Assembly (NCBI GenBank): GCA_965221695.1
Contig: OZ244905.1
Location: forward strand, 2,112,001 to 2,176,000
Direction: 5' to 3'
Source of the DNA: Gammaproteobacteria bacterium
GTDB lineage: Bacteria > Pseudomonadota > Gammaproteobacteria > Eutrophobiales > Eutrophobiaceae
DNA: 64,000 nt
Part shown: piece after piece, positions 1 to 64,000 of the stretch
Position numbering within the stretch: the stretch's first letter is position 1
Layout of the letters: every line of letters begins with the position of its first letter
Notes under the pieces: generated by a model
Database searches by the model: none
What the model was told of the DNA's origin: nothing
Seen by the model: only the letters and a program-made list of their open reading frames with translations
Position numbers and translations under genes: made by a program

Positions 1-648
1 TGGCTCAAGGGCCATATGGCCGAGTTCATGCGCGAGGGTGAAACGCTGACGCTCGCCCCAATCGTCCTGGTTCACAACCACAACCGACGCGACGCGCTTG
101 TCTTCGCGGCGCACGCGCGCGGCAAGCCCCTCGATGTTGGGAAGACTCATTGTGAACACCTTGATTCCGCGCTCTTCCAGAAGTTCGACCAAGTTCGGGA
201 TAGGATCAAGTCCGAGATTCCAATGAACTCGCATGCCATACGCAGCCTGCTCTGCTTCGGCGGGGTCGCGCAGCACCGGCCAGGGCGCATCACGTGGTAT
301 ATCCCAGGCAACGGTAGGCAATCCCAAGATTTCCTCAACTGTCAGATAACGTTCCAGCAGACGCAGGATGTTAGCCTCGACCTGTGCCTCATCACGACGA
401 CTGGTTAGCCGCTTCTTTCGGAAATCAACGGCTTCCAGGCGAATGTCACTACTGCTTATCAGGTAGTCAATGGGCACATTGAGCGCATCGGAAAGCGCGA
501 TGAGCACGCCGGAACTCGGCACGGACTCATCATGCTCGTACTTGCTGATCGCCTGCGCCGTCACCCGGTTGCCAATTCTGGCTGACAAATCCCGAAGTGA
601 CAAACCGGAAGCACGGCGTGAAACCATTATGCGTTGGCCTAAACTCAT
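1..648 (-). CDS. XRE-family HTH fused to ImmA/IrrE (DUF955) zinc metallopeptidase; 3' end runs off the window
   Basis: Not in the ORF track; translated by hand from ATG at 648 (GGGAGA upstream): MSLGQRIMVSRRASGLSLRDLSARIGNRVTAQAISKYEH (HTH)...ERQRFTLAHELGHMALEP (HExxH). The frame stays open to position 1. Confidence 0.88.
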   Translation of the reverse strand, partial: MSLGQRIMVSRRASGLSLRDLSARIGNRVTAQAISKYEHDESVPSSGVLIALSDALNVPIDYLISSSDIRLEAVDFRKKRLTSRRDEAQVEANILRLLERYLTVEEILGLPTVAWDIPRDAPWPVLRDPAEAEQAAYGMRVHWNLGLDPIPNLVELLEERGIKVFTMSLPNIEGLAARVRREDKRVASVVVVNQDDWGERQRFTLAHELGHMALEP

Positions 649-665
649 TATTCTCCCATACTTTA

Positions 666-705
666 TAGTTGATAAATATCACATATGAGAAATATTTGTC
701 AACTA
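666..705. promoter_or_regulatory. Inverted repeat, candidate operator, in the divergent promoter region
   Basis: Arms TAGTTGATAAATAT (666-679) and ATATTTGTCAACTA (692-705) are 13/14 complementary; the right arm contains a minus-strand TTGACA (697-702). Confidence 0.6.
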
Positions 706-777
706 ACGGGTTGAAAACTGTTGCTACATCCCCATCATTTATGAAATGACATATATTACTTATTAGAGATTACTACC

Positions 778-1938
778 ATGACTGCTCAGATTTTGTTTTT
801 TTCCGTCGGAAATGGCGATATGACCTTCATCAAGACAGAGGAAGGCCGAAGAATATTGATCGATATGAACATTCGGTCCGCCGCGGATGATCTCAATGAT
901 GATACTCCCGACGTTGCAGCGAAGCTACGAAAAAACCTCGTGCGCGACGATGCGGGAAGGCTTTATATCGATGCGTTGCTTATCAGCCACCCTGACGAAG
1001 ACCATTGTCGCGGTTTGCGCAAGCACTTCCACCTCGGACCGCCTGGTAAATGGTCAAAATCAACGGATAAGATACTTATCAGGGAGGTATGGTCTTCGCC
1101 GATGGTATTCCGTAGAGCATCACGACAGCATATCCTATGCGACGATGCAAAAGCTTTTAACACCGAAGCAAAGCGTCGTGTAAGGGTATTTAGGGATACA
1201 CCTAATATAGTAGGAGGTGGCAACCGCATCCTCATACTTGGAGAGGACGAGGATGGCAAAACAGATGACCTCCGTCAGATTCTTGTGCCCTTGGATCATC
1301 CGTTCTCGCAAGTCAACGGGCAACATGACGAATCAATGACTGCCCTTTTGCTCGCTCCATTACCGGCCGACGATGACGATGAAGAAGAGGTCATGTCAAA
1401 GAACAATTCCAGCACGATATTGCGGTTTTCTCTTGTTGGAAACGGGAAAGCAGAGAAATGCCGTTTCCTTACTGGAGGAGATGCTGGGGTCGTGATCTGG
1501 GACAAGCTCTGGCTTCGCCATTCCAAGCATATAGACTCTTTGTCCTACGACATTCTGCTCTCCCCGCACCACTGCTCTTGGCATAGTTTGTCGCACGATA
1601 GCTGGAGCGAGTTGGGCGAAAACGCAAAGGTTTCCAACGATGCGCTCAATGCCCTCTCGCAAGCTCGCAGCGGAGCCACGATTGTCGCCAGCAGCAAACC
1701 GATCAAGAACGACAACAATGACCCACCATGCATTCGGGCCAAGCGCGAGTACGAAAAGATCGTGGAAAAAGTATCAGGACGATTCGAATGTGTCGGTGAA
1801 CACCAATCCGCAAGAACTTCGGGTGTCTTGGAATTCGAAGTCGGCGCAAACGGTATTCGCTTAGTGACCTCTATGATGGCCCCCCGCATAGTGTCAGGTT
1901 CCGGGACCATCGGTCGGCAGCCCCATTCGCACGGCTAG
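778..1938 (+). CDS. Metallo-beta-lactamase-fold (ComEC-like) hydrolase with C-terminal Gly tail
   Basis: Motifs VGNGD, SHPDEDH, TGGD and PHHCS; ends ...SGSGTIGRQPHSHG. Confidence 0.85.
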   Translation: MTAQILFFSVGNGDMTFIKTEEGRRILIDMNIRSAADDLNDDTPDVAAKLRKNLVRDDAGRLYIDALLISHPDEDHCRGLRKHFHLGPPGKWSKSTDKILIREVWSSPMVFRRASRQHILCDDAKAFNTEAKRRVRVFRDTPNIVGGGNRILILGEDEDGKTDDLRQILVPLDHPFSQVNGQHDESMTALLLAPLPADDDDEEEVMSKNNSSTILRFSLVGNGKAEKCRFLTGGDAGVVIWDKLWLRHSKHIDSLSYDILLSPHHCSWHSLSHDSWSELGENAKVSNDALNALSQARSGATIVASSKPIKNDNNDPPCIRAKREYEKIVEKVSGRFECVGEHQSARTSGVLEFEVGANGIRLVTSMMAPRIVSGSGTIGRQPHSHG

Positions 1939-1946
1939 CTCTGAAT

Positions 1947-4223
1947 ATGGCCCGGAGCGAAATTAAACAGGAGCTTCGGCGCGCTCTGGTCTTGATCCGC
2001 GCACACCCGGCTGTTAAAGCGTGTAGCGCACCAAAGACCAATGGGATGAGCGATACCATCACGGTCGATGTGACTTTCAACGTTGAACTACCCAGCGAGT
2101 GGCGGCGCCTAGGTAGAAGCCCTTTTGGTATCATGCTTCAAGAGGAAGTACGAATTGTGTTTCCAAATGGATTTCCCTTGGAGCCGCCTGAATTTTCGTT
2201 GCGAGCGGACTTCAATCGGAATCTCCCTCATATGCAACCGTGGTTGTCAGATGGCCGTCCTGTCCCTTGTATCTACCGCGGTGACCTGGCCGAGTTGCTA
2301 CAGCGAGAGGGACTGGCTGCTATTCTCAACCAGATGGCAATTTGGCTCGAACGCGCTGCCCTTGGTACTTTGATCGATCCGGATCAGGGTTGGGAACCGG
2401 TGCTTCGTGATTCGTTTGCGGACATCCTGGTCGCAGATGCAGCATTTTTACAGGACTTAGTAGACCGGCGAGGAGGTCATCGGTTCGTAAAGATGAAGTA
2501 TATTAAGTCGACTACTGACGATGGTTCACCGCTCCTGCAAGGGCAAATCATTAATGACATCGCTCCGGTGAATCGTCAGACAATTTGCGGTTATTTTAAT
2601 ACGATGGAGGTCACTAACGAGCGCATGGTGAGTTATGGCCAGTCGCTGGCGTTGGTAGTTTGGCCAGGCAAACATCCTTCGGGAAAGCCAGTCATCAATG
2701 ACACATATCTCCCTGAGACGGTGAAAAATGTTAAGGGTCTCAGGGTACGAGCTGAGGGGTACGCATGCAGACAACAACTAGATGCTGGTCTAAACCAATT
2801 GAGAACCTGCATGCCCGCGCTGCGATCGTCGGGACCACACACGTTGGCGGTCATCCTATTGGTGCGTCGGCCATTTCCCATCATTGGAAGCAAGAGCCCA
2901 ATTGAACTTTGTCCGTATGTTATGGAAGTTTGGTTCCCGCAACTGTTCGCCAACGGTGAAGCTACGGCTGTTCGCGCGGCTGCTCAACGCAATGCCATTT
3001 CCCAAGATTTGCTTGCCCAAATGGCAGGACTGAATTCGGGAGACGAAGCTCTCTCATGGACACTCGTCGGCGCGGGTAGTCTGGGCTCTAAAATCGCGCT
3101 TCATCTGGCGAGAACTGGAAACGGTCCGAATGTCGTCGTTGATAAGTCTATAATGTCGCCACACAACGCGGCTCGTCACGCTCTTGTGCCAACTCCCGAT
3201 GGATTACAGGTGACCTGGACCGATATGAAAGCGCGGATATTGTCGCAAGCGTTGCAAGGTCTTAACCAAACAGCTATCCCAATCTCGGAAGATGCGATGC
3301 AAATATTGACAACCGGAAAGAACACCCAAGGGGCTTGGTCGAAAAAGACCTGGGCGGTATTGAACGCGACAGCATCTCATGTGGTTCGTGAGGCTTTCGG
3401 AGCGAGCAACAACATACCCACACGGGTTATCGAGGTATCGTTATTCGCTGGCGGGAAGATAGGAATAGTTGCAGTAGAAGGCCCGCACCGGAATCCGTCT
3501 ACCATCGATCTGATAGCAGAGTTCTACGGTATTCTGAAAGAGCAGCCAAAGCTCGCATCGATCGTCTTCGACCGCGATGCTTCAGTATCACGCCAAGCCA
3601 CCGGACAAGGATGTGGTTCACTCACGATGAGCATGTCGGACGCAAGGCTCTCGCTGTTCGCAGCCGGAATGTCGGAATATCTCCTGTCCCGGCAGCAAAA
3701 AGGGCTACCGGAAGATGGAGGTGAAATCCTCATCGGCCAATTGACTCAAGACGGACTTGGTCTGACTTGGCATACCTACCGAACACCCGCAGTAGTCGTG
3801 GTTCAGACGGACAAAGGAGAAGCTTGGAGCATTCATATTCACCCTCGGGCACGCTTAAAGATACAGCAAGAGATGTCCCGCTGGCATGAAGTAGAAACAG
3901 GCGGCGTACTCATGGGAAGGCTTTCAGAGACAGCGCGGGTGGCGCATGTCGTGGATGTGTTAGAACCACCGGATGACAGTCGTCGTGCGACTGAAGAGTT
4001 TGTTCTAGGAAAGACAGGATTATCCAAAAGGCTACAGGAATACTCGGAGACTGTCGGCTGGTCGCTACACTGCCTCGGAACTTGGCACAGCCATGTCTCT
4101 GAGGGCGGACCGTCCAGAAAAGATCGAGCTACAGCAAAAGAAGTGGCATTCGCTCGGTTGACGCCCTCTTTTTTCCTGATCGTAACCCCTGCAGGCTTCC
4201 ACGCGATCATGGCCAGTGGATAA
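1947..4223 (+). CDS. E2-E1(ThiF)-JAB triple fusion (Cap2/Cap3-like conjugation and deconjugation protein)
   Basis: E2-like FPLEPP...LPH...PCIY; E1 VGAGSLG, VDK...HNAARH and GQGCGS; JAB ETGGVLMG and WHSH...PSRKD. Confidence 0.88.
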   Translation: MARSEIKQELRRALVLIRAHPAVKACSAPKTNGMSDTITVDVTFNVELPSEWRRLGRSPFGIMLQEEVRIVFPNGFPLEPPEFSLRADFNRNLPHMQPWLSDGRPVPCIYRGDLAELLQREGLAAILNQMAIWLERAALGTLIDPDQGWEPVLRDSFADILVADAAFLQDLVDRRGGHRFVKMKYIKSTTDDGSPLLQGQIINDIAPVNRQTICGYFNTMEVTNERMVSYGQSLALVVWPGKHPSGKPVINDTYLPETVKNVKGLRVRAEGYACRQQLDAGLNQLRTCMPALRSSGPHTLAVILLVRRPFPIIGSKSPIELCPYVMEVWFPQLFANGEATAVRAAAQRNAISQDLLAQMAGLNSGDEALSWTLVGAGSLGSKIALHLARTGNGPNVVVDKSIMSPHNAARHALVPTPDGLQVTWTDMKARILSQALQGLNQTAIPISEDAMQILTTGKNTQGAWSKKTWAVLNATASHVVREAFGASNNIPTRVIEVSLFAGGKIGIVAVEGPHRNPSTIDLIAEFYGILKEQPKLASIVFDRDASVSRQATGQGCGSLTMSMSDARLSLFAAGMSEYLLSRQQKGLPEDGGEILIGQLTQDGLGLTWHTYRTPAVVVVQTDKGEAWSIHIHPRARLKIQQEMSRWHEVETGGVLMGRLSETARVAHVVDVLEPPDDSRRATEEFVLGKTGLSKRLQEYSETVGWSLHCLGTWHSHVSEGGPSRKDRATAKEVAFARLTPSFFLIVTPAGFHAIMASG

Positions 4224-5032
4224 GGGGACAGAGGGCCTGGGAATATGTTGAATGTGTTGACTTACCTGCTCGACCCATATGAGCGAAAGGCGAGGCACTA
4301 CCCTGCGCTGCTGTGTGGACTACCCTTATTGGTATCGGTCGTGCTGTTGATTCCCGAATTTGGCGCGGTGTGGGGAGCTATTGGTGGGTTCGCTATTTTT
4401 TGCGGCGGTACGACTTTTCTGGCCCAGATCACCCGGGACCGGGGAAAGACTATGGAGCCTAAACTGTATGCATTGTGGGGTGGCAAACCATCTGTAGCCA
4501 TGTTACGCCATGCCGACTCACGACTTAACCCGTCGACGAAGAACCGCTACAGAACATTCTTGCAACGGGTTGTGCCCGAATTGACGCTGGCTTCTGTCGA
4601 GGAGGAACAGGCAAACTCCAAAGGTGCTGATCAGGGATATGAAAGCACTATCTCGTGGCTACTGGCCAGGACGAGAGATCGTGAGCGCTTTGGACTCCTG
4701 TTTCGAGAAAACATCAACTATGGCTTTCGCCGAAATATCTGGGCACTCAAACCTTGGGCATTTGCCATGGAAGCGATCGCTTTGGTCATTATTGGGATAT
4801 CGGTCCTCGAATTGTGGACGGGAGAGTTCTTGGCTTCGATCCAGATGCTCGGTATGGAAACGTGGGCGAGTCTCATACTCACAATAATCCATGTATTGTT
4901 CTTCACATTCAGAATTAACAATGAGTGGGTTGCGTATTTCACTGAATCCTGCCACCCGTTTCACGTGAAGGCTGCCACCCGGAACGCAGCAAAGCTGCCA
5001 CCCCCCGGCGCGTGATGACGTGGGTATTGTCA

Positions 5033-5791
5033 TTATGACTCTGTTGGGGTCATGGCCGTCAATGTTTTTTTCTGTTTTCGCATGGATTCTCCCTTGAGGT
5101 TGATTTTATACGCATTGTGTACCAGGCGGTCGAGGATGGCATCGGCGAGTGTGGGGTCGCCGATCATGGCGTGCCATTTTTCGACCGGCAGTTGACTGGT
5201 TGCCAGAGTGGAGTGTGCGCCGTGGCGGTCTTCGAGGATTTCGAGCAGGTCGCGGCGATGTTCGGTGGTCAACTTGACCAGTCCCCAGTCATCAAGGATG
5301 AGGAGTTGTGTTCTGGCCAGGGTGTGGATGAGTTTGGGGTAGCGCCCATCGCCTTTGGCAATAGTGAGGTCCTGGAGGAGTCGGGGCAGGCGCAGGTAGA
5401 GGGCGGTGTAGCCGGTCCGGCAGGCGCTGTGCGCCAGGGCGCAGGCGAGCCAGGTTTTCCCGACGCCGGTGGGGCCGGTGATGAGGATATTGAGGTGGTC
5501 ACAGAGCCATTGGCAGGTGGCCAGGGATTGCATCAGGGCTTTATCCAGTCCGCGCGGGTGGAGGTAATCGATGTTCTCGATGGTGGCCTGGTGTTTGAGT
5601 CGGGCGCGTCGCAGTCGGCTGGCGGTGCGCCGGTTGTGGCGCTCGGTGAGTTCCCGGTCGACGAGCAGGCCGAGGCGTTCCTCGAAGGTCAGGGCGTCGA
5701 TATCGGGCAGGGCCATTTGCTCGGTGAGGGCGGCCGCCATCCCGGTGCATTTCAGGGTGTGGAGTTTGTCCAGGGTTGGATGTGTCAGCAT
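5033..5791 (-). CDS. istB: IS21 helper AAA+ ATPase
   Basis: GPTGVGKT, LILDDWG and AILDRLVH motifs; start set at MLTHPT. Confidence 0.95.
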   Translation of the reverse strand: MLTHPTLDKLHTLKCTGMAAALTEQMALPDIDALTFEERLGLLVDRELTERHNRRTASRLRRARLKHQATIENIDYLHPRGLDKALMQSLATCQWLCDHLNILITGPTGVGKTWLACALAHSACRTGYTALYLRLPRLLQDLTIAKGDGRYPKLIHTLARTQLLILDDWGLVKLTTEHRRDLLEILEDRHGAHSTLATSQLPVEKWHAMIGDPTLADAILDRLVHNAYKINLKGESMRKQKKTLTAMTPTES

Positions 5792-5810
5792 AGCGCTCTC
5801 CTGTTGTGGG

Positions 5811-7352
5811 TTAGTGGTAATAGGTCGGACCACGGATATTGTCGTGCGCCGCGGGGAGCTCCATCTCGGTCTGCTCGGTCAGGGGTTGGTTGTCGAGGCC
5901 GTGGCGGAGGATGGATTCGATACTCTTGTAGCTGTGGCTGCCCAGGGTCAGAGCGCGTCGGCAGGCGGCGTTGAGCCGGTCATTGCCGTAGGTGTTACTC
6001 AGGCGCAGGATTCCCAGACAACTCCGGTAGGCTTGCTGGGGGTGTTTGCGGGCCGTCAGCCGCTGGCGGACCAGCCGTGCCGTGGCCGCACCGATACGGA
6101 CGGCCCAACGTTCCAGGCGTTGCGGGGACCACTCGCCGGCCTGCCGGTGTGCCTCGGGCATATGGGCCGGGACGGTGGTATGGCGGCCTTTATGGTGTGT
6201 GCGCCGATGGCTGGCGATGCGCTGGTTGCGGTAGAAGCACTCAATGGTGTTGGCGGTGATGCGCACCTCCACCTGTTTTTTAATAAACGCATGCGGCACT
6301 GAGTAGTAATGGCCGTGCACCTCGACGTGATAATCAATATGGACCCGGGCCTGCTTCCACTCGGCGTACTCATACGCATCGACCGGCAAGGGGCGCAGGG
6401 CCGGTTTATCCAGTTGCGCAAACAGGGCGCACCGACTGCCCGGCAGTTTCCTGAAGGGGCGCCGGTTGAGCCGCACCAGCAACTCGCCTATGGCCCGGTT
6501 CAACTCGGCCAGGGAGAAGCACTGACGGTGACGCAACGCAGCCAGGATCCAGCGCTCCACCACCTGCACCCCGACCTCGGCTTTCGCCTTATCCCGGGGC
6601 CGGCGCACCCGCGCCGGAATGATGGCCACCCCGTAATGCGTGGCCAGGTCCTGGTAGGTGGGGTTGATGTCCGGCTCATACCGATGCGCCTTACTCACCC
6701 CGGCGCGCAAATTGTCCGGCACCACCACCTCCGGCACACCGTCCAAGTAGGTAAAACAGCGTACATGCGCGCCGATCCAGTCTGCCAGACCCTGGGTCCA
6801 GGTGGCCTCAGCATAGGTGTAGTTCGATGCGCCCAGCACCGCCACGAAGATGTTTGCCTCTCGCACTGCCCCGGTTACCCGGTCGATAACCTGGGCATGC
6901 ATCCCGGCATAATCTACGAACAGCTTCTCACCGGCATGGTGGGTCTGGCGCATGACCAGGTCCAGCTTGCCGGCCCAGGCCCGGTACTGTTGGCAGAACC
7001 AGGTATACTGGTAGCCGTGCGGATGAGTCCGACGATATTCCTGCCACAGCAGCATCAACGTCACGCCCGGACGTTTCAGTTCCCGGTGCACAGCCGCCCA
7101 ATCGGGCACCCCGCGCGCCCTAGCCGGCTGGACCGGCGGGGGCGGAAACAGCAGGCGATCCAGTGCCCTGTCATCCAACTCAACCGGCAACGGCCAATGC
7201 AGCCCGGCCGCCTCAGCCCGGCGCAGGTATTCATTTACCGCCGGACGGGATATGCCACAACTCCTGGCCGTTTGGCGTTTGCTCAGGCCCTGGCCCCAGC
7301 ACAAGCGTAATACGTCTTTTATCTTTCTCATGGACAACCTCTTTGCAGGCAT
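5811..7352 (-). CDS. istA: IS21 DDE transposase
   Basis: FVDYAG, VPDNL and PRDKAKAE motifs; ends [11 protein letters not shown]. Confidence 0.95.
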
Positions 7353-7741
7353 CTGCGGTTCCTCCTTTCAATTGAAACAAGGACACAGGATACCTGTGGT
7401 TATCCACGTCAGACGCGCCGGCTATCTACCTCCTTGGGGGTGGCAGCTTTGCCGTGTAATGGGTGGCAGCTTTCGTGTGAAATGGGTGGCAGCTTTGCCG
7501 TGTAATCGGTGGCAGCTTTGCTGTGAAATACGCAAGTGGGTTCGGATCGCTGCTGAAACCTACGCTCGGCAGCTTCTTTCGACATGTGATTTGCTTGAGG
7601 ACGGTCATGAGGTTTGATCAGGTCAGTGCTCCCAGCAAAATCGGCAATGAAACAAACCTGAAACCAAACGACATTTTCTAGACGTTTTTCGTAATTGATG
7701 TGTAAGATTGATCTTATTTTGTAAATTAGGAGACCTCGTTA

Positions 7742-8533
7742 ATGATCTTGGTTGACGGCGCATATCTTTACGGCTTAGGTCTGTCTATACAGCCTTTGCA
7801 CACAATTAATCAGAAGGGAACATATGGTCAGGTATGGTACAACTGTTACGTTGCGAAAAACTATCTTGAAGGATTTATTACAGATAGCGATTATTCAGAT
7901 GCCGTCAGAATCATGGTAGAGCCAGCAAATTCTTTAATTTTCGCACTTGAAACAATATGTGAGGAAGCAATTAAACCAGAAAAAAAAGATAAAATACTAG
8001 ACCCGACACTTTTTTACAACTTAAGAACAGTATTGCGAGATTTTGAGTCTGTTTTCAAAGCTGAGTTCAGACATGGTAATTTATTTCTTGCTACTCAAAA
8101 GGGGGCATATGATCTTAGAACACTATTTGCGAAAGGTGAGTTACTATTCCCAGCAAATTTTACGGAATTGTTCCCAGAAGCAGTTAAAGATGTCCAAGAC
8201 GGAGCGCGCTGCTTGGTATTTGAGATGTATACCGCATCGGGATTCCACTTTCATCGTGCAAATGAAAGTGTGCTATTAAGGTATCTGAAATCAGTTCGCG
8301 CAAAACAACCTGATAATAGAAACATGGGCGCATACATCGAAGCCCTTAAGGACGTCGAAAATGTTCCCAAGGAAATAATTGTGTACTTGAAGAGTTTAAA
8401 AGATTTGCAACGAAATCCTTTAATGCATCCGGGAGAATCTATTGATAATGTAGACGATGCGCTTGCTCTACTAAATGCAGTTCACACTGCTATTACGGCG
8501 ATGATGAGAGAAATAGCCTCACAACATGATTAA
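7742..8533 (+). CDS. Hypothetical protein with C-terminal HEPN-like (DUF4145-type) domain
   Basis: A..C....YTASGFH..RA.E pattern and R-x4-H motif RNPLMH; AT-rich. Confidence 0.55.
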   Translation: MILVDGAYLYGLGLSIQPLHTINQKGTYGQVWYNCYVAKNYLEGFITDSDYSDAVRIMVEPANSLIFALETICEEAIKPEKKDKILDPTLFYNLRTVLRDFESVFKAEFRHGNLFLATQKGAYDLRTLFAKGELLFPANFTELFPEAVKDVQDGARCLVFEMYTASGFHFHRANESVLLRYLKSVRAKQPDNRNMGAYIEALKDVENVPKEIIVYLKSLKDLQRNPLMHPGESIDNVDDALALLNAVHTAITAMMREIASQHD

Positions 8534-8656
8534 TCGCTAACGTGAATAAAATTCAACTTCCCGAATGTTGGCTATCAATCTCCATAACTATAAGGCCAAA
8601 TGTCGCCAGTGGTATTAAACTGACCGTGCTCAAGCTGCGATGCGCCCCCATCGAAC

Positions 8657-11600
8657 ATGACCGCCCAACACCAATCCTCCATCAGCTTCACATCCACCGA
8701 TGATGATTCGCAACCGGTAACCCCCGGCTTGCCGGCCAGCCGGGTTCACGCCGAGCTGCGCCGGTTGGCCGACAGCCATCACGCGCAGGGGAAACAGTTC
8801 GAGCGTGTGATGGTCCGTTATTTCCAGCAGTCGGTGCTGTACCGGGATAAACTCAAGAGCGTGCAGTTGTGGGACGAGTGGGCAGGCGCACACGGGATAG
8901 ACGGGCGCGATGTCGGCATCGATCTGGTGGCCCAGACCCATGACGGGGAGTACTGGGCCATACAATGCAAGTGTTACGCGAACACGCACACCCTGCAAAA
9001 ACGCGATATTGACTCCTTTCTCTCAGCTACCGGCAAGGAGTGGGGGGATAAGAATATCCCGTTCTCACAGGTGCTGGTGGTCTCCTCCACGGCGAACTGG
9101 TCGGTACATGCAGAGCGGGCCATTGAGAATCGCAAGCCGCCCTGTCATCGTCTGGACTTGGCTGAGCTGAGCGACGATGCGGGCACGGACTGGTCGGCGC
9201 TGCTGCCGGATTTGGAACTTGAAAAGGCCACGCCGCGCCAGTTACGCCCCCATCAAAGGACATCGGTGGACGATGTCACAGCAGGTTTCACCACAGCCGA
9301 CCGGGGCCAACTCATTATGGCCTGCGGCACTGGCAAGACCTACACGTCTCTTAAGATCGCTGAACGCCAGGCCGGCGCTGGCGGCCGTATATTGTTCCTG
9401 GTGCCTTCGCTGTCGTTGCTCTCACAATCCCTGCGCGAGTGGGCGGCTCATCACGAATGGGCCGGGCTCCGCACCTTTGCCGTGTGCTCGGACAGCAAGG
9501 TCGGACGCAACAATGAAGATATCAATGCTTACGACCTGGCCATCCCACCCACTACGGACGGGCGCAAACTGGCGGACGGTCTGCAAAGCGACCTGCCGGA
9601 CGGACACGCGCAACTGGTGTTTGCGACCTACCAGTCCATCGGGGTGGTGCATGAGGCTCAGCAGCAAGGCGCGTTGCCCTTTGATCTCGTGATCTGCGAT
9701 GAGGCCCACCGCACCACCGGCGTGGACCTCAAGGGCGAGGAAGCCTCTTACTTCACTCGAGTGCACGACGGCGATTACCTCAAAGCACACAAGCGTCTGT
9801 ACATGACCGCGACCCCACGCATCTACAAGGACAGCGCCAAGCAACGCGCCAGGGAGAAAGACCAGGTCGCGGAGATCTACTCCATGGACGATACGGACAA
9901 ATACGGCGATACCCTCCACCGGCTGGATTTTTCAGAGGCGGTAGCCAAGGACCTCTTGAGCGACTACAAGGTGCTGGTGTTGATGGTGAACCAGGATCAC
10001 GCCGACGCCGCGCTGCAACCGCTGCTTGGCGGCAGCGCCAATATCAACCTGGACGATGCGTCGAAGATTGTCGGTTGCTGGAACGGCCTGTCGAAACGCA
10101 TAGCCGATGAAGAGGCGCTGCCGCAAACAGACACTGCGCCCATGCGCCGGGCGGTGGCCTTCTGTCAGACCATCAATATGTCCAAGGCCGTGGCGCAGAC
10201 TTTCTCAGGAATTGTGAATCAATACCGGGAAAGCTCCCCTGACGATGAGGAAGCGCTGGGGTGTACCGTCGAACATGTTGACGGCACCCAAAATGCGCTG
10301 AAACGGAACCAGGCGCTGGAATGGCTCAAGGACGAGCCAGGTGAGAACGAATGCCGGATACTAAGCAACGTGCGCTGCCTGTCCGAAGGCGTGGATGTCC
10401 CGGCGCTGGACGCAGTACTGTTTTTAAGCCCCCGCAACTCACAGGTGGATGTCGTTCAGGCCGTGGGGCGTGTCATGCGCAAGGCAGAGGGCAAGGAATA
10501 CGGTTACGTGATTCTGCCGGTCTGCGTCAAACAGGACAGCTCACCCGAGCAGGCATTGCAGGATGAAAAGAACTACAAGGTGGTCTGGCAGGTGTTGCAA
10601 GCCCTGCGCGCCCACGATGACCGGTTCAATGCCGAGATCAACAAGATTGAACTCAACAAGCGGCGGCAGGGACGCATCAATGTCGTCGGGATCGGCTTCG
10701 GCGGCGATGGGGATGGCGACGACAGAGAGCGCGGTGGCGGAGAGGAAGAGATCCGCGAACCGTTGCAACTCCCGATAAACCTTAAGGACCTGAAAGAAGC
10801 CCTGTACGCCAGGCTGGTCCTGAAATGCGGCGACCGCCGCTACTGGGAGAGCTGGGCTAAGGATGTGGCCGATATTGCCGGACGCAATATCACCCGTATC
10901 ACCACGCTAGTCGGGCAGAGTGATGCCGATTACCGTGAGATCTTCGAGGAGTTCATGACGGAGTTGCGCCAGAACATCAACCCTCAAGTATCAGAAGCGG
11001 ACGCCATCGAAATGCTCGCCCAGCACCTGATTACCCGCCCGGTATTCGATGCGCTGTTCGAGGGCTATTCATTCATCAAGAACAACCCGGTTTCAAAGAC
11101 CATGCAGGCGATGCTGGAATTGCTTGATGAGCAGAACCTTGAGACCGAAACCAGGAGCCTGCAGGGCTTCTACGACAGCGTGCGCCGGCGCGCCAGCGGC
11201 ATCGACAACGCCGAAGGCCGGCAGAAGGTCGTGATCGAACTCTACGAGAAATTCTTCAAAGAAGCCTTCCCTAAGATGGCCGATAGCCTGGGGATTGTCT
11301 ACACACCGGTTGAGATTGTGGATTTCATCCTGAAAAGCGTCAACGACCTGCTGGTGCAGGAATTCGGTGGTGAACACCTCTCATCAGAAAATGTGCATGT
11401 GCTGGACCCGTTTACCGGCACCGGCACTTTCATCACGAGACTGCTGGCCTCCGACCTGATCACGGATACAGCGCTGGCGCGCAAGTACCGGCAGGAACTG
11501 CATGCCAACGAGATTGTCCTGCTAGCCTATTACATCGCTGCGGTGAACATTGAGGAGACCTACCACGAACGCTTGCGGGAGAAACTCAGAAAGGATGAAA

Positions 11601-13621
11601 AAGAAACAGACATCGACTACGAATCATTTCCCGGGATCGTGCTGACCGACACGTTCCATATCAACGAGCAAGACGGCGACATGCTGAACCAGATATTTCC
11701 GATTAACTCCGAACGGGTGATGAAACAGAAGGACACGCCTATCCGGGTAGTGTTGGGCAACCCGCCATATTCGGCAGGACAGAGCAGTGCCAATGACAAC
11801 AACGCCAACCTGCGTTATCCCGGACTGGATAAGAGCATTGCAAGAAGTTATGCCGCGCATTCCACGGCCACCCTGAAAAACAGCTTGTACGACTCCTATA
11901 TCCGGGCCTTCCGCTGGGCGTCAGACCGCATCGGCGATGAGGGCATCATTGCTTACGTGAGCAACGGTGGCTGGCTCGACGGTAACGCCATGGATGGATT
12001 CCGCCGCTGTTTGGCAGAGGAGTTTAACCGAATCTACTGTTTCAACTTGAGAGGAAACCAGCGCACTTCCGGTGAGTTATCTCGCAGGGAAGGCGGCAAG
12101 ATATTTGGGTCAGGCAGCCGCGCCGGCATCACACTGACGTTCCTTGTCAAAAAGAAGGATGCCAAAGGCGAATGCCAGATCCGCTACTACGACATCGGCG
12201 ATTACCTTGACAGGAATCAGAAACTGGACACCATCAGGGACTTTGTAAGCATCGGAAACATGGAGGACCTCTGGGAAACGATAACACCGAACAAACACCA
12301 TGACTGGATTAACCAGCGCAGTGAGGTGTTTCTGGACTACCTTCCACTGGGCGTTAAGGAAAACAAACGCAACAAGCGAACAGTGGACAGTGTATTTACC
12401 CTGTATAGTCGAGGTGTTGCGACAAGCCGTGACGCTTGGGTGTACAACTTCTGCAAAGAAACACTTTCAAATAACATGCAAAAAACCATTTCGTTTTACA
12501 ACAGTGAGGTGGAGCGTTATCGGCTGGCATGTGAAGAAAAAAGGGAGAACGAGCGACCAGAGATAAAGGATTTTATCCATTATGACGCGACCACAATGAG
12601 TTGGGATAGGGAAATTAGAAATGATCTCAGACTCCTTAAAACTGGCCAATACCATGATTCTAAGATAAGAACTGGAATCTATAGGCCATTCACAAAACAA
12701 CAGTTTTATTTTGACGACCAGTTTAACAACATGGTTTGTCTTCAGCCAAAATTTTTCCCGACCCCTAACACACAAAACCTCGCCATCTGTGTCTCCGGCA
12801 TCGGCGCCAGCAAGGACTTTTCTGCGCTGATGGTGGATACCATGCCTGATTTGAATTGTCTTGATGCTGGCACGCAGTGTTTTCCCCGCTACCACTATCT
12901 CTCAGCCGACGAACAGGAAAAGCAAGCCTCGCTGGACATGGGTGAGACGAAACACCCCCGGGTAGACAACATCCCCCAGGAGACGGTGACCCGGTTCCAG
13001 GAGCAGTACCGGAACAGCGCCATTGATGCCGATGCCATCTTCTATTACGTCTACGGCCTGCTGCACAGCCCCGACTACAAGACCCGGTTTGCCGCGGATC
13101 TCAAGAAGATGTTGCCCCGAATCCCTCTCGTCGACAGCCCAGAAGACTTCCGGCGGTTTTCCGAGGCCGGCAGGGCGCTGGCCGACCTCCATGTCGGCTA
13201 TGAGAACATAGAGCGTTGGCCACTGACCATCCGGATTGACAAGAACCAACAGGAAAAAGATAACCAGCACACAGAGCAGGGTAGTCAGGATGATGAGACA
13301 CTGTACCAGGTGAAAAAGATGACCTTCGGCGGCAGCGCCCGGCCCCCTGACAAGACGACCATCCGCTATAACGACCACATTACCATCGAAGCGATCCCGC
13401 CAGATGCCTACAGGTATATCGTCAACGGCAAGAGCGCCATTGAATGGATCATGGAGCGCTACCAGGTCACACAACACAAGGAAAGCAAAATCATCAACGA
13501 CCCGAACAAATGGTCCGATGATCCCCGATACATCTTGGAACTACTCGGAAAAGTGGTGACCGTCAGCATGAAGACGGTAGAGATTATATCCGGACTGCCC
13601 GAACTGGAAAAAGCTACATAA
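8657..13621 (+). CDS. Type ISP restriction-modification enzyme (Mrr-like nuclease, SF2 helicase, adenine MTase, TRD; LlaGI/LlaBIII-like)
   Basis: GIDLV...AIQCK, MACGTGKT, DEAH, MTATP, DPFTGTG and GNPPY motifs; 1654 aa. Confidence 0.93.
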   Translation: MTAQHQSSISFTSTDDDSQPVTPGLPASRVHAELRRLADSHHAQGKQFERVMVRYFQQSVLYRDKLKSVQLWDEWAGAHGIDGRDVGIDLVAQTHDGEYWAIQCKCYANTHTLQKRDIDSFLSATGKEWGDKNIPFSQVLVVSSTANWSVHAERAIENRKPPCHRLDLAELSDDAGTDWSALLPDLELEKATPRQLRPHQRTSVDDVTAGFTTADRGQLIMACGTGKTYTSLKIAERQAGAGGRILFLVPSLSLLSQSLREWAAHHEWAGLRTFAVCSDSKVGRNNEDINAYDLAIPPTTDGRKLADGLQSDLPDGHAQLVFATYQSIGVVHEAQQQGALPFDLVICDEAHRTTGVDLKGEEASYFTRVHDGDYLKAHKRLYMTATPRIYKDSAKQRAREKDQVAEIYSMDDTDKYGDTLHRLDFSEAVAKDLLSDYKVLVLMVNQDHADAALQPLLGGSANINLDDASKIVGCWNGLSKRIADEEALPQTDTAPMRRAVAFCQTINMSKAVAQTFSGIVNQYRESSPDDEEALGCTVEHVDGTQNALKRNQALEWLKDEPGENECRILSNVRCLSEGVDVPALDAVLFLSPRNSQVDVVQAVGRVMRKAEGKEYGYVILPVCVKQDSSPEQALQDEKNYKVVWQVLQALRAHDDRFNAEINKIELNKRRQGRINVVGIGFGGDGDGDDRERGGGEEEIREPLQLPINLKDLKEALYARLVLKCGDRRYWESWAKDVADIAGRNITRITTLVGQSDADYREIFEEFMTELRQNINPQVSEADAIEMLAQHLITRPVFDALFEGYSFIKNNPVSKTMQAMLELLDEQNLETETRSLQGFYDSVRRRASGIDNAEGRQKVVIELYEKFFKEAFPKMADSLGIVYTPVEIVDFILKSVNDLLVQEFGGEHLSSENVHVLDPFTGTGTFITRLLASDLITDTALARKYRQELHANEIVLLAYYIAAVNIEETYHERLREKLRKDEKETDIDYESFPGIVLTDTFHINEQDGDMLNQIFPINSERVMKQKDTPIRVVLGNPPYSAGQSSANDNNANLRYPGLDKSIARSYAAHSTATLKNSLYDSYIRAFRWASDRIGDEGIIAYVSNGGWLDGNAMDGFRRCLAEEFNRIYCFNLRGNQRTSGELSRREGGKIFGSGSRAGITLTFLVKKKDAKGECQIRYYDIGDYLDRNQKLDTIRDFVSIGNMEDLWETITPNKHHDWINQRSEVFLDYLPLGVKENKRNKRTVDSVFTLYSRGVATSRDAWVYNFCKETLSNNMQKTISFYNSEVERYRLACEEKRENERPEIKDFIHYDATTMSWDREIRNDLRLLKTGQYHDSKIRTGIYRPFTKQQFYFDDQFNNMVCLQPKFFPTPNTQNLAICVSGIGASKDFSALMVDTMPDLNCLDAGTQCFPRYHYLSADEQEKQASLDMGETKHPRVDNIPQETVTRFQEQYRNSAIDADAIFYYVYGLLHSPDYKTRFAADLKKMLPRIPLVDSPEDFRRFSEAGRALADLHVGYENIERWPLTIRIDKNQQEKDNQHTEQGSQDDETLYQVKKMTFGGSARPPDKTTIRYNDHITIEAIPPDAYRYIVNGKSAIEWIMERYQVTQHKESKIINDPNKWSDDPRYILELLGKVVTVSMKTVEIISGLPELEKAT

Positions 13622-13624
13622 GAA

Positions 13625-14293
13625 ATGTCTGCTGTTACGAAACTGCTTATTCCGTATGAACAACACCGGGTTCTTCGTCCCTTAATCCAACTCATTCCCC
13701 TTGGGTTTGGCTCTGCTATTGACACCTTTATGATGCAAACACTGAGTAAAATCCGAGAGGAGCGTGTCAGCGAGTTTATTGATGAATTAGCCAAAGGGAA
13801 CCAGATAAATGACGAACAACTTCTGGAGTCTGAAGATTTTCTTCACTGTTACATCACAACTGTAGATCTAGCGCTTAAAACATATCAGCGTAAGAAAATT
13901 CGCATGTTTGCCAGTTTGCTAAAGAGTTCGCTAGGCGACTCCGGTCCGGCCGACATTGACGAATATGAATACTTTCTCAATATATTGGACAATCTGGGGT
14001 TCAAGGAAATTCAGGCTCTGACCATTCTCGACAGACTCGTTGATAGTTTTGGAGATGATACAGATAACCCTTATTGGGATAAAACCTTATGGGAGGGGTT
14101 TGAAAACAAGTTATATTTAGAACTGGGTATCCCACCAGAAAGGGCTGCTGATTTCATGAATGGAATAGTACGTACCGGGTGTTACGAAATATTTCCAGGC
14201 GCATCCATAAGACACACCAAGAGCCAAGGAAAGTTGACGCCAACTTTCAACCGCCTAAAGGAATTTGTGATAAAAAACGAGCCAGATGCCTAA
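13625..14293 (+). CDS. Hypothetical protein resembling Abi-alpha/DUF4393
   Basis: KKIRMFASLL...FLNILDNL...EIQAL and C-terminal wHTH-like GKLTPTF; starts 4 nt after the type ISP stop. Confidence 0.4.
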   Translation: MSAVTKLLIPYEQHRVLRPLIQLIPLGFGSAIDTFMMQTLSKIREERVSEFIDELAKGNQINDEQLLESEDFLHCYITTVDLALKTYQRKKIRMFASLLKSSLGDSGPADIDEYEYFLNILDNLGFKEIQALTILDRLVDSFGDDTDNPYWDKTLWEGFENKLYLELGIPPERAADFMNGIVRTGCYEIFPGASIRHTKSQGKLTPTFNRLKEFVIKNEPDA

Positions 14294-14352
14294 TATCACC
14301 TGGGAATTTCAGGGAGATTCGTCAGCGTGACTGATGTGTGTATCGTTTATCA

Positions 14353-14380
14353 TTGACATCTCTCCCTATAAGGTTATAAA
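14353..14380 (+). promoter_or_regulatory. Sigma70-like promoter directly before higA
   Basis: TTGACA (14353-14358), 16 nt spacer, TATAAA (14375-14380). Confidence 0.45.
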
Positions 14381-14382
14381 TC

Positions 14383-14643
14383 ATGACCATGAATGATACA
14401 CCTGTCACGCCTGGTGAAATTCTCCTGGAGGAATACCTGAAACCGATGGGAATTTCACAAAATGCAATGGCGCGCGCCATCGGTATGTCACCGCGTGCAA
14501 TCAATGAAATTGTTCGCGCCAAGCGTTTAATCACTTCTGAAGTGTCAATTCGTTTTGGTGTGTTCTTTGGACAATCAGACGAGTTTTGGCAGGGAATTCA
14601 GAGTGAGTGCGATTATCGCAAACTGGCAGAGAAGCAACAATAG
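14383..14643 (+). CDS. higA: HigA-family antitoxin (orphan)
   Basis: [25 protein letters not shown]...FWQGIQ; no higB-like ORF adjacent. Confidence 0.85.
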
Positions 14644-14856
14644 CTTACAGCCGGCATAAGTTCGGCTTCATCGCTTCAACAGGGAGCCTGATAAAACGCT
14701 TGAATTGTGGAAGTTCAGGTTTGATCCTACAGTTCCCGGATTGATGGTGTAAATTGATCTGCTCCACGAATACCACCCGAGTTCCAATAAAGTGATCGAT
14801 AGTCAGGAACAGTGATTTTGCCGAATTTGTAGACCTTGTGTTAGGTTCAAGAAACT

Positions 14857-15801
14857 ATGCCAGTGCATGATCTATATTCTTATCGTAAGCGTATCACTAA
14901 TGGTGATTTAACGGACGTATATGATTACGATGAGCTTCCCCTAGAGCTTCGTATTCAGATAGATTATATCTGGCGTGATGCAATTGGTCAGTTTAATAAA
15001 TTTACAGGACGAGAAAAGGTTCGTATTATCCAAAATAACGAAGCTTGGACATACATCCATAATGCTGTAGCTAGAGAACATGGCGTTTTCTCTTTGGATT
15101 ACCATGGCAATGAGTATGAACGTTGTAAAAACTTCCTGATTAAATCAGATACTGTAGATAAAGTACTGGATCTCATAGAACTCAGTTTCCGATACATTGA
15201 CAGGAAAGCACGGAAATTTTCTAGCCAAGATCGCAAACTTCGTGGAATTAGTCTAATTGCAAGCGAGGCAATCGCAGAACTGAATGAGCGTTTTCTCCGC
15301 AACAGTGTGGGATACAGATTTGAGAATGGGATGATTTTCCGCTTTGATTCTGATCTGATACACACAGAAGTTGTTATACCAGCGCTTCAATTCCTCCAAC
15401 AGCCTGGCTTTGAGGGGCCTCGTGATGAATTTCTACAGGCACATCGTCACTACCGCTCTGGCGATATGAAAGCCGCTATTGTCGATGCGAATAACGCATT
15501 TGAGAGCACTCTAAAATCGATATGCAAACAAAGAAATTGGCAATATGAACAAGGGGCTCGTGCTTCGGATCTTGTAAACCTGGTTCGAGAAAAAGGTCTT
15601 CTGCCGAACTATCTTAGCAAATCGTTTGAACAGCTAGCCGCTATATTGAAGTCTGGTCTCCCCAAAGTAAGAAACGAGGAAGGAGCACACGGGCAAGGTG
15701 CAACACCAAGCGAAACACCATATTATGTGGCAGCATATGCGCTTCATCTGGCCGCGGCGAAGATCCTGTTTCTTGCTGAGTCACATAAGACAATGGGTTG
15801 A
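14857..15801 (+). CDS. AbiJ-like protein (N-terminal domain plus HEPN/Abi_C)
   Basis: ELNERF...GYRF, AFESTLKSI and RNEEGAHGQG (R-x5-H) motifs. Confidence 0.75.
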   Translation: MPVHDLYSYRKRITNGDLTDVYDYDELPLELRIQIDYIWRDAIGQFNKFTGREKVRIIQNNEAWTYIHNAVAREHGVFSLDYHGNEYERCKNFLIKSDTVDKVLDLIELSFRYIDRKARKFSSQDRKLRGISLIASEAIAELNERFLRNSVGYRFENGMIFRFDSDLIHTEVVIPALQFLQQPGFEGPRDEFLQAHRHYRSGDMKAAIVDANNAFESTLKSICKQRNWQYEQGARASDLVNLVREKGLLPNYLSKSFEQLAAILKSGLPKVRNEEGAHGQGATPSETPYYVAAYALHLAAAKILFLAESHKTMG

Positions 15802-15837
15802 TTAAGTCTCAAGTTGAATGTCTTCTCTTGTAACGCG

Positions 15838-15910
15838 TGCGCAATCCGGCGAATGTGAACACTGATTGCGGTTGAACGTGAACAGTTGTTCCGGTTCATC
15901 GTAAACACCT
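15838..15910 (+). mobile_element. Orphan IS21-like terminal fragment
   Basis: TGCGCAATCCGG start, then GTGAACA/GTGAACA/GTAAACA at a 23-bp period (15855, 15878, 15901); no transposase nearby. Confidence 0.5.
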
Positions 15911-16238
15911 GTTAGCGCAACGCATGTGAATGTCTATACCTCCACTTGATCTGCAGCAGTGATTCGTTGAAATAGTCGAATCTGCACGCGCCATATCAAG
16001 GTGGAGATGCGCGACTCACATTTGGCAGATACATTAACTGCATCGCTCTATTCCCTTTTTATTGAAGGAAGTGCATAATCGATATCTCTGATGGAAACCG
16101 ATGGACTGACAGCATGGTTTCGCGAGAAGGATACTAATCCTAACCGACCATCCGTTGCGGCGAATCAGTTTTTCATAATTCTTGTGAACACACGATTAGG
16201 TTGATCATTGAGATCAATCGGTTAAAGGGAGGATGTAG

Positions 16239-17036
16239 GTGACAGTTAGCACAGGAGAGATCGTCTACGAAATCGGTCATGCCCCCTGTTCAGGGGTCGG
16301 GCTACAATGGTCGGACGACGAGTTGAGTACAGCACTGAATGATCGGGTTGCGGCTTTGCTATTCGATGACGAAGGCATGGCAAACATTGAGGAGATTCTT
16401 GCGCCCATAGCGGACACGGATTTTGCCCGGGATGGGCTTCGCCGCGTACTGGATGGTCCTAGCGAGATCGAAGACTGGAAAGTGGGCGAAGCGATTGCGG
16501 AGACTTATTTGACAGGCCATCGCAACTGTAGCTTCCCATGGCCGGACGGACGTGACGAGAGAAAGGGAGGGTCCAGTCTGCCAGGCGCGGACCTGGTCGG
16601 ATTCGGGATCGACAACAAAGGCGATTGTCTGGCGTTCGGCGAAGTCAAGACCTCAAGCGAACATAGATACCCACCAGGAGCCATGTACGGGCGCACAGGC
16701 ATGAAACGGCAACTCGAAGATCTGCGCGATAATGAAAATATCCGTGACGATCTCGTGAAATATCTTAGTCACAGGGCGGGAACGGCGCATTGGCAAGCGC
16801 GTTTCAAGCGAGCGGCGAGAAGGTATCTCCACAATACATCCGATGTTCAACTTTACGGTTTTCTCGTTCGCGATGTGAAGCCCCATCAAAGTGATTTGCG
16901 GGCACGGGTCGATGCCCTTGGCACCAGATGTCCTGACACAACGCACATTGAGTTGCTCGCGCTTTACCTGCCGAAAGAAAGTCTGGAAAATATCGGAGAG
17001 AAGATGGTTGCACAGCGGGTGAGGGGGATACGATGA
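16239..17036 (+). CDS. Hachiman HamA-like PD-(D/E)XK nuclease
   Basis: VGEAIAE...GADLVG...FGEVK; ATGA overlap with the helicase gene. Confidence 0.7.
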   Translation: MTVSTGEIVYEIGHAPCSGVGLQWSDDELSTALNDRVAALLFDDEGMANIEEILAPIADTDFARDGLRRVLDGPSEIEDWKVGEAIAETYLTGHRNCSFPWPDGRDERKGGSSLPGADLVGFGIDNKGDCLAFGEVKTSSEHRYPPGAMYGRTGMKRQLEDLRDNENIRDDLVKYLSHRAGTAHWQARFKRAARRYLHNTSDVQLYGFLVRDVKPHQSDLRARVDALGTRCPDTTHIELLALYLPKESLENIGEKMVAQRVRGIR

Positions 17037-20000
17037 GCCTTTCCAGTGGAGCATTTGAGTCGTTGAACGAACACTGGGCGATTGACGCCATCGGTTCGGA
17101 TGAGATCTTGCGCACGGATGCTCTCGTTCGCGAGCGTCTGGCACAGCGAGCGGTCGGCAGACAGATCAGCTTCTCGTTCACTGAGAACCAGGAAGATGAA
17201 GCAGTTCTGGAACGTGTCGCACTTGCTTATGAGTTGGCTGCCATCGAGGGTATTGATGAGCTGAGCCGTCCGGCTGGAGAGAACCAGCGTATTCGAGACC
17301 AAGCTGTGGCAGCTTCGTTCCGCGCTTTCGATATTCGCCGACTTCATCCCGTCCCGATGGAGACCCATGAGCGCCTGTTCTTTGTACTTCATCTTTCTGC
17401 CCTTGCTTATTGTGGGGATCGCTGGTCCGACTTGCGGCGCTGGTACAGAGATAATGGGCAATCGTTAAGCGCGCCGAGCGTTGCTGATACGGATTGGGAC
17501 CAGAGACTGCTCTACAGGCTGTTCGACTGCTGGGTGCGCTTGTTTCGCAAGGATGGTTGGGACGATCTTGATCAAATTCGCGAGATCATCGCCGGCTTGC
17601 GTAACGACCAGAAAATTTACGAAGAACGCCGTCTGAGCAACGGTTCTGAGGCGGTGGATAGAGCGATCGCCTTTCGCCTTGCGGCGCTTTACCATTGGGC
17701 CAAAGCTACTGAGACGCTCGCGGCATATATGTTACAAGGAGATAATGGCGATCCCTTCGGCATTCTGGACAAGCACTTCGAAGCGGGGATCAAGGCAGCG
17801 GCTGCGTCGAGGGATGCGCAACATGAGATGACGCTTCGGTGGCTGCACGCCACCGCGCGCATCATGGTAACGAATTCACTCTGGTGGGCGACGCGCGCGG
17901 TCAATTCACAGACTTCTGACTTTGTGCGCTATATCACTCACCGTGAGCGTCAACCGATGTTCGAGCTATTGCCACCACAACGGGTGGCGCTGGTTGAACA
18001 GGGGTTGCTCGATCAGGCAAAAACAGCAATCGTTATTGACATACCGACCTCCGGTGGGAAAACGCTGCTCGCGCAGTTCCGCATACTTCAAGCATTGAAT
18101 CAGTTTCAGGCTGAACAAGGCTGGGTGGTTTACGTTACACCAACTCGAGCGCTGTCAGCGCAAATCACGAGACGCTTGCGAATGGACTTTGAGCCAATCG
18201 GGTTGCGTGTCGAGCAGTTAACCGCAGCGGTCGAGGTGGACGCTTTTGAGGAAGAACTGCTCACCAACCAGAAACAGCCTTTTGATATTCTTGTCGCGAC
18301 GCCTGAGAAGTTGTCGTTGGTAATCCGAAACAAGAAGGTGGGCCGCCCACTTGCCCTGGTGGTAATGGACGAAGCTCACAATTTAGAAACTGAAAGCCGC
18401 GGGCTACGGATTGAGTTGCTTCTGGCAACGGTAAAGCGTGACTGCCCACAGGCAAATTTTCTCTTACTGATGCCTTATGTCGAGGGATCGGAGTCAGTCG
18501 CTCGCTGGCTGGCGCATGATATCAATGCGGGGCGTGCAATCAGTTTGGGTACCGTTCCGTGGAAACCCAATGAGCGGATTATTGGTCTGTACCGTGCGGT
18601 AGCTGATGATAGCGAACGCGCCGGTTGGCGGCTTGATTTCGAGACCCTGACCGCGACCGAGAAGGCCATGCCGCTTCATGGTACCCATAGAGTGGGAGGC
18701 GTGAAACCTCTCAAGGTGCCAAAGAGCCAGGTTCTCATAAAAGGCACGCAGACAGGATTTGGTTTACAGACGGCAGCGATCGGCGCAGTCATGTCAGCGC
18801 GGGGCACAAGCATCACAGTGGCCAATACTATTCCCACCGTATGGAAAATGGCAGAGGAAGCGGCGCGTAGTCTGCCCGATCTGGACGAAACGCCGGCAGA
18901 CATCCGGTTGGCCCAAGACTTTCTGCGCACGGAGATAAGCGCAGACTTCAAGTTGGTCGGTTTACTCGATAAGGGCGTGGGAGTCCATCACGCTGGACTA
19001 TCTGATGATATCCGGGCACTGATGGAATGGCTTGCGGAAACGGGTAGTCTTCGGATGTTGTGCGCGACATCAACCATCGCGCAAGGGATCAATTTCCCGG
19101 TTTCCTCCGTCTTTCTCTCATCGCGGTTTGTGCCCCAGGGACCGATGTCGGTAGAGGTTTCGCCTAGGGAGTTCTGGAATCTCGCGGGACGCGCAGGCCG
19201 TATCGACCACGATAGTGTCGGCGTGGTCGGTCTTTCTGAAGGGAAGGATCGCGATGCATTAATCGAATTCGTAAGTCGGAACACCGGCGCGCTCGTGTCC
19301 CGTCTCGTGGTGCTGCTGGACAGGCTCGCGGAACAAAAGGGCTTGGCGGGGTTATCGGATATTCTTTGGCAGGATCAGTGGGAGGACTTTCGTTGTTACA
19401 TCGCCCATCTGTGGGCAGAGAAGAAGAACCTAGATGAGGTGCTCGCGGACTCCGAGCAGCTTCTAAGGCAGACCTACGGATACACGTCCATGCGTAACGA
19501 TCCGGCGCAAAGACAAAAGGCGGAAGCATTGCTGGATGCGACGCAAAACTACGCGCGCAAGCTCGCAGAGATTCCCGAGGGCACAGTCGAGCTTGCGGAC
19601 TTGACGGGTTTCTCGCCTGAAGGTGTGCAGGCTGCGTTGGGGGGGATCAACAACCTCGAACGCAAGCTCACCGCTTCCGACTGGGTGCCGGAGAGCCTAT
19701 TCGGCAACGGTGGTAGATTGGCTGATTTGTTCGGTGTTATGTTGAAGGTGCCGCAACTCAAGCAGGATTTGGATAAACTGGCTGGAAAGGGAGTAGACCA
19801 AATCCGCATTTCTGAGATCACAAACGACTGGGTCAATGGAAAAGGACTGGAAGAAATCGCGAGGAAGTATTTCTCGCGTGAGAATAATGACGAGTCTGGG
19901 TTGGACGCTTTGACGGATGCTTGCAGAGCAATCTATCGCACTATCGTCAACAACGGCACATGGGGCGTTTCGGCACTGAGCCAGGTATCGGGGCTCGATT

Positions 20001-20311
20001 TCGACGCTCTGTCGGATGCGGACAATAGACGGATCAATGCGCTTCCTGCAATGATCTATCACGGCGTGAGCAGCGAGGATGCGGTGCTGATGCGCATGAA
20101 TTCCGCTCCGCGCAGCGTGGCAGAAGCACTGGGTAATTTATATCGGGAAATGACAGGCGGTAATGAAGAACGATACTCGGTGGGAGAGGCGCGAGGCTTC
20201 CTCAAGGAACTCGACACCGCCGACTGGGATAAGGTGAGACCGCAAGGCGCGCCGCTGTCGGGAACAGGATATCAGCGAGTGTGGGAGATTCTCTCAGGCG
20301 AGACGAAATGA
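17033..20311 (+). CDS. Hachiman HamB-like Ski2-type SF2 helicase
   Basis: PTSGGKT, PTRAL, TPEK, DEAH, HHAGL, TSTIAQGIN and AGRAGR motifs. Confidence 0.8.
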   Translation: MSLSSGAFESLNEHWAIDAIGSDEILRTDALVRERLAQRAVGRQISFSFTENQEDEAVLERVALAYELAAIEGIDELSRPAGENQRIRDQAVAASFRAFDIRRLHPVPMETHERLFFVLHLSALAYCGDRWSDLRRWYRDNGQSLSAPSVADTDWDQRLLYRLFDCWVRLFRKDGWDDLDQIREIIAGLRNDQKIYEERRLSNGSEAVDRAIAFRLAALYHWAKATETLAAYMLQGDNGDPFGILDKHFEAGIKAAAASRDAQHEMTLRWLHATARIMVTNSLWWATRAVNSQTSDFVRYITHRERQPMFELLPPQRVALVEQGLLDQAKTAIVIDIPTSGGKTLLAQFRILQALNQFQAEQGWVVYVTPTRALSAQITRRLRMDFEPIGLRVEQLTAAVEVDAFEEELLTNQKQPFDILVATPEKLSLVIRNKKVGRPLALVVMDEAHNLETESRGLRIELLLATVKRDCPQANFLLLMPYVEGSESVARWLAHDINAGRAISLGTVPWKPNERIIGLYRAVADDSERAGWRLDFETLTATEKAMPLHGTHRVGGVKPLKVPKSQVLIKGTQTGFGLQTAAIGAVMSARGTSITVANTIPTVWKMAEEAARSLPDLDETPADIRLAQDFLRTEISADFKLVGLLDKGVGVHHAGLSDDIRALMEWLAETGSLRMLCATSTIAQGINFPVSSVFLSSRFVPQGPMSVEVSPREFWNLAGRAGRIDHDSVGVVGLSEGKDRDALIEFVSRNTGALVSRLVVLLDRLAEQKGLAGLSDILWQDQWEDFRCYIAHLWAEKKNLDEVLADSEQLLRQTYGYTSMRNDPAQRQKAEALLDATQNYARKLAEIPEGTVELADLTGFSPEGVQAALGGINNLERKLTASDWVPESLFGNGGRLADLFGVMLKVPQLKQDLDKLAGKGVDQIRISEITNDWVNGKGLEEIARKYFSRENNDESGLDALTDACRAIYRTIVNNGTWGVSALSQVSGLDFDALSDADNRRINALPAMIYHGVSSEDAVLMRMNSAPRSVAEALGNLYREMTGGNEERYSVGEARGFLKELDTADWDKVRPQGAPLSGTGYQRVWEILSGETK

Positions 20312-20415
20312 TGGAAGGAGGAAAGCCCATTGCCAGGAAAAGTGTTGTGTTGGAAGAATTAATCTACAAATTTGACTCGGATTGAGCTGACAAAGCCCTG
20401 ATCCATACCTACCGA

Positions 20416-21114
20416 ATGACTATCAATATCAATAAATTGGTCCGTCCCATAGGTATCAAGAACGACAGAATCATCAATTTTGCGGGCTCTGCGTTTGGCT
20501 TGGAAAAGCCAGGACTGATGGTGACTGCTGCGCATATCGTAAGTGATGTGTCTTGCGATCGCATTTTTCTCGAACACGGTAGTGGCCGAAGGGGCAAATC
20601 CAACAGGTTCTGGCAGCCAATATCGGTGGTGGTCCATCCCACTGCAGATATCGCAGTCATGAATTTCGAAGCGGACAATGCTATTCCATTCTTCAAAATA
20701 GCGAAGCCACCCGACGATATCCAAGAGTTTCATTTAGGAACAGAGATCGTGTGCTATGGCTATCCGAGCCGCATTGAAGGACCCAACCTAGTCTCTCTTG
20801 AACCTCGTCTCTTGAGGGGTTACACAGAGAGACGCCTCCTGCCAAGGCAAGGATGGAGAGACAATCTCCATGAAGAGTATGAGCTGAGTTTCTCGTCACC
20901 GCAAGGTTACAGCGGTTCACCAGTTCTCTTGGTGGATGATATGACCACGGTGCTTGCGATGATAACCGGGAATTTAGGATCGGAAAAACTACTCGGCGAA
21001 TTCGAGGAGCATCTCGACAATGGTCATTTGGAAAAAACCATCCTCAAGGAAGTTGTCTCCCACGGTATGGGGCTGGCACTTTGGCCTTTCGCCGATTGGA
21101 TCAGATCACAGTAA
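20416..21114 (+). CDS. Trypsin-like serine protease without signal peptide
   Basis: Catalytic triad motifs TAAH, DIAV and GYSGSP; also YGYP. Confidence 0.8.
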   Translation: MTININKLVRPIGIKNDRIINFAGSAFGLEKPGLMVTAAHIVSDVSCDRIFLEHGSGRRGKSNRFWQPISVVVHPTADIAVMNFEADNAIPFFKIAKPPDDIQEFHLGTEIVCYGYPSRIEGPNLVSLEPRLLRGYTERRLLPRQGWRDNLHEEYELSFSSPQGYSGSPVLLVDDMTTVLAMITGNLGSEKLLGEFEEHLDNGHLEKTILKEVVSHGMGLALWPFADWIRSQ

Positions 21115-21199
21115 CGCGCAGCTCGCGACACAGTAGAAAAAGGACTGCCACTACAGTTTAAAATTGCGCCAGGATTGGGCGCAATTGCGTAAATTCAAG

Positions 21200-21496
21200 T
21201 TAACCAGAGCCTGGTGGGAAACGCCTTGACTGGCGTGTATCCGGCATACTGATTTACTCGATAGGACTCTCTCAGCTAAACCTACAGCTACCTCGATTTG
21301 TGTTACATAGATTTCATAGTGTAAGCGTTTCCGGATTTCCTCTGTTGAAGTTGTTCGAAAAAAGTTCCAAAGCTTCCATGAGATTGCTGCGCGCCTCATC
21401 CGCTGGGCGCACCCTAGCTTGCGACATCCACCTCGGGACAGAGCGCAACATGACCGTTATCTTTACGCTTAAGAATTGCTGTCCGTTTGTTTGAGC
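21200..21496 (-). pseudogene. Decayed hicB-hicA toxin-antitoxin remnant (boundaries approximate)
   Basis: Minus-strand fragments TAILKRKDNGHVALCPEVDVAS*G / EARSNLMEALELF / EEIRKRLHYEIYVTQIEVAVG are HicB-like with a stop and frameshifts, followed by RVLSSKSVCRI, which resembles a HicA N-terminus. Confidence 0.65.
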
Positions 21497-21526
21497 TATT
21501 TCAATAAGAATAAATCAGGCCTAGAC

Positions 21527-21741
21527 ATAGACAAAAAATTGTTGTATATTGCGATTAATATTTAATTTTTATGTTCTGATATCGGAGATATGTATAATTT
21601 CTGTCGCAGCCTCATGCCAAGAAAGATATCAATCGATAATTTCTTTTCGATTAGAGACAAATAGGTTCTTGATCTTGCGGTGCCCAGCAATGTGTCGGAT
21701 TTGCCCGCCTTTGGCACAAAAAAAATATCCGCAACCAGGAT
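21527..21741 (+). pseudogene. Diverged copy of the rloA upstream region and 5' end (repeat of about 23924-24141)
   Basis: MPRKISIDNFFSIRDK*VLDLAVPSNVSDLPAFG versus intact MLRKISIENFYSIKDKQVLDLAVPSNAPDLSAFG; the upstream ~85 nt also align. Confidence 0.85.
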
Positions 21742-21856
21742 GACAGGCATAAATGAATGATTTATACATTATTATCAGTTTGCTGCCACTCACCTATCAG
21801 CAAATAGGTATTATTTATTCTCAATCGCCTTGTGTAATTATTATCAGGAATACATC

Positions 21857-23743
21857 ATGAAACTAAAGTCTTTTCAAGCATGGAATTACAAAAATATAGA
21901 CGACAGCAACAAAATTACAGTCGAGCCAGACGTAACTTGTTTTGTCGGAAAAAACGAAGCCGGAAAAACAGCACTTTTTCAGGCGCTGTATCGTTTAAAT
22001 CCTGTAACTAATGCTGACTATGACGAAGTGAGGGATTACCCCAGAAAACATCTTGTACAGTATCAACGCGATGTCGGTGCAAAAAAACAATGTATTGCTA
22101 GTGTAGCCGAAGCAATTTTTGAACTAGAAGCCCAAGATATTACTTTGATTACTGATAAATTTGGAGATTGTGTGAAAACAGGAACCCTATTATCAATTAA
22201 AAAAAATTATGCAGGTGAAAAATATATATCGTTCGTTGTAGATGAAACAAAATGGGTTGATCATTATACAAACAATACCCGATTGACTGGGAATGCCGCA
22301 CAGAATGCAAAGGCCGCAGGAAGTCTTGATTCTCTCTTAAATGCTCTTCAAGAATGTGATGATGACACACAAGCTCAAGAATGCTTGAGTTATTTAAATG
22401 AGGTATCAGAAAAAGGCATCTATTTTGAAATTTGGTCAAAATGCTTAGAGCAGCATCTCCCAAAAATATTCTTCTTTGACGATTATCGAATTATGAAAGG
22501 GAAAGCAATATTGAGCGATATTGACAACTCAGAAGATGAAGGTATTGAAACCTTGAGTGATTTACTCGGCCTTGCTGGCATAACACCAGAAGAACTGGAA
22601 GATGATGCAAATTATGATCACCATAAAGCGAAACTAGAAGCCATTGCAAATGAAATCACTGATGATGTATTTCGTTACTGGAAACAAAATTCCTCTCTGG
22701 AAGTCGAATTTGACGTACACAGGTCTGATGAAAATAACTCTCAGAGGGTTTTCCATGTTCGGATCAAGAACAATAAGCATCGTGTAACCGTTCCATTTGA
22801 TGAACGGTCACGTGGGTTTGTCTGGTTCTTCTCATTTATAACTGCCTTTAAAAAATTATCTGAAGATAACGAACACATGATAATCCTACTTGATGAACCT
22901 GGGTTGAATCTTCATGCCAGTGCACAAGCCGATTTGCTGAGATTTATTGATGATGTTCTAGCACCATCCCATCAAGTATTTTATACAACCCATTCACCCT
23001 TTATGGTTGATGCCAATCAGTTAGAGCGCGTGCGAATTGTTGAGGATATCGACAGTCAGGGCGTGAAAGTATCTTCTGAATATTTGAGTGCCGATGACAA
23101 TACAGCATTCCCGTTACAGGCTGCTTTGGGATATAGCTTGGCACAGACGCTGTTTCTAGGTCCAAACTGCCTGCTAGTGGAAGGCCCCTCGGACTTGATA
23201 TACCTGAAAACCATGTCGATGATATTAGCAGAATCTGGAAAAGAATCGCTGAATGAAAAATGGGTTATTACGCCGGTTGGCGGAGCAGACAAGCTGGCTA
23301 CTTTTGTGTCATTAATTGGAGCAAATCAATTAAATATTTGTGTGCTGTTAGATGTTTCTACTCACAGCGCACAACGAATTGGAAATCTCGTAAGAAACAA
23401 ATACTTAAATCCCAATAAAATTATACAGTTAAATAAATTTGTTGATAGAAATGAAGCAGATATTGAAGATTTGTTTACTGTTGAAGAATACCTGTCATTA
23501 GTCAAAATGGCCTATCCATTTACTGCAAAAAGTCTTTCTGAAGAGAGTCTAGAAAACATGCCGCGTATTATAAAAAGAGTTGAAAAATACTTTTTTGAAA
23601 ACTTTCCACAAAACAGATTCGACCATTTTAGCCCAGTGCGAAATGGGGCAACCGAGTTGGGCAAGAATATCAACATCAGTCCTGAAACAATTGACCGCTT
23701 TGAACAGTTGTTCAAACAGATAAATTTAGGAATTACATCATAA
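21857..23743 (+). CDS. OLD-family ABC ATPase plus TOPRIM nuclease
   Basis: GKNEAGKT, LLDEPG.NLH, TTHSP, LLVEGPSD and DIEDLF motifs; AT-rich; start set at MKLKSF. Confidence 0.8.
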   Translation: MKLKSFQAWNYKNIDDSNKITVEPDVTCFVGKNEAGKTALFQALYRLNPVTNADYDEVRDYPRKHLVQYQRDVGAKKQCIASVAEAIFELEAQDITLITDKFGDCVKTGTLLSIKKNYAGEKYISFVVDETKWVDHYTNNTRLTGNAAQNAKAAGSLDSLLNALQECDDDTQAQECLSYLNEVSEKGIYFEIWSKCLEQHLPKIFFFDDYRIMKGKAILSDIDNSEDEGIETLSDLLGLAGITPEELEDDANYDHHKAKLEAIANEITDDVFRYWKQNSSLEVEFDVHRSDENNSQRVFHVRIKNNKHRVTVPFDERSRGFVWFFSFITAFKKLSEDNEHMIILLDEPGLNLHASAQADLLRFIDDVLAPSHQVFYTTHSPFMVDANQLERVRIVEDIDSQGVKVSSEYLSADDNTAFPLQAALGYSLAQTLFLGPNCLLVEGPSDLIYLKTMSMILAESGKESLNEKWVITPVGGADKLATFVSLIGANQLNICVLLDVSTHSAQRIGNLVRNKYLNPNKIIQLNKFVDRNEADIEDLFTVEEYLSLVKMAYPFTAKSLSEESLENMPRIIKRVEKYFFENFPQNRFDHFSPVRNGATELGKNINISPETIDRFEQLFKQINLGITS

Positions 23744-24010
23744 TTGACATTTCACTCCTGTACGGCGGGCGTCCAGTCAAATACCGTGCCAACTGAAGGC
23801 TTACCTCCATGAAAACGGGGGACGCCCCTTTGACCACAGGATTCCCCTTCCCCGCACTTACACCATACTGGAACTAGTTTTACGAGAATGGTACAGAGCG
23901 CAGGTTGGTTAACAAGCCTTGATATAGACAAAAAAAAGTCGTATTTGCCGATTAGTATTTAATTATATTATGCTAATATCTCGTGTAAGAATAATTTCTG
24001 TCTTAATGCC

Positions 24011-25231
24011 ATGCTAAGAAAGATATCAATCGAAAACTTCTATTCGATTAAGGACAAACAGGTTCTTGATCTTGCGGTACCTAGCAACGCACCGGATTTG
24101 TCTGCCTTTGGCATAGAAAAAGAAATATCCGCAACTCGGATTCCCAAGGTTGTTTCTATTTTTGGCGCAAATGCCTCGGGGAAAACGACCGTATTGCGTG
24201 CATTGGGGTTTATAAAGTGGTTTTTGACCCAGTCTTTTCATCTGACGCCCACAGATAAACTACCCTTGTTGCCGTTTGCCGATACTGAGGGACAGCATGG
24301 AATCTCGAGGTTTGAAGTAGAATTTGATGGTGATCTGATCGAAGGGGTAAAACCTTGCATATATCGCTACGCTTTGGAGATAAGATGCGGGCCGGGAAAC
24401 AAAAACCCGCTCGTACCAGAGTTTGGGCCGGTTGTTAAATCAGAAAGTTTATCTTTTGCGCCAGAGGGCAAATTCCGCAGGTTGTTCCATCGTACAGGGG
24501 AACAGATAAAGGACTCGCCTGAGTTTAAGGTGAAGGTAAAAGATTATCCGCTTCAAACCTTTCGGGATAATGCCAGCGTGATACCTACACTGGTTCAATA
24601 CGGCCATGTGGTCTCCGGCACCATCAATTCTATGTTGAATACAATTTTCACAAATGTATCCACGCTGCAAAAGTACGATTTCGATGAGAATACGGCTACT
24701 CAGTATTTTGCATCAAACGAAGATATCCTGGAACAATTGAATAGTAAATTAAGAATGTTGGACTTAGGCATCGAACAGGTTTCGATACGTGCGGACAAGA
24801 TTTCTGGAAACGAACTGATGCCCCATTTCAGGCATTCCGGGTTGAATGATGAACTGGCTCTGATTTTTGAATCACAAGGAACTCGAAAATTTTTTTCGCT
24901 GTTTCCCTTTATCAACTATGCGCTTAAAGAAGGAGGGTTAATGGTTCTGGATGAGATTGACAATGATATTCACCCTGTTTTGATGCCGGAGATCATAGGC
25001 TGGTTTCACGATGAACGCACCAATCCGCATAACGCGCAATTATTCATGGCCTGCCACAACGCATCTTTGCTTGACCACCTGGAGAAAGAGGAAATCTATT
25101 TCACTCAGAAAACACCAAATGGCAGAACCCAGGTGTACGGTTTAAAAGACATTGCCGGGGTCAGGAGAGTGGACAACTATTATAAAAAATACCTGGGCGG
25201 CGTGTTCGGCGCCGTGCCGAATATCGGTTGA
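24011..25231 (+). CDS. RloA/AbiLi-like AAA_21 ATPase
   Basis: GANASGKT, ESQGT, LDEID..IHP, ACHN and YLGGVFGAVP motifs. Confidence 0.85.
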   Translation: MLRKISIENFYSIKDKQVLDLAVPSNAPDLSAFGIEKEISATRIPKVVSIFGANASGKTTVLRALGFIKWFLTQSFHLTPTDKLPLLPFADTEGQHGISRFEVEFDGDLIEGVKPCIYRYALEIRCGPGNKNPLVPEFGPVVKSESLSFAPEGKFRRLFHRTGEQIKDSPEFKVKVKDYPLQTFRDNASVIPTLVQYGHVVSGTINSMLNTIFTNVSTLQKYDFDENTATQYFASNEDILEQLNSKLRMLDLGIEQVSIRADKISGNELMPHFRHSGLNDELALIFESQGTRKFFSLFPFINYALKEGGLMVLDEIDNDIHPVLMPEIIGWFHDERTNPHNAQLFMACHNASLLDHLEKEEIYFTQKTPNGRTQVYGLKDIAGVRRVDNYYKKYLGGVFGAVPNIG

Positions 25232-25243
25232 GGTTTGCTACCC

Positions 25244-25813
25244 ATGCAGGGAAGAAAGACGCGAAAAAGGATTTTCCTGGGCGTTGAGGGTCTCAGCGAA
25301 AGAAGTTACGGACAATATCTGAGGATGATTGCAGACGAGCACAATTTGCCAATACATATTGATTGTAATTATGTGACCGGAGGAGGAGACCCGTTAAAGA
25401 TTGTCGAAGAATCCATCAAGCGAATGAAACGGAATTCGAAAGCCCGCGGGGGTTACTTTGTAAAAGCCATAATGCTGGATTCGGACAAATTAGGCCAGTC
25501 TATTTATAGAGACAACAAGATAAGACCGCTGGTTGCAAAACATAACGTGAAATTGATCTATAACGAACTGAAGATTGAGGCATTTCTGTTGAGACACTTT
25601 CCCGGATGTGAGAGTAAAAGACCTCCTGCTGATGCGTCCTTTTCCGAGTTGAAAAAAGTCTGGCCAGAGTATTTCAAAAGTATTGATGCCAAGTCGATTT
25701 ATCAATCGCTGGGGGAAGATGGCCTCCTACGGGCTTGTAAGGTAGAAAAAAGTTTGAAGGATTTTCTGGTCAGTATGGGTTTTGGCGGCATCTTTCCTGA
25801 ACTGAGGAATTGA
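25244..25813 (+). CDS. RloB/AbiLii-like TOPRIM-fold protein
   Basis: IFLGVEG.SE..Y, LDSD and IEAFLLRHF motifs; directly after the RloA-like gene. Confidence 0.8.
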   Translation: MQGRKTRKRIFLGVEGLSERSYGQYLRMIADEHNLPIHIDCNYVTGGGDPLKIVEESIKRMKRNSKARGGYFVKAIMLDSDKLGQSIYRDNKIRPLVAKHNVKLIYNELKIEAFLLRHFPGCESKRPPADASFSELKKVWPEYFKSIDAKSIYQSLGEDGLLRACKVEKSLKDFLVSMGFGGIFPELRN

Positions 25814-25854
25814 ACCATTAACATCAAACAGTGTTAGCAACACACACACTACAT

Positions 25855-25883
25855 TTGTCTCGCAAGCCCAATCCGTGTATAAT
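25855..25883 (+). promoter_or_regulatory. Sigma70 promoter of rpmB-rpmG
   Basis: TTGTCT, 17 nt spacer, TATAAT. Confidence 0.7.
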
Positions 25884-25917
25884 CCGCGTCCCTTTATATT
25901 ATTTAGAGAACATTACC

Positions 25918-26154
25918 ATGTCGCGGGTTTGCCAGGTAACAGGAAAGAGGCCGATGTCGGGGAACAATGTGTCCCACGCCAACAATAAATCCAAGCGGCG
26001 CTTCCTGCCCAACCTGCATGAGCGCAAGTTCTGGGCGGAGAGTGAAAACCGCTGGGTTAAATTGCGGGTCAGCAGCAAGGGGCTGCGCATTATTGACAAG
26101 CTGGGGATTGACCAGGTGCTGGTTGATATTCGGGCGCGCGGCATAAAGGTATAG
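25918..26154 (+). CDS. rpmB: 50S ribosomal protein L28
   Basis: [33 protein letters not shown]. Confidence 0.98.
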
Positions 26155-26163
26155 GAGGACACG

Positions 26164-26331
26164 ATGGCTAACAGCGCGCGCGACAAGATTCGCCTGGTTT
26201 CGTCCGCCGGCACCGGACATTTCTACACCACGACAAAAAACAAGCGGAACATGCCGGACAAGATGGAGATCATGAAATTTGACCCCGTCATCCGCAAACA
26301 CGTGATCTACAAAGAAGGCAAGATCAAGTAG
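26164..26331 (+). CDS. rpmG: 50S ribosomal protein L33
   Basis: Translated by hand: [55 protein letters not shown]. Confidence 0.97.
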
Positions 26332-26353
26332 TACCGTATACGCCCCCGGCGCC

Positions 26354-27127
26354 ATGCTGATTGTCATTTCACCTGCGAAGACGCTGGACTTCGAGACGCA
26401 GTCCCGGACGCTGCCGTTTACCATTCCCGATTTCCTTGATGATTCGGCGGAGCTGATCGACGAGCTGCGCGCCTTCGAACCTCACCGGCTGAGTGAGCTG
26501 ATGGGCATCAGCCCGAAGCTGGCCGACCTGAACTCGAATCGCTACCACAACTGGTCGCTGCCGTTTTCCGCCGGCAACGCCAGGCAATCCGTGCTGGCCT
26601 TCAAGGGCGATGTGTATGCCGGGCTGGATGCGGGCAGCCTCAGCGCTGAGGATTTGCAGTTTGCCCAGCAACACCTGCGGATACTCTCCGGCCTGTACGG
26701 CGTCTTGAAACCGCTTGACCTGATGCAGCCTTACCGGCTGGAAATGGGCACGAAACTCAAGACCCGCCGGGGAAAAGACCTGTATGACTTCTGGGACGAC
26801 CGGATAAACCAGACCCTGAACAGGGAGCTGGCCGAGCAGGCCAGCCCGGTGCTGGTGAACCTGGCGTCCAACGAGTATTTCAATTCGGTGCGGCCGAAAC
26901 AACTGGCGGCCCGCATTATCACGCCGGGTTTCAAGGAGGAGAGGAACGGCGAATACAAATTTATCTCGTTCAGCGCCAAAAAGGCGCGCGGCCTGATGAG
27001 CCGTTATATCATCCTGAACCGCCTGTCGGACCCGGAAGACCTCAGAGGTTTCGACCTGGAAGGCTACCGTTATAACGAGTCCCTGTCCGCGGCTGACGCG
27101 CCGGTGTTCACCCGGCGTCGCAATTAG
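26354..27127 (+). CDS. yaaA: Peroxide stress protein YaaA
   Basis: [19 protein letters not shown] and NLASNEY motifs. Confidence 0.95.
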
Positions 27128-27255
27128 GCCGGCTGTTCCATCGGGGGCGGGCTTGAAGTTCGTCCGCGCTGCCGCTACAAACCAACCCGGCTTTTGTCCC
27201 GGCCTTTTCCAATGTCTATACCATGATTTGCATTGAAGCCCACACACCGTAAACC

Positions 27256-28071
27256 ATGCCGGAACTGCCAGAGGTTGAAACGACGCGCCGGGGCATCTCT
27301 CCGCACATTGTCGACAAACCGATATCTGCTATCACCATTCGGCAACAGCAGTTACGCTGGCCGCTTCCGGCAGACCTGGAGCGGCAGCTCGTCGGCAACC
27401 GCATCACTGCGGTCGGGCGGCGTGCAAAATACCTGATTTTATATCTGGCGCATGGTTGCGTTATCCTGCACCTGGGCATGTCCGGCAGCCTGCGCATTGT
27501 TCCCGCATCGGCGCCGGCTGACAAGCACGATCATGTCGATATCATTTTCAGCGACGGCGCGTGCTTGCGCCTGCGCGATCCGCGGCGTTTCGGCTCCATC
27601 CACTGGTCTGGCGCTGACCCCTTGCAACACCCGCTGTTGTGCGACCTGGGTCCGGAGCCGCTGGAACAGGATTTCAATGCCCGGTACCTGTATGGCCTGT
27701 CCCGTCACAGGATCCGGTCGGTCAAGACATTCATCATGGACAGCCGCACCGTGGTTGGCGTCGGCAACATTTATGCCAGTGAAGCCTTGTTCCGCAGCGG
27801 CATCCATCCGCTGCGCAAGGCGGGGAACATCTCACTGGCGCGCTATCATGCATTGGTCGCTTCCATCAGAGATGTGCTCAATGCGGCGCTGGCCAAGGGC
27901 GGCACCACGTTACGGGATTTTGTCGGCGGTGACGGCGCTCCCGGTTACTTCAGACTGGAGCTGGATGTTTACGGGCGCGCAGGGGAACGCTGCAGGAACT
28001 GCACGGGCAGCATCAGGCAGATCCGCCACGGGCAGCGCTCGACGTTTTATTGCCCGCAGTGCCAACGTTGA
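27256..28071 (+). CDS. mutM: Formamidopyrimidine-DNA glycosylase
   Basis: MPELPEVE, HLGMSG and GVGNIY motifs; C-terminal zinc finger. Confidence 0.98.
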   Translation: MPELPEVETTRRGISPHIVDKPISAITIRQQQLRWPLPADLERQLVGNRITAVGRRAKYLILYLAHGCVILHLGMSGSLRIVPASAPADKHDHVDIIFSDGACLRLRDPRRFGSIHWSGADPLQHPLLCDLGPEPLEQDFNARYLYGLSRHRIRSVKTFIMDSRTVVGVGNIYASEALFRSGIHPLRKAGNISLARYHALVASIRDVLNAALAKGGTTLRDFVGGDGAPGYFRLELDVYGRAGERCRNCTGSIRQIRHGQRSTFYCPQCQR

Positions 28072-28185
28072 TAATGTTTGTTTGTGCAGGCTGGGATCGC
28101 AGGCGCCTAATCTGCCTGCGGGCGGGCGGACGCCCGAAGTATCAACGTTGATATCGTTTACTTGCGCTGGCTGGGATCGCAGGCG
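28063..28185 (+). repeat. Degenerate 43-bp direct repeat at an 80-bp period overlapping the mutM stop
   Basis: 28063-28105 versus 28143-28185 match at 37/43; both end GCTGGGATCGCAGGCG. Confidence 0.6.
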
Positions 28186-28273
28186 TCCTGCGTGTTCCAG
28201 TAGCATCGCCAGCGGACGTGCAGCGATGGGGGAGGATAATTACACTCACGTAATGTCGATTCACCCAACCTAA

Positions 28274-28424
28274 GGAAGCTCTGAACAAGTCCATCCTGGA
28301 CTTGTCAGAGCACGCAAAACAAAAATGCGATTTTTGTTTTGCTCTCAAATTCAATGACTTATCGTCATTGAATTTGGCGATACATCCCTGTATCGCAGGA
28401 AACTCTGACTTAATCAGAGTTTCC
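28274..28424. mobile_element. MITE with IS5-like ends, 151 bp
   Basis: IRs GGAAGCTCTGAACAAGTC / GGAAACTCTGATTAAGTC (15/18); CTAA on both sides (28270-28273 and 28425-28428); several internal hairpins. Confidence 0.75.
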
Positions 28425-28514
28425 CTAATTTTCTTTTGAATACGGAATGGAACCGATATAAAATTCAACCCTCTATACTCCTGTGTAACGCTCTTCAATA
28501 ACCCGGAGATAATA

Positions 28515-28745
28515 ATGGAACAAATTGCCAACGTTCATGTCGAGAAACTGCCGGAGGGGGTGTACCTGGCTACCAGTGAGGACATCCCGGGCCTGGTTGC
28601 TCAGGGACGTACCATTACCGAAACACTGGAAATCGCCCGCGACGTAGCCAAGAAACTGCTGGAAGCAAAAGCGGAACGCCGCCAACACGCCAATTTGAAA
28701 CATGCTGAAGATTCGTTCGATTACCCACTGGTTCTCGGCGCCTGA
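28515..28745 (+). CDS. hicB: HicB-like (DUF1902-type) antitoxin
   Basis: YLATSEDIPGLVAQGRTITETLEIA. Confidence 0.8.
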   Translation: MEQIANVHVEKLPEGVYLATSEDIPGLVAQGRTITETLEIARDVAKKLLEAKAERRQHANLKHAEDSFDYPLVLGA

Positions 28746-28965
28746 TGGGCCGGTTGTCAGGATTTAAATACCGGCAGGTTATCAGGAAACTGAAAAAATT
28801 GGGATTTGAGTTTGACAGGCAGGCGGCAGCCATGAGATCTGGTTCAATCCCAATACTGGCAGATATACCACCATTCCCAATCATCCGCGCGATATGCCTG
28901 AAGGGACTCTGAGAGAGATTCTCAAGCAGGCAAAGGTCGAGGTAGACTCGTTTTTGGAAGCTTGA
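28745..28965 (+). pseudogene. hicA: HicA toxin, frameshifted
   Basis: MGRLSGFKYRQVIRKLKKLGFEFDRQA, then a frame switch near 28825 to GSHEIWFNPNTGRYTTIPNHPRDMPEGTLREILKQA. Confidence 0.8.
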
Positions 28966-29008
28966 TAATCAAGTAAGAAACTGGCGACGCTTGGGTTGCG
29001 CCGGTGTT

Positions 29009-30700
29009 TTATTCAATTGTGACAGCTTGGCCTTCGCCCCTGGGATCGCTGGCGCTGTGGACCTTGTTCTCGTTCATATCCCATAGAATAGCTTGCATGT
29101 TGCCGTAGCGGCGGTTGATCTGTTTTAATTCATGGCCCAGGTCGGCCAGGGTTTGCTGTTCGAATTCGTTAAGACCGTACTGTTCGAACTGGACCTGGTC
29201 CGGCTGGTACTGGTGGTGAAACCGCCGCAGGCTTACCCAGGAGTCGGGCAGCCGCTCGTCGGCAAAATCCAGCGCCGCCAGCAGCACCATGCTGATGATC
29301 CGGCTCCCTCCCGGCGTGCCGACAACACCCACCCGTCCGGGCGCTTCCAGGAATGTCGGGGTCATGCTTGAGAGCGGGCGTTTGCCTGGCGCAATCGCGT
29401 TGGCTTGAAGCCCGATTAAGCCATAGGCGTTAGGGGTATTGTCCTTCGCGGAGAAATCATCCATTTCATTATTGAACAGGATGCCGGTGCCTTCCGCGAC
29501 AAAACAGGCGCCGAACAAGGTATTCACGCTCAGCGTTCCCGCCACGAGGTTGCCTTCCTTGTCCATAACGGAAAAATGCGTGGTCTGGGTTCCGGTCTGG
29601 GTCAGTACCGGGCCGTTGCCGAGGACGTCACTGGGAGTCGCCTTGGCCGGGTCTATCGTCAGCGCCAGCCCCTCTAAGTAGGATTCATCCAGCAGGCGGT
29701 CAACGGGAATGTCCACGAAGTCGGGGTCGCCCAGGAACACGGCGCGATCCCGGAAGGCGCGCCGCATGGCTTCAATAATATAGTGTTTGCGCTGTACATT
29801 GCTCATCGCGTGCAGGTCGAACTGTTCGAGGATGCGCAAGGCCTGGGCCATCACAATCCCGCCCGAGGAAGGCGGTGGCGCGGAAATAATGCGCGTATCC
29901 CGGTAATGGGAGATGATCGGTTCGCGTTCCACTATCCGGTATGTATTGAGGTCTTCAAGGCTCCAGATGCCCCCGTGTTTGCGCGCTTCCCGCACCATCT
30001 GTTCGGCAACCGGACCGCGGTAAAACCCGTCCAGGCCATGCTCCGCGATAGATTCAATAGTCCGCGCCAGCGCCTCTTGCCGCACCAGGTAACCGATGCG
30101 CGGCGCGTTGCCGTTCTGCAGAAAAATCCTGGCCGCGGCCGGATACCGTTGCAACCTGTCCGTCACGTAGGCTGCCAGGCGGTGATAACGGGACGTCACC
30201 TTGAACCCTTGTTCAGCATAACGGATTGCCGGCTCCAAGGACCGGCGCAGCGGCAGGCGGCCATAGTGTTCCGCGAGGTGAACCAGGCCTGCCGGCATGC
30301 CCGGGATTCCCGCGGCCAACGGGCCGACTAACGAAGCGTCCTTGATCACGTTATCCTCCGCGTCGCGATACATGCGCTCATGTGCGAGCGCCGGCGCGGT
30401 TTCCCTGCCGTCTACCATTACCTGCTTGCCGTCGGCTGCGCGGTGCAGCAACCAGAAGCCGCCGCCACCGAAACCGGAACTGAACGGTTCCACCACACCC
30501 AACGCGGCGCTGACCGCGATCGCGGCGTCAAAAGCATTGCCGCCTGCGCGCAGAATTTCGACCCCTGCCTCGGTCGCCAACGGGTGGGCGCTGGCAACGG
30601 CATGGGCGGGCGCATCGTCCGCATAACACGGACCAGCGCTGAAAATCAGACAAGCTGTGAGCAGGGGTACGACATTTATCTTTATTCTTTTGATGTTCAT
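29009..30700 (-). CDS. ggt: Gamma-glutamyltransferase
   Basis: GGNAFDAA, TTHFSV and PLSSMTP motifs; signal peptide. Confidence 0.95.
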   Translation of the reverse strand: MNIKRIKINVVPLLTACLIFSAGPCYADDAPAHAVASAHPLATEAGVEILRAGGNAFDAAIAVSAALGVVEPFSSGFGGGGFWLLHRAADGKQVMVDGRETAPALAHERMYRDAEDNVIKDASLVGPLAAGIPGMPAGLVHLAEHYGRLPLRRSLEPAIRYAEQGFKVTSRYHRLAAYVTDRLQRYPAAARIFLQNGNAPRIGYLVRQEALARTIESIAEHGLDGFYRGPVAEQMVREARKHGGIWSLEDLNTYRIVEREPIISHYRDTRIISAPPPSSGGIVMAQALRILEQFDLHAMSNVQRKHYIIEAMRRAFRDRAVFLGDPDFVDIPVDRLLDESYLEGLALTIDPAKATPSDVLGNGPVLTQTGTQTTHFSVMDKEGNLVAGTLSVNTLFGACFVAEGTGILFNNEMDDFSAKDNTPNAYGLIGLQANAIAPGKRPLSSMTPTFLEAPGRVGVVGTPGGSRIISMVLLAALDFADERLPDSWVSLRRFHHQYQPDQVQFEQYGLNEFEQQTLADLGHELKQINRRYGNMQAILWDMNENKVHSASDPRGEGQAVTIE

Positions 30701-30709
30701 GACAACTGT

Positions 30710-31760
<1,051 letters not shown>

Positions 31761-31806
31761 GCAGGCTTGTCGCTGGTTATCGTACCGCGCCGGTTAATTT
31801 CAATAG

Positions 31807-33282
31807 TCAGTCCGACCCATTATCCTTGGAGACCGGCCCGACCATCACTGTTACGAACCGGTCCGGCTGCAGGCGGCGCCGGAACGCGTCACGGATTTGC
31901 TCGATCGTCACCGCATTGACCTTTTCAATGAACGTGTCGAGGTAATCCGGCGGCAGTTCATAGAACGCGATCATGGATATATAACCGAGGATTTCGCGGT
32001 TGCTGTCCAGGCGCAGTGGAAAACCGCCGCTGATATTCTTTTTTGCCGCCTCCAGTTCCTCCGGAGTAGGCCCTTGTTCGACAAATTCGCGGATGGTGTC
32101 AAGCATGACCTGGCGCGCCTGTTCCTCTTGTCCTCCCCGGGTCTGCAGGCTGGCCGTGAACGGTCCCGCGGCGCGTCTTGGCGCAAAATAGCTGTAGGCG
32201 CCGTATGACAGGCCGCGCTTTTCACGGATTTCTGCATACAGCCGTGAGACAAAACCACCGCCGCCGAGGATATGGTTGCCGACGTACAGCGGAAAATAAT
32301 CCGGGTCACCGCGCGTCACCACAGCCTGCCCGAGCAGCACATGTACCTGCGACGACGGATGTTCGATGCGCAACTCCCGCTCCTGTTCAAGTTGCTCAAC
32401 GGCAGCCAATGGTTCGAGCGCCTGGCCCGGCGCCAGGTCTGCCGTCAAATCCTCCGCCAGCGCTGCGGCTTGCTCTTTGTTCAGGGCGCCCACAATCACC
32501 ACTCGCAAGTTACGGGCATTATAGAACTCCTGGTGAAAATTCACGATGTCCGTTCGCTTCAGAGAGGCAATGGTTTCCGGGGCGCCGTCTGTGGGGCGCG
32601 CATATGGATGGGCTCCATATATTGCCGCATGGTAGGCGTCTCGGGCAATCTCCGCCGGCGACTGCTGCTTGCGCTCAAGCGCGATCAGCGCGCGCTGTTT
32701 CTGTCTTTCCACCGCTTTCATGGGAAATGCCGGGTCCACAATGACTCTGCGCAGATTCTGCAAGGCCGGTCCCAACAATGCCGGTTCTGTTAATGACCGC
32801 AGGCTCACGGAAGCGTAATCATGACCCGAATCAGCCTGGTATTGCGCGCCCAGCCGCTCAAACTCAAAACTGATACCGGTAGCGTCCAGCCCGGCCGCGC
32901 CCTGGTCAAGCAAGCTGTTAGTCAGCATCGCCAGCCCGTCCTTGCCCGCCGGATCCCGCGCCGCGCCCGCATCAAAGATCAGGCGCACATCCACCATGGG
33001 CAATTCTCCGGATTCAACGAAATAGACCTGACTCTGCGATTGTGTCTGCCAGCTCAGAATAGTGGGAGCTGCCAGGACGACTTGCGCCCAGCACAGCAAC
33101 ATTGCGGGCGCCAGGGTCAGGAAAACCCTGCGGCGCGCGCAGGCGGCTTGCCTGGAACGGAACAATGTTCGGCTCATCCTGCGTTCTGTGTTCTGCCGTC
33201 TGCTATTCGTCATTGCCGGCCCCGCCTGTGTGCCGGCGCTGGTCCTGCCCGCTTTGTCTGGACTGCGGCTGTAGCGTCGCAA
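31807..33282 (-). CDS. M16 peptidase, non-catalytic subunit (start uncertain)
   Basis: EIREKRGLSYG; no HxxEH motif. Confidence 0.85.
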   Translation of the reverse strand: MRRYSRSPDKAGRTSAGTQAGPAMTNSRRQNTERRMSRTLFRSRQAACARRRVFLTLAPAMLLCWAQVVLAAPTILSWQTQSQSQVYFVESGELPMVDVRLIFDAGAARDPAGKDGLAMLTNSLLDQGAAGLDATGISFEFERLGAQYQADSGHDYASVSLRSLTEPALLGPALQNLRRVIVDPAFPMKAVERQKQRALIALERKQQSPAEIARDAYHAAIYGAHPYARPTDGAPETIASLKRTDIVNFHQEFYNARNLRVVIVGALNKEQAAALAEDLTADLAPGQALEPLAAVEQLEQERELRIEHPSSQVHVLLGQAVVTRGDPDYFPLYVGNHILGGGGFVSRLYAEIREKRGLSYGAYSYFAPRRAAGPFTASLQTRGGQEEQARQVMLDTIREFVEQGPTPEELEAAKKNISGGFPLRLDSNREILGYISMIAFYELPPDYLDTFIEKVNAVTIEQIRDAFRRRLQPDRFVTVMVGPVSKDNGSD

Positions 33283-34606
33283 CCGTCAACCGATCGTCCT
33301 GAAAATATTTGTTTGCCACATGTTTTACCTGCGCGGCGCTAATGGACTGAATTTGCGGAACGTACTCATCGACCAGGCGCCAAGGCAATCCCTCAGTCTC
33401 CAGGGCGCCTAGAATCATCGCCTGGTAGAACATGGAGTCGCGCCCATAGACATTGCCTGAAACTGCCTGCGCCTTCACCCGCGCCAACTCCTCTGCGCCG
33501 ATGTCTTGCTGTTTCAGATCCTCCAGTTGTTCCATTATCGCCTGTTCCACATCACCAACGGATTTCCCCTTGGCTGGAACGGCTTGGATGATGAACAAAC
33601 CATCCAGCCGGCTGGCCAGACCATAGGATGCGCTGATGCTCGCTGCCACCTCCTGATCGCGCACCAGGCGGGTTTCCAGTCGCGCGCTGTGCCCGCCATC
33701 CAGCGCGCTGGCAAGGACTTCCAGCGCATAGGGCTCCCAGGATGCGGGCGCTTCGGCCTGCGGGCGCAGCGCCGGCGTTTTATAGGCCATCAGCAGATGC
33801 GGCAATTCTGCCGGGCGTTTTACTGTAATGCGCTTGGGTCCCTCTTGTGGAGCTTCCTTGATCTCCCGCGGCGGAACTACGGCTCGAGCCTCGATCGGGC
33901 CGAAGTGCTTCTGCGCCAACTTGTGAACGTCTTTATGATGCACATCTCCCACCACCACCAGGATGGCATTGTTCGGCGCATACCAACGGTCATACCATGC
34001 GCGCAGGTCTTCGATGCGCATTGCCTCAAGATCTGCCATCCAGCCAATGATCGGGTGACGGTAGGGCGAGGTCTGATACGCCGTTGCCAACGCGGCCTCA
34101 TACAGGTATGCCTGTGGATTGTCTTCTGTGCGCAGCCGCCGCTCTTCCTTCACCACCTCAATTTCTTTGTCAAATTCCTGCTCCGATAATAGCAGGTTGC
34201 GCATCCGGTCAGCTTCCAGCCTGAAGCTGACTTCCAGTCGGGATTTTTCCATTGTTTGAAAATACGCCGTGTAATCCTTGCCGGTAAATGCGTTTTCATT
34301 GCCGCCGTTTTCTGCAATGATCCTTGAGAATTCTCCGCCGGGATAGTTTTCCGTTCCCTGAAACATCATATGTTCCAGCGCATGGGATATGCCGGTTATG
34401 CCACCATGTTCATAACTCGACCCGACCCGGTACCAGAGCTGGGATACCGCTACCGGGGCTCGGCGATCCTCTTTCACCAGCAGTTTGAGACCGTTATCAA
34501 GCTGATATTCATGCACTTCCGCATGCATGGGCGACGATAACGCCAACGTGGCCACCAAAGCGCCAATCCATAGGCTGTGGTTTAAGATAATTCGAAACTT
34601 CAACAT
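33203..34606 (-). CDS. M16 zinc peptidase, catalytic subunit
   Basis: HALEH (HxxEH) and NAFT..DYT motifs. Confidence 0.9.
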   Translation of the reverse strand: MLKFRIILNHSLWIGALVATLALSSPMHAEVHEYQLDNGLKLLVKEDRRAPVAVSQLWYRVGSSYEHGGITGISHALEHMMFQGTENYPGGEFSRIIAENGGNENAFTGKDYTAYFQTMEKSRLEVSFRLEADRMRNLLLSEQEFDKEIEVVKEERRLRTEDNPQAYLYEAALATAYQTSPYRHPIIGWMADLEAMRIEDLRAWYDRWYAPNNAILVVVGDVHHKDVHKLAQKHFGPIEARAVVPPREIKEAPQEGPKRITVKRPAELPHLLMAYKTPALRPQAEAPASWEPYALEVLASALDGGHSARLETRLVRDQEVAASISASYGLASRLDGLFIIQAVPAKGKSVGDVEQAIMEQLEDLKQQDIGAEELARVKAQAVSGNVYGRDSMFYQAMILGALETEGLPWRLVDEYVPQIQSISAAQVKHVANKYFQDDRLTVATLQPQSRQSGQDQRRHTGGAGNDE

Positions 34607-34832
34607 TAATTTATTTTGCTGGCCTACAGCCCTCTAGGATTTGATTTTATCTAACCTCTGACAAGCGCAGGGCGAACAGGTTCAGTTTCCCAGATACAAC
34701 CCGCTACGCGCGGCAACAGTGTCTGTCCCGCATGTGTTATTATTTTACCGGCATGAATATTCATCATCTTGCGCGCCATATTATCATGTTGCCGCTCCCC
34801 TATCAGGCGAATAACAGCCTGATTCTGCGATC

Positions 34833-35798
34833 ATGCCCGGCGTTGTCTTATTGAATATGAAAGCAGCGGACAAATCAGGCAGCGGTTTATTTCACCGACT
34901 TGCTCAAGGGCTGGAGAAGACCCGCGCGCGTTTTCTCGGCAATAAGACCGAATTGATCAGGAGCAGGGCGGGCATTGACAACGCGCTGCTTGAAGAATTG
35001 GAAACACAATTAATTAGCGCTGATGTCGGTGTTGAGACCACAGCCGGGATACTGTCCGGTCTTGAGAATATCTATAAACGGGACGCCCGCCAGCAGCCAG
35101 ACGTGTTGACCGCCCTACAGGAAATCCTCGTGTCCTTGCTCGACGGGGCCGCGCAACCGCTGATCATCCCGGAAAAAAAACCGTTTGTTATCCTGGTAGT
35201 CGGCGTAAACGGCGTCGGCAAAACTACTACCATTGCCAAATTGGCGCAACGTCTGCAACGCCAGGGTCGCTCTGTGTTGCTGGCCGCGGGAGATACCTTC
35301 AGGGCGGCCGCTATCGATCAGCTTCAACACTGGGGAGCCCGAGTCAAGGCGCCAGTGATCGCTCAGCAACCGGGGGCGGATGCCGCGGCGACGCTCTACA
35401 ACGCCCTCCACGCGGCCCAAGCCCGCGGCACGGATATTGTCATCGCGGATACTGCCGGCCGATTACATAACAAAGGCAATCTGATGGAAGAGTTGAAAAA
35501 AATCCATCGGATTATCCATAAGGTCGACTCCCAGATAAGCGTGGAAACCTTGTTGGTAGTCGATGCCGGCGCCGGCATGAACGCCATTGTGCAGGCGCGG
35601 GAGTTTAAACAGGCTGTACCGGTGACGGGTGTGGCATTGGCAAAACTCGACGGCACCGCAAAAGGCGGGGTGGTTTTTGCGCTGGCGCAACAATTATCCC
35701 TGCCCATCCGCTACATCGGCGTGGGCGAAGCGCTGGATGATCTGCAACCCTTCGATGCGCGCGATTTTGTGTCTGCGTTGCTGGATCTGCCCGCATGA
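34833..35798 (+). CDS. ftsY: SRP receptor GTPase
   Basis: GVNGVGKTT, DTFRAAA and DTAGR motifs. Confidence 0.95.
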   Translation: MPGVVLLNMKAADKSGSGLFHRLAQGLEKTRARFLGNKTELIRSRAGIDNALLEELETQLISADVGVETTAGILSGLENIYKRDARQQPDVLTALQEILVSLLDGAAQPLIIPEKKPFVILVVGVNGVGKTTTIAKLAQRLQRQGRSVLLAAGDTFRAAAIDQLQHWGARVKAPVIAQQPGADAAATLYNALHAAQARGTDIVIADTAGRLHNKGNLMEELKKIHRIIHKVDSQISVETLLVVDAGAGMNAIVQAREFKQAVPVTGVALAKLDGTAKGGVVFALAQQLSLPIRYIGVGEALDDLQPFDARDFVSALLDLPA

Positions 35799-36463
35799 TC
35801 AGCTTCACCGATGTCTACATGCGCTATCCGGGAGGCAAGGATATTCTGAAAAATATCAACCTGCATATAGATCAAGGAGAAATGGTCTACCTCACCGGCC
35901 ATTCCGGCGCCGGCAAAACAACACTCTTGCGCCTGATCACGCTCACCGAGCGGCATAATCGCGGTCAGATTATCGTCAACGGACATAACCTGGCGCGTCT
36001 CTCCCAGCGGCGCATTCCACACTACCGGCGCAACATCGGTTTCATGTTCCAGGAACACCGACTTTTGCATGAGCATACTGTCTTCGATAACGTTGCTCTG
36101 CCACTGCGCATCGCCGGTTATCGATATCGGGATATAAGAAAACGCACACATGCCGTATTGGAAAAAGTGGGCCTGCAGACGAAGGAGAAACTTTATCCGT
36201 CCGCGTTGTCCACTGGAGAACAACAGCGCGTGGGCATTGCCCGGGCGGTTGTTCACAGGCCCGCGTTGTTGTTGGGGGATGAACCCACCGGAAACCTGGA
36301 CCCGGCCCTGTCTTGGGAAACGATGAAACTGTTCGAACTGCTCAACCGGGTCGGTGTCACCGTACTGATTGTAAGCCACGATCTGGCCACGATAAAACGG
36401 ATGAACAAAAAAATTATCATCCTGCAGGATGGCTGCCTGCTCCCCGATGAGACCGAAACGTAA
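35795..36463 (+). CDS. ftsE: Cell division ATPase
   Basis: GHSGAGKT and DEPTGNLD motifs; ftsYEX gene order. Confidence 0.93.
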   Translation: MISFTDVYMRYPGGKDILKNINLHIDQGEMVYLTGHSGAGKTTLLRLITLTERHNRGQIIVNGHNLARLSQRRIPHYRRNIGFMFQEHRLLHEHTVFDNVALPLRIAGYRYRDIRKRTHAVLEKVGLQTKEKLYPSALSTGEQQRVGIARAVVHRPALLLGDEPTGNLDPALSWETMKLFELLNRVGVTVLIVSHDLATIKRMNKKIIILQDGCLLPDETET

Positions 36464-37412
36464 CAAAAACAAGCCAATCAGCGCGCGCCACAATTGGTTT
36501 AATCATTGGTGGCTGGAACATGCCCGCGCGTTTTTTTCCAGCCTTGGACAACTGTATAGAAAGCCGGCTGGCGCGCTGATAACTATCTCTGTGATCGGCA
36601 TCTCCCTGGCTCTTCCCGCGGGTTTTTATGCATTGCTGGAAAATGCTCAGCGGGTTACTTCTCAGCTTGACGTTGCTTCCCACATGTCGCTGTTCCTATC
36701 CCCGGACCTGGAGGGCGAGCGCGCTCTGGCGCTTGCGAACCGGTTACGGGCGCGCGCTGATATCAGCCATGTTGACGTGATAAGTCCTGATGACGCCCTG
36801 GCGGAATATAAACAGAATTCAGGTTTTGCCGATGCTTTAGCCGCTCTGGACAAAAACCCATTGCCGTTCGTGCTGGTCATCCGTCCACAATCCGCGTCGG
36901 TAGCGACCCCCGGCAACAAGGCATTGCTGGCGGAACTGAATGCATTGCCGGGAGTCGATTTCGGTCAGTTTGACTGGCAGTGGGCGCAGCGGTTACACCA
37001 GATTATAGAAGTATTTCAACGCGGCGTGATGATCGTAGCGGGTCTGTTTGCCGGCGCTGTGCTGCTGGTAGTCGGCAACACAATTCGGATGTCCGTGCAC
37101 AACCGCCGGCAGGAAATCGAGGTGCATAAATTATTCGGCGCCACCGATGCGTTCATTGCTCGACCGTTCCTGTATTCGGGCATGCTCCATGGCCTCGCCG
37201 GCAGCGTGCTTGCATGGCTGATGCTGGAGGTCTCCATAGGCTTGCTGCAAGGCCCGGTTGCGCGCCTGGCGGAGTTGTACGGCAACCGGTTTTTTCTGGT
37301 GACGCTTAGCGCAGAGGAAGTTCTGGGTCTGCTACTCATCGGGGCAGGACTGGGTCTCATCGGGTCTTGGCTGTCCGTAAAACGCCACCTGCGCTTGATT
37401 GAACCCATATAA
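36447..37412 (+). CDS. ftsX: Cell division permease
   Basis: NPLP, GNTIR and GAT.AFI.RPF motifs. Confidence 0.93.
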
Positions 37413-37436
37413 GAACAGCTCTCAGCGGAAAAATTA

Positions 37437-37463
37437 TTAGCGCTCTACCCAAAAGAGCGCTAA
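37437..37463. promoter_or_regulatory. CIRCE element (HrcA operator) upstream of rpoH
   Basis: TTAGCGCTC-N9-GAGCGCTAA, a perfect palindrome, versus consensus TTAGCACTC-N9-GAGTGCTAA. Confidence 0.8.
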
Positions 37464-37516
37464 AATATGAGTTATCTGGAGATGCATTATGTTTAATATC
37501 TCTGTGGAGGCTCTTT

Positions 37517-38368
37517 ATGAACAATATTTTAGCATTACAGCCGGCGTTGCCGACCGGCTCTATCGAAGCTTATATCCATGCGGTAAACGAGTTCCCGATG
37601 CTCAGCGCCGAGGAAGAACAGTCGCTTGCGCGGCGTCTGCATGAGTTGCATGATCTCGATGCGGCAAAACAACTGGTAATGTCACATCTTCGCTTTGTCG
37701 TCCGGGTCGCACGCGGTTACCGCGGTTACGGCCTGCCTCAGTCGGACCTGATTCAAGAGGGAAACATCGGCCTGATGAAGGCGGTTAAACGCTTTAACCC
37801 CGAGTTGGGCGTACGTCTGGTTTCGTTCGCGGTGCACTGGATACGCGCGGAAATTCACGAATTCATTCTGCGCAACTGGCGCATAGTCAAGGTCGCGACC
37901 ACCAAGGCGCAACGCAAACTGTTTTTTAACCTCCGCTCCCGCAAAAAGCGTCTGGGCTGGATGAATCGGGACGAGGTAAACGCCGTTGCCAAGGACTTGG
38001 GGGTCAGCGCTGCAGATGTGCTGGAAATGGAGAAGCGCCTGAATGCTTACGACACATCTTACGATGGTCCCGTTGATGAAGACTCAGAGCCTGAAGGCTT
38101 CGCGCCGGCCGGTTACCTGATTGACGACCGGGCATCCCCGGAAGAACAACTGGCTATGGAGCAGACAGACCAGGTCTATCGGCAGAAACTGGGTTCGGCA
38201 TTGCTGTCGCTTGATGACCGCAGTCAGGAAATTATTCGGCAACGCTGGTTAACCGAAGACAAGGCCACGCTGCATACCCTGGCGAGCGAATACGGCGTCT
38301 CCGCGGAGCGCATCCGGCAACTGGAGGCGAACGCGATGAAAAAACTGCGTCTCGCCTTCGCTGACTGA
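37517..38368 (+). CDS. rpoH: Heat-shock sigma factor 32
   Basis: RpoH box QRKLFFNLR; position after ftsX. Confidence 0.97.
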
Positions 38369-38415
38369 TTCGCCGGCATGAAATCCGGGTTAGCGCCCGC
38401 CGGCGCTGACCTGCT

Positions 38416-39327
38416 TCAGACGGCAAGGCGCGTTAGCGCAGGAATGTAGTGGTCAACCAGCAGGATGGCAAACAAGCCCATCAAATACCAGATGGAGTAA
38501 TTAAAGGCGCTCATGGCCGTAGCTTCCTCCCCCGTGCGCAGAAGCTTGACGGTAAAATACAGAAACCCGGCTCCCAGCGCCAGCGCGCCAAACAGGTAGG
38601 CTATGCCGCTCATGCCCGTCAGAAACGGCAACAAGCTGACAACGAACAGCAGTAGGGTGTATAACAAGATGTGCAGCCGGGTGAAATCAAGTCCATGGGT
38701 TACCGGCAACATGGGAATTTCCGCATTTTCGTAATCTTTGCGTCGGGCTATTGCCAGCGCCCAGAAGTGCGGCGGCGTCCAGGCAAAAATGATCAAGAAC
38801 AACAGTAACGCGTGAGGATCCAGGCTGTTGCTAACCGCGGTCCAGCCGAGCACGGGGGGCGCCGCGCCGGCAGCGCCGCCGATCACGATATTCTGCGGCG
38901 TGGCGCGCTTTAAGAACATGGAATAAACCACGCCGTAGCCGATCAGCGACGCAAACGTCAGGCACGCGGTCAAGATGTTCACATAAACGCCCAGGAGGAT
39001 CATGGAGATGGCGCAGAGCGCAGCAGCAAAGACAGCGGCTTCCCGCTTGGACAACTTGCCCTTCGGTAAAGGACGCTTCAGTGTGCGCGCCATAATGCTG
39101 TCGATGCGCTGGTCGACTATATGGTTGATTGTCGCGGCAGACGCAGCCGCCAGACCGATGCCCAAGGACGCGCAGGCCAATAGGGGAAAAGCCACCATGC
39201 CGGGCGTGGCCAGCAACATGCCCACCAACGCGGTAAATACGATCAGGCAAACTATTTTTGGTTTGCACAAGGCCAGATAATCCCGCCAAACCGCCGTTTT
39301 CTCTGTCATTGTCGTCTCAATCTCCAC
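38416..39327 (-). CDS. cyoE: Protoheme IX farnesyltransferase
   Basis: D..MART..RPL and WTPPHFWAL motifs. Confidence 0.95.
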   Translation of the reverse strand: MEIETTMTEKTAVWRDYLALCKPKIVCLIVFTALVGMLLATPGMVAFPLLACASLGIGLAAASAATINHIVDQRIDSIMARTLKRPLPKGKLSKREAAVFAAALCAISMILLGVYVNILTACLTFASLIGYGVVYSMFLKRATPQNIVIGGAAGAAPPVLGWTAVSNSLDPHALLLFLIIFAWTPPHFWALAIARRKDYENAEIPMLPVTHGLDFTRLHILLYTLLLFVVSLLPFLTGMSGIAYLFGALALGAGFLYFTVKLLRTGEEATAMSAFNYSIWYLMGLFAILLVDHYIPALTRLAV

Positions 39328-40300
39328 TGCCTCGCGCCTGCCGGTAAAGAGTCAATAATGATAACAGCAGCAACGCCGCAACGGAATTGTGCGCAACGGC
39401 GACCGGAAGCGGCAAGCGCAGCAGCACGTTGGCGATTCCCAGCGCGACCTGTACACCCAGGACGAGCAGCAGGACTGTCGCGGCGGCGCGCGGCGGCTTC
39501 CCCGCGCGCAGCAGCGCGCACAGCGCGGCGCTGAGCGTCACCAGAAATGTCAGCAGCGCGCCGACGCGGTGAACCAGATGGATCGCGGTGCGCGCAGGCG
39601 CATCCAGAATCCCGCCCTCGTAATCAATGTCTCCTGCGCGCCAGAAGGTAAAGCCCTCGCTGAAATCCGTCTCCGGCCAATACGAACCGTCACGGCAGGT
39701 GGGAAACTCCGGGCACGCGAGCGCGGCATAATTGGCGCTGGTCCAGCCGCCCGAGAACATCTGCGCGGCAACAACGACCAGTCCCGCCAGCGCCAGCGTG
39801 CGGGTCAACGAATGCCCGCGATAACCGCCGGCGCGCGGCAACTGCCTGAGGACGATCAGGTACAGTATGCCCAGGATCAGCATGCCGCCCAGCAGGTGCG
39901 CGACAACAATAATGGGCTTGAGCAACTCGGTGACGGTCCACATCCCCAATAACGCCTGTAGCGCGACCAGGGTCAGCAGCACGGAGCAAGTGATTTTTTG
40001 TGCGTGTTGCGCGCGCCAGACCCATAGCGTCATCAGTAGAACCAGGATGCCCAGCATGCCCGCAGCATAGCGGTGGATCATTTCCTTCAGCGCCTTGTCC
40101 ATGTCGAACGGACGGGCTTCGCTCGCCTGTTGCGCGGCGGCGACCCGGGTCTCCTCGGTGACAAACAGGTCGCCGTAGCAGCCGGGCCAATCAGGACAAC
40201 CCAGGCCGGCATTGGACAGGCGCACGTACGCGCCCAGCGCCACCACGCAAAAGCCCAGCAGAAACGTGATGACTGAGAGGTTCAGAAAACCGTTTCTCAT
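39317..40300 (-). CDS. ctaA: Heme A synthase (COX15/CtaA)
   Basis: AGLGCPDWPGC and EMIHR motifs. Confidence 0.92.
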   Translation of the reverse strand: MRNGFLNLSVITFLLGFCVVALGAYVRLSNAGLGCPDWPGCYGDLFVTEETRVAAAQQASEARPFDMDKALKEMIHRYAAGMLGILVLLMTLWVWRAQHAQKITCSVLLTLVALQALLGMWTVTELLKPIIVVAHLLGGMLILGILYLIVLRQLPRAGGYRGHSLTRTLALAGLVVVAAQMFSGGWTSANYAALACPEFPTCRDGSYWPETDFSEGFTFWRAGDIDYEGGILDAPARTAIHLVHRVGALLTFLVTLSAALCALLRAGKPPRAAATVLLLVLGVQVALGIANVLLRLPLPVAVAHNSVAALLLLSLLTLYRQARGSGD

Positions 40301-40890
40301 CCAATCCGGGAATACTTGAGCAAGCGGCCCAGGTCCTTGATGATGCCTGATGGTTCGGCGTTTCCGGCGTAGCTCATCATCAGGTTCCCCAACGGGTCGA
40401 CCAGGTATAGCCGGTCCGCCGCAAACGGCCGGTCTCCGGCCGAATGTTCGAACAAGGACGTCAGTGCATCGTCATCGATATTTTCAGGGAACAGCAACAA
40501 TTGGCCGGGAAAGTCCCGCCATTGTTCTTGGGTCAGCACATTTCGGTCGCGACCCACCACGAGCATGGCGCGCTGGACGCGGCCGGCGTTTTTGCCTGTA
40601 GCCAGGCGCAGTTGGCGCATTTTGTAGAGGTTTTGAAGACAGACCTCACCGCATTTTCCGGACAGCGGGTATACCAGGGTCCATTTGCCGTGCAAGCGGG
40701 TTGTTGCGCCACCCCGGTCGACCAGCGTCCAGTCAGGCAGCGGCCGGGGCGGGGCAATCAACATGCCGTGCCCGCCCGTGTCCCGTTGTTTCCCCAGGTC
40801 GGTAAAATTGAACGCGTACCAGGACAAAAACGGTGGCAGCGCAAACACCGCGAACAATATAATCAGAATTGCTGGCTTGCGGGCTGTCAT
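40297..40890 (-). CDS. Cytochrome oxidase assembly-associated thioredoxin/SCO-like membrane protein
   Basis: GKWTL...CGEVC and YLVDPLGNLMM motifs; cox cluster context; start set at MTARKP. Confidence 0.7.
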   Translation of the reverse strand: MTARKPAILIILFAVFALPPFLSWYAFNFTDLGKQRDTGGHGMLIAPPRPLPDWTLVDRGGATTRLHGKWTLVYPLSGKCGEVCLQNLYKMRQLRLATGKNAGRVQRAMLVVGRDRNVLTQEQWRDFPGQLLLFPENIDDDALTSLFEHSAGDRPFAADRLYLVDPLGNLMMSYAGNAEPSGIIKDLGRLLKYSRIG

Positions 40891-41630
40891 CGGCCTGCGG
40901 GGCGTTGTACCCGCCGTTGTCTTATTGTCAGAATAATATAAATAACCAGCACTGTTGCCGCCAGGGCAAACCATTGAAACGCATAACCCAGGTGTCTTTC
41001 CCTGTTGAAGCCGGGTTCTGTTGCGTTCCATACCAGCGCGCCGGGCGCGTCTGCGTCAAGTTGCACCACATAGGGAAGCAGTGTCCAGCCGGTTTGCGCG
41101 GCAATTTGCGCCAGGTCGATGCGCTGTACCCGGACCAGGTTGTCGCTCATGTTTTCGGGGGTTTCCGACGCCAGCTTGATCCCGGCGACCGGGACCGGCC
41201 TGGCAACACCGGTCAGCGTCTGCGGTCCGGTAATGCTGCTGATTTGCGGCGCTTGGCTCCTGCTTCCGGGGGCCGCCACCCATCCCCGATCAACCAGCAC
41301 GGTCGCGCCATCTTCCAGTATGAACCGGGAGAACACCTGGTATCCGACCGTTCCGCGATATACCTGGTTATCCAACAGGAAAATCCTGCCCTTATCGTAG
41401 CTGCCGTTCAGCACGCAGCGCCGCCAGTGCATGTCACGCGCAGTGTCCCGCGCGCCGGTGGCCTGTACGAGGTCAACGGGCGCGGCGCTGATGTGCTGGT
41501 GATACGCGGTTTGCAGCGCTTTTTTTTCGTCTGCGCGGTCCAGTTGCCAGAAACCCAGTCTGGTAAACAACACCAGCGCGACCAGCGCCGCCAACGCGGG
41601 AATAATCTGCGATTTGACATGCGGGCGCAT
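40887..41630 (-). CDS. SURF1-family protein
   Basis: LGFWQLDRA, VDRGW and HLGYAFQWF motifs. Confidence 0.9.
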   Translation of the reverse strand: MRPHVKSQIIPALAALVALVLFTRLGFWQLDRADEKKALQTAYHQHISAAPVDLVQATGARDTARDMHWRRCVLNGSYDKGRIFLLDNQVYRGTVGYQVFSRFILEDGATVLVDRGWVAAPGSRSQAPQISSITGPQTLTGVARPVPVAGIKLASETPENMSDNLVRVQRIDLAQIAAQTGWTLLPYVVQLDADAPGALVWNATEPGFNRERHLGYAFQWFALAATVLVIYIILTIRQRRVQRPAGR

Positions 41631-41707
41631 CAAGACAGGTGAATATTCAGAAACCTGGAACGGGTAAACAGGATATACTGGCATTGGTAAAGCATGAAAG
41701 ACAGAAC

Positions 41708-41989
41708 ATGAGCGGCGCGGCTATATTTAAACTGGTTGTTATACTACTGCTGGCAGTCATCCTGATCTCCCTGGCTTCAGGGCTGTTCTTCCTGATTCGG
41801 GACAAGGGCAAAAGTGAGCGCACGGTTAAATCCCTTACACTCAGGATCGTCTTGTCCGTCGCCCTGTTTGTCCTGCTGTTCATCGGTTTTATGACCGGCC
41901 TGATCAAGCCCCACGGCATCAACCCGTCCGCGCCACCTGCCGGGACGGGTAACGGGCCGGACACTGGGTCAGGCATTGGGCCGGGATGA
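41708..41989 (+). CDS. Twin transmembrane helix small protein (DUF2909-like)
   Basis: SLASGLFFL.RD...SLTLRI.LS...G.IKPH; cox cluster context. Confidence 0.75.
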   Translation: MSGAAIFKLVVILLLAVILISLASGLFFLIRDKGKSERTVKSLTLRIVLSVALFVLLFIGFMTGLIKPHGINPSAPPAGTGNGPDTGSGIGPG

Positions 41990-41992
41990 CGC

Positions 41993-42907
41993 CTACAGCC
42001 AATAAACAAATATAAACAGGCCCAGCCAGACCACATCGACGAAGTGCCAGTACCAGGCAACCGCCTCGAACGCAAAGTGGTTCTCCTTGGTGAAATGCCC
42101 TCGGATGGAACGCAGCAGGATAACCGTGAGCATGATCGCGCCCATGGTGACATGGAAGCCGTGAAAGCCGGTCAGCAGAAAAAACGTCGACCCGTAGATG
42201 CCGGAGTTCAGGGTCAGTCCCAGGTCCTGATAGGCGTGAATGTACTCGCCGGCCTGTAATATCACAAAGATGAACCCCAAGAACACGGTCGCAAACAACC
42301 ACCAGCAGAGTCCGGAGCGCTCGTTTTTCTTCAATGCCCAGTGCGCAAACGTTACGGTCACGCCGCTGGACAGCAGGATCAAGGTATTGATCGCGGGGAT
42401 GTCGAATGCGGGGATGACATCCTTGATTTCAGTGAATCTGCTGGTGAGTCCTTCCACGGTCATGTCTGGGGTCGCTAATAGCGGCCATACATTTTCAAAG
42501 GACGGCCACAGAAATTCGTTGGTGGCGGCGCCGGCCCCTTCTCCCCCCAACCAAGGAACGGAGTATACCCGGGCATAGAACAACGCGCCGAAAAACGCGG
42601 CAAAGAACATCACTTCCGAGAAAATGAACCAGCCCATGCCCCAGCGAAAACTGATGTCCACCTGCTTGTTATACACGCCGCTCAGGCTCTCATCAATCAC
42701 ATCCTTGAACCAGACGTAAAACATGTAGAACACCGCGACCAGGCCCAGCAGCAACAGGTGCGAACCAAACCCCGGCATCTCGCCAGTCGCGAGGTACTGG
42801 TTAAACATGAATGCGGTGCCGCAAAAAGCAAGAAACAGGGCCAGCGAAAACAATACCGGCCATTTACTGGGTTCAGGAATAAAATAGGTATCTTGCGGAT
42901 TTGACAT
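41993..42907 (-). CDS. coxC: Cytochrome c oxidase subunit III
   Basis: FIFSEVMFF and WYWHFVDVVW motifs. Confidence 0.96.
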   Translation of the reverse strand: MSNPQDTYFIPEPSKWPVLFSLALFLAFCGTAFMFNQYLATGEMPGFGSHLLLLGLVAVFYMFYVWFKDVIDESLSGVYNKQVDISFRWGMGWFIFSEVMFFAAFFGALFYARVYSVPWLGGEGAGAATNEFLWPSFENVWPLLATPDMTVEGLTSRFTEIKDVIPAFDIPAINTLILLSSGVTVTFAHWALKKNERSGLCWWLFATVFLGFIFVILQAGEYIHAYQDLGLTLNSGIYGSTFFLLTGFHGFHVTMGAIMLTVILLRSIRGHFTKENHFAFEAVAWYWHFVDVVWLGLFIFVYWL

Positions 42908-42939
42908 GTGTGTTCCTCGCGTTTCAGCGTTATTCGTTA

Positions 42940-43533
42940 TCAGGAGTTGGCTTCGTGCGCGCCTTGTGTGGATTGCGTGGTTTGCGCGGCTTGTTGCGCG
43001 CCGGGCGCAGCGCTGTCACTGTCCCCCACGTCAAAGAAAGTATAAGACAGGGTCAGCGATGAAAACCGTTCCGGTAAATCGGGATCGACGATAAACCTTA
43101 CCGGCATCGCTTTGCGTTCCCCCGGCGCCAGAACCTGTTCGGTGAAGCAGAAACAGTCCATTTTGCTGACGAAGATGCCGGCCTGTACCGGCGATACGCT
43201 GGGGATAGCGCGCCCGGTTACGGTGCGCTCGGATCGGTTCTCAACCATAAACACCGCCTCGGACAATTCCCCCGGGCGAACCTTTGTTTTGTGTTGCTCC
43301 GCCTTGAAAGTCCAGGGAATATCCCTGGTGTTGGTATCCAGTACCACGGTCACCAGGCGCTCGGCGTCAATCGCGCCCAGCCCGGCATCCGCCTCTGCCA
43401 CGCGTGCGCTGCCGCGCCCGGTAAGATCGCAATAGACCCGGTAAAGCGGCACCAGGGCATAACCAAACGCGAACATGCCGGCGGTTACGAGCAGCAGTTT
43501 GCTGACAGTCCTGTTGACGCTTTTGTCTGACAT
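42940..43533 (-). CDS. ctaG: Copper insertion protein Cox11/CtaG
   Basis: LVPLY...C..TG and CFCF motifs. Confidence 0.92.
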   Translation of the reverse strand: MSDKSVNRTVSKLLLVTAGMFAFGYALVPLYRVYCDLTGRGSARVAEADAGLGAIDAERLVTVVLDTNTRDIPWTFKAEQHKTKVRPGELSEAVFMVENRSERTVTGRAIPSVSPVQAGIFVSKMDCFCFTEQVLAPGERKAMPVRFIVDPDLPERFSSLTLSYTFFDVGDSDSAAPGAQQAAQTTQSTQGAHEANS

Positions 43534-43537
43534 AAGC

Positions 43538-43669
43538 CTACAGATGGCTCAGGATGAACCCGAAATACACCGCCGCGGCGAGCAGCGCCAGGCCGATCGC
43601 AACGCGAATATTCGCTTTTCTGCGGCGGGCAAAAAACTCGCGGTCGTCACTGTCAGGCTCCTTGTTCAC
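43538..43669 (-). CDS. Small single-TM protein in the cox operon (43 aa, GTG start)
   Basis: Translated by hand: ...RRRKANIRVAIGLALLAAAVYFGFILSHL*; fills the coxA-ctaG gap. Confidence 0.6.
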   Translation of the reverse strand: MNKEPDSDDREFFARRRKANIRVAIGLALLAAAVYFGFILSHL

Positions 43670-43678
43670 CCTTGCACG

Positions 43679-45280
43679 CTATGAATGAGCAGTTGCTCCA
43701 TCCACCTTCGGCGGAATGGTGAATGAATGGAACGGCGGCGGCGACGGCAAGGTCCATTCCAGGCCGCGTGCGCCTTCCCACACCTGCTCGTCCGCTTTTT
43801 TGCCTTCGCGCACGCACTTAACGATGACCCACACGAACAATAGCTGGCTGAGGCCAAACGCAAAGCCACCGACGCTGGAAATCATGTTCCACTCGGTGAA
43901 CTGCACGCTGTAATCCGGGATCCGGCGCGGCATTCCCGCAAGGCCTAAGAAGTGCTGCGGGAAGAACAGCACATTGACCGAGATCACCGACAGCCAGAAA
44001 TGGAGTTGGCCCAGTTTCTCGTCATACATGTGGCCGGTCCACTTGGGCAGCCAGAAATACGCGCCGGCCATCAGCGCAAACAGCGCGCCGGTGACCAATA
44101 CGTAGTGGAAATGGGCGACGACAAAATAAGTATCATGGTACTGGAAGTCCGCCGGGGTTATCCCGAGCATCAGCCCGGAGAAACCGCCAATGGAAAACAG
44201 GAACACAAAGGCCAGCGCGAACAGCATCGGAGTTTCAAAGGTCATGGAGCCGCGCCACATGGTCGCGATCCAGTTGAAAACCTTAACGCCGGTCGGCACC
44301 GCGATGGACATGGTCGCATACATGAAAAACAGCTCGCCGGCCAGGGGCATGCCCACCGTGAACATATGGTGTGCCCAGACAAAAAACGACAGGAAGGCGA
44401 TGGCCGCGGTGGCGTAGACCATGGACTCGTATCCAAATAGCGGTTTGCGGGCAAATGTCGGGATGATCTGCGAAACAATGCCGAATGCCGGCAGGATCAG
44501 GATATACACCTCCGGATGGCCGAAGAACCAGAAGATATGCTGGAACATCACCGGGTCGCCGCCGCCGGCCGCAATGAAGAAGCTGGTGCCGAAATACTTG
44601 TCCGTCAGCAACATGGTCACCGCCCCGGCAAGCACCGGCATCGACGCAATGAGCAGGAATGCGGTAATGATCCAGGTCCAAACGAACAGCGGCAACTGCA
44701 TGAAACCCATACCCGGGGCGCGCATGTTGAATACGGTGGCGATAATGTTAATCGCCCCCATGATCGAAGACACCCCGAGAAAGTGCACGGTGAAAATTAG
44801 GAACGGAAACCCGTCTCCAAGCTGGGTGACCAGGGGCGGATACATGGTCCAGCCGCCTGACGGCGCGCCGCCTTCCATGAAGAAGGTCGCCAGCAACATC
44901 GTAAACGCAAACGGTAGAATCCAGAAACTCATGTTGTTCATGCGCGGCAACGCCATGTCCGGAGCGCCAATCATCATCGGGATCATCCAGTTTGCCAGCC
45001 CCACCCCGGCAGGCATGATCACGCCGAATATCATGACCAATGCGTGCATCGTGGTCATCGCATTGAAAAACTGCGGGTCGACAAACTGCATGCCCGGCTG
45101 GAACAGTTCGGCGCGAATCACCATGGCCATGGCGCCGCCTATGAAGAACATGATCAGCGAGAATACCAGGTACATGGTACCGATATCCTTATGGTTGGTG
45201 GAAAAAAGCCAGCGACCCAGCCCGGTCGGTTTGTGGTCGTGATCGTCGTGATGGTGTTCGTGTGTAGCAGCGTTGCTCAT
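43679..45280 (-). CDS. coxA: Cytochrome c oxidase subunit I
   Basis: NHKDIG, GHPEVY, WAHH and HFH motifs. Confidence 0.98.
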   Translation of the reverse strand: MSNAATHEHHHDDHDHKPTGLGRWLFSTNHKDIGTMYLVFSLIMFFIGGAMAMVIRAELFQPGMQFVDPQFFNAMTTMHALVMIFGVIMPAGVGLANWMIPMMIGAPDMALPRMNNMSFWILPFAFTMLLATFFMEGGAPSGGWTMYPPLVTQLGDGFPFLIFTVHFLGVSSIMGAINIIATVFNMRAPGMGFMQLPLFVWTWIITAFLLIASMPVLAGAVTMLLTDKYFGTSFFIAAGGGDPVMFQHIFWFFGHPEVYILILPAFGIVSQIIPTFARKPLFGYESMVYATAAIAFLSFFVWAHHMFTVGMPLAGELFFMYATMSIAVPTGVKVFNWIATMWRGSMTFETPMLFALAFVFLFSIGGFSGLMLGITPADFQYHDTYFVVAHFHYVLVTGALFALMAGAYFWLPKWTGHMYDEKLGQLHFWLSVISVNVLFFPQHFLGLAGMPRRIPDYSVQFTEWNMISSVGGFAFGLSQLLFVWVIVKCVREGKKADEQVWEGARGLEWTLPSPPPFHSFTIPPKVDGATAHS

Positions 45281-45321
45281 GCTGTAATCCTCGTAATAGC
45301 TGTTCTTGTTATTGCCGCGCT

Positions 45322-46461
45322 TCAGCGCATGCCGGCAATCGTGGACGGCTGGACGATGTCACCTGTTTCATTGCCCCAGGAGTTGCGCTCATAGGTGACT
45401 ACCGCGGCAATGTCCACATCATTCAATTGCATGCCGAACGGCGCCATGGCCGTGCCGGCCACGCCGTTCATTACGGTATCGATATGACCTTCCACCGGGC
45501 CGGTCGTAACCGGGCTGCCGACCAGGGGTTTGAAGGCGCCGGGGATACCCATGCCGTTGACCTGGTGGCAGGCAACGCAGAACGTGCCGTACACCTGCTC
45601 GCCTTGTTCCATCAGTTCCTCCATGCTCCATTCCCGATCAGCGCCGACATCTGCGTCCAGGGCCGCCACCATCATGTCTCCGGCCCATTCGTAGTACTCA
45701 TCCTCGCTGACGGCTTTCAGCACAATCGGCATAAACGCGTGGTCGCGCCCGCACAATTCCGCGCACTGGCCGCGGTACGTTCCCTCTTCCTCGATGACGG
45801 CCCAGGACTCGTTGATGAACCCGGGTATGGAATCCCGCTTCCAGCCTAAGGCCGGCACCCACCAGGAGTGGATCACATCGGCGGCGGTGGTCATGAAGCG
45901 GATCTTGGTGTTCACCGGCACGACTACCGGGTTGTCCACTTCCAGCAGATAATTATCTATCTCGTTGGGATCGACTCCCGATTTGAGCTGCCTGGCCGCA
46001 TTGCTCTCCGGCGCAAGAGAACTAAAAAACCCGAAGTCTTCTTCAATATACTCATAGTGCCAGCGCCATTGGTAGCCTGTTATCTTGATGGTCAGGTCGG
46101 AATCACCGGTCGATTCAATAAGTATCAGCGACTTGGTCGCGGGAATAGCCATTAGGATGAGAATCAGCATCGGGATGGCGGTCCAGATAATCTCCACCGT
46201 GGTATTGTGGTGGAACTGGGCCGCTTTGGCGCCACGGGACTTCCTGTGGTGAAAGATGGACCAGAACATGACTCCGAAAACCACCACCGCGATCACACAG
46301 CAGATATAGAAGATCAACATGTGCAGGTCGTAAATATTGCGGCTCAGAGGGGTGACGCCTTCCGGCATGTTCAACGCATACTCCGCCCAGGCCGGCTGCA
46401 ACGCCAACACCAGCAGGGAAATCAACACGCCCCAAAAAGTTTTCATGTGTCCAGCAGACAT
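45322..46461 (-). CDS. coxB: Cytochrome c oxidase subunit II with C-terminal cytochrome c
   Basis: CuA site CAELCGRDHAFM and heme motif CVACH. Confidence 0.97.
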   Translation of the reverse strand: MSAGHMKTFWGVLISLLVLALQPAWAEYALNMPEGVTPLSRNIYDLHMLIFYICCVIAVVVFGVMFWSIFHHRKSRGAKAAQFHHNTTVEIIWTAIPMLILILMAIPATKSLILIESTGDSDLTIKITGYQWRWHYEYIEEDFGFFSSLAPESNAARQLKSGVDPNEIDNYLLEVDNPVVVPVNTKIRFMTTAADVIHSWWVPALGWKRDSIPGFINESWAVIEEEGTYRGQCAELCGRDHAFMPIVLKAVSEDEYYEWAGDMMVAALDADVGADREWSMEELMEQGEQVYGTFCVACHQVNGMGIPGAFKPLVGSPVTTGPVEGHIDTVMNGVAGTAMAPFGMQLNDVDIAAVVTYERNSWGNETGDIVQPSTIAGMR

Positions 46462-46509
46462 ACCGTGTTCCTCAGCATCATTGTTGTTATCGTCTGTTAC
46501 TCCACGTCA

Positions 46510-46998
46510 TCAGGCATAGTGATGTATTGCGGATCGTAAAATTTGTGCCAGCCCGCGGCGTTCCTGTTCATTCAGGAAACGGCCTACTTCCAATTCCCTG
46601 CCATGGGAACACAACAGCAGCTTGCTCGGGTGCCAAGCCACCCAAGGCTGCCGCAGCACGACTTTCGTCCAGTATCGTTGAAAGTCATGGCGTTGCTCCG
46701 GCTTGCTCCTGCCCGTTTCCACGCAGACACGGTCATCGGTAATCGTGATAACCTCCCGCGCGCCACCACGCCAGGCGCTGATATACAGCGCAATACCCAA
46801 GGCCAGGACCTCCAGCCCGGAAAACGGCAACACCAGCACGAAGCCCTGTATCCAGAAATAAGAGCCGACCGCCAGGGTAACCCCGGCGATACCGCCAAAT
46901 ACCAGCAGCAGCGCCTTCCACGTCATGGAACGATTGGGGGCAACCACAAAAGTCCTGTTACCCTCGCACGCAGCTTGCAGTTCGTGAATCATCCACAC
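46510..46998 (-). CDS. DUF2244-like membrane protein
   Basis: PNRSM, PFSGLE and EVGRFL...ER motifs. Confidence 0.8.
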   Translation of the reverse strand: MWMIHELQAACEGNRTFVVAPNRSMTWKALLLVFGGIAGVTLAVGSYFWIQGFVLVLPFSGLEVLALGIALYISAWRGGAREVITITDDRVCVETGRSKPEQRHDFQRYWTKVVLRQPWVAWHPSKLLLCSHGRELEVGRFLNEQERRGLAQILRSAIHHYA

Positions 46999-47102
46999 AC
47001 AGCAGTTAATGTCAAGCGTCCAACATTAACACAGTAACCATTTCCCGGCAAACTTCCGTCGAATTGTCGGGAATTTCTCCCGGGCCATCACCCACAGCGC
47101 CA

Positions 47103-48113
47103 TCAGTCATAGCGCAGCGCCGTTGCCTTGCCGCTGAACACGAAATAGCTTAGCGCGGTATAACAAACCAGGACGGGTAACACGATCGCGGCGCCGACCA
47201 GGATGATTAGCAGCGCGGCCGGCGCCGCCGCGGCTTCGGTTATCGTTAATTGTCCGGGCACAATGTAAGGGAAAAAACTGTACGACAGCCCGACAAAACT
47301 GAACAGGAAAATACCCGCCGTCAACGCCAGCGGCAACCAGCAATAGCGGTCGCGGGGAAACGGCATGTGCCGCAAGACCAGGAACAGAGCGGCAACCAGG
47401 ATCCCTGTCGTCACGGGAATCGGCAGCAGCGCCAGCATTGCCGGAAAACTGAACCATTTCTCGAAGATGCGCTCACTGATCAACGGTGTCACCACGGATA
47501 CCGCGACCAGCCCCACCACCGAATTGACCAGGTGGTATCTTGCCCACTTCACGGCTTTCTCCTGCAAACCGCCCTCACATTTCATGATCAGCCAGCAGGC
47601 GCCGATAAGACAATACGCGGACGCGACGGCGACTGCGATCAGGCAGGAAAACATGATACCCGCCCAACTCCGGTCAAACCCGATGACATAAAATCCCAGC
47701 ATATAGCCTTGCGCCAGCGCAGCCAGCAGGGAACCGTAAAAGAAGCGGTTGTTCCAGCGCCATTTCTGCTGATAGGGCGCCTTTGACCTGAAATCAAACG
47801 CAACGCCGCGGAAGATCAGCCCGAACAACATGACCGCGACCGGCAGGTACAGTTCCGCGAGAATCACGCCATGGGCCTTGGGGAATGCCACCAGCAACAG
47901 CCCGACGCCGAGGATAAGCCAGGTTTCATTGGCGTCCCAAAACGGTCCTATGGATGCGATCATCCGATCTTTTTCATGCCCGTGGGCATTATCGATGAGC
48001 ATGCCCACGCCCAGGTCATAACCGTCCAGCGTGGTATACACCAGCACGGACAGCCCCATGAGAAAGGCAAACACATAAGGGAGCCAGCTCCCGTCGGCGA
48101 TGATCTGCTGCAT
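47103..48113 (-). CDS. cydB: Cytochrome bd oxidase subunit II
   Basis: LDGYDLGVG and PFWDANETWL motifs. Confidence 0.93.
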   Translation of the reverse strand: MQQIIADGSWLPYVFAFLMGLSVLVYTTLDGYDLGVGMLIDNAHGHEKDRMIASIGPFWDANETWLILGVGLLLVAFPKAHGVILAELYLPVAVMLFGLIFRGVAFDFRSKAPYQQKWRWNNRFFYGSLLAALAQGYMLGFYVIGFDRSWAGIMFSCLIAVAVASAYCLIGACWLIMKCEGGLQEKAVKWARYHLVNSVVGLVAVSVVTPLISERIFEKWFSFPAMLALLPIPVTTGILVAALFLVLRHMPFPRDRYCWLPLALTAGIFLFSFVGLSYSFFPYIVPGQLTITEAAAAPAALLIILVGAAIVLPVLVCYTALSYFVFSGKATALRYD

Positions 48114-48167
48114 TAGCGGTCCTCCGTCACCGTCTTGCCCGCAGCATGTCAGCCAGGCGCGCGGTCA

Positions 48168-49535
48168 TTACGGCGCCGGCGCCACGGCCATTCGTTCCTC
48201 GCCCACCATCGCCTGTTTTTCCGGATCGCGCCCCCCGCCTTGACCGGCTGCGCCGGCCATGTAAAACAGCGTGGAAATGAACGCAACCGTGAGAAAAACA
48301 TAAATCCCCAGGTAGACGATCAGTGTCGATAACACCTTGCCACCAGCCACCGGCCCCAACGCATCGCGCACGGTCAGCACACCGTACACCAGCCAGGGTT
48401 GCCGACCGATTTCCGTCACGTACCAGCCGGCTATTGTCGCGATACAGCCGATGAACGTCATGCCCACCAACGCCCGCAAGCAGTATACCGGCAGTTTCCT
48501 GTTGCGCAGAAGCAGGACACTGCTGAGCCATGAGGTAGCCAGCATCAGCAGCCCTATGCCCACCATCAGCCGGAATGCGAAAAATACCGGCGCGACCGGC
48601 GGGTGCAGGTCAAAGTCGTTCAAGCCCTTGATCTCACCATCGAGCTTGTGTGTCACAACCAGGCTGGCAAGGTAGGGTATTTCCAGTGCGAAGCGGTTGG
48701 CGCGCCGGGTTTCATCGGGCAACCCCAACAGCACCAGCGGCGCGCCCCGGCGGGTCTCCCAGGCCCCCTCCATCGCAGCCAGCTTGGCGGGCTGGTATTG
48801 CTTGGTATTCAAACCATGTTCGTGCCCGACAAAAATCTGTAGCGGAATCAGGACCGCAGCCAGGTAGACGCCGGTCTTCAGCGTTTTCATCACCGCCGCG
48901 GCGTGACCGCGGCGCAGGAGTCTGTATGCAGACAGCCCAGCGATCAGAAACGCGGCCGTCAACCCGGACGCAAGCAACATGTGTATCAGCCGGTAAGGCA
49001 TGGATGGGTTGAAGATGACCTGCATCCAGCTTGTCACATGCGCCTGCCCGCCGATCATTTCAAAACCCGCCGGGGTATGCATCCAACTGTTCAGGACCAG
49101 TATCCAGAATGCGGAGGCGGTGGTGCCCACCGCAACCAGGATCGTCGCCAGCGTATGCAACCAGTTCGGAACCCGACTGAAACCGAACAGCATGATGCCC
49201 AGGAACGTGGCCTCCAGGAAAAATGCGGTCAGTACTTCGTAAGCCAGTAACGGGCCGGCGATATTGCCCACTGTGAGCATGAATCCCGGCCAGTTCGTGC
49301 CGAACTGAAAGGACATCGTTACACCACTGACCACACCAATGGCAAAACTCAACGCAAACACTTTGGTGAAAAAGAAATAGGCCTGCATCCATGCCTGGTC
49401 CCCTGTCATGTTGTAACGAACCTTGAAAAACAATACGATCCATCCCAAGGCTATGGTTATCGATGGGAACATGATATGGAAGGTAATGTTCGCGGCAAAC
49501 TGTATGCGCGATAACAGAAACGGGTCCAGTTCCAT
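48168..49535 (-). CDS. cydA: Cytochrome bd oxidase subunit I (short Q-loop)
   Basis: FHI.FP, QPAKLAAME and GRQPW motifs. Confidence 0.95.
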   Translation of the reverse strand: MELDPFLLSRIQFAANITFHIMFPSITIALGWIVLFFKVRYNMTGDQAWMQAYFFFTKVFALSFAIGVVSGVTMSFQFGTNWPGFMLTVGNIAGPLLAYEVLTAFFLEATFLGIMLFGFSRVPNWLHTLATILVAVGTTASAFWILVLNSWMHTPAGFEMIGGQAHVTSWMQVIFNPSMPYRLIHMLLASGLTAAFLIAGLSAYRLLRRGHAAAVMKTLKTGVYLAAVLIPLQIFVGHEHGLNTKQYQPAKLAAMEGAWETRRGAPLVLLGLPDETRRANRFALEIPYLASLVVTHKLDGEIKGLNDFDLHPPVAPVFFAFRLMVGIGLLMLATSWLSSVLLLRNRKLPVYCLRALVGMTFIGCIATIAGWYVTEIGRQPWLVYGVLTVRDALGPVAGGKVLSTLIVYLGIYVFLTVAFISTLFYMAGAAGQGGGRDPEKQAMVGEERMAVAPAP

Positions 49536-49616
49536 GAAGCTATGGTGTTCTCAAAGGCAAGCTTTTCAGAGGCAAGCGGATAAATCGGGACCAGTATAAT
49601 CCACCATTAATGAGTA

Positions 49617-50123
49617 TTGCAAATGAAGATCAGAGACAGCGCCAATTTCAACACAAAGCCGAAACCGGTCACGTTTTCTCCCGATGAAACCGTGCGCGCC
49701 GCGCTGGATGTGATGTGCGAGAAAAACATCGGCTCCGTCATCGCCACCAATGAGGACGGCTCGATAGCTGGTATCGTCACCGAGCGCGACATGATGATTC
49801 GCGTCCTCGGAAACAATCTGAATCCCGACGAGACAAAACTGGCAGCGATTATGAACAGCGGGGTACGCGCCGCGAACGAGGACGATGACCTGGTTGATTG
49901 GTTGCGAACCATGTCGAACGAGCGGTTTCGCCACCTGCCGGTCGTGGACGACCAAGGCCGGCTCGTCAACATGATCTCCCAGGGCGACCTGGTCGCGCAT
50001 ACCTGGCCCGACCTGCATGACAAGATCAGACAGGACCTGAAAGACCGCTTGGGGCGGGGTTTGCAGATTCTGTTGGCGCTGCTGACCGTGGTGACGCTGG
50101 GCCTGATCGCGTTCAACCTGTAA
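49617..50123 (+). CDS. CBS-pair protein with C-terminal TM helix
   Basis: GIVTERD and RHLPVVD motifs; hydrophobic tail. Confidence 0.85.
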   Translation: MQMKIRDSANFNTKPKPVTFSPDETVRAALDVMCEKNIGSVIATNEDGSIAGIVTERDMMIRVLGNNLNPDETKLAAIMNSGVRAANEDDDLVDWLRTMSNERFRHLPVVDDQGRLVNMISQGDLVAHTWPDLHDKIRQDLKDRLGRGLQILLALLTVVTLGLIAFNL

Positions 50124-50216
50124 CGGGCTGCGCGTTAACCTGCGCGCCGGCCCGCATTCCATTGACCCTGTCTGCTTCGGAGCGGGCCGGCGCCGGCCGG
50201 GGCGGCGCGATGACCA

Positions 50217-50888
50217 TTACCAGGGAATGTGATCCAGCCCGGCGCCTATGGCCTGCGCGTCCAGTTTGTCCAGGTAGGGAATGCAGCCCCACAACGGCGC
50301 CGGTAGGTGTGTACACAGGTAATTCAACGTCGCCTGTTTCTCCGCATAATCCGTACACAGGCTGTTTGCGATCCAGCCGGCAAAAGCCAGCCCGGATGCC
50401 TGTATCGCTTCGGCGCTCAACAGCGCGTGGTTGATACAACCCAGGCGCAGACCGACGACCAGTACGACGGACAGATCCAGCCGCCGCACCAGGTCCTCGG
50501 TCTGGATACCGTCCGCCAGCGGCACGCGCCAGCCGCCGACACCTTCGACGATGATTTTGTCGGCGCCATTGGTCAGGGAAGAATAGGCCGAAGCCAGTGT
50601 TTCCAGTTCAACCTCGACACCCGCGTTGCGGGCGGCAATGTGCGGCGCAATCGGTTCCGCAAACGCGTAAGGATTCACCAGCCGGTAGGACACCCGCCGG
50701 CTGCACCGGTCCCGGATCTGCACGGCATCGTCATTCCGCAACTGCCCGCGCTGCCGGCTGCTGCCGCTCGCCACCGGCTTCATGCCATTGACCACCTTGC
50801 CCTGTGCCTGGCCGGCCGCCATCAATCCCAGCGTCGCCCAGGTTTTACCCACGCCGGTATCCGTACCGGTAATGAACAGGTTACCCAT
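50217..50888 (-). CDS. bioD: Dethiobiotin synthase
   Basis: ITGTDTGVGKT and VEGVGG motifs. Confidence 0.95.
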   Translation of the reverse strand: MGNLFITGTDTGVGKTWATLGLMAAGQAQGKVVNGMKPVASGSSRQRGQLRNDDAVQIRDRCSRRVSYRLVNPYAFAEPIAPHIAARNAGVEVELETLASAYSSLTNGADKIIVEGVGGWRVPLADGIQTEDLVRRLDLSVVLVVGLRLGCINHALLSAEAIQASGLAFAGWIANSLCTDYAEKQATLNYLCTHLPAPLWGCIPYLDKLDAQAIGAGLDHIPW

Positions 50889-50908
50889 GCCGGCCGCCGG
50901 TCTTCCCG

Positions 50909-51802
50909 TTAGCTCGGATCCAGCTTGCCCGTGCCGGGGCGCGCCCGAAACGCGACGGGAAAGACGCCGGGTTCCAACTCCTCGCGGCGTTCTTGTTTTA
51001 TCTCCGGCACCCAGGCATGGCCATACACGGCCTCAAACGTTGCAGGCAACCCGTCATTGCCGTAGCGGCACTGGTAGGCGGCCAGCATAGCCTGAAGATT
51101 CTGCTTGCCTGTCAGTGATTTGCGCCGGCCTGCATTGACGTTGCCGGCGCCCAGGGCCTTCAGTTCGCGCAGTAGGGCGCGGCCATCGTCATAGACCAGG
51201 GTAAACGTCTCCGTCTCCATCACCGGGTCAACAAACCCGGCCCGCACCAGCGCATCGCCCACATCATGCATATCCGTAAATGCGTTGACATGAACATGGT
51301 CATCCACCCCGGACCAGCTCTCCCGCAGTTCCGCCAGGGAATCCGGGCCGAAGGTGGAAAACAGCAACAGGCCGCCGGGGCGCAGCGTGCGAAAGGTTTC
51401 CTCCAGCGCCCGGTCCAGCCGGGCGACCCACTGGAACATCAGGTTGGAAAAAGCAAACTCCACGGTCTCATCAGCTATGGGCAACTGTTCCGCGTCCGCA
51501 CAAATGCGCGCGCCGGCAACATCCGTGTTCGTGCTTGACTGTTTCAGCATGTTGAACGACAGGTCCAGTTCAACCACCCGGGCAGCAACGTAGCGTTGCG
51601 CCAGTTGCGCTGACAAGCGTCCGGTTCCCGAACCCAGGTCGAGTATTTGCGCCGGCTCAAGCCGGATTGCGTGCAGCCGATCCAGCAGGCGCTCCCCAAT
51701 GGTTTGCTGCAATACGGCAACCTGGTCATAGCCACCGGCTGCGCGATTGAAATTGCGCCGAATGCCCGTCTTGTCCCGCTGGTACGGATCAGTTATTGCC
51801 AT
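50909..51802 (-). CDS. bioC: Malonyl-ACP O-methyltransferase
   Basis: FNRAA..YD, LDLGSGTG and DMHDVGD motifs. Confidence 0.93.
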   Translation of the reverse strand: MAITDPYQRDKTGIRRNFNRAAGGYDQVAVLQQTIGERLLDRLHAIRLEPAQILDLGSGTGRLSAQLAQRYVAARVVELDLSFNMLKQSSTNTDVAGARICADAEQLPIADETVEFAFSNLMFQWVARLDRALEETFRTLRPGGLLLFSTFGPDSLAELRESWSGVDDHVHVNAFTDMHDVGDALVRAGFVDPVMETETFTLVYDDGRALLRELKALGAGNVNAGRRKSLTGKQNLQAMLAAYQCRYGNDGLPATFEAVYGHAWVPEIKQERREELEPGVFPVAFRARPGTGKLDPS

Positions 51803-52980
51803 AACCGTTTTGCCTGTTGTTCCAGCGCATCCAGCAAGTGGTCAATCTGTTCGTCGTTGTGGGCGGCGCTCAGACTTATTCTCAAGCGCTCGGTGTTTTT
51901 TGCAACCGTTGGCGCCCTGATCGCGCTGACCCAGATTCCCTGCGCGCGCAAGCGCTCGCCACTGCTGACTGCGGCCTCGACGCTGCCGACGATCAGGCCT
52001 TGTATGGGTGTTTCTGAAGGAATGACCGGCAGGCCCAGTTGTCGCGCGCCGCGCTCGAAACGGGCAATCAGCGCGCGCAGTTTTTCCCGGCGCCAGGATT
52101 CCTGCGCGACGATGGCCAGGGATGTATTGATTGCGGCAGCTAAGGCGGGCGGCATTGCGGTCGTGTAAATATAGGGCCGGCCTGTTTGAATCAAGGTCTC
52201 AATCACGTCATCAGGGCCTGCCACGAACGCCCCCGATACCCCGCAGGCCTTGCCGAATGTGCCCATCAGCACGGGAACTAGCGCCTGATCCAGAGAATAA
52301 TGCTCTGGAGTGCCGCCGCCATTATTGCCCAGGACGCCGAAGCCGTGTGCATCATCCACGGCAAGCAATGCGTTGCTGCGCGCACAGAGCGCGGCCATTT
52401 CCGGCAATCGCGCAATACTGCCGTCCATGCTGAACACGCCGTCCGTGGCTACCAGGGCGCGCGCATTGGCGCACAACAGGCTTTCCAGTTGCGCCACGTC
52501 AAGATGCCGGTATCGGCGCAGACGCCCGCGGGCCAGTAATGCGCCATCGATCAATGATGCATGGTTTTCCCGGTCCATCACAATCGCATCCTCACGGCGT
52601 GCGGCAAACGCAGTGACCACCGCGAGATTGGCCAGGTATCCGCTGGAAAAAAGCACGACACGGGAACGCTCCAGTTGCTGCGCCAGCGTTTGTTCCAGTT
52701 GTTCATGTGCCTGGCTGTACCCGCAAAGCAGTTGTGAGGCGCCGCTGCCCACCCCGTAAACCTCCGCGGCGGCCCGGAGCGCTTGCACCACCCTGGCGTC
52801 ATTGGCCAGGCCGAGGTAGTCATTGCCGGAAAAATTGATATAGTCCCGCCCTTCTGTCCGGATCTGTGCGCCTTGTGCCGAGGTGACGGTTCGCCGGCGG
52901 CGGAAGCGGCCGGCGGCCCTGATGTTGTCCAGGCCTTTAGCGAAGGAAAACGGATCGGCCGGCAGGGTGTGGGACATCAC
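51793..52980 (-). CDS. bioF: 8-amino-7-oxononanoate synthase
   Basis: NDYLGL, NHAS, DDAH and TFGK motifs. Confidence 0.95.
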   Translation of the reverse strand: MMSHTLPADPFSFAKGLDNIRAAGRFRRRRTVTSAQGAQIRTEGRDYINFSGNDYLGLANDARVVQALRAAAEVYGVGSGASQLLCGYSQAHEQLEQTLAQQLERSRVVLFSSGYLANLAVVTAFAARREDAIVMDRENHASLIDGALLARGRLRRYRHLDVAQLESLLCANARALVATDGVFSMDGSIARLPEMAALCARSNALLAVDDAHGFGVLGNNGGGTPEHYSLDQALVPVLMGTFGKACGVSGAFVAGPDDVIETLIQTGRPYIYTTAMPPALAAAINTSLAIVAQESWRREKLRALIARFERGARQLGLPVIPSETPIQGLIVGSVEAAVSSGERLRAQGIWVSAIRAPTVAKNTERLRISLSAAHNDEQIDHLLDALEQQAKRLWQ

Positions 52981-52982
52981 TG

Positions 52983-53996
52983 CTAGTGCGCAGCCGCGTC
53001 TCCGGATGCTGCTTCCGTATCGGCAACCAGTCCTAGCCGATTAAACAGCGATTGATCCTTGGAAAACTGCGGGTTTTCGGTAGTCAGCAGCTTCTCTCCG
53101 TAGAAGATGGAGTTGGCGCCAGCGAAAAAACACAGCGCCTGGGTCGAGTCGGTCATCCCGGTTCGCCCCGCGGAGAGGCGCACATAGGCCCGCGGCATCA
53201 GGATGCGGGCGCACGCGATCGTCCTGACCAGCTCTATCGGGTCCGTATCTTCTTGTTCGGCCAGCGGCGTGCCGGCGACCTTGACCAGGGTGTTGATGGG
53301 CACGCTTTCCGGGTGTTGGGGCAGGTTCGCCAGGGTCTGCAGCATCGCCGCCCGGTCTTCGACCGCTTCGCCCATGCCAATTATGCCGCCACAGCAGACG
53401 TTAATGCCGGCGTCGCGCACCTGTTGCAGCGTGTCCAGCCGTTCCCGGTAGGTCCTGGTGCTGATGATTTTGGAGTAGAAACTCTCCGAGGTGTCGAGGT
53501 TGTGGTTATAGTAATCCAGGCCGGCTTGCTTCAGCCGCTCCGGCTGGCCGGGCTTGAGCATCCCCAAAGTAACACAGGTTTCCAATCCGAGCGCGCTGAC
53601 GCCGGAAATCATCTCGGCAACCCGGTCGATATCCTTGTCCTTCGGGCCGCGCCAGGCCGCGCCCATGCAAAATCGGCTTGCCCCGGAGGCCTTGGCGCGC
53701 CGCGCTTCCGCCAGCACCTGCTCGCAGGACATTAGCGCTTCACTGTCCACGCCGGTGTTATAGCGCACGCTTTGCGGGCAGTACGCGCAGTCTTCCGGGC
53801 AGCCGCCGCTCTTGATATTGACCAGCGTGCTTAGCTGTATGCAGTTGGGATCGAAACTGTGACGGTGAACCGCGTGCGCGCGGTGTAACAAATCATTCAA
53901 AGGCTGCCGGTAAAGCGCTAAAATCTCCGCCTGGCTCCAGTCATGTCTCGGGGTCGCAAAAGGAGCGCTCTTCAACGCTTTTTCATTAATGGACAT
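52983..53996 (-). CDS. bioB: Biotin synthase (start approximate)
   Basis: CPEDCAYC and YNHNLDT motifs. Confidence 0.97.
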
Positions 53997-54023
53997 GGAT
54001 GAATATGTTATCGAATTGCCCCA

Positions 54024-54060
54024 AGTTGTCAACCCCAGCAGCTATTTTTAGCTGACTACT
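54024..54060. promoter_or_regulatory. Candidate BirA operator between bioB and comF
   Basis: AGTTGTCAAC-N17-GCTGACTACT, an 8/10 palindrome resembling proteobacterial TTGTCAAC...GTTGACAA sites. Confidence 0.45.
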
Positions 54061-54080
54061 TTCCTGTGTAAACAAGCGGC

Positions 54081-54767
54081 ATGCTCATCAAGAACCAATG
54101 CATTCTTTGCGCCGCGCCGGCTGATTTGTCCGCCGGCCGGTTCTGTCGGGATTGTGTTACGGAATTACCGCGGCAGCCTGTGGGCGCTTGCCCAGGTTGC
54201 GGATGTCCGGCGGTCAGCGCCACCAATTGCATCCGTTGTTTCCCGCGCGCGCCGGCGTTCGATGCCTGCTTCTCCGGCTACCTTTACCGTTATCCCGTTG
54301 ACCAGATGATAAAAAACTTGAAGTATCAAGCCCGCTTGGAACTCGTTCATGCGTTGTCCGGGGCTTTGCTTAAAACTCTCGGGCGAGATCTGGCGGTGGT
54401 CCCCGACTGTCTGGCGCCGATGCCCATGCATCGCGCGCGCTTGCGCCGCCGCGGTTTTAATCAGGCGCGAGAGGTCGCGCGCGTGCTATCTGAATATATG
54501 TCCCTGCCTGTGGATGAGTGTCTGGCGCGCAGACACAAACCGACAGCATACCAGTATGAGTTGCGCCCTGAACAGCGCAAAAGAAATGTAAGAGGGGCAT
54601 TTTCTTTAATGAAAACAAATTGTTACAATAATATTGCTATTGTCGACGACATCCTGACAACGGGCGCTTCCGCGCACGAACTGGCGGGCCTGCTTAAACG
54701 CCACGGCGCGCGGCACGTTCAGGTTTGGTGTCTGGCGCGGGCTGCGCCGGTCTCTCTGGGTAACTGA
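54081..54767 (+). CDS. comF: ComF-family protein
   Basis: Double CxxC zinc fingers, RGFNQA and VDDILTTG motifs. Confidence 0.9.
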   Translation: MLIKNQCILCAAPADLSAGRFCRDCVTELPRQPVGACPGCGCPAVSATNCIRCFPRAPAFDACFSGYLYRYPVDQMIKNLKYQARLELVHALSGALLKTLGRDLAVVPDCLAPMPMHRARLRRRGFNQAREVARVLSEYMSLPVDECLARRHKPTAYQYELRPEQRKRNVRGAFSLMKTNCYNNIAIVDDILTTGASAHELAGLLKRHGARHVQVWCLARAAPVSLGN

Positions 54768-54797
54768 GTCAGGGTGGCCTCACCCGCCACCAGTTCT

Positions 54798-57212
<2,415 letters not shown>

Positions 57213-57424
57213 TTATCAGAAAAGACCCATTTTATCATGAAGCCTTTGTTCACCGCAATATATCCAGGCATCTCTCTTAACTAACTGGCTGTTCTGTCCC
57301 GGACGTTTGTCGCTAACGGAAAAATGATTGGCGTCAATGGGTTATGCTGATATTTCTCCTTTATCGTCCCTTCGCGCAGAGGCGGCGCTGTGCGTTCTTC
57401 GTTTGCGCCAGCGCAATATTCAGG

Positions 57425-58483
57425 TTAAACGAACTGCCCTTGTTCCACGTGAAACATTTTTGCTGGCAAGTCTTCGACTGAAGGGAAATTTCCCGCAGTT
57501 GTTATAAAAACTTGTCCTCCCTGCCCGGCCAAAGCTTGAATGATGCGCTGTTGTCCGGCATTGTCCAGTTCCGCAGGCAAGTCGTCCAACAAAATAATAG
57601 GAGAACGGTCTGTTCTGTTTCTGAACACGCTGTCCAAAGCCAGCGAAATGGCCACGATACATAGCTTGATCTGTCCGCGCGAATAAAATTGTCCGATTTC
57701 TCTGCCGTCCTGACAAACAGTAATATCGCTCCTATGCAGCCCATAGCGGGTCACGCCTTTCTCCATATCCGCCCGTCGCTGGGCCGCCAGAAAGCGATCC
57801 AGGTCAACATCTGCTTGCCAACCACAATTGTACTCAATTGTCATCGGTGGTATTCGGAGCCGTTCTATCACCGAATCCAGCGCATCACACAACTCGTTTA
57901 TGAATATTCGCCGCTGTTCAGTCATCGCTTTTGCTGCCTGCCACATCGCATGTTCCCATGCGCCGAGTTGATCGGCTTTGTTTTTTCTAAGTAAGCTATT
58001 GCGACTCTTCAATGCCTTGTGGTAATCCCTCCAGGTCTCAATATATCGTGGTTTCACGTGAAACATTGACCAATCCAGCCAGCGTCTGCGAAAGACTGGG
58101 CTTCCTGAAACAAGCCGTTGGCTTTCGGGCGTGACTGTGATAACCGGAATTAACGCTGCCTGATCCGAAACTTTTCGCACTGTTCGATTGTTATAGCGGA
58201 TATTCAACGCTGACCGGCTGCGTTCTACGCCGGACACCACTAGTGACCGATCGGGCAGGCGCATTCCGGCGCTGATTTGCAATTCTTTTTGATGATAGCG
58301 GATAACGCTTTGGATCACTGCCGTGCGGAATGACCGGCATCGCCCCAAAATATGGATGGCTTCCAACAGCGCCGTTTTCCCGCTGCCGTTGGGTCCGCAA
58401 ATCACATTCAGAACCGGGCCCGGTTCAATTCTCTGCTCGATTAGATTGCGAACGTTTCTGACTTGCAGCCATTCAATACGCAA
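57425..58483 (-). CDS. recF: DNA replication and repair protein RecF
   Basis: GPNGSGKT, SRGQ and LLDD..AELD motifs; between dnaN and gyrB. Confidence 0.93.
   Translation of the reverse strand: MRIEWLQVRNVRNLIEQRIEPGPVLNVICGPNGSGKTALLEAIHILGRCRSFRTAVIQSVIRYHQKELQISAGMRLPDRSLVVSGVERSRSALNIRYNNRTVRKVSDQAALIPVITVTPESQRLVSGSPVFRRRWLDWSMFHVKPRYIETWRDYHKALKSRNSLLRKNKADQLGAWEHAMWQAAKAMTEQRRIFINELCDALDSVIERLRIPPMTIEYNCGWQADVDLDRFLAAQRRADMEKGVTRYGLHRSDITVCQDGREIGQFYSRGQIKLCIVAISLALDSVFRNRTDRSPIILLDDLPAELDNAGQQRIIQALAGQGGQVFITTAGNFPSVEDLPAKMFHVEQGQFV
57441..57456. promoter_or_regulatory. parS site
   Basis: TGTTCCACGTGAAACA matches the consensus TGTTNCACGTGAAACA. Confidence 0.85.
58050..58065. promoter_or_regulatory. 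parS site
   Basis: GGTTTCACGTGAAACA matches the consensus at 15/16. Confidence 0.75.
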
Positions 58484-58500
58484 AGGATTTGATCTGGCGC

Positions 58501-59601
58501 CTACAGCAACAGCGGCATGACGATGTACTTACACTCCTCCTCTTTCTCAGGCAGGAGCAGACAGCCGCTCTTCGGGGACGAAACAGAAAGCCTTACCTTG
58601 TCTGATTCAATGTTGCTGACAGCATCAAGCAGATAACTTACATTAAACCCGACTTCTATGTTTTCTCCTGAATATTCCACATCGATCTCATCTTCCGCCT
58701 GCTCCTGTTCCGGATTGTGCAGCAATGACCTGAGTTTGCCCTGCTCCAATACGATTTTTACTCCGCGGTATTTTTCACTGGAGAGGATTGACGCCCTGCT
58801 GAGACTTCTTTTCAGCGTCTCCCTTTGCGCTACAACGGGCGTTACTGACAACTCCGGAATAACCCTGTTGTAGTCCGGGTATTTGCCATCAATCAGTTTG
58901 CTGGTAAAGATCAGTTCATCCAAGACAATCTGAATGTGGCTTTTACTCATGATGACTTCCATGTCCGTTTCTTTTTCCTCTACCAGTCGCACCAACTCTT
59001 GCACGCCTTTTCTTGGAATGATCAGTTGTTTCTGCTCTGCTGCAGGGATTGTTGCGCTGACATTGCACAGGGCCAGTCTATGTCCGTCTGTGGCCACTGC
59101 CCGCAAGCTGCCCTGTTGCGTTTCCAGTAAAACGCCGTTCAGGTAATAACGCACGTCTTGTTTTGCCATGGCAAAGGCCGTTCTGTCCAGCAAAGACTTG
59201 AACTGTTTCTGTGAAATGGTGAACCTGATATCCTCTTCGCCAGGGTTAACCAAAGGAAACTCCTGCGCCGGCAATGATAACAGCGAGAAGCGGCTTCTTC
59301 CCGAGGAAACAGTGATTCGTTCGTCCTCTGAGGATATCGTGAGTTCAGCCCCTTCTGGCAGGCTTCGACAAATATCCAGCGCTTTGCGCGCAGGGAGGGT
59401 AATTTCTCCTGTTTGCCCAAAATCTCCTGCTATAGACTCGGTGAGCTGAACTTCCATATCTGTTGTTGTCAAACGCAACTGTTGAGGGGAAACATTCAAC
59501 AAGACATTAGCAAGGATCGCCAGAGAAGGCCGATTTTCCACGACCCCATTGAGGTCATTCAACACAGGCAGAAAAACATCTCTATTAATAGTAAGATTCA
59601 T
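58501..59601 (-). CDS. dnaN: DNA polymerase III beta clamp
   Basis: QDVRYYLNG, ATDGHRL and YIVMPL motifs. Confidence 0.97.
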   Translation of the reverse strand: MNLTINRDVFLPVLNDLNGVVENRPSLAILANVLLNVSPQQLRLTTTDMEVQLTESIAGDFGQTGEITLPARKALDICRSLPEGAELTISSEDERITVSSGRSRFSLLSLPAQEFPLVNPGEEDIRFTISQKQFKSLLDRTAFAMAKQDVRYYLNGVLLETQQGSLRAVATDGHRLALCNVSATIPAAEQKQLIIPRKGVQELVRLVEEKETDMEVIMSKSHIQIVLDELIFTSKLIDGKYPDYNRVIPELSVTPVVAQRETLKRSLSRASILSSEKYRGVKIVLEQGKLRSLLHNPEQEQAEDEIDVEYSGENIEVGFNVSYLLDAVSNIESDKVRLSVSSPKSGCLLLPEKEEECKYIVMPLLL

Positions 59602-59830
59602 TATATATGATAGTTTTTATAGAGCGGCGCCGAATCCGGCATAAAATAAAAAACCATTTAAAATCAAAAAGATAAATCATTTATTGAGTAGAACTGCATA
59701 GCAGATTCCCGTTTAATTCCCTGTTGATAACCTGTACCCACAAAATAGAGACTATATTTCATACAAATTGTTCACAGCTTGCTCTACCGGTACATAACAA
59801 TCAATTCTATGTCCAGAAAAGAAGCTTCAG
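59602..59830. other. Candidate oriC region
   Basis: AT-rich tract at about 59600-59700, DnaA-box-like 9-mers at 59722 (minus strand TTATCAACA), 59734 (GTACCCACA) and 59768 (TTGTTCACA), and parS sites within about 2.3 kb. Confidence 0.5.
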
Positions 59831-59978
59831 TATAGCATAATATGCGGTTTCTGATGGATTTCAAAACGGTAGGCGGAAAAGAGAAGTATAAAAAAAATAA
59901 TACAGGAAGGTGACACGAAATTTGAGGACGCTATAATGTCAACCAATGTGATCGTTCAAAAAACCGGGGCAGAGAAGT

Positions 59979-62462
59979 ATGTGTAACAAAAACAGCGAAA
60001 ACAGATGGTTGCCGGTCGCATTCATTGTTGCGATGCTCACAAACGTGACAGTAGCGGCAGCACAGGAGCGGGAATACTTGGAAGAGGTTATCGTTACCGC
60101 GCAGAAACGGGCCCAGAACATACAGGAAATCCCGGTCGCGGTCACCGCCCTGTCCGGCGAACATCTGGTTGAACATGGCATCACAGACATGTTTGACTTG
60201 CAACAGACTGCGCCAGGACTCATCGTCGACCAGAGCCAAACCGCCACCACAGCGAACTTTTCCCTGCGCGGCATCGGCACCAGCTCCCAGAACTTTGGCT
60301 TAGAGCCGTCGGTTGGCCTGTACGTAGACGGAGTCTACAGGGCGCGCCAGAGTTCTCTCATCAATGAACTCGTCGATGTGGAACAAGTGGAAGTGTTGCG
60401 CGGCCCACAGGGAACCTTGTTTGGCCGCAACTCGTCCGCAGGCGCGGTATTGCTGAACACGGTGGCTCCCTCACACGAGACGGATAGTTACCTGGAACTG
60501 AGTTACGGTAACCTTGATCTGTTCAGCGCCAACGGCGCCTTCGGCGGTTCCCTGGTGGAGGGTGTGCTGGCGGCCCGGGTGACGGGCTTCATGACCAGTC
60601 GAGATGGATTTGTCGATGCGCTCGGTGAGGGCGATAACCTGCTCAATGACCGAGATCGATACGGCGGGCGGGCGCAACTGCTGTACACGCCGACAGCAGA
60701 CCTGTCTCTGCGCGTGATCCTGGACTATGCCGAGATCGACGAAGTGTGCTGTGCCGCAGCCACATACCTGAGCAATTATTTCTCGTTTGACGGTCGTCCG
60801 GGTTCAGATGCCCTGTTGGCCGGCCTGGGCGTTCCGTTGGTGAATGATGATGAATTCAACGACTATGTTGTGCGCATGAACCAGTTGCCGGAATCAAAAA
60901 ATGAGGACAGTGGTATATCGGTGGAACTGAATTGGGACCTGGGTGCAGCAGACACGCTTACCGCGATCAGCGCCTACCGAACGTTCAACACGACAGATGA
61001 TGCTGATGTGGATTTCAATGCTGCTGATATTGCTATCCGAGTCAACCGCGGAGAGTCCGAAGTGTTCACCCAGGAGCTGCGTCTAGCCGGCAGTCGAGGA
61101 CGTGTCGATTACCTGGCCGGCGCCTATTATTTCAACCAGAACCTGAACAGTTGGACAGCCACCGCGCTCGGCGCGGATTTTGAAGCGTTTGTCGTCAACG
61201 GCAACCCGGATCTTGGCGCGGTGATCAATGGAGTCAACCTGGTTTCCGCGCTGACCGGCGGATTGATCCCTCGGCCCGGGCCGGCTGTCCCGCCCGGCGG
61301 CAGAGCCTTAGATGTTATGTTGCAGGATCATGAAGCCTGGGCCTTGTTCGGCCAGGTTGAATACCAATTGCTGGAGCAGTGGCGTCTCTCGGCCGGATTG
61401 CGCTACACCGATGAGAAAAAAAAGCTGAACGGATCTTTTTATCAGGATACCACCGCCCCCCCACCGGATTTCGCCGCGATAGGCGCGAACCTTGTCCTGG
61501 CAACCCAGGGCCTGGCTCCCCTGAACCCGGCGCTACTGGCGCAACTTGCCTACCCGGGATGGGGATTTTATCTGCAGCCCGTGTTTGCGCCTCGCCCGAA
61601 TGTGGATGAAACGCTTAAGGACGATCAGATCACCTGGAACGCCAGGCTTAGTTGGACCCCGAGCGATGACATGTTGCTGTATGCCGGGTACGCTACCGGC
61701 TTCAAGTCGGGCGGCGCCAATACTGACCGTATCCCGGCCGCGTTCAGCCAGGTGTTCGGCGCCGAGAAGTCAGACTCGTTCGAAGCGGGCATGAAATTGC
61801 TCTTCCCGGCGCAGAGTCTGCGCGTGAACCTGGCGCTGCATTACACGACTGTTGATGATTTCCAGAGCAATGCATTCACCGGAACCGGTTTCAACCTGCG
61901 CAACGCGGGAAAAGTGGAGGCCAGGGGCGGCGAACTGGAGATCGCCTGGGCGCCGCTGGAGGGCTTGGCAATCAGCGGGGCGTATGTCTACAACGACACC
62001 GAATTTAAAGACTTTGAGCAGGCCAATTGCTGGGTGGCGACCCCGTTCCAAACCGGCATGCCGGATCCGGGTCAGCGCAACCCGACCGATCGATTTTGCG
62101 ATCGTTCGGGCGATCGGACACAGTCCAACCCGACGCATACCGTGTTGCTGTCCGCGACCCTGTCCCGTTCCATCAGTGACAGCCTGAGCGGCTATGTCCA
62201 TGCGGACTACAACCACCGGAGCAGCATCTTCATGGACGCAAACATCGATCCCCTGAAACGCCAGGGCGGATTCGGACTGCTCAACGCCCGCGCCGGACTG
62301 GTATTGGAAGCTCTTGATCTCGATGTTTCTGTGTGGGCGCGCAACCTGCTGGATGAGAATTACCACGGCGCGGTCTTTGATGTGCCACTACAGGACGGAA
62401 AACTCGCCGCATACCTGCGCGAGACGCGCACCTACGGAGTCACCCTGCGCAAACAATTTTGA
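59979..62462 (+). CDS. TonB-dependent receptor
   Basis: Signal peptide, TonB box EEVIVTAQKR, VEVLRGPQGTLFG and C-terminal Phe. Confidence 0.93.
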   Translation: MCNKNSENRWLPVAFIVAMLTNVTVAAAQEREYLEEVIVTAQKRAQNIQEIPVAVTALSGEHLVEHGITDMFDLQQTAPGLIVDQSQTATTANFSLRGIGTSSQNFGLEPSVGLYVDGVYRARQSSLINELVDVEQVEVLRGPQGTLFGRNSSAGAVLLNTVAPSHETDSYLELSYGNLDLFSANGAFGGSLVEGVLAARVTGFMTSRDGFVDALGEGDNLLNDRDRYGGRAQLLYTPTADLSLRVILDYAEIDEVCCAAATYLSNYFSFDGRPGSDALLAGLGVPLVNDDEFNDYVVRMNQLPESKNEDSGISVELNWDLGAADTLTAISAYRTFNTTDDADVDFNAADIAIRVNRGESEVFTQELRLAGSRGRVDYLAGAYYFNQNLNSWTATALGADFEAFVVNGNPDLGAVINGVNLVSALTGGLIPRPGPAVPPGGRALDVMLQDHEAWALFGQVEYQLLEQWRLSAGLRYTDEKKKLNGSFYQDTTAPPPDFAAIGANLVLATQGLAPLNPALLAQLAYPGWGFYLQPVFAPRPNVDETLKDDQITWNARLSWTPSDDMLLYAGYATGFKSGGANTDRIPAAFSQVFGAEKSDSFEAGMKLLFPAQSLRVNLALHYTTVDDFQSNAFTGTGFNLRNAGKVEARGGELEIAWAPLEGLAISGAYVYNDTEFKDFEQANCWVATPFQTGMPDPGQRNPTDRFCDRSGDRTQSNPTHTVLLSATLSRSISDSLSGYVHADYNHRSSIFMDANIDPLKRQGGFGLLNARAGLVLEALDLDVSVWARNLLDENYHGAVFDVPLQDGKLAAYLRETRTYGVTLRKQF

Positions 62463-62584
62463 CAAAATTGTGAGTTTTCTCACATTTTTGCTGATTTTTT
62501 TCTTGCCAGTCAGCGCGGCGCTGATACACTTTTCTATGTGGTCCAGGATCACGGAATTCAATACTCAAACATTTGGAGACCATT

Positions 62585-62857
62585 ATGAAAACGTTAAAAT
62601 ATCTCGCCTTTTCCCTGCTGTTCTGCTTTTCTCTTACCCTGTTTGCCGGCGACGCAGTCGACCTTAACGGGGCCGACAAGGAAACGCTGATGGGCCTGAA
62701 CGGTATTGGTGAGGCGTTCGCGCAAAGGATTATAGAATACCGGGAAGAAAACGGCGGCTTCAAATCCGTGCAGGAACTGACAAACATCAGGGGCATCGGA
62801 CAGACCCTTCTGGAGAAAAACAGAGACCTGCTGACGGTGGGAGACGCTACCAAATAA
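62585..62857 (+). CDS. comEA: ComEA-family helix-hairpin-helix protein
   Basis: Signal peptide and two GIG HhH motifs. Confidence 0.85.
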   Translation: MKTLKYLAFSLLFCFSLTLFAGDAVDLNGADKETLMGLNGIGEAFAQRIIEYREENGGFKSVQELTNIRGIGQTLLEKNRDLLTVGDATK

Positions 62858-62865
62858 CATAACGC

Positions 62866-64000
<1,135 letters not shown>

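Follow-up and report, generated by a model that had tools for sequence, protein, structure and literature searches.

The locus at the left end of the window (the whole 64,000-nucleotide stretch of DNA that was analysed) is, judged by sequence, a copy of the already named anti-phage system 6A-MBL. Its membrane gene has been knocked out in this genome by a recent IS21 insertion, while the two-gene core is intact. The divergent XRE-M78 gene and the PIN gene behind it are, by comparison of loci, a separate, exchangeable regulatory cassette that is also found without 6A-MBL. The locus is an ordinary one, a named system with accessory genes of known types, and its constituent pieces (the 6a operon, CapH/CapP beside 6a, and Csx27-family proteins with ubiquitin-system genes) are already in print. 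The reading that we prefer, and consider moderately probable, is that the locus is a 6A-MBL anti-phage operon whose third subunit is a membrane protein and whose regulator has been borrowed.

The two-gene core and the tail of the MBL enzyme

The features of the locus are listed in Table 1. Three co-oriented ORFs are separated by 8 nt (MBL/fusion) and 21 nt (fusion/membrane gene), and 129 nt lie between the MBL start and the start of the divergent ORF; these coordinates agree with the arrangement described in the first-pass annotation. A defence island surrounds the locus. The same annotation had seen no CD-NTase or ubiquitin-fold gene, and likewise neither family was found among the 9 proteins scanned between 1 and 14.3 kb.

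Table 1. Features of the 6A-MBL locus (window coordinates)
Feature	Position	Strand	Remarks
Fused XRE-HTH/ImmA-IrrE (M78) metallopeptidase gene, 5' part	1..648	-	Pfam HTH_3, Peptidase_M78; start at 648
Putative back-to-back promoter region	649..777	.	Inverted TTGA(C/T)A...TGTCAA hexamers at 669-702; third, TTGAA, at 711
6A-MBL enzyme, ComEC-like metallo-beta-lactamase-fold hydrolase	778..1938	+	386 aa; disordered tail 366-386, C-terminal Gly
6A-MBL cap2_3, E2-E1-JAB triple fusion	1947..4223	+	758 aa; NF058523; catalytic residues intact
Membrane protein gene, 5' part, codons 1-228	4245..4930	+	No family model; possibly remotely Csx27-like
IS21-family element	4931..7534	-	istA 5811-7352, istB 5033-5833; within membrane gene
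Membrane gene, stranded 3' end	7535..7617	+	Conserved C-terminal helix; L001 continues here without IS

The MBL scores 420 bits against NCBIfam NF058524 (cut-off, 220) and the fusion 565 bits against NF058523 (cut-off, 320), which bears out the earlier suspicion that the two-gene core is not new. In the MBL, H71/D73/D75/H76, D235, H264, H265, and G386 are invariant among 19 aligned homologues. Its best Foldseek match is the ComEC MBL domain (9ic4, E 5e-14), its similarity to PDC-M48B is weak (at most 24 bits in PADLOC), and its predicted activity is most likely that of a nuclease or phosphodiesterase. The fusion has Pfam domains Prok-E2_A, Prok-JAB, and ThiF (ThiF below cut-off), and its best PDB sequence match is Cap2 (7to3, E 7e-16). 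C108, the GxGxxG motif at 375-380, R410, C556, E650, H714, H716, S723, and D726 are all present and are invariant or nearly so among 19 homologues.

MBL residues 366 to 386 have an AF2 pLDDT of <50, as in a disordered tail. All 65 distinct MBL tails found beside a high-scoring fusion contain Gly, which is terminal in 45 and lies 1 to 8 residues earlier in 20. Tails beside low-scoring ligases, most of which have a split JAB, end in Ala in 7 of 13 cases, and among control second-type MBLs the Gly-tail feature occurs in 1 of 36. These Gly/Ala tails match the Gly/Ala rule for the tails of CBASS cyclases, as given in the accessible part of PMC11153139; in what is available of PMC11601596, "MBL pathways" are grouped with CBASS as pathways in which the system's own enzyme is conjugated. 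Based on these comparisons, the MBL C-terminus is the likely conjugated moiety, as had been proposed. By analogy with type II CBASS, the E1 domain would adenylate the terminal Gly of the MBL, which would then be passed via C556 and C108 to lysines on target proteins, and the JAB domain would trim tail extensions and remove conjugates, so that conjugation would set the place and time at which the hydrolase acts.

The membrane gene, its insertion, and its neighbours

The IS21 element is 2,604 bp long, has TGCG..CGCA ends and a 7-bp target duplication, and encodes a transposase and an IstB that score above NCBIfam cut-offs; a second identical copy is present elsewhere in the same genome. In the near-identical relative L001, the IS is absent and the membrane gene is unbroken, encoding 253 amino acids. 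In run X2, the joint expected of an empty site occurs alongside the IS junction, with the IS-inserted allele being the commoner; coverage of the locus in runs X3 and X4 is piecemeal. Because IS21 interrupts the gene, the window's ORF lacks the last 24 residues, among them a Leu shared by all 140 homologues, and it ends instead in IS-derived residues. The intact and the broken gene are a natural allele pair, and the contrast between them would bear on the attachment target of the MBL and on the role of Csx27-family proteins.

The predicted build of the membrane protein is two helices, a soluble insert, two helices, and a C-terminal helix (AF2 pLDDT, 95). The earlier assignment of four transmembrane segments has its counterpart in the four long helices of this model; Kyte-Doolittle analysis gives three clear hydrophobic regions, and a Gly-rich helix at about residues 41 to 60 falls below threshold. 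The protein has no Pfam, NCBIfam, or PADLOC match, and PDC-M48A was matched neither by the window's ORF nor by any of 140 homologues. A Foldseek search of the PDB with the model had no result at an E of ≤0.001, VIA-align gave a best Z of 6.4 from short, nonspecific helical pieces, and the ESM Atlas returned only unnamed clusters at 0.97, with no named cluster at ≥0.9. The family is large, with 2,721 clusters at 50% identity. On the question of existing models, NCBIfam does model the two-gene 6A-MBL system, but this third gene has no model in the three collections searched.

Direct similarity to Csx27, a protein of CRISPR type VI-B, was seen in 1 of 140 family members (E 8e-4) and not in the intact allele. 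The link is instead transitive: the family aligns over its full length with the family TMc (HH 96%, E 4e-9), in which 20 of 35 members match the PADLOC Csx27 model at an E of ≤0.05 (best, 1.6e-5). This weakly suggests that the membrane protein is remotely Csx27-like through TMc as a bridge. The Csx27 model had no match in this genome, in a search that detected 6 of 14 controls at an E of ≤10. The HH links of the membrane family TMb are weak (49% to TMa and 8% to TMc), and no profile similarity connected the PDC-M48A-type family, represented by only 4 sequences, with the three further families compared.

Gene neighbourhoods were tallied over 50 nonredundant 6A-type loci, a sample that is biased and smaller than the full set of RefSeq NF058523 matches. 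A membrane gene is present in 42 of the 50, and 28 of these 42 have no second MBL, which agrees with the claim that it is a genuine recurring partner. The window's own family is found in 25 loci. In a sample of 400 genomes, it occurs in 4 of the 9 that have 6A-MBL and in 1 of the 391 that lack it. The existing two-gene models therefore miss a membrane gene carried by most loci examined. Nevertheless, a recognised membrane gene is missing from 8 of the 50 loci, and the model of the named system comprises two genes, so the membrane protein is not required everywhere. When loci were selected by the membrane family, all 14 had an MBL with the HxDxDH motif, either as a direct neighbour or elsewhere in the operon; it was of the second (PDC-M48B-like) type in 12 and of the 6A type in 2. 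The family was never found without an MBL in these 14 loci and 4 further genome matches.

From these neighbourhoods we infer that the membrane protein is probably the partner of the MBL rather than of the ligase, and that the two would make up a membrane-associated module which also exists without a ligase. The most likely role of the membrane protein is either to anchor or activate the MBL at the inner membrane or to serve as a downstream membrane effector. A bolder and rather speculative version, to which we give about one chance in four as a matter of judgement, takes a widespread pair as the true unit, namely an MBL nuclease and a Csx27-like membrane protein that act at the site on the membrane through which phage or plasmid DNA comes in. 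6A-MBL would then be the version in which a ubiquitin-like ligase couples the nuclease to proteins of incoming phage or of the membrane. If this were true, the membrane family would be a component so far overlooked in most 6A-MBL systems, and it would open a way to learn how Csx27 serves Cas13b.

A reading considerably less likely than the preferred one is that the gene occupies a general membrane-effector slot, killing or depolarising the cell downstream of the MBL without contacting it and exchangeable with, for example, a patatin. Five membrane families do fill the position (the PDC-M48A type in 4 of the 50 loci), one locus, L025/L172, has a patatin there, and the lack of profile similarity between the PDC-M48A-type occupants and the others fits such a slot. 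The families also replace one another with little constraint along the MBL tree (19 changes, compared with a shuffled mean of 22.8 and minimum of 18), which is a poor fit with a tight, specific interface. On the other hand, the window's family came with an MBL in all 14 selected loci and the 4 further genome matches, no linking signal molecule is known, and a Mantel test relates MBL distances to membrane-protein distances (rho 0.6, n=21), although kinship alone can yield such a correlation. A predicted complex of MBL residues 1 to 365 with the intact membrane protein scored 0.09 against a mark of 0.32, with controls not folded, and is evidence neither way.

It is unlikely that the membrane protein is a Csx27-type brake, or that it sequesters the MBL as a membrane-bound target of conjugation, the role that PspA has for a CBASS cyclase. 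Csx27 represses Cas13b according to the accessible parts of PMC8209922 and PMC11662929, and conjugation of a CBASS cyclase to PspA, with partitioning to membranes, is described in the available text of PMC11153139. The gene can be lost with the core still intact, which fits this reading. Loss of a brake, however, should be poorly tolerated, and in run X2 the IS-inserted form outnumbers the intact one. Lys68, Lys99, and Lys169 lie conserved in soluble-side segments of the membrane protein, in favour of this reading, but we rejected them as conjugation-specific sites because they are conserved equally beside ligase-free MBLs (10 sequences) and in 6A loci (21 sequences).

The divergent regulator as a cassette

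The full-length regulator is 365 amino acids long and extends 449 nt past the left edge of the window, and a PIN-like gene of 176 amino acids overlaps its stop just beyond. The regulator carries an HELGH motif at position 207. Its best PADLOC match is RmrA (110 bits, with the partial protein), compared with 32 bits for capP and a weak match to capH, and its similarity to the true CapP of a sister locus is local only (30% over 99 amino acids). The PIN-like neighbour has a Pfam E of 2e-4, below cut-off, and no match to RmrT. Between the divergent starts, the hexamers are kept in all 9 close relatives that were aligned, and the region contains 4 promoter-like sites versus a shuffled mean of 1.1 (standard deviation, 1.2).

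The regulator slot of the 50 loci holds WYL in 16, fused XRE-M78 in 10, and CapH plus CapP in 5, with none found in 19. The XRE-M78 form is confined to a single clade and is absent from all 30 loci with <60% MBL identity, and a divergent XRE-M78 together with the window's membrane family directly behind the fusion occurs at 6 of 50 loci. Being separable, restricted to one clade, and often replaced, XRE-M78 is not part of a fixed four-part system, and the suggestion of an undescribed four-component system is not supported. In the 400 genomes, the PIN gene has 5 matches, of which 4 lie directly behind an XRE-M78 gene and the remaining one at the edge of a contig, and none of the 5 is in a genome with an over-cut-off fusion. 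An obligate four- or five-gene system (XRE-M78, PIN, MBL, fusion, and membrane protein) is therefore very improbable, even though the promoter region is conserved and this MBL clade has, in one and the same divergent position, two different XRE-M78 plus PIN cassettes with a mutual identity of about 28%, a repeated occupancy that suggests selection for this type of regulator.

In the preferred reading of an operon with a borrowed regulator, XRE-M78 would be a repressor-peptidase in the slot held elsewhere by WYL (CapW-like) or CapH plus CapP, and it probably represses the shared putative promoter until DNA damage or single-stranded DNA appears.

Comparison with known systems

In operon type 6a, according to the accessible text of Iyer, Burroughs and Aravind 2006 (PMC1779556), an E2-E1-JAB triple protein almost always adjoins an MBL. 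A review (PMC13276650), in its available part, attributes the 6A-MBL system to van den Berg et al. 2024, and the system's anti-phage activity is taken here from NCBIfam names and from secondary sources available in part. The window has the same two genes, both above curated cut-offs, but adds an unmodelled, IS-broken membrane gene and a divergent XRE-M78 plus PIN cassette.

A protease-gated regulator beside the operon, earlier proposed as one part of a candidate undescribed system, is already drawn at a 6a operon in the accessible part of Lau et al. 2022 (10.1101/2022.04.27.489752), where CapH/CapP lies beside "6a" (metallohydrolase, E2-E1-JAB, and hypothetical genes) in Methylobacterium oxalidis and where a fused CapH-CapP with a vapC-like gene lies beside DISARM. 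The locus resembles CapH/CapP in having an HTH plus an HExxH M78 peptidase divergent from the operon, and it differs in that the two are fused and score far better with RmrA than with capP. As for a RosmerTA-like pair, the regulator scores 110 bits with RmrA, and its PIN-like neighbour has no RmrT match.

The accessible parts of two reviews (PMC8209922 and PMC7642515) define the Csx27 family by four transmembrane helices and by an association with genes of natural transformation, components of the ubiquitin system, and WYL proteins; the reviews attribute the association with ubiquitin-system genes to Makarova et al. 2019. Contexts of the type seen here (ComEC-like MBL, E2-E1-JAB, and WYL) fit that definition, whereas the direct similarity of the membrane family to PADLOC Csx27 is marginal and passes through a bridge family. 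The PADLOC candidate PDC-M48 (membrane protein A plus MBL B) likewise pairs an MBL with a small membrane protein, and PDC-M48B-type MBLs adjoin the window's membrane family outside 6A, but the window's membrane protein has no match to PDC-M48A and its MBL only a weak one to PDC-M48B. The name PDC-M48 is absent from the main text of the Payne 2024 preprint, the Ledvina preprint has no MBL passage, and the accessible part of PMC13373217 has no usable one.

Type II CBASS shares related E1/E2 and JAB chemistry with the locus, provides the best PDB match to its ligase in Cap2, and likewise has a Gly/Ala-tailed substrate. The locus differs from it in having no CD-NTase, in carrying ligase and peptidase on one chain, and in that the predicted substrate is the MBL.

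The two-gene core and its MBL tails

By its model scores, the two-gene core of the locus is already known as 6A-MBL: the MBL reaches 420 bits on NF058524 (cutoff, 220) and the E2-E1-JAB fusion 565 bits on NF058523 (cutoff, 320), both NCBIfam models named 6A-MBL. The first-pass annotation had called this core probably not new, which is borne out, and the operon corresponds to type 6a in the available text of Iyer et al. 2006 (PMC1779556). The gene arrangement described in the first-pass annotation, three co-oriented genes plus a divergent one, is confirmed, with spacings of 8, 21, and 129 nt. The catalytic positions of E2, E1, JAB, and MBL are all conserved in homologues and all present in the window proteins; their roles are presumably those generally known for these families.

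The predicted MBL model is globular up to residue 365, followed by a low-confidence tail, and its closest structures are the ComEC MBL domain and Pce. All 65 distinct MBL tails found beside a high-scoring fusion carry Gly, which is terminal in 45 and followed by 1 to 8 residues in 20. Beside low-scoring ligases, 7 of 13 tails end in Ala, and only 1 of 36 second-type (PDC-M48B-like) MBLs has a terminal Gly. Based on these Gly and Ala tails beside ligases and the rarity of Gly in second-type MBLs, the pattern fits conjugation of the MBL itself with trimming by JAB. Ala-ended 6A-type MBLs (..GFA, ..RYA, ..GYA) occur at homologous loci L078, L090, L096, L098, L102, L112, L115, L116, and L125, where the neighbors are low-scoring ligases and JAB is mostly a separate gene. 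The sole low-scoring ligase tested, that of L134, falls under the NF058523 cutoff, though its MBL passes its own.

The membrane gene

No Pfam, NCBIfam, or PADLOC model matches the membrane protein, although its large family comprises 2721 clusters at E <= 0.001. Its AF2 model is confident and all-helical, and comparison of that model with solved folds returned no recognized fold. A 2604-bp IS21 element splits the gene and is bounded by a 7-bp target duplication; the same element recurs, identical in sequence and again flanked by a duplication, at G000:C1:1958047-1960650 in this single-contig, 3.54-Mb genome. The close relative L001, whose fusion is 99% identical, has no IS in this gene and encodes a 253-aa product. 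Run X2 contains both an empty-site joint between 4923 and 7535 (depth, 28; short side, just 22 letters) and the IS junction (depth, 50; flanks, 81), which suggests that the insertion is recent and still polymorphic.

For co-occurrence, 99 loci with a 6A MBL and an E1 module, leaving out the window's genome, short duplicates L016 to L026, and 13 TM-selected loci, were clustered at 90% identity; of the 74 clusters, 50 with sufficient flank were counted and 24 were dropped. Since the metagenome share is the best 80 of 562 matches, this set is biased toward close relatives. A membrane gene is present in 42 of the 50 loci. The window's own TM family accounts for 25 (directly behind the fusion in 17); the others are TMb (11), PDC-M48A (4), TMc (1), and TMe (1). 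PDC-M48A and TMe were added last, defined after inspection of loci initially scored empty. In an unbiased sample of 400 genomes, 9 exceed the fusion cutoff and 6 of these have a membrane gene (one contig with the downstream side alone was scored as a miss); the window's TM family occurs in 5 genomes, 4 of them among the 9 (Fisher p, 6e-7; genomes not fully independent).

Of the 42 loci with a membrane gene, 28 showed no second MBL. All 14 TM-selected loci (5 viral records, 8 plasmid records hand-picked from 87, and 1 genome) have an MBL, adjacent and of the second type in 12 and 6A in 2, so the constant partner of the TM family is the MBL and not the ligase. An uncoupled membrane effector seems unlikely, and a membrane protein that acts as a brake or sequestering target is less likely still. 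The MBL tree requires 19 changes of TM family versus 22.8 for shuffled labels, so membrane families are freely exchanged. Second-type MBL and TM pairs are also cargo of phage-like viral contigs (L127, L128, and L129).

PADLOC Csx27 is matched by 1 of 140 members of the window's TM family (E, 8e-4) and by 20 of 35 TMc members (best E, 1.6e-5), and the two families align over their full length (HH 96%; E, 4e-9); we infer that the window's subfamily may belong to the Csx27 family. In the available text of two reviews (PMC7642515 and PMC8209922), Makarova et al. 2019 is credited with placing Csx27 in a family of four-helix proteins associated with genes for natural transformation, components of the ubiquitin system, and WYL proteins, and the MBL-fusion-TM layout is therefore probably already in print as a prediction. 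No experimental test of the 6A-MBL membrane gene was found in the literature searched, which excluded three key primary papers. This unmodelled family is the sole part of the locus that merits bench work.

The divergent regulator and the defense island

The regulator (365 aa) is followed, beyond the window's edge, by a PIN-like gene. Occupants of the divergent slot across the 50 loci are WYL (16), fused XRE-M78 (10, with a PIN gene in 9), and CapH and CapP (5); nothing was recognized there in 19. XRE-M78 is restricted to one clade of the MBL tree, within which two unlike XRE-M78 and PIN cassettes alternate. Among the 400 genomes, 5 have the PIN gene, directly behind XRE-M78 in 4, and none of these has an over-cutoff fusion. 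Shared promoter hexamers are kept in 9 of 9 close relatives. The extended four-component system suggested in the first-pass annotation is not supported, as the complete layout occurs in just 6 of 50 loci and XRE-M78 in 10 of 20 loci with MBL identity of at least 60% and 0 of 30 below. It is very improbable that four or five genes form an obligate system. A second XRE-M78 gene converging on the PIN gene encodes 373 aa in L001 and is two split frames in the window's genome.

The operon lies in a defense island with a Type ISP restriction-modification gene, a PDC-M23 pair, and an AbiLi-like ATPase, and related fusions occur on 31 plasmid records. Neither protein flanking the Type ISP gene has a Pfam, PADLOC, or NCBIfam match. 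The 263-aa protein is also found in L001, whose Type ISP ORF ends at 547 aa.

Features of the island and of homologous loci (window coordinates unless a locus, L, is named)
Feature	Position	Remark
263-aa protein	7742-8533	flanks Type ISP gene
Type ISP restriction-modification enzyme	8657-13621	complete
222-aa protein	13625-14293	flanks Type ISP gene
PDC-M23A/B pair	16239-20311	Hachiman-like helicase; 330 and 1390 bits
PDC-M35A-like (weak), OLD/AriA-like ATPase, AbiLi-like ATPase, partner without PADLOC match	20416-25813	low GC
Second XRE-M78 gene	about -2100 to -1042 (G000, whole genome; just left of the window)	+ strand
PDC-M48A directly behind 6A fusion	L006:8362-8886; L007; L008; L048	joins two separately catalogued systems
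LRAT/NlpC-like small protein replacing membrane gene behind fusion	L021:1009-1389; L110:5995-6426	weak Pfam match
Patatin phospholipase behind fusion	L025:222-1421	

Proposed mechanism and known systems

From the observed anatomy and co-occurrence we infer each functional step of what is probably the right reading: the ligase would use the Gly tail of the MBL to attach it to target proteins; JAB would mature the tail and reverse conjugation; the membrane protein would be the MBL's partner at the inner membrane; and a borrowed repressor-peptidase would gate operon expression. The available text of PMC11601596 describes "MBL pathways" in which the MBL itself is conjugated. As far as the available texts go, a review (PMC13276650) credits phage work on 6A-MBL to van den Berg 2024, and a 2025 preprint (10.1101/2025.09.30.679545) places 6A-MBL among anti-jumbo-phage systems.

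PDC-M48 overlaps with 6A-MBL in that its A component occupies the membrane slot of 4 of 50 6A loci. In the part of Lau et al. 2022 available (10.1101/2022.04.27.489752), a 6a system comprises two hypothetical genes in addition to CapP, CapH, a metallohydrolase, and E2-E1-JAB, and DISARM is adjoined by a CapH-CapP fusion with a vapC-like gene; the likeness lies in the HTH/peptidase regulator beside the metallohydrolase and E2-E1-JAB. The same conjugation and trimming pattern is stated for CBASS cyclases in the available text of PMC11153139, and the 6A MBL would resemble them in conjugation of the system's own enzyme by its C-terminal tail.
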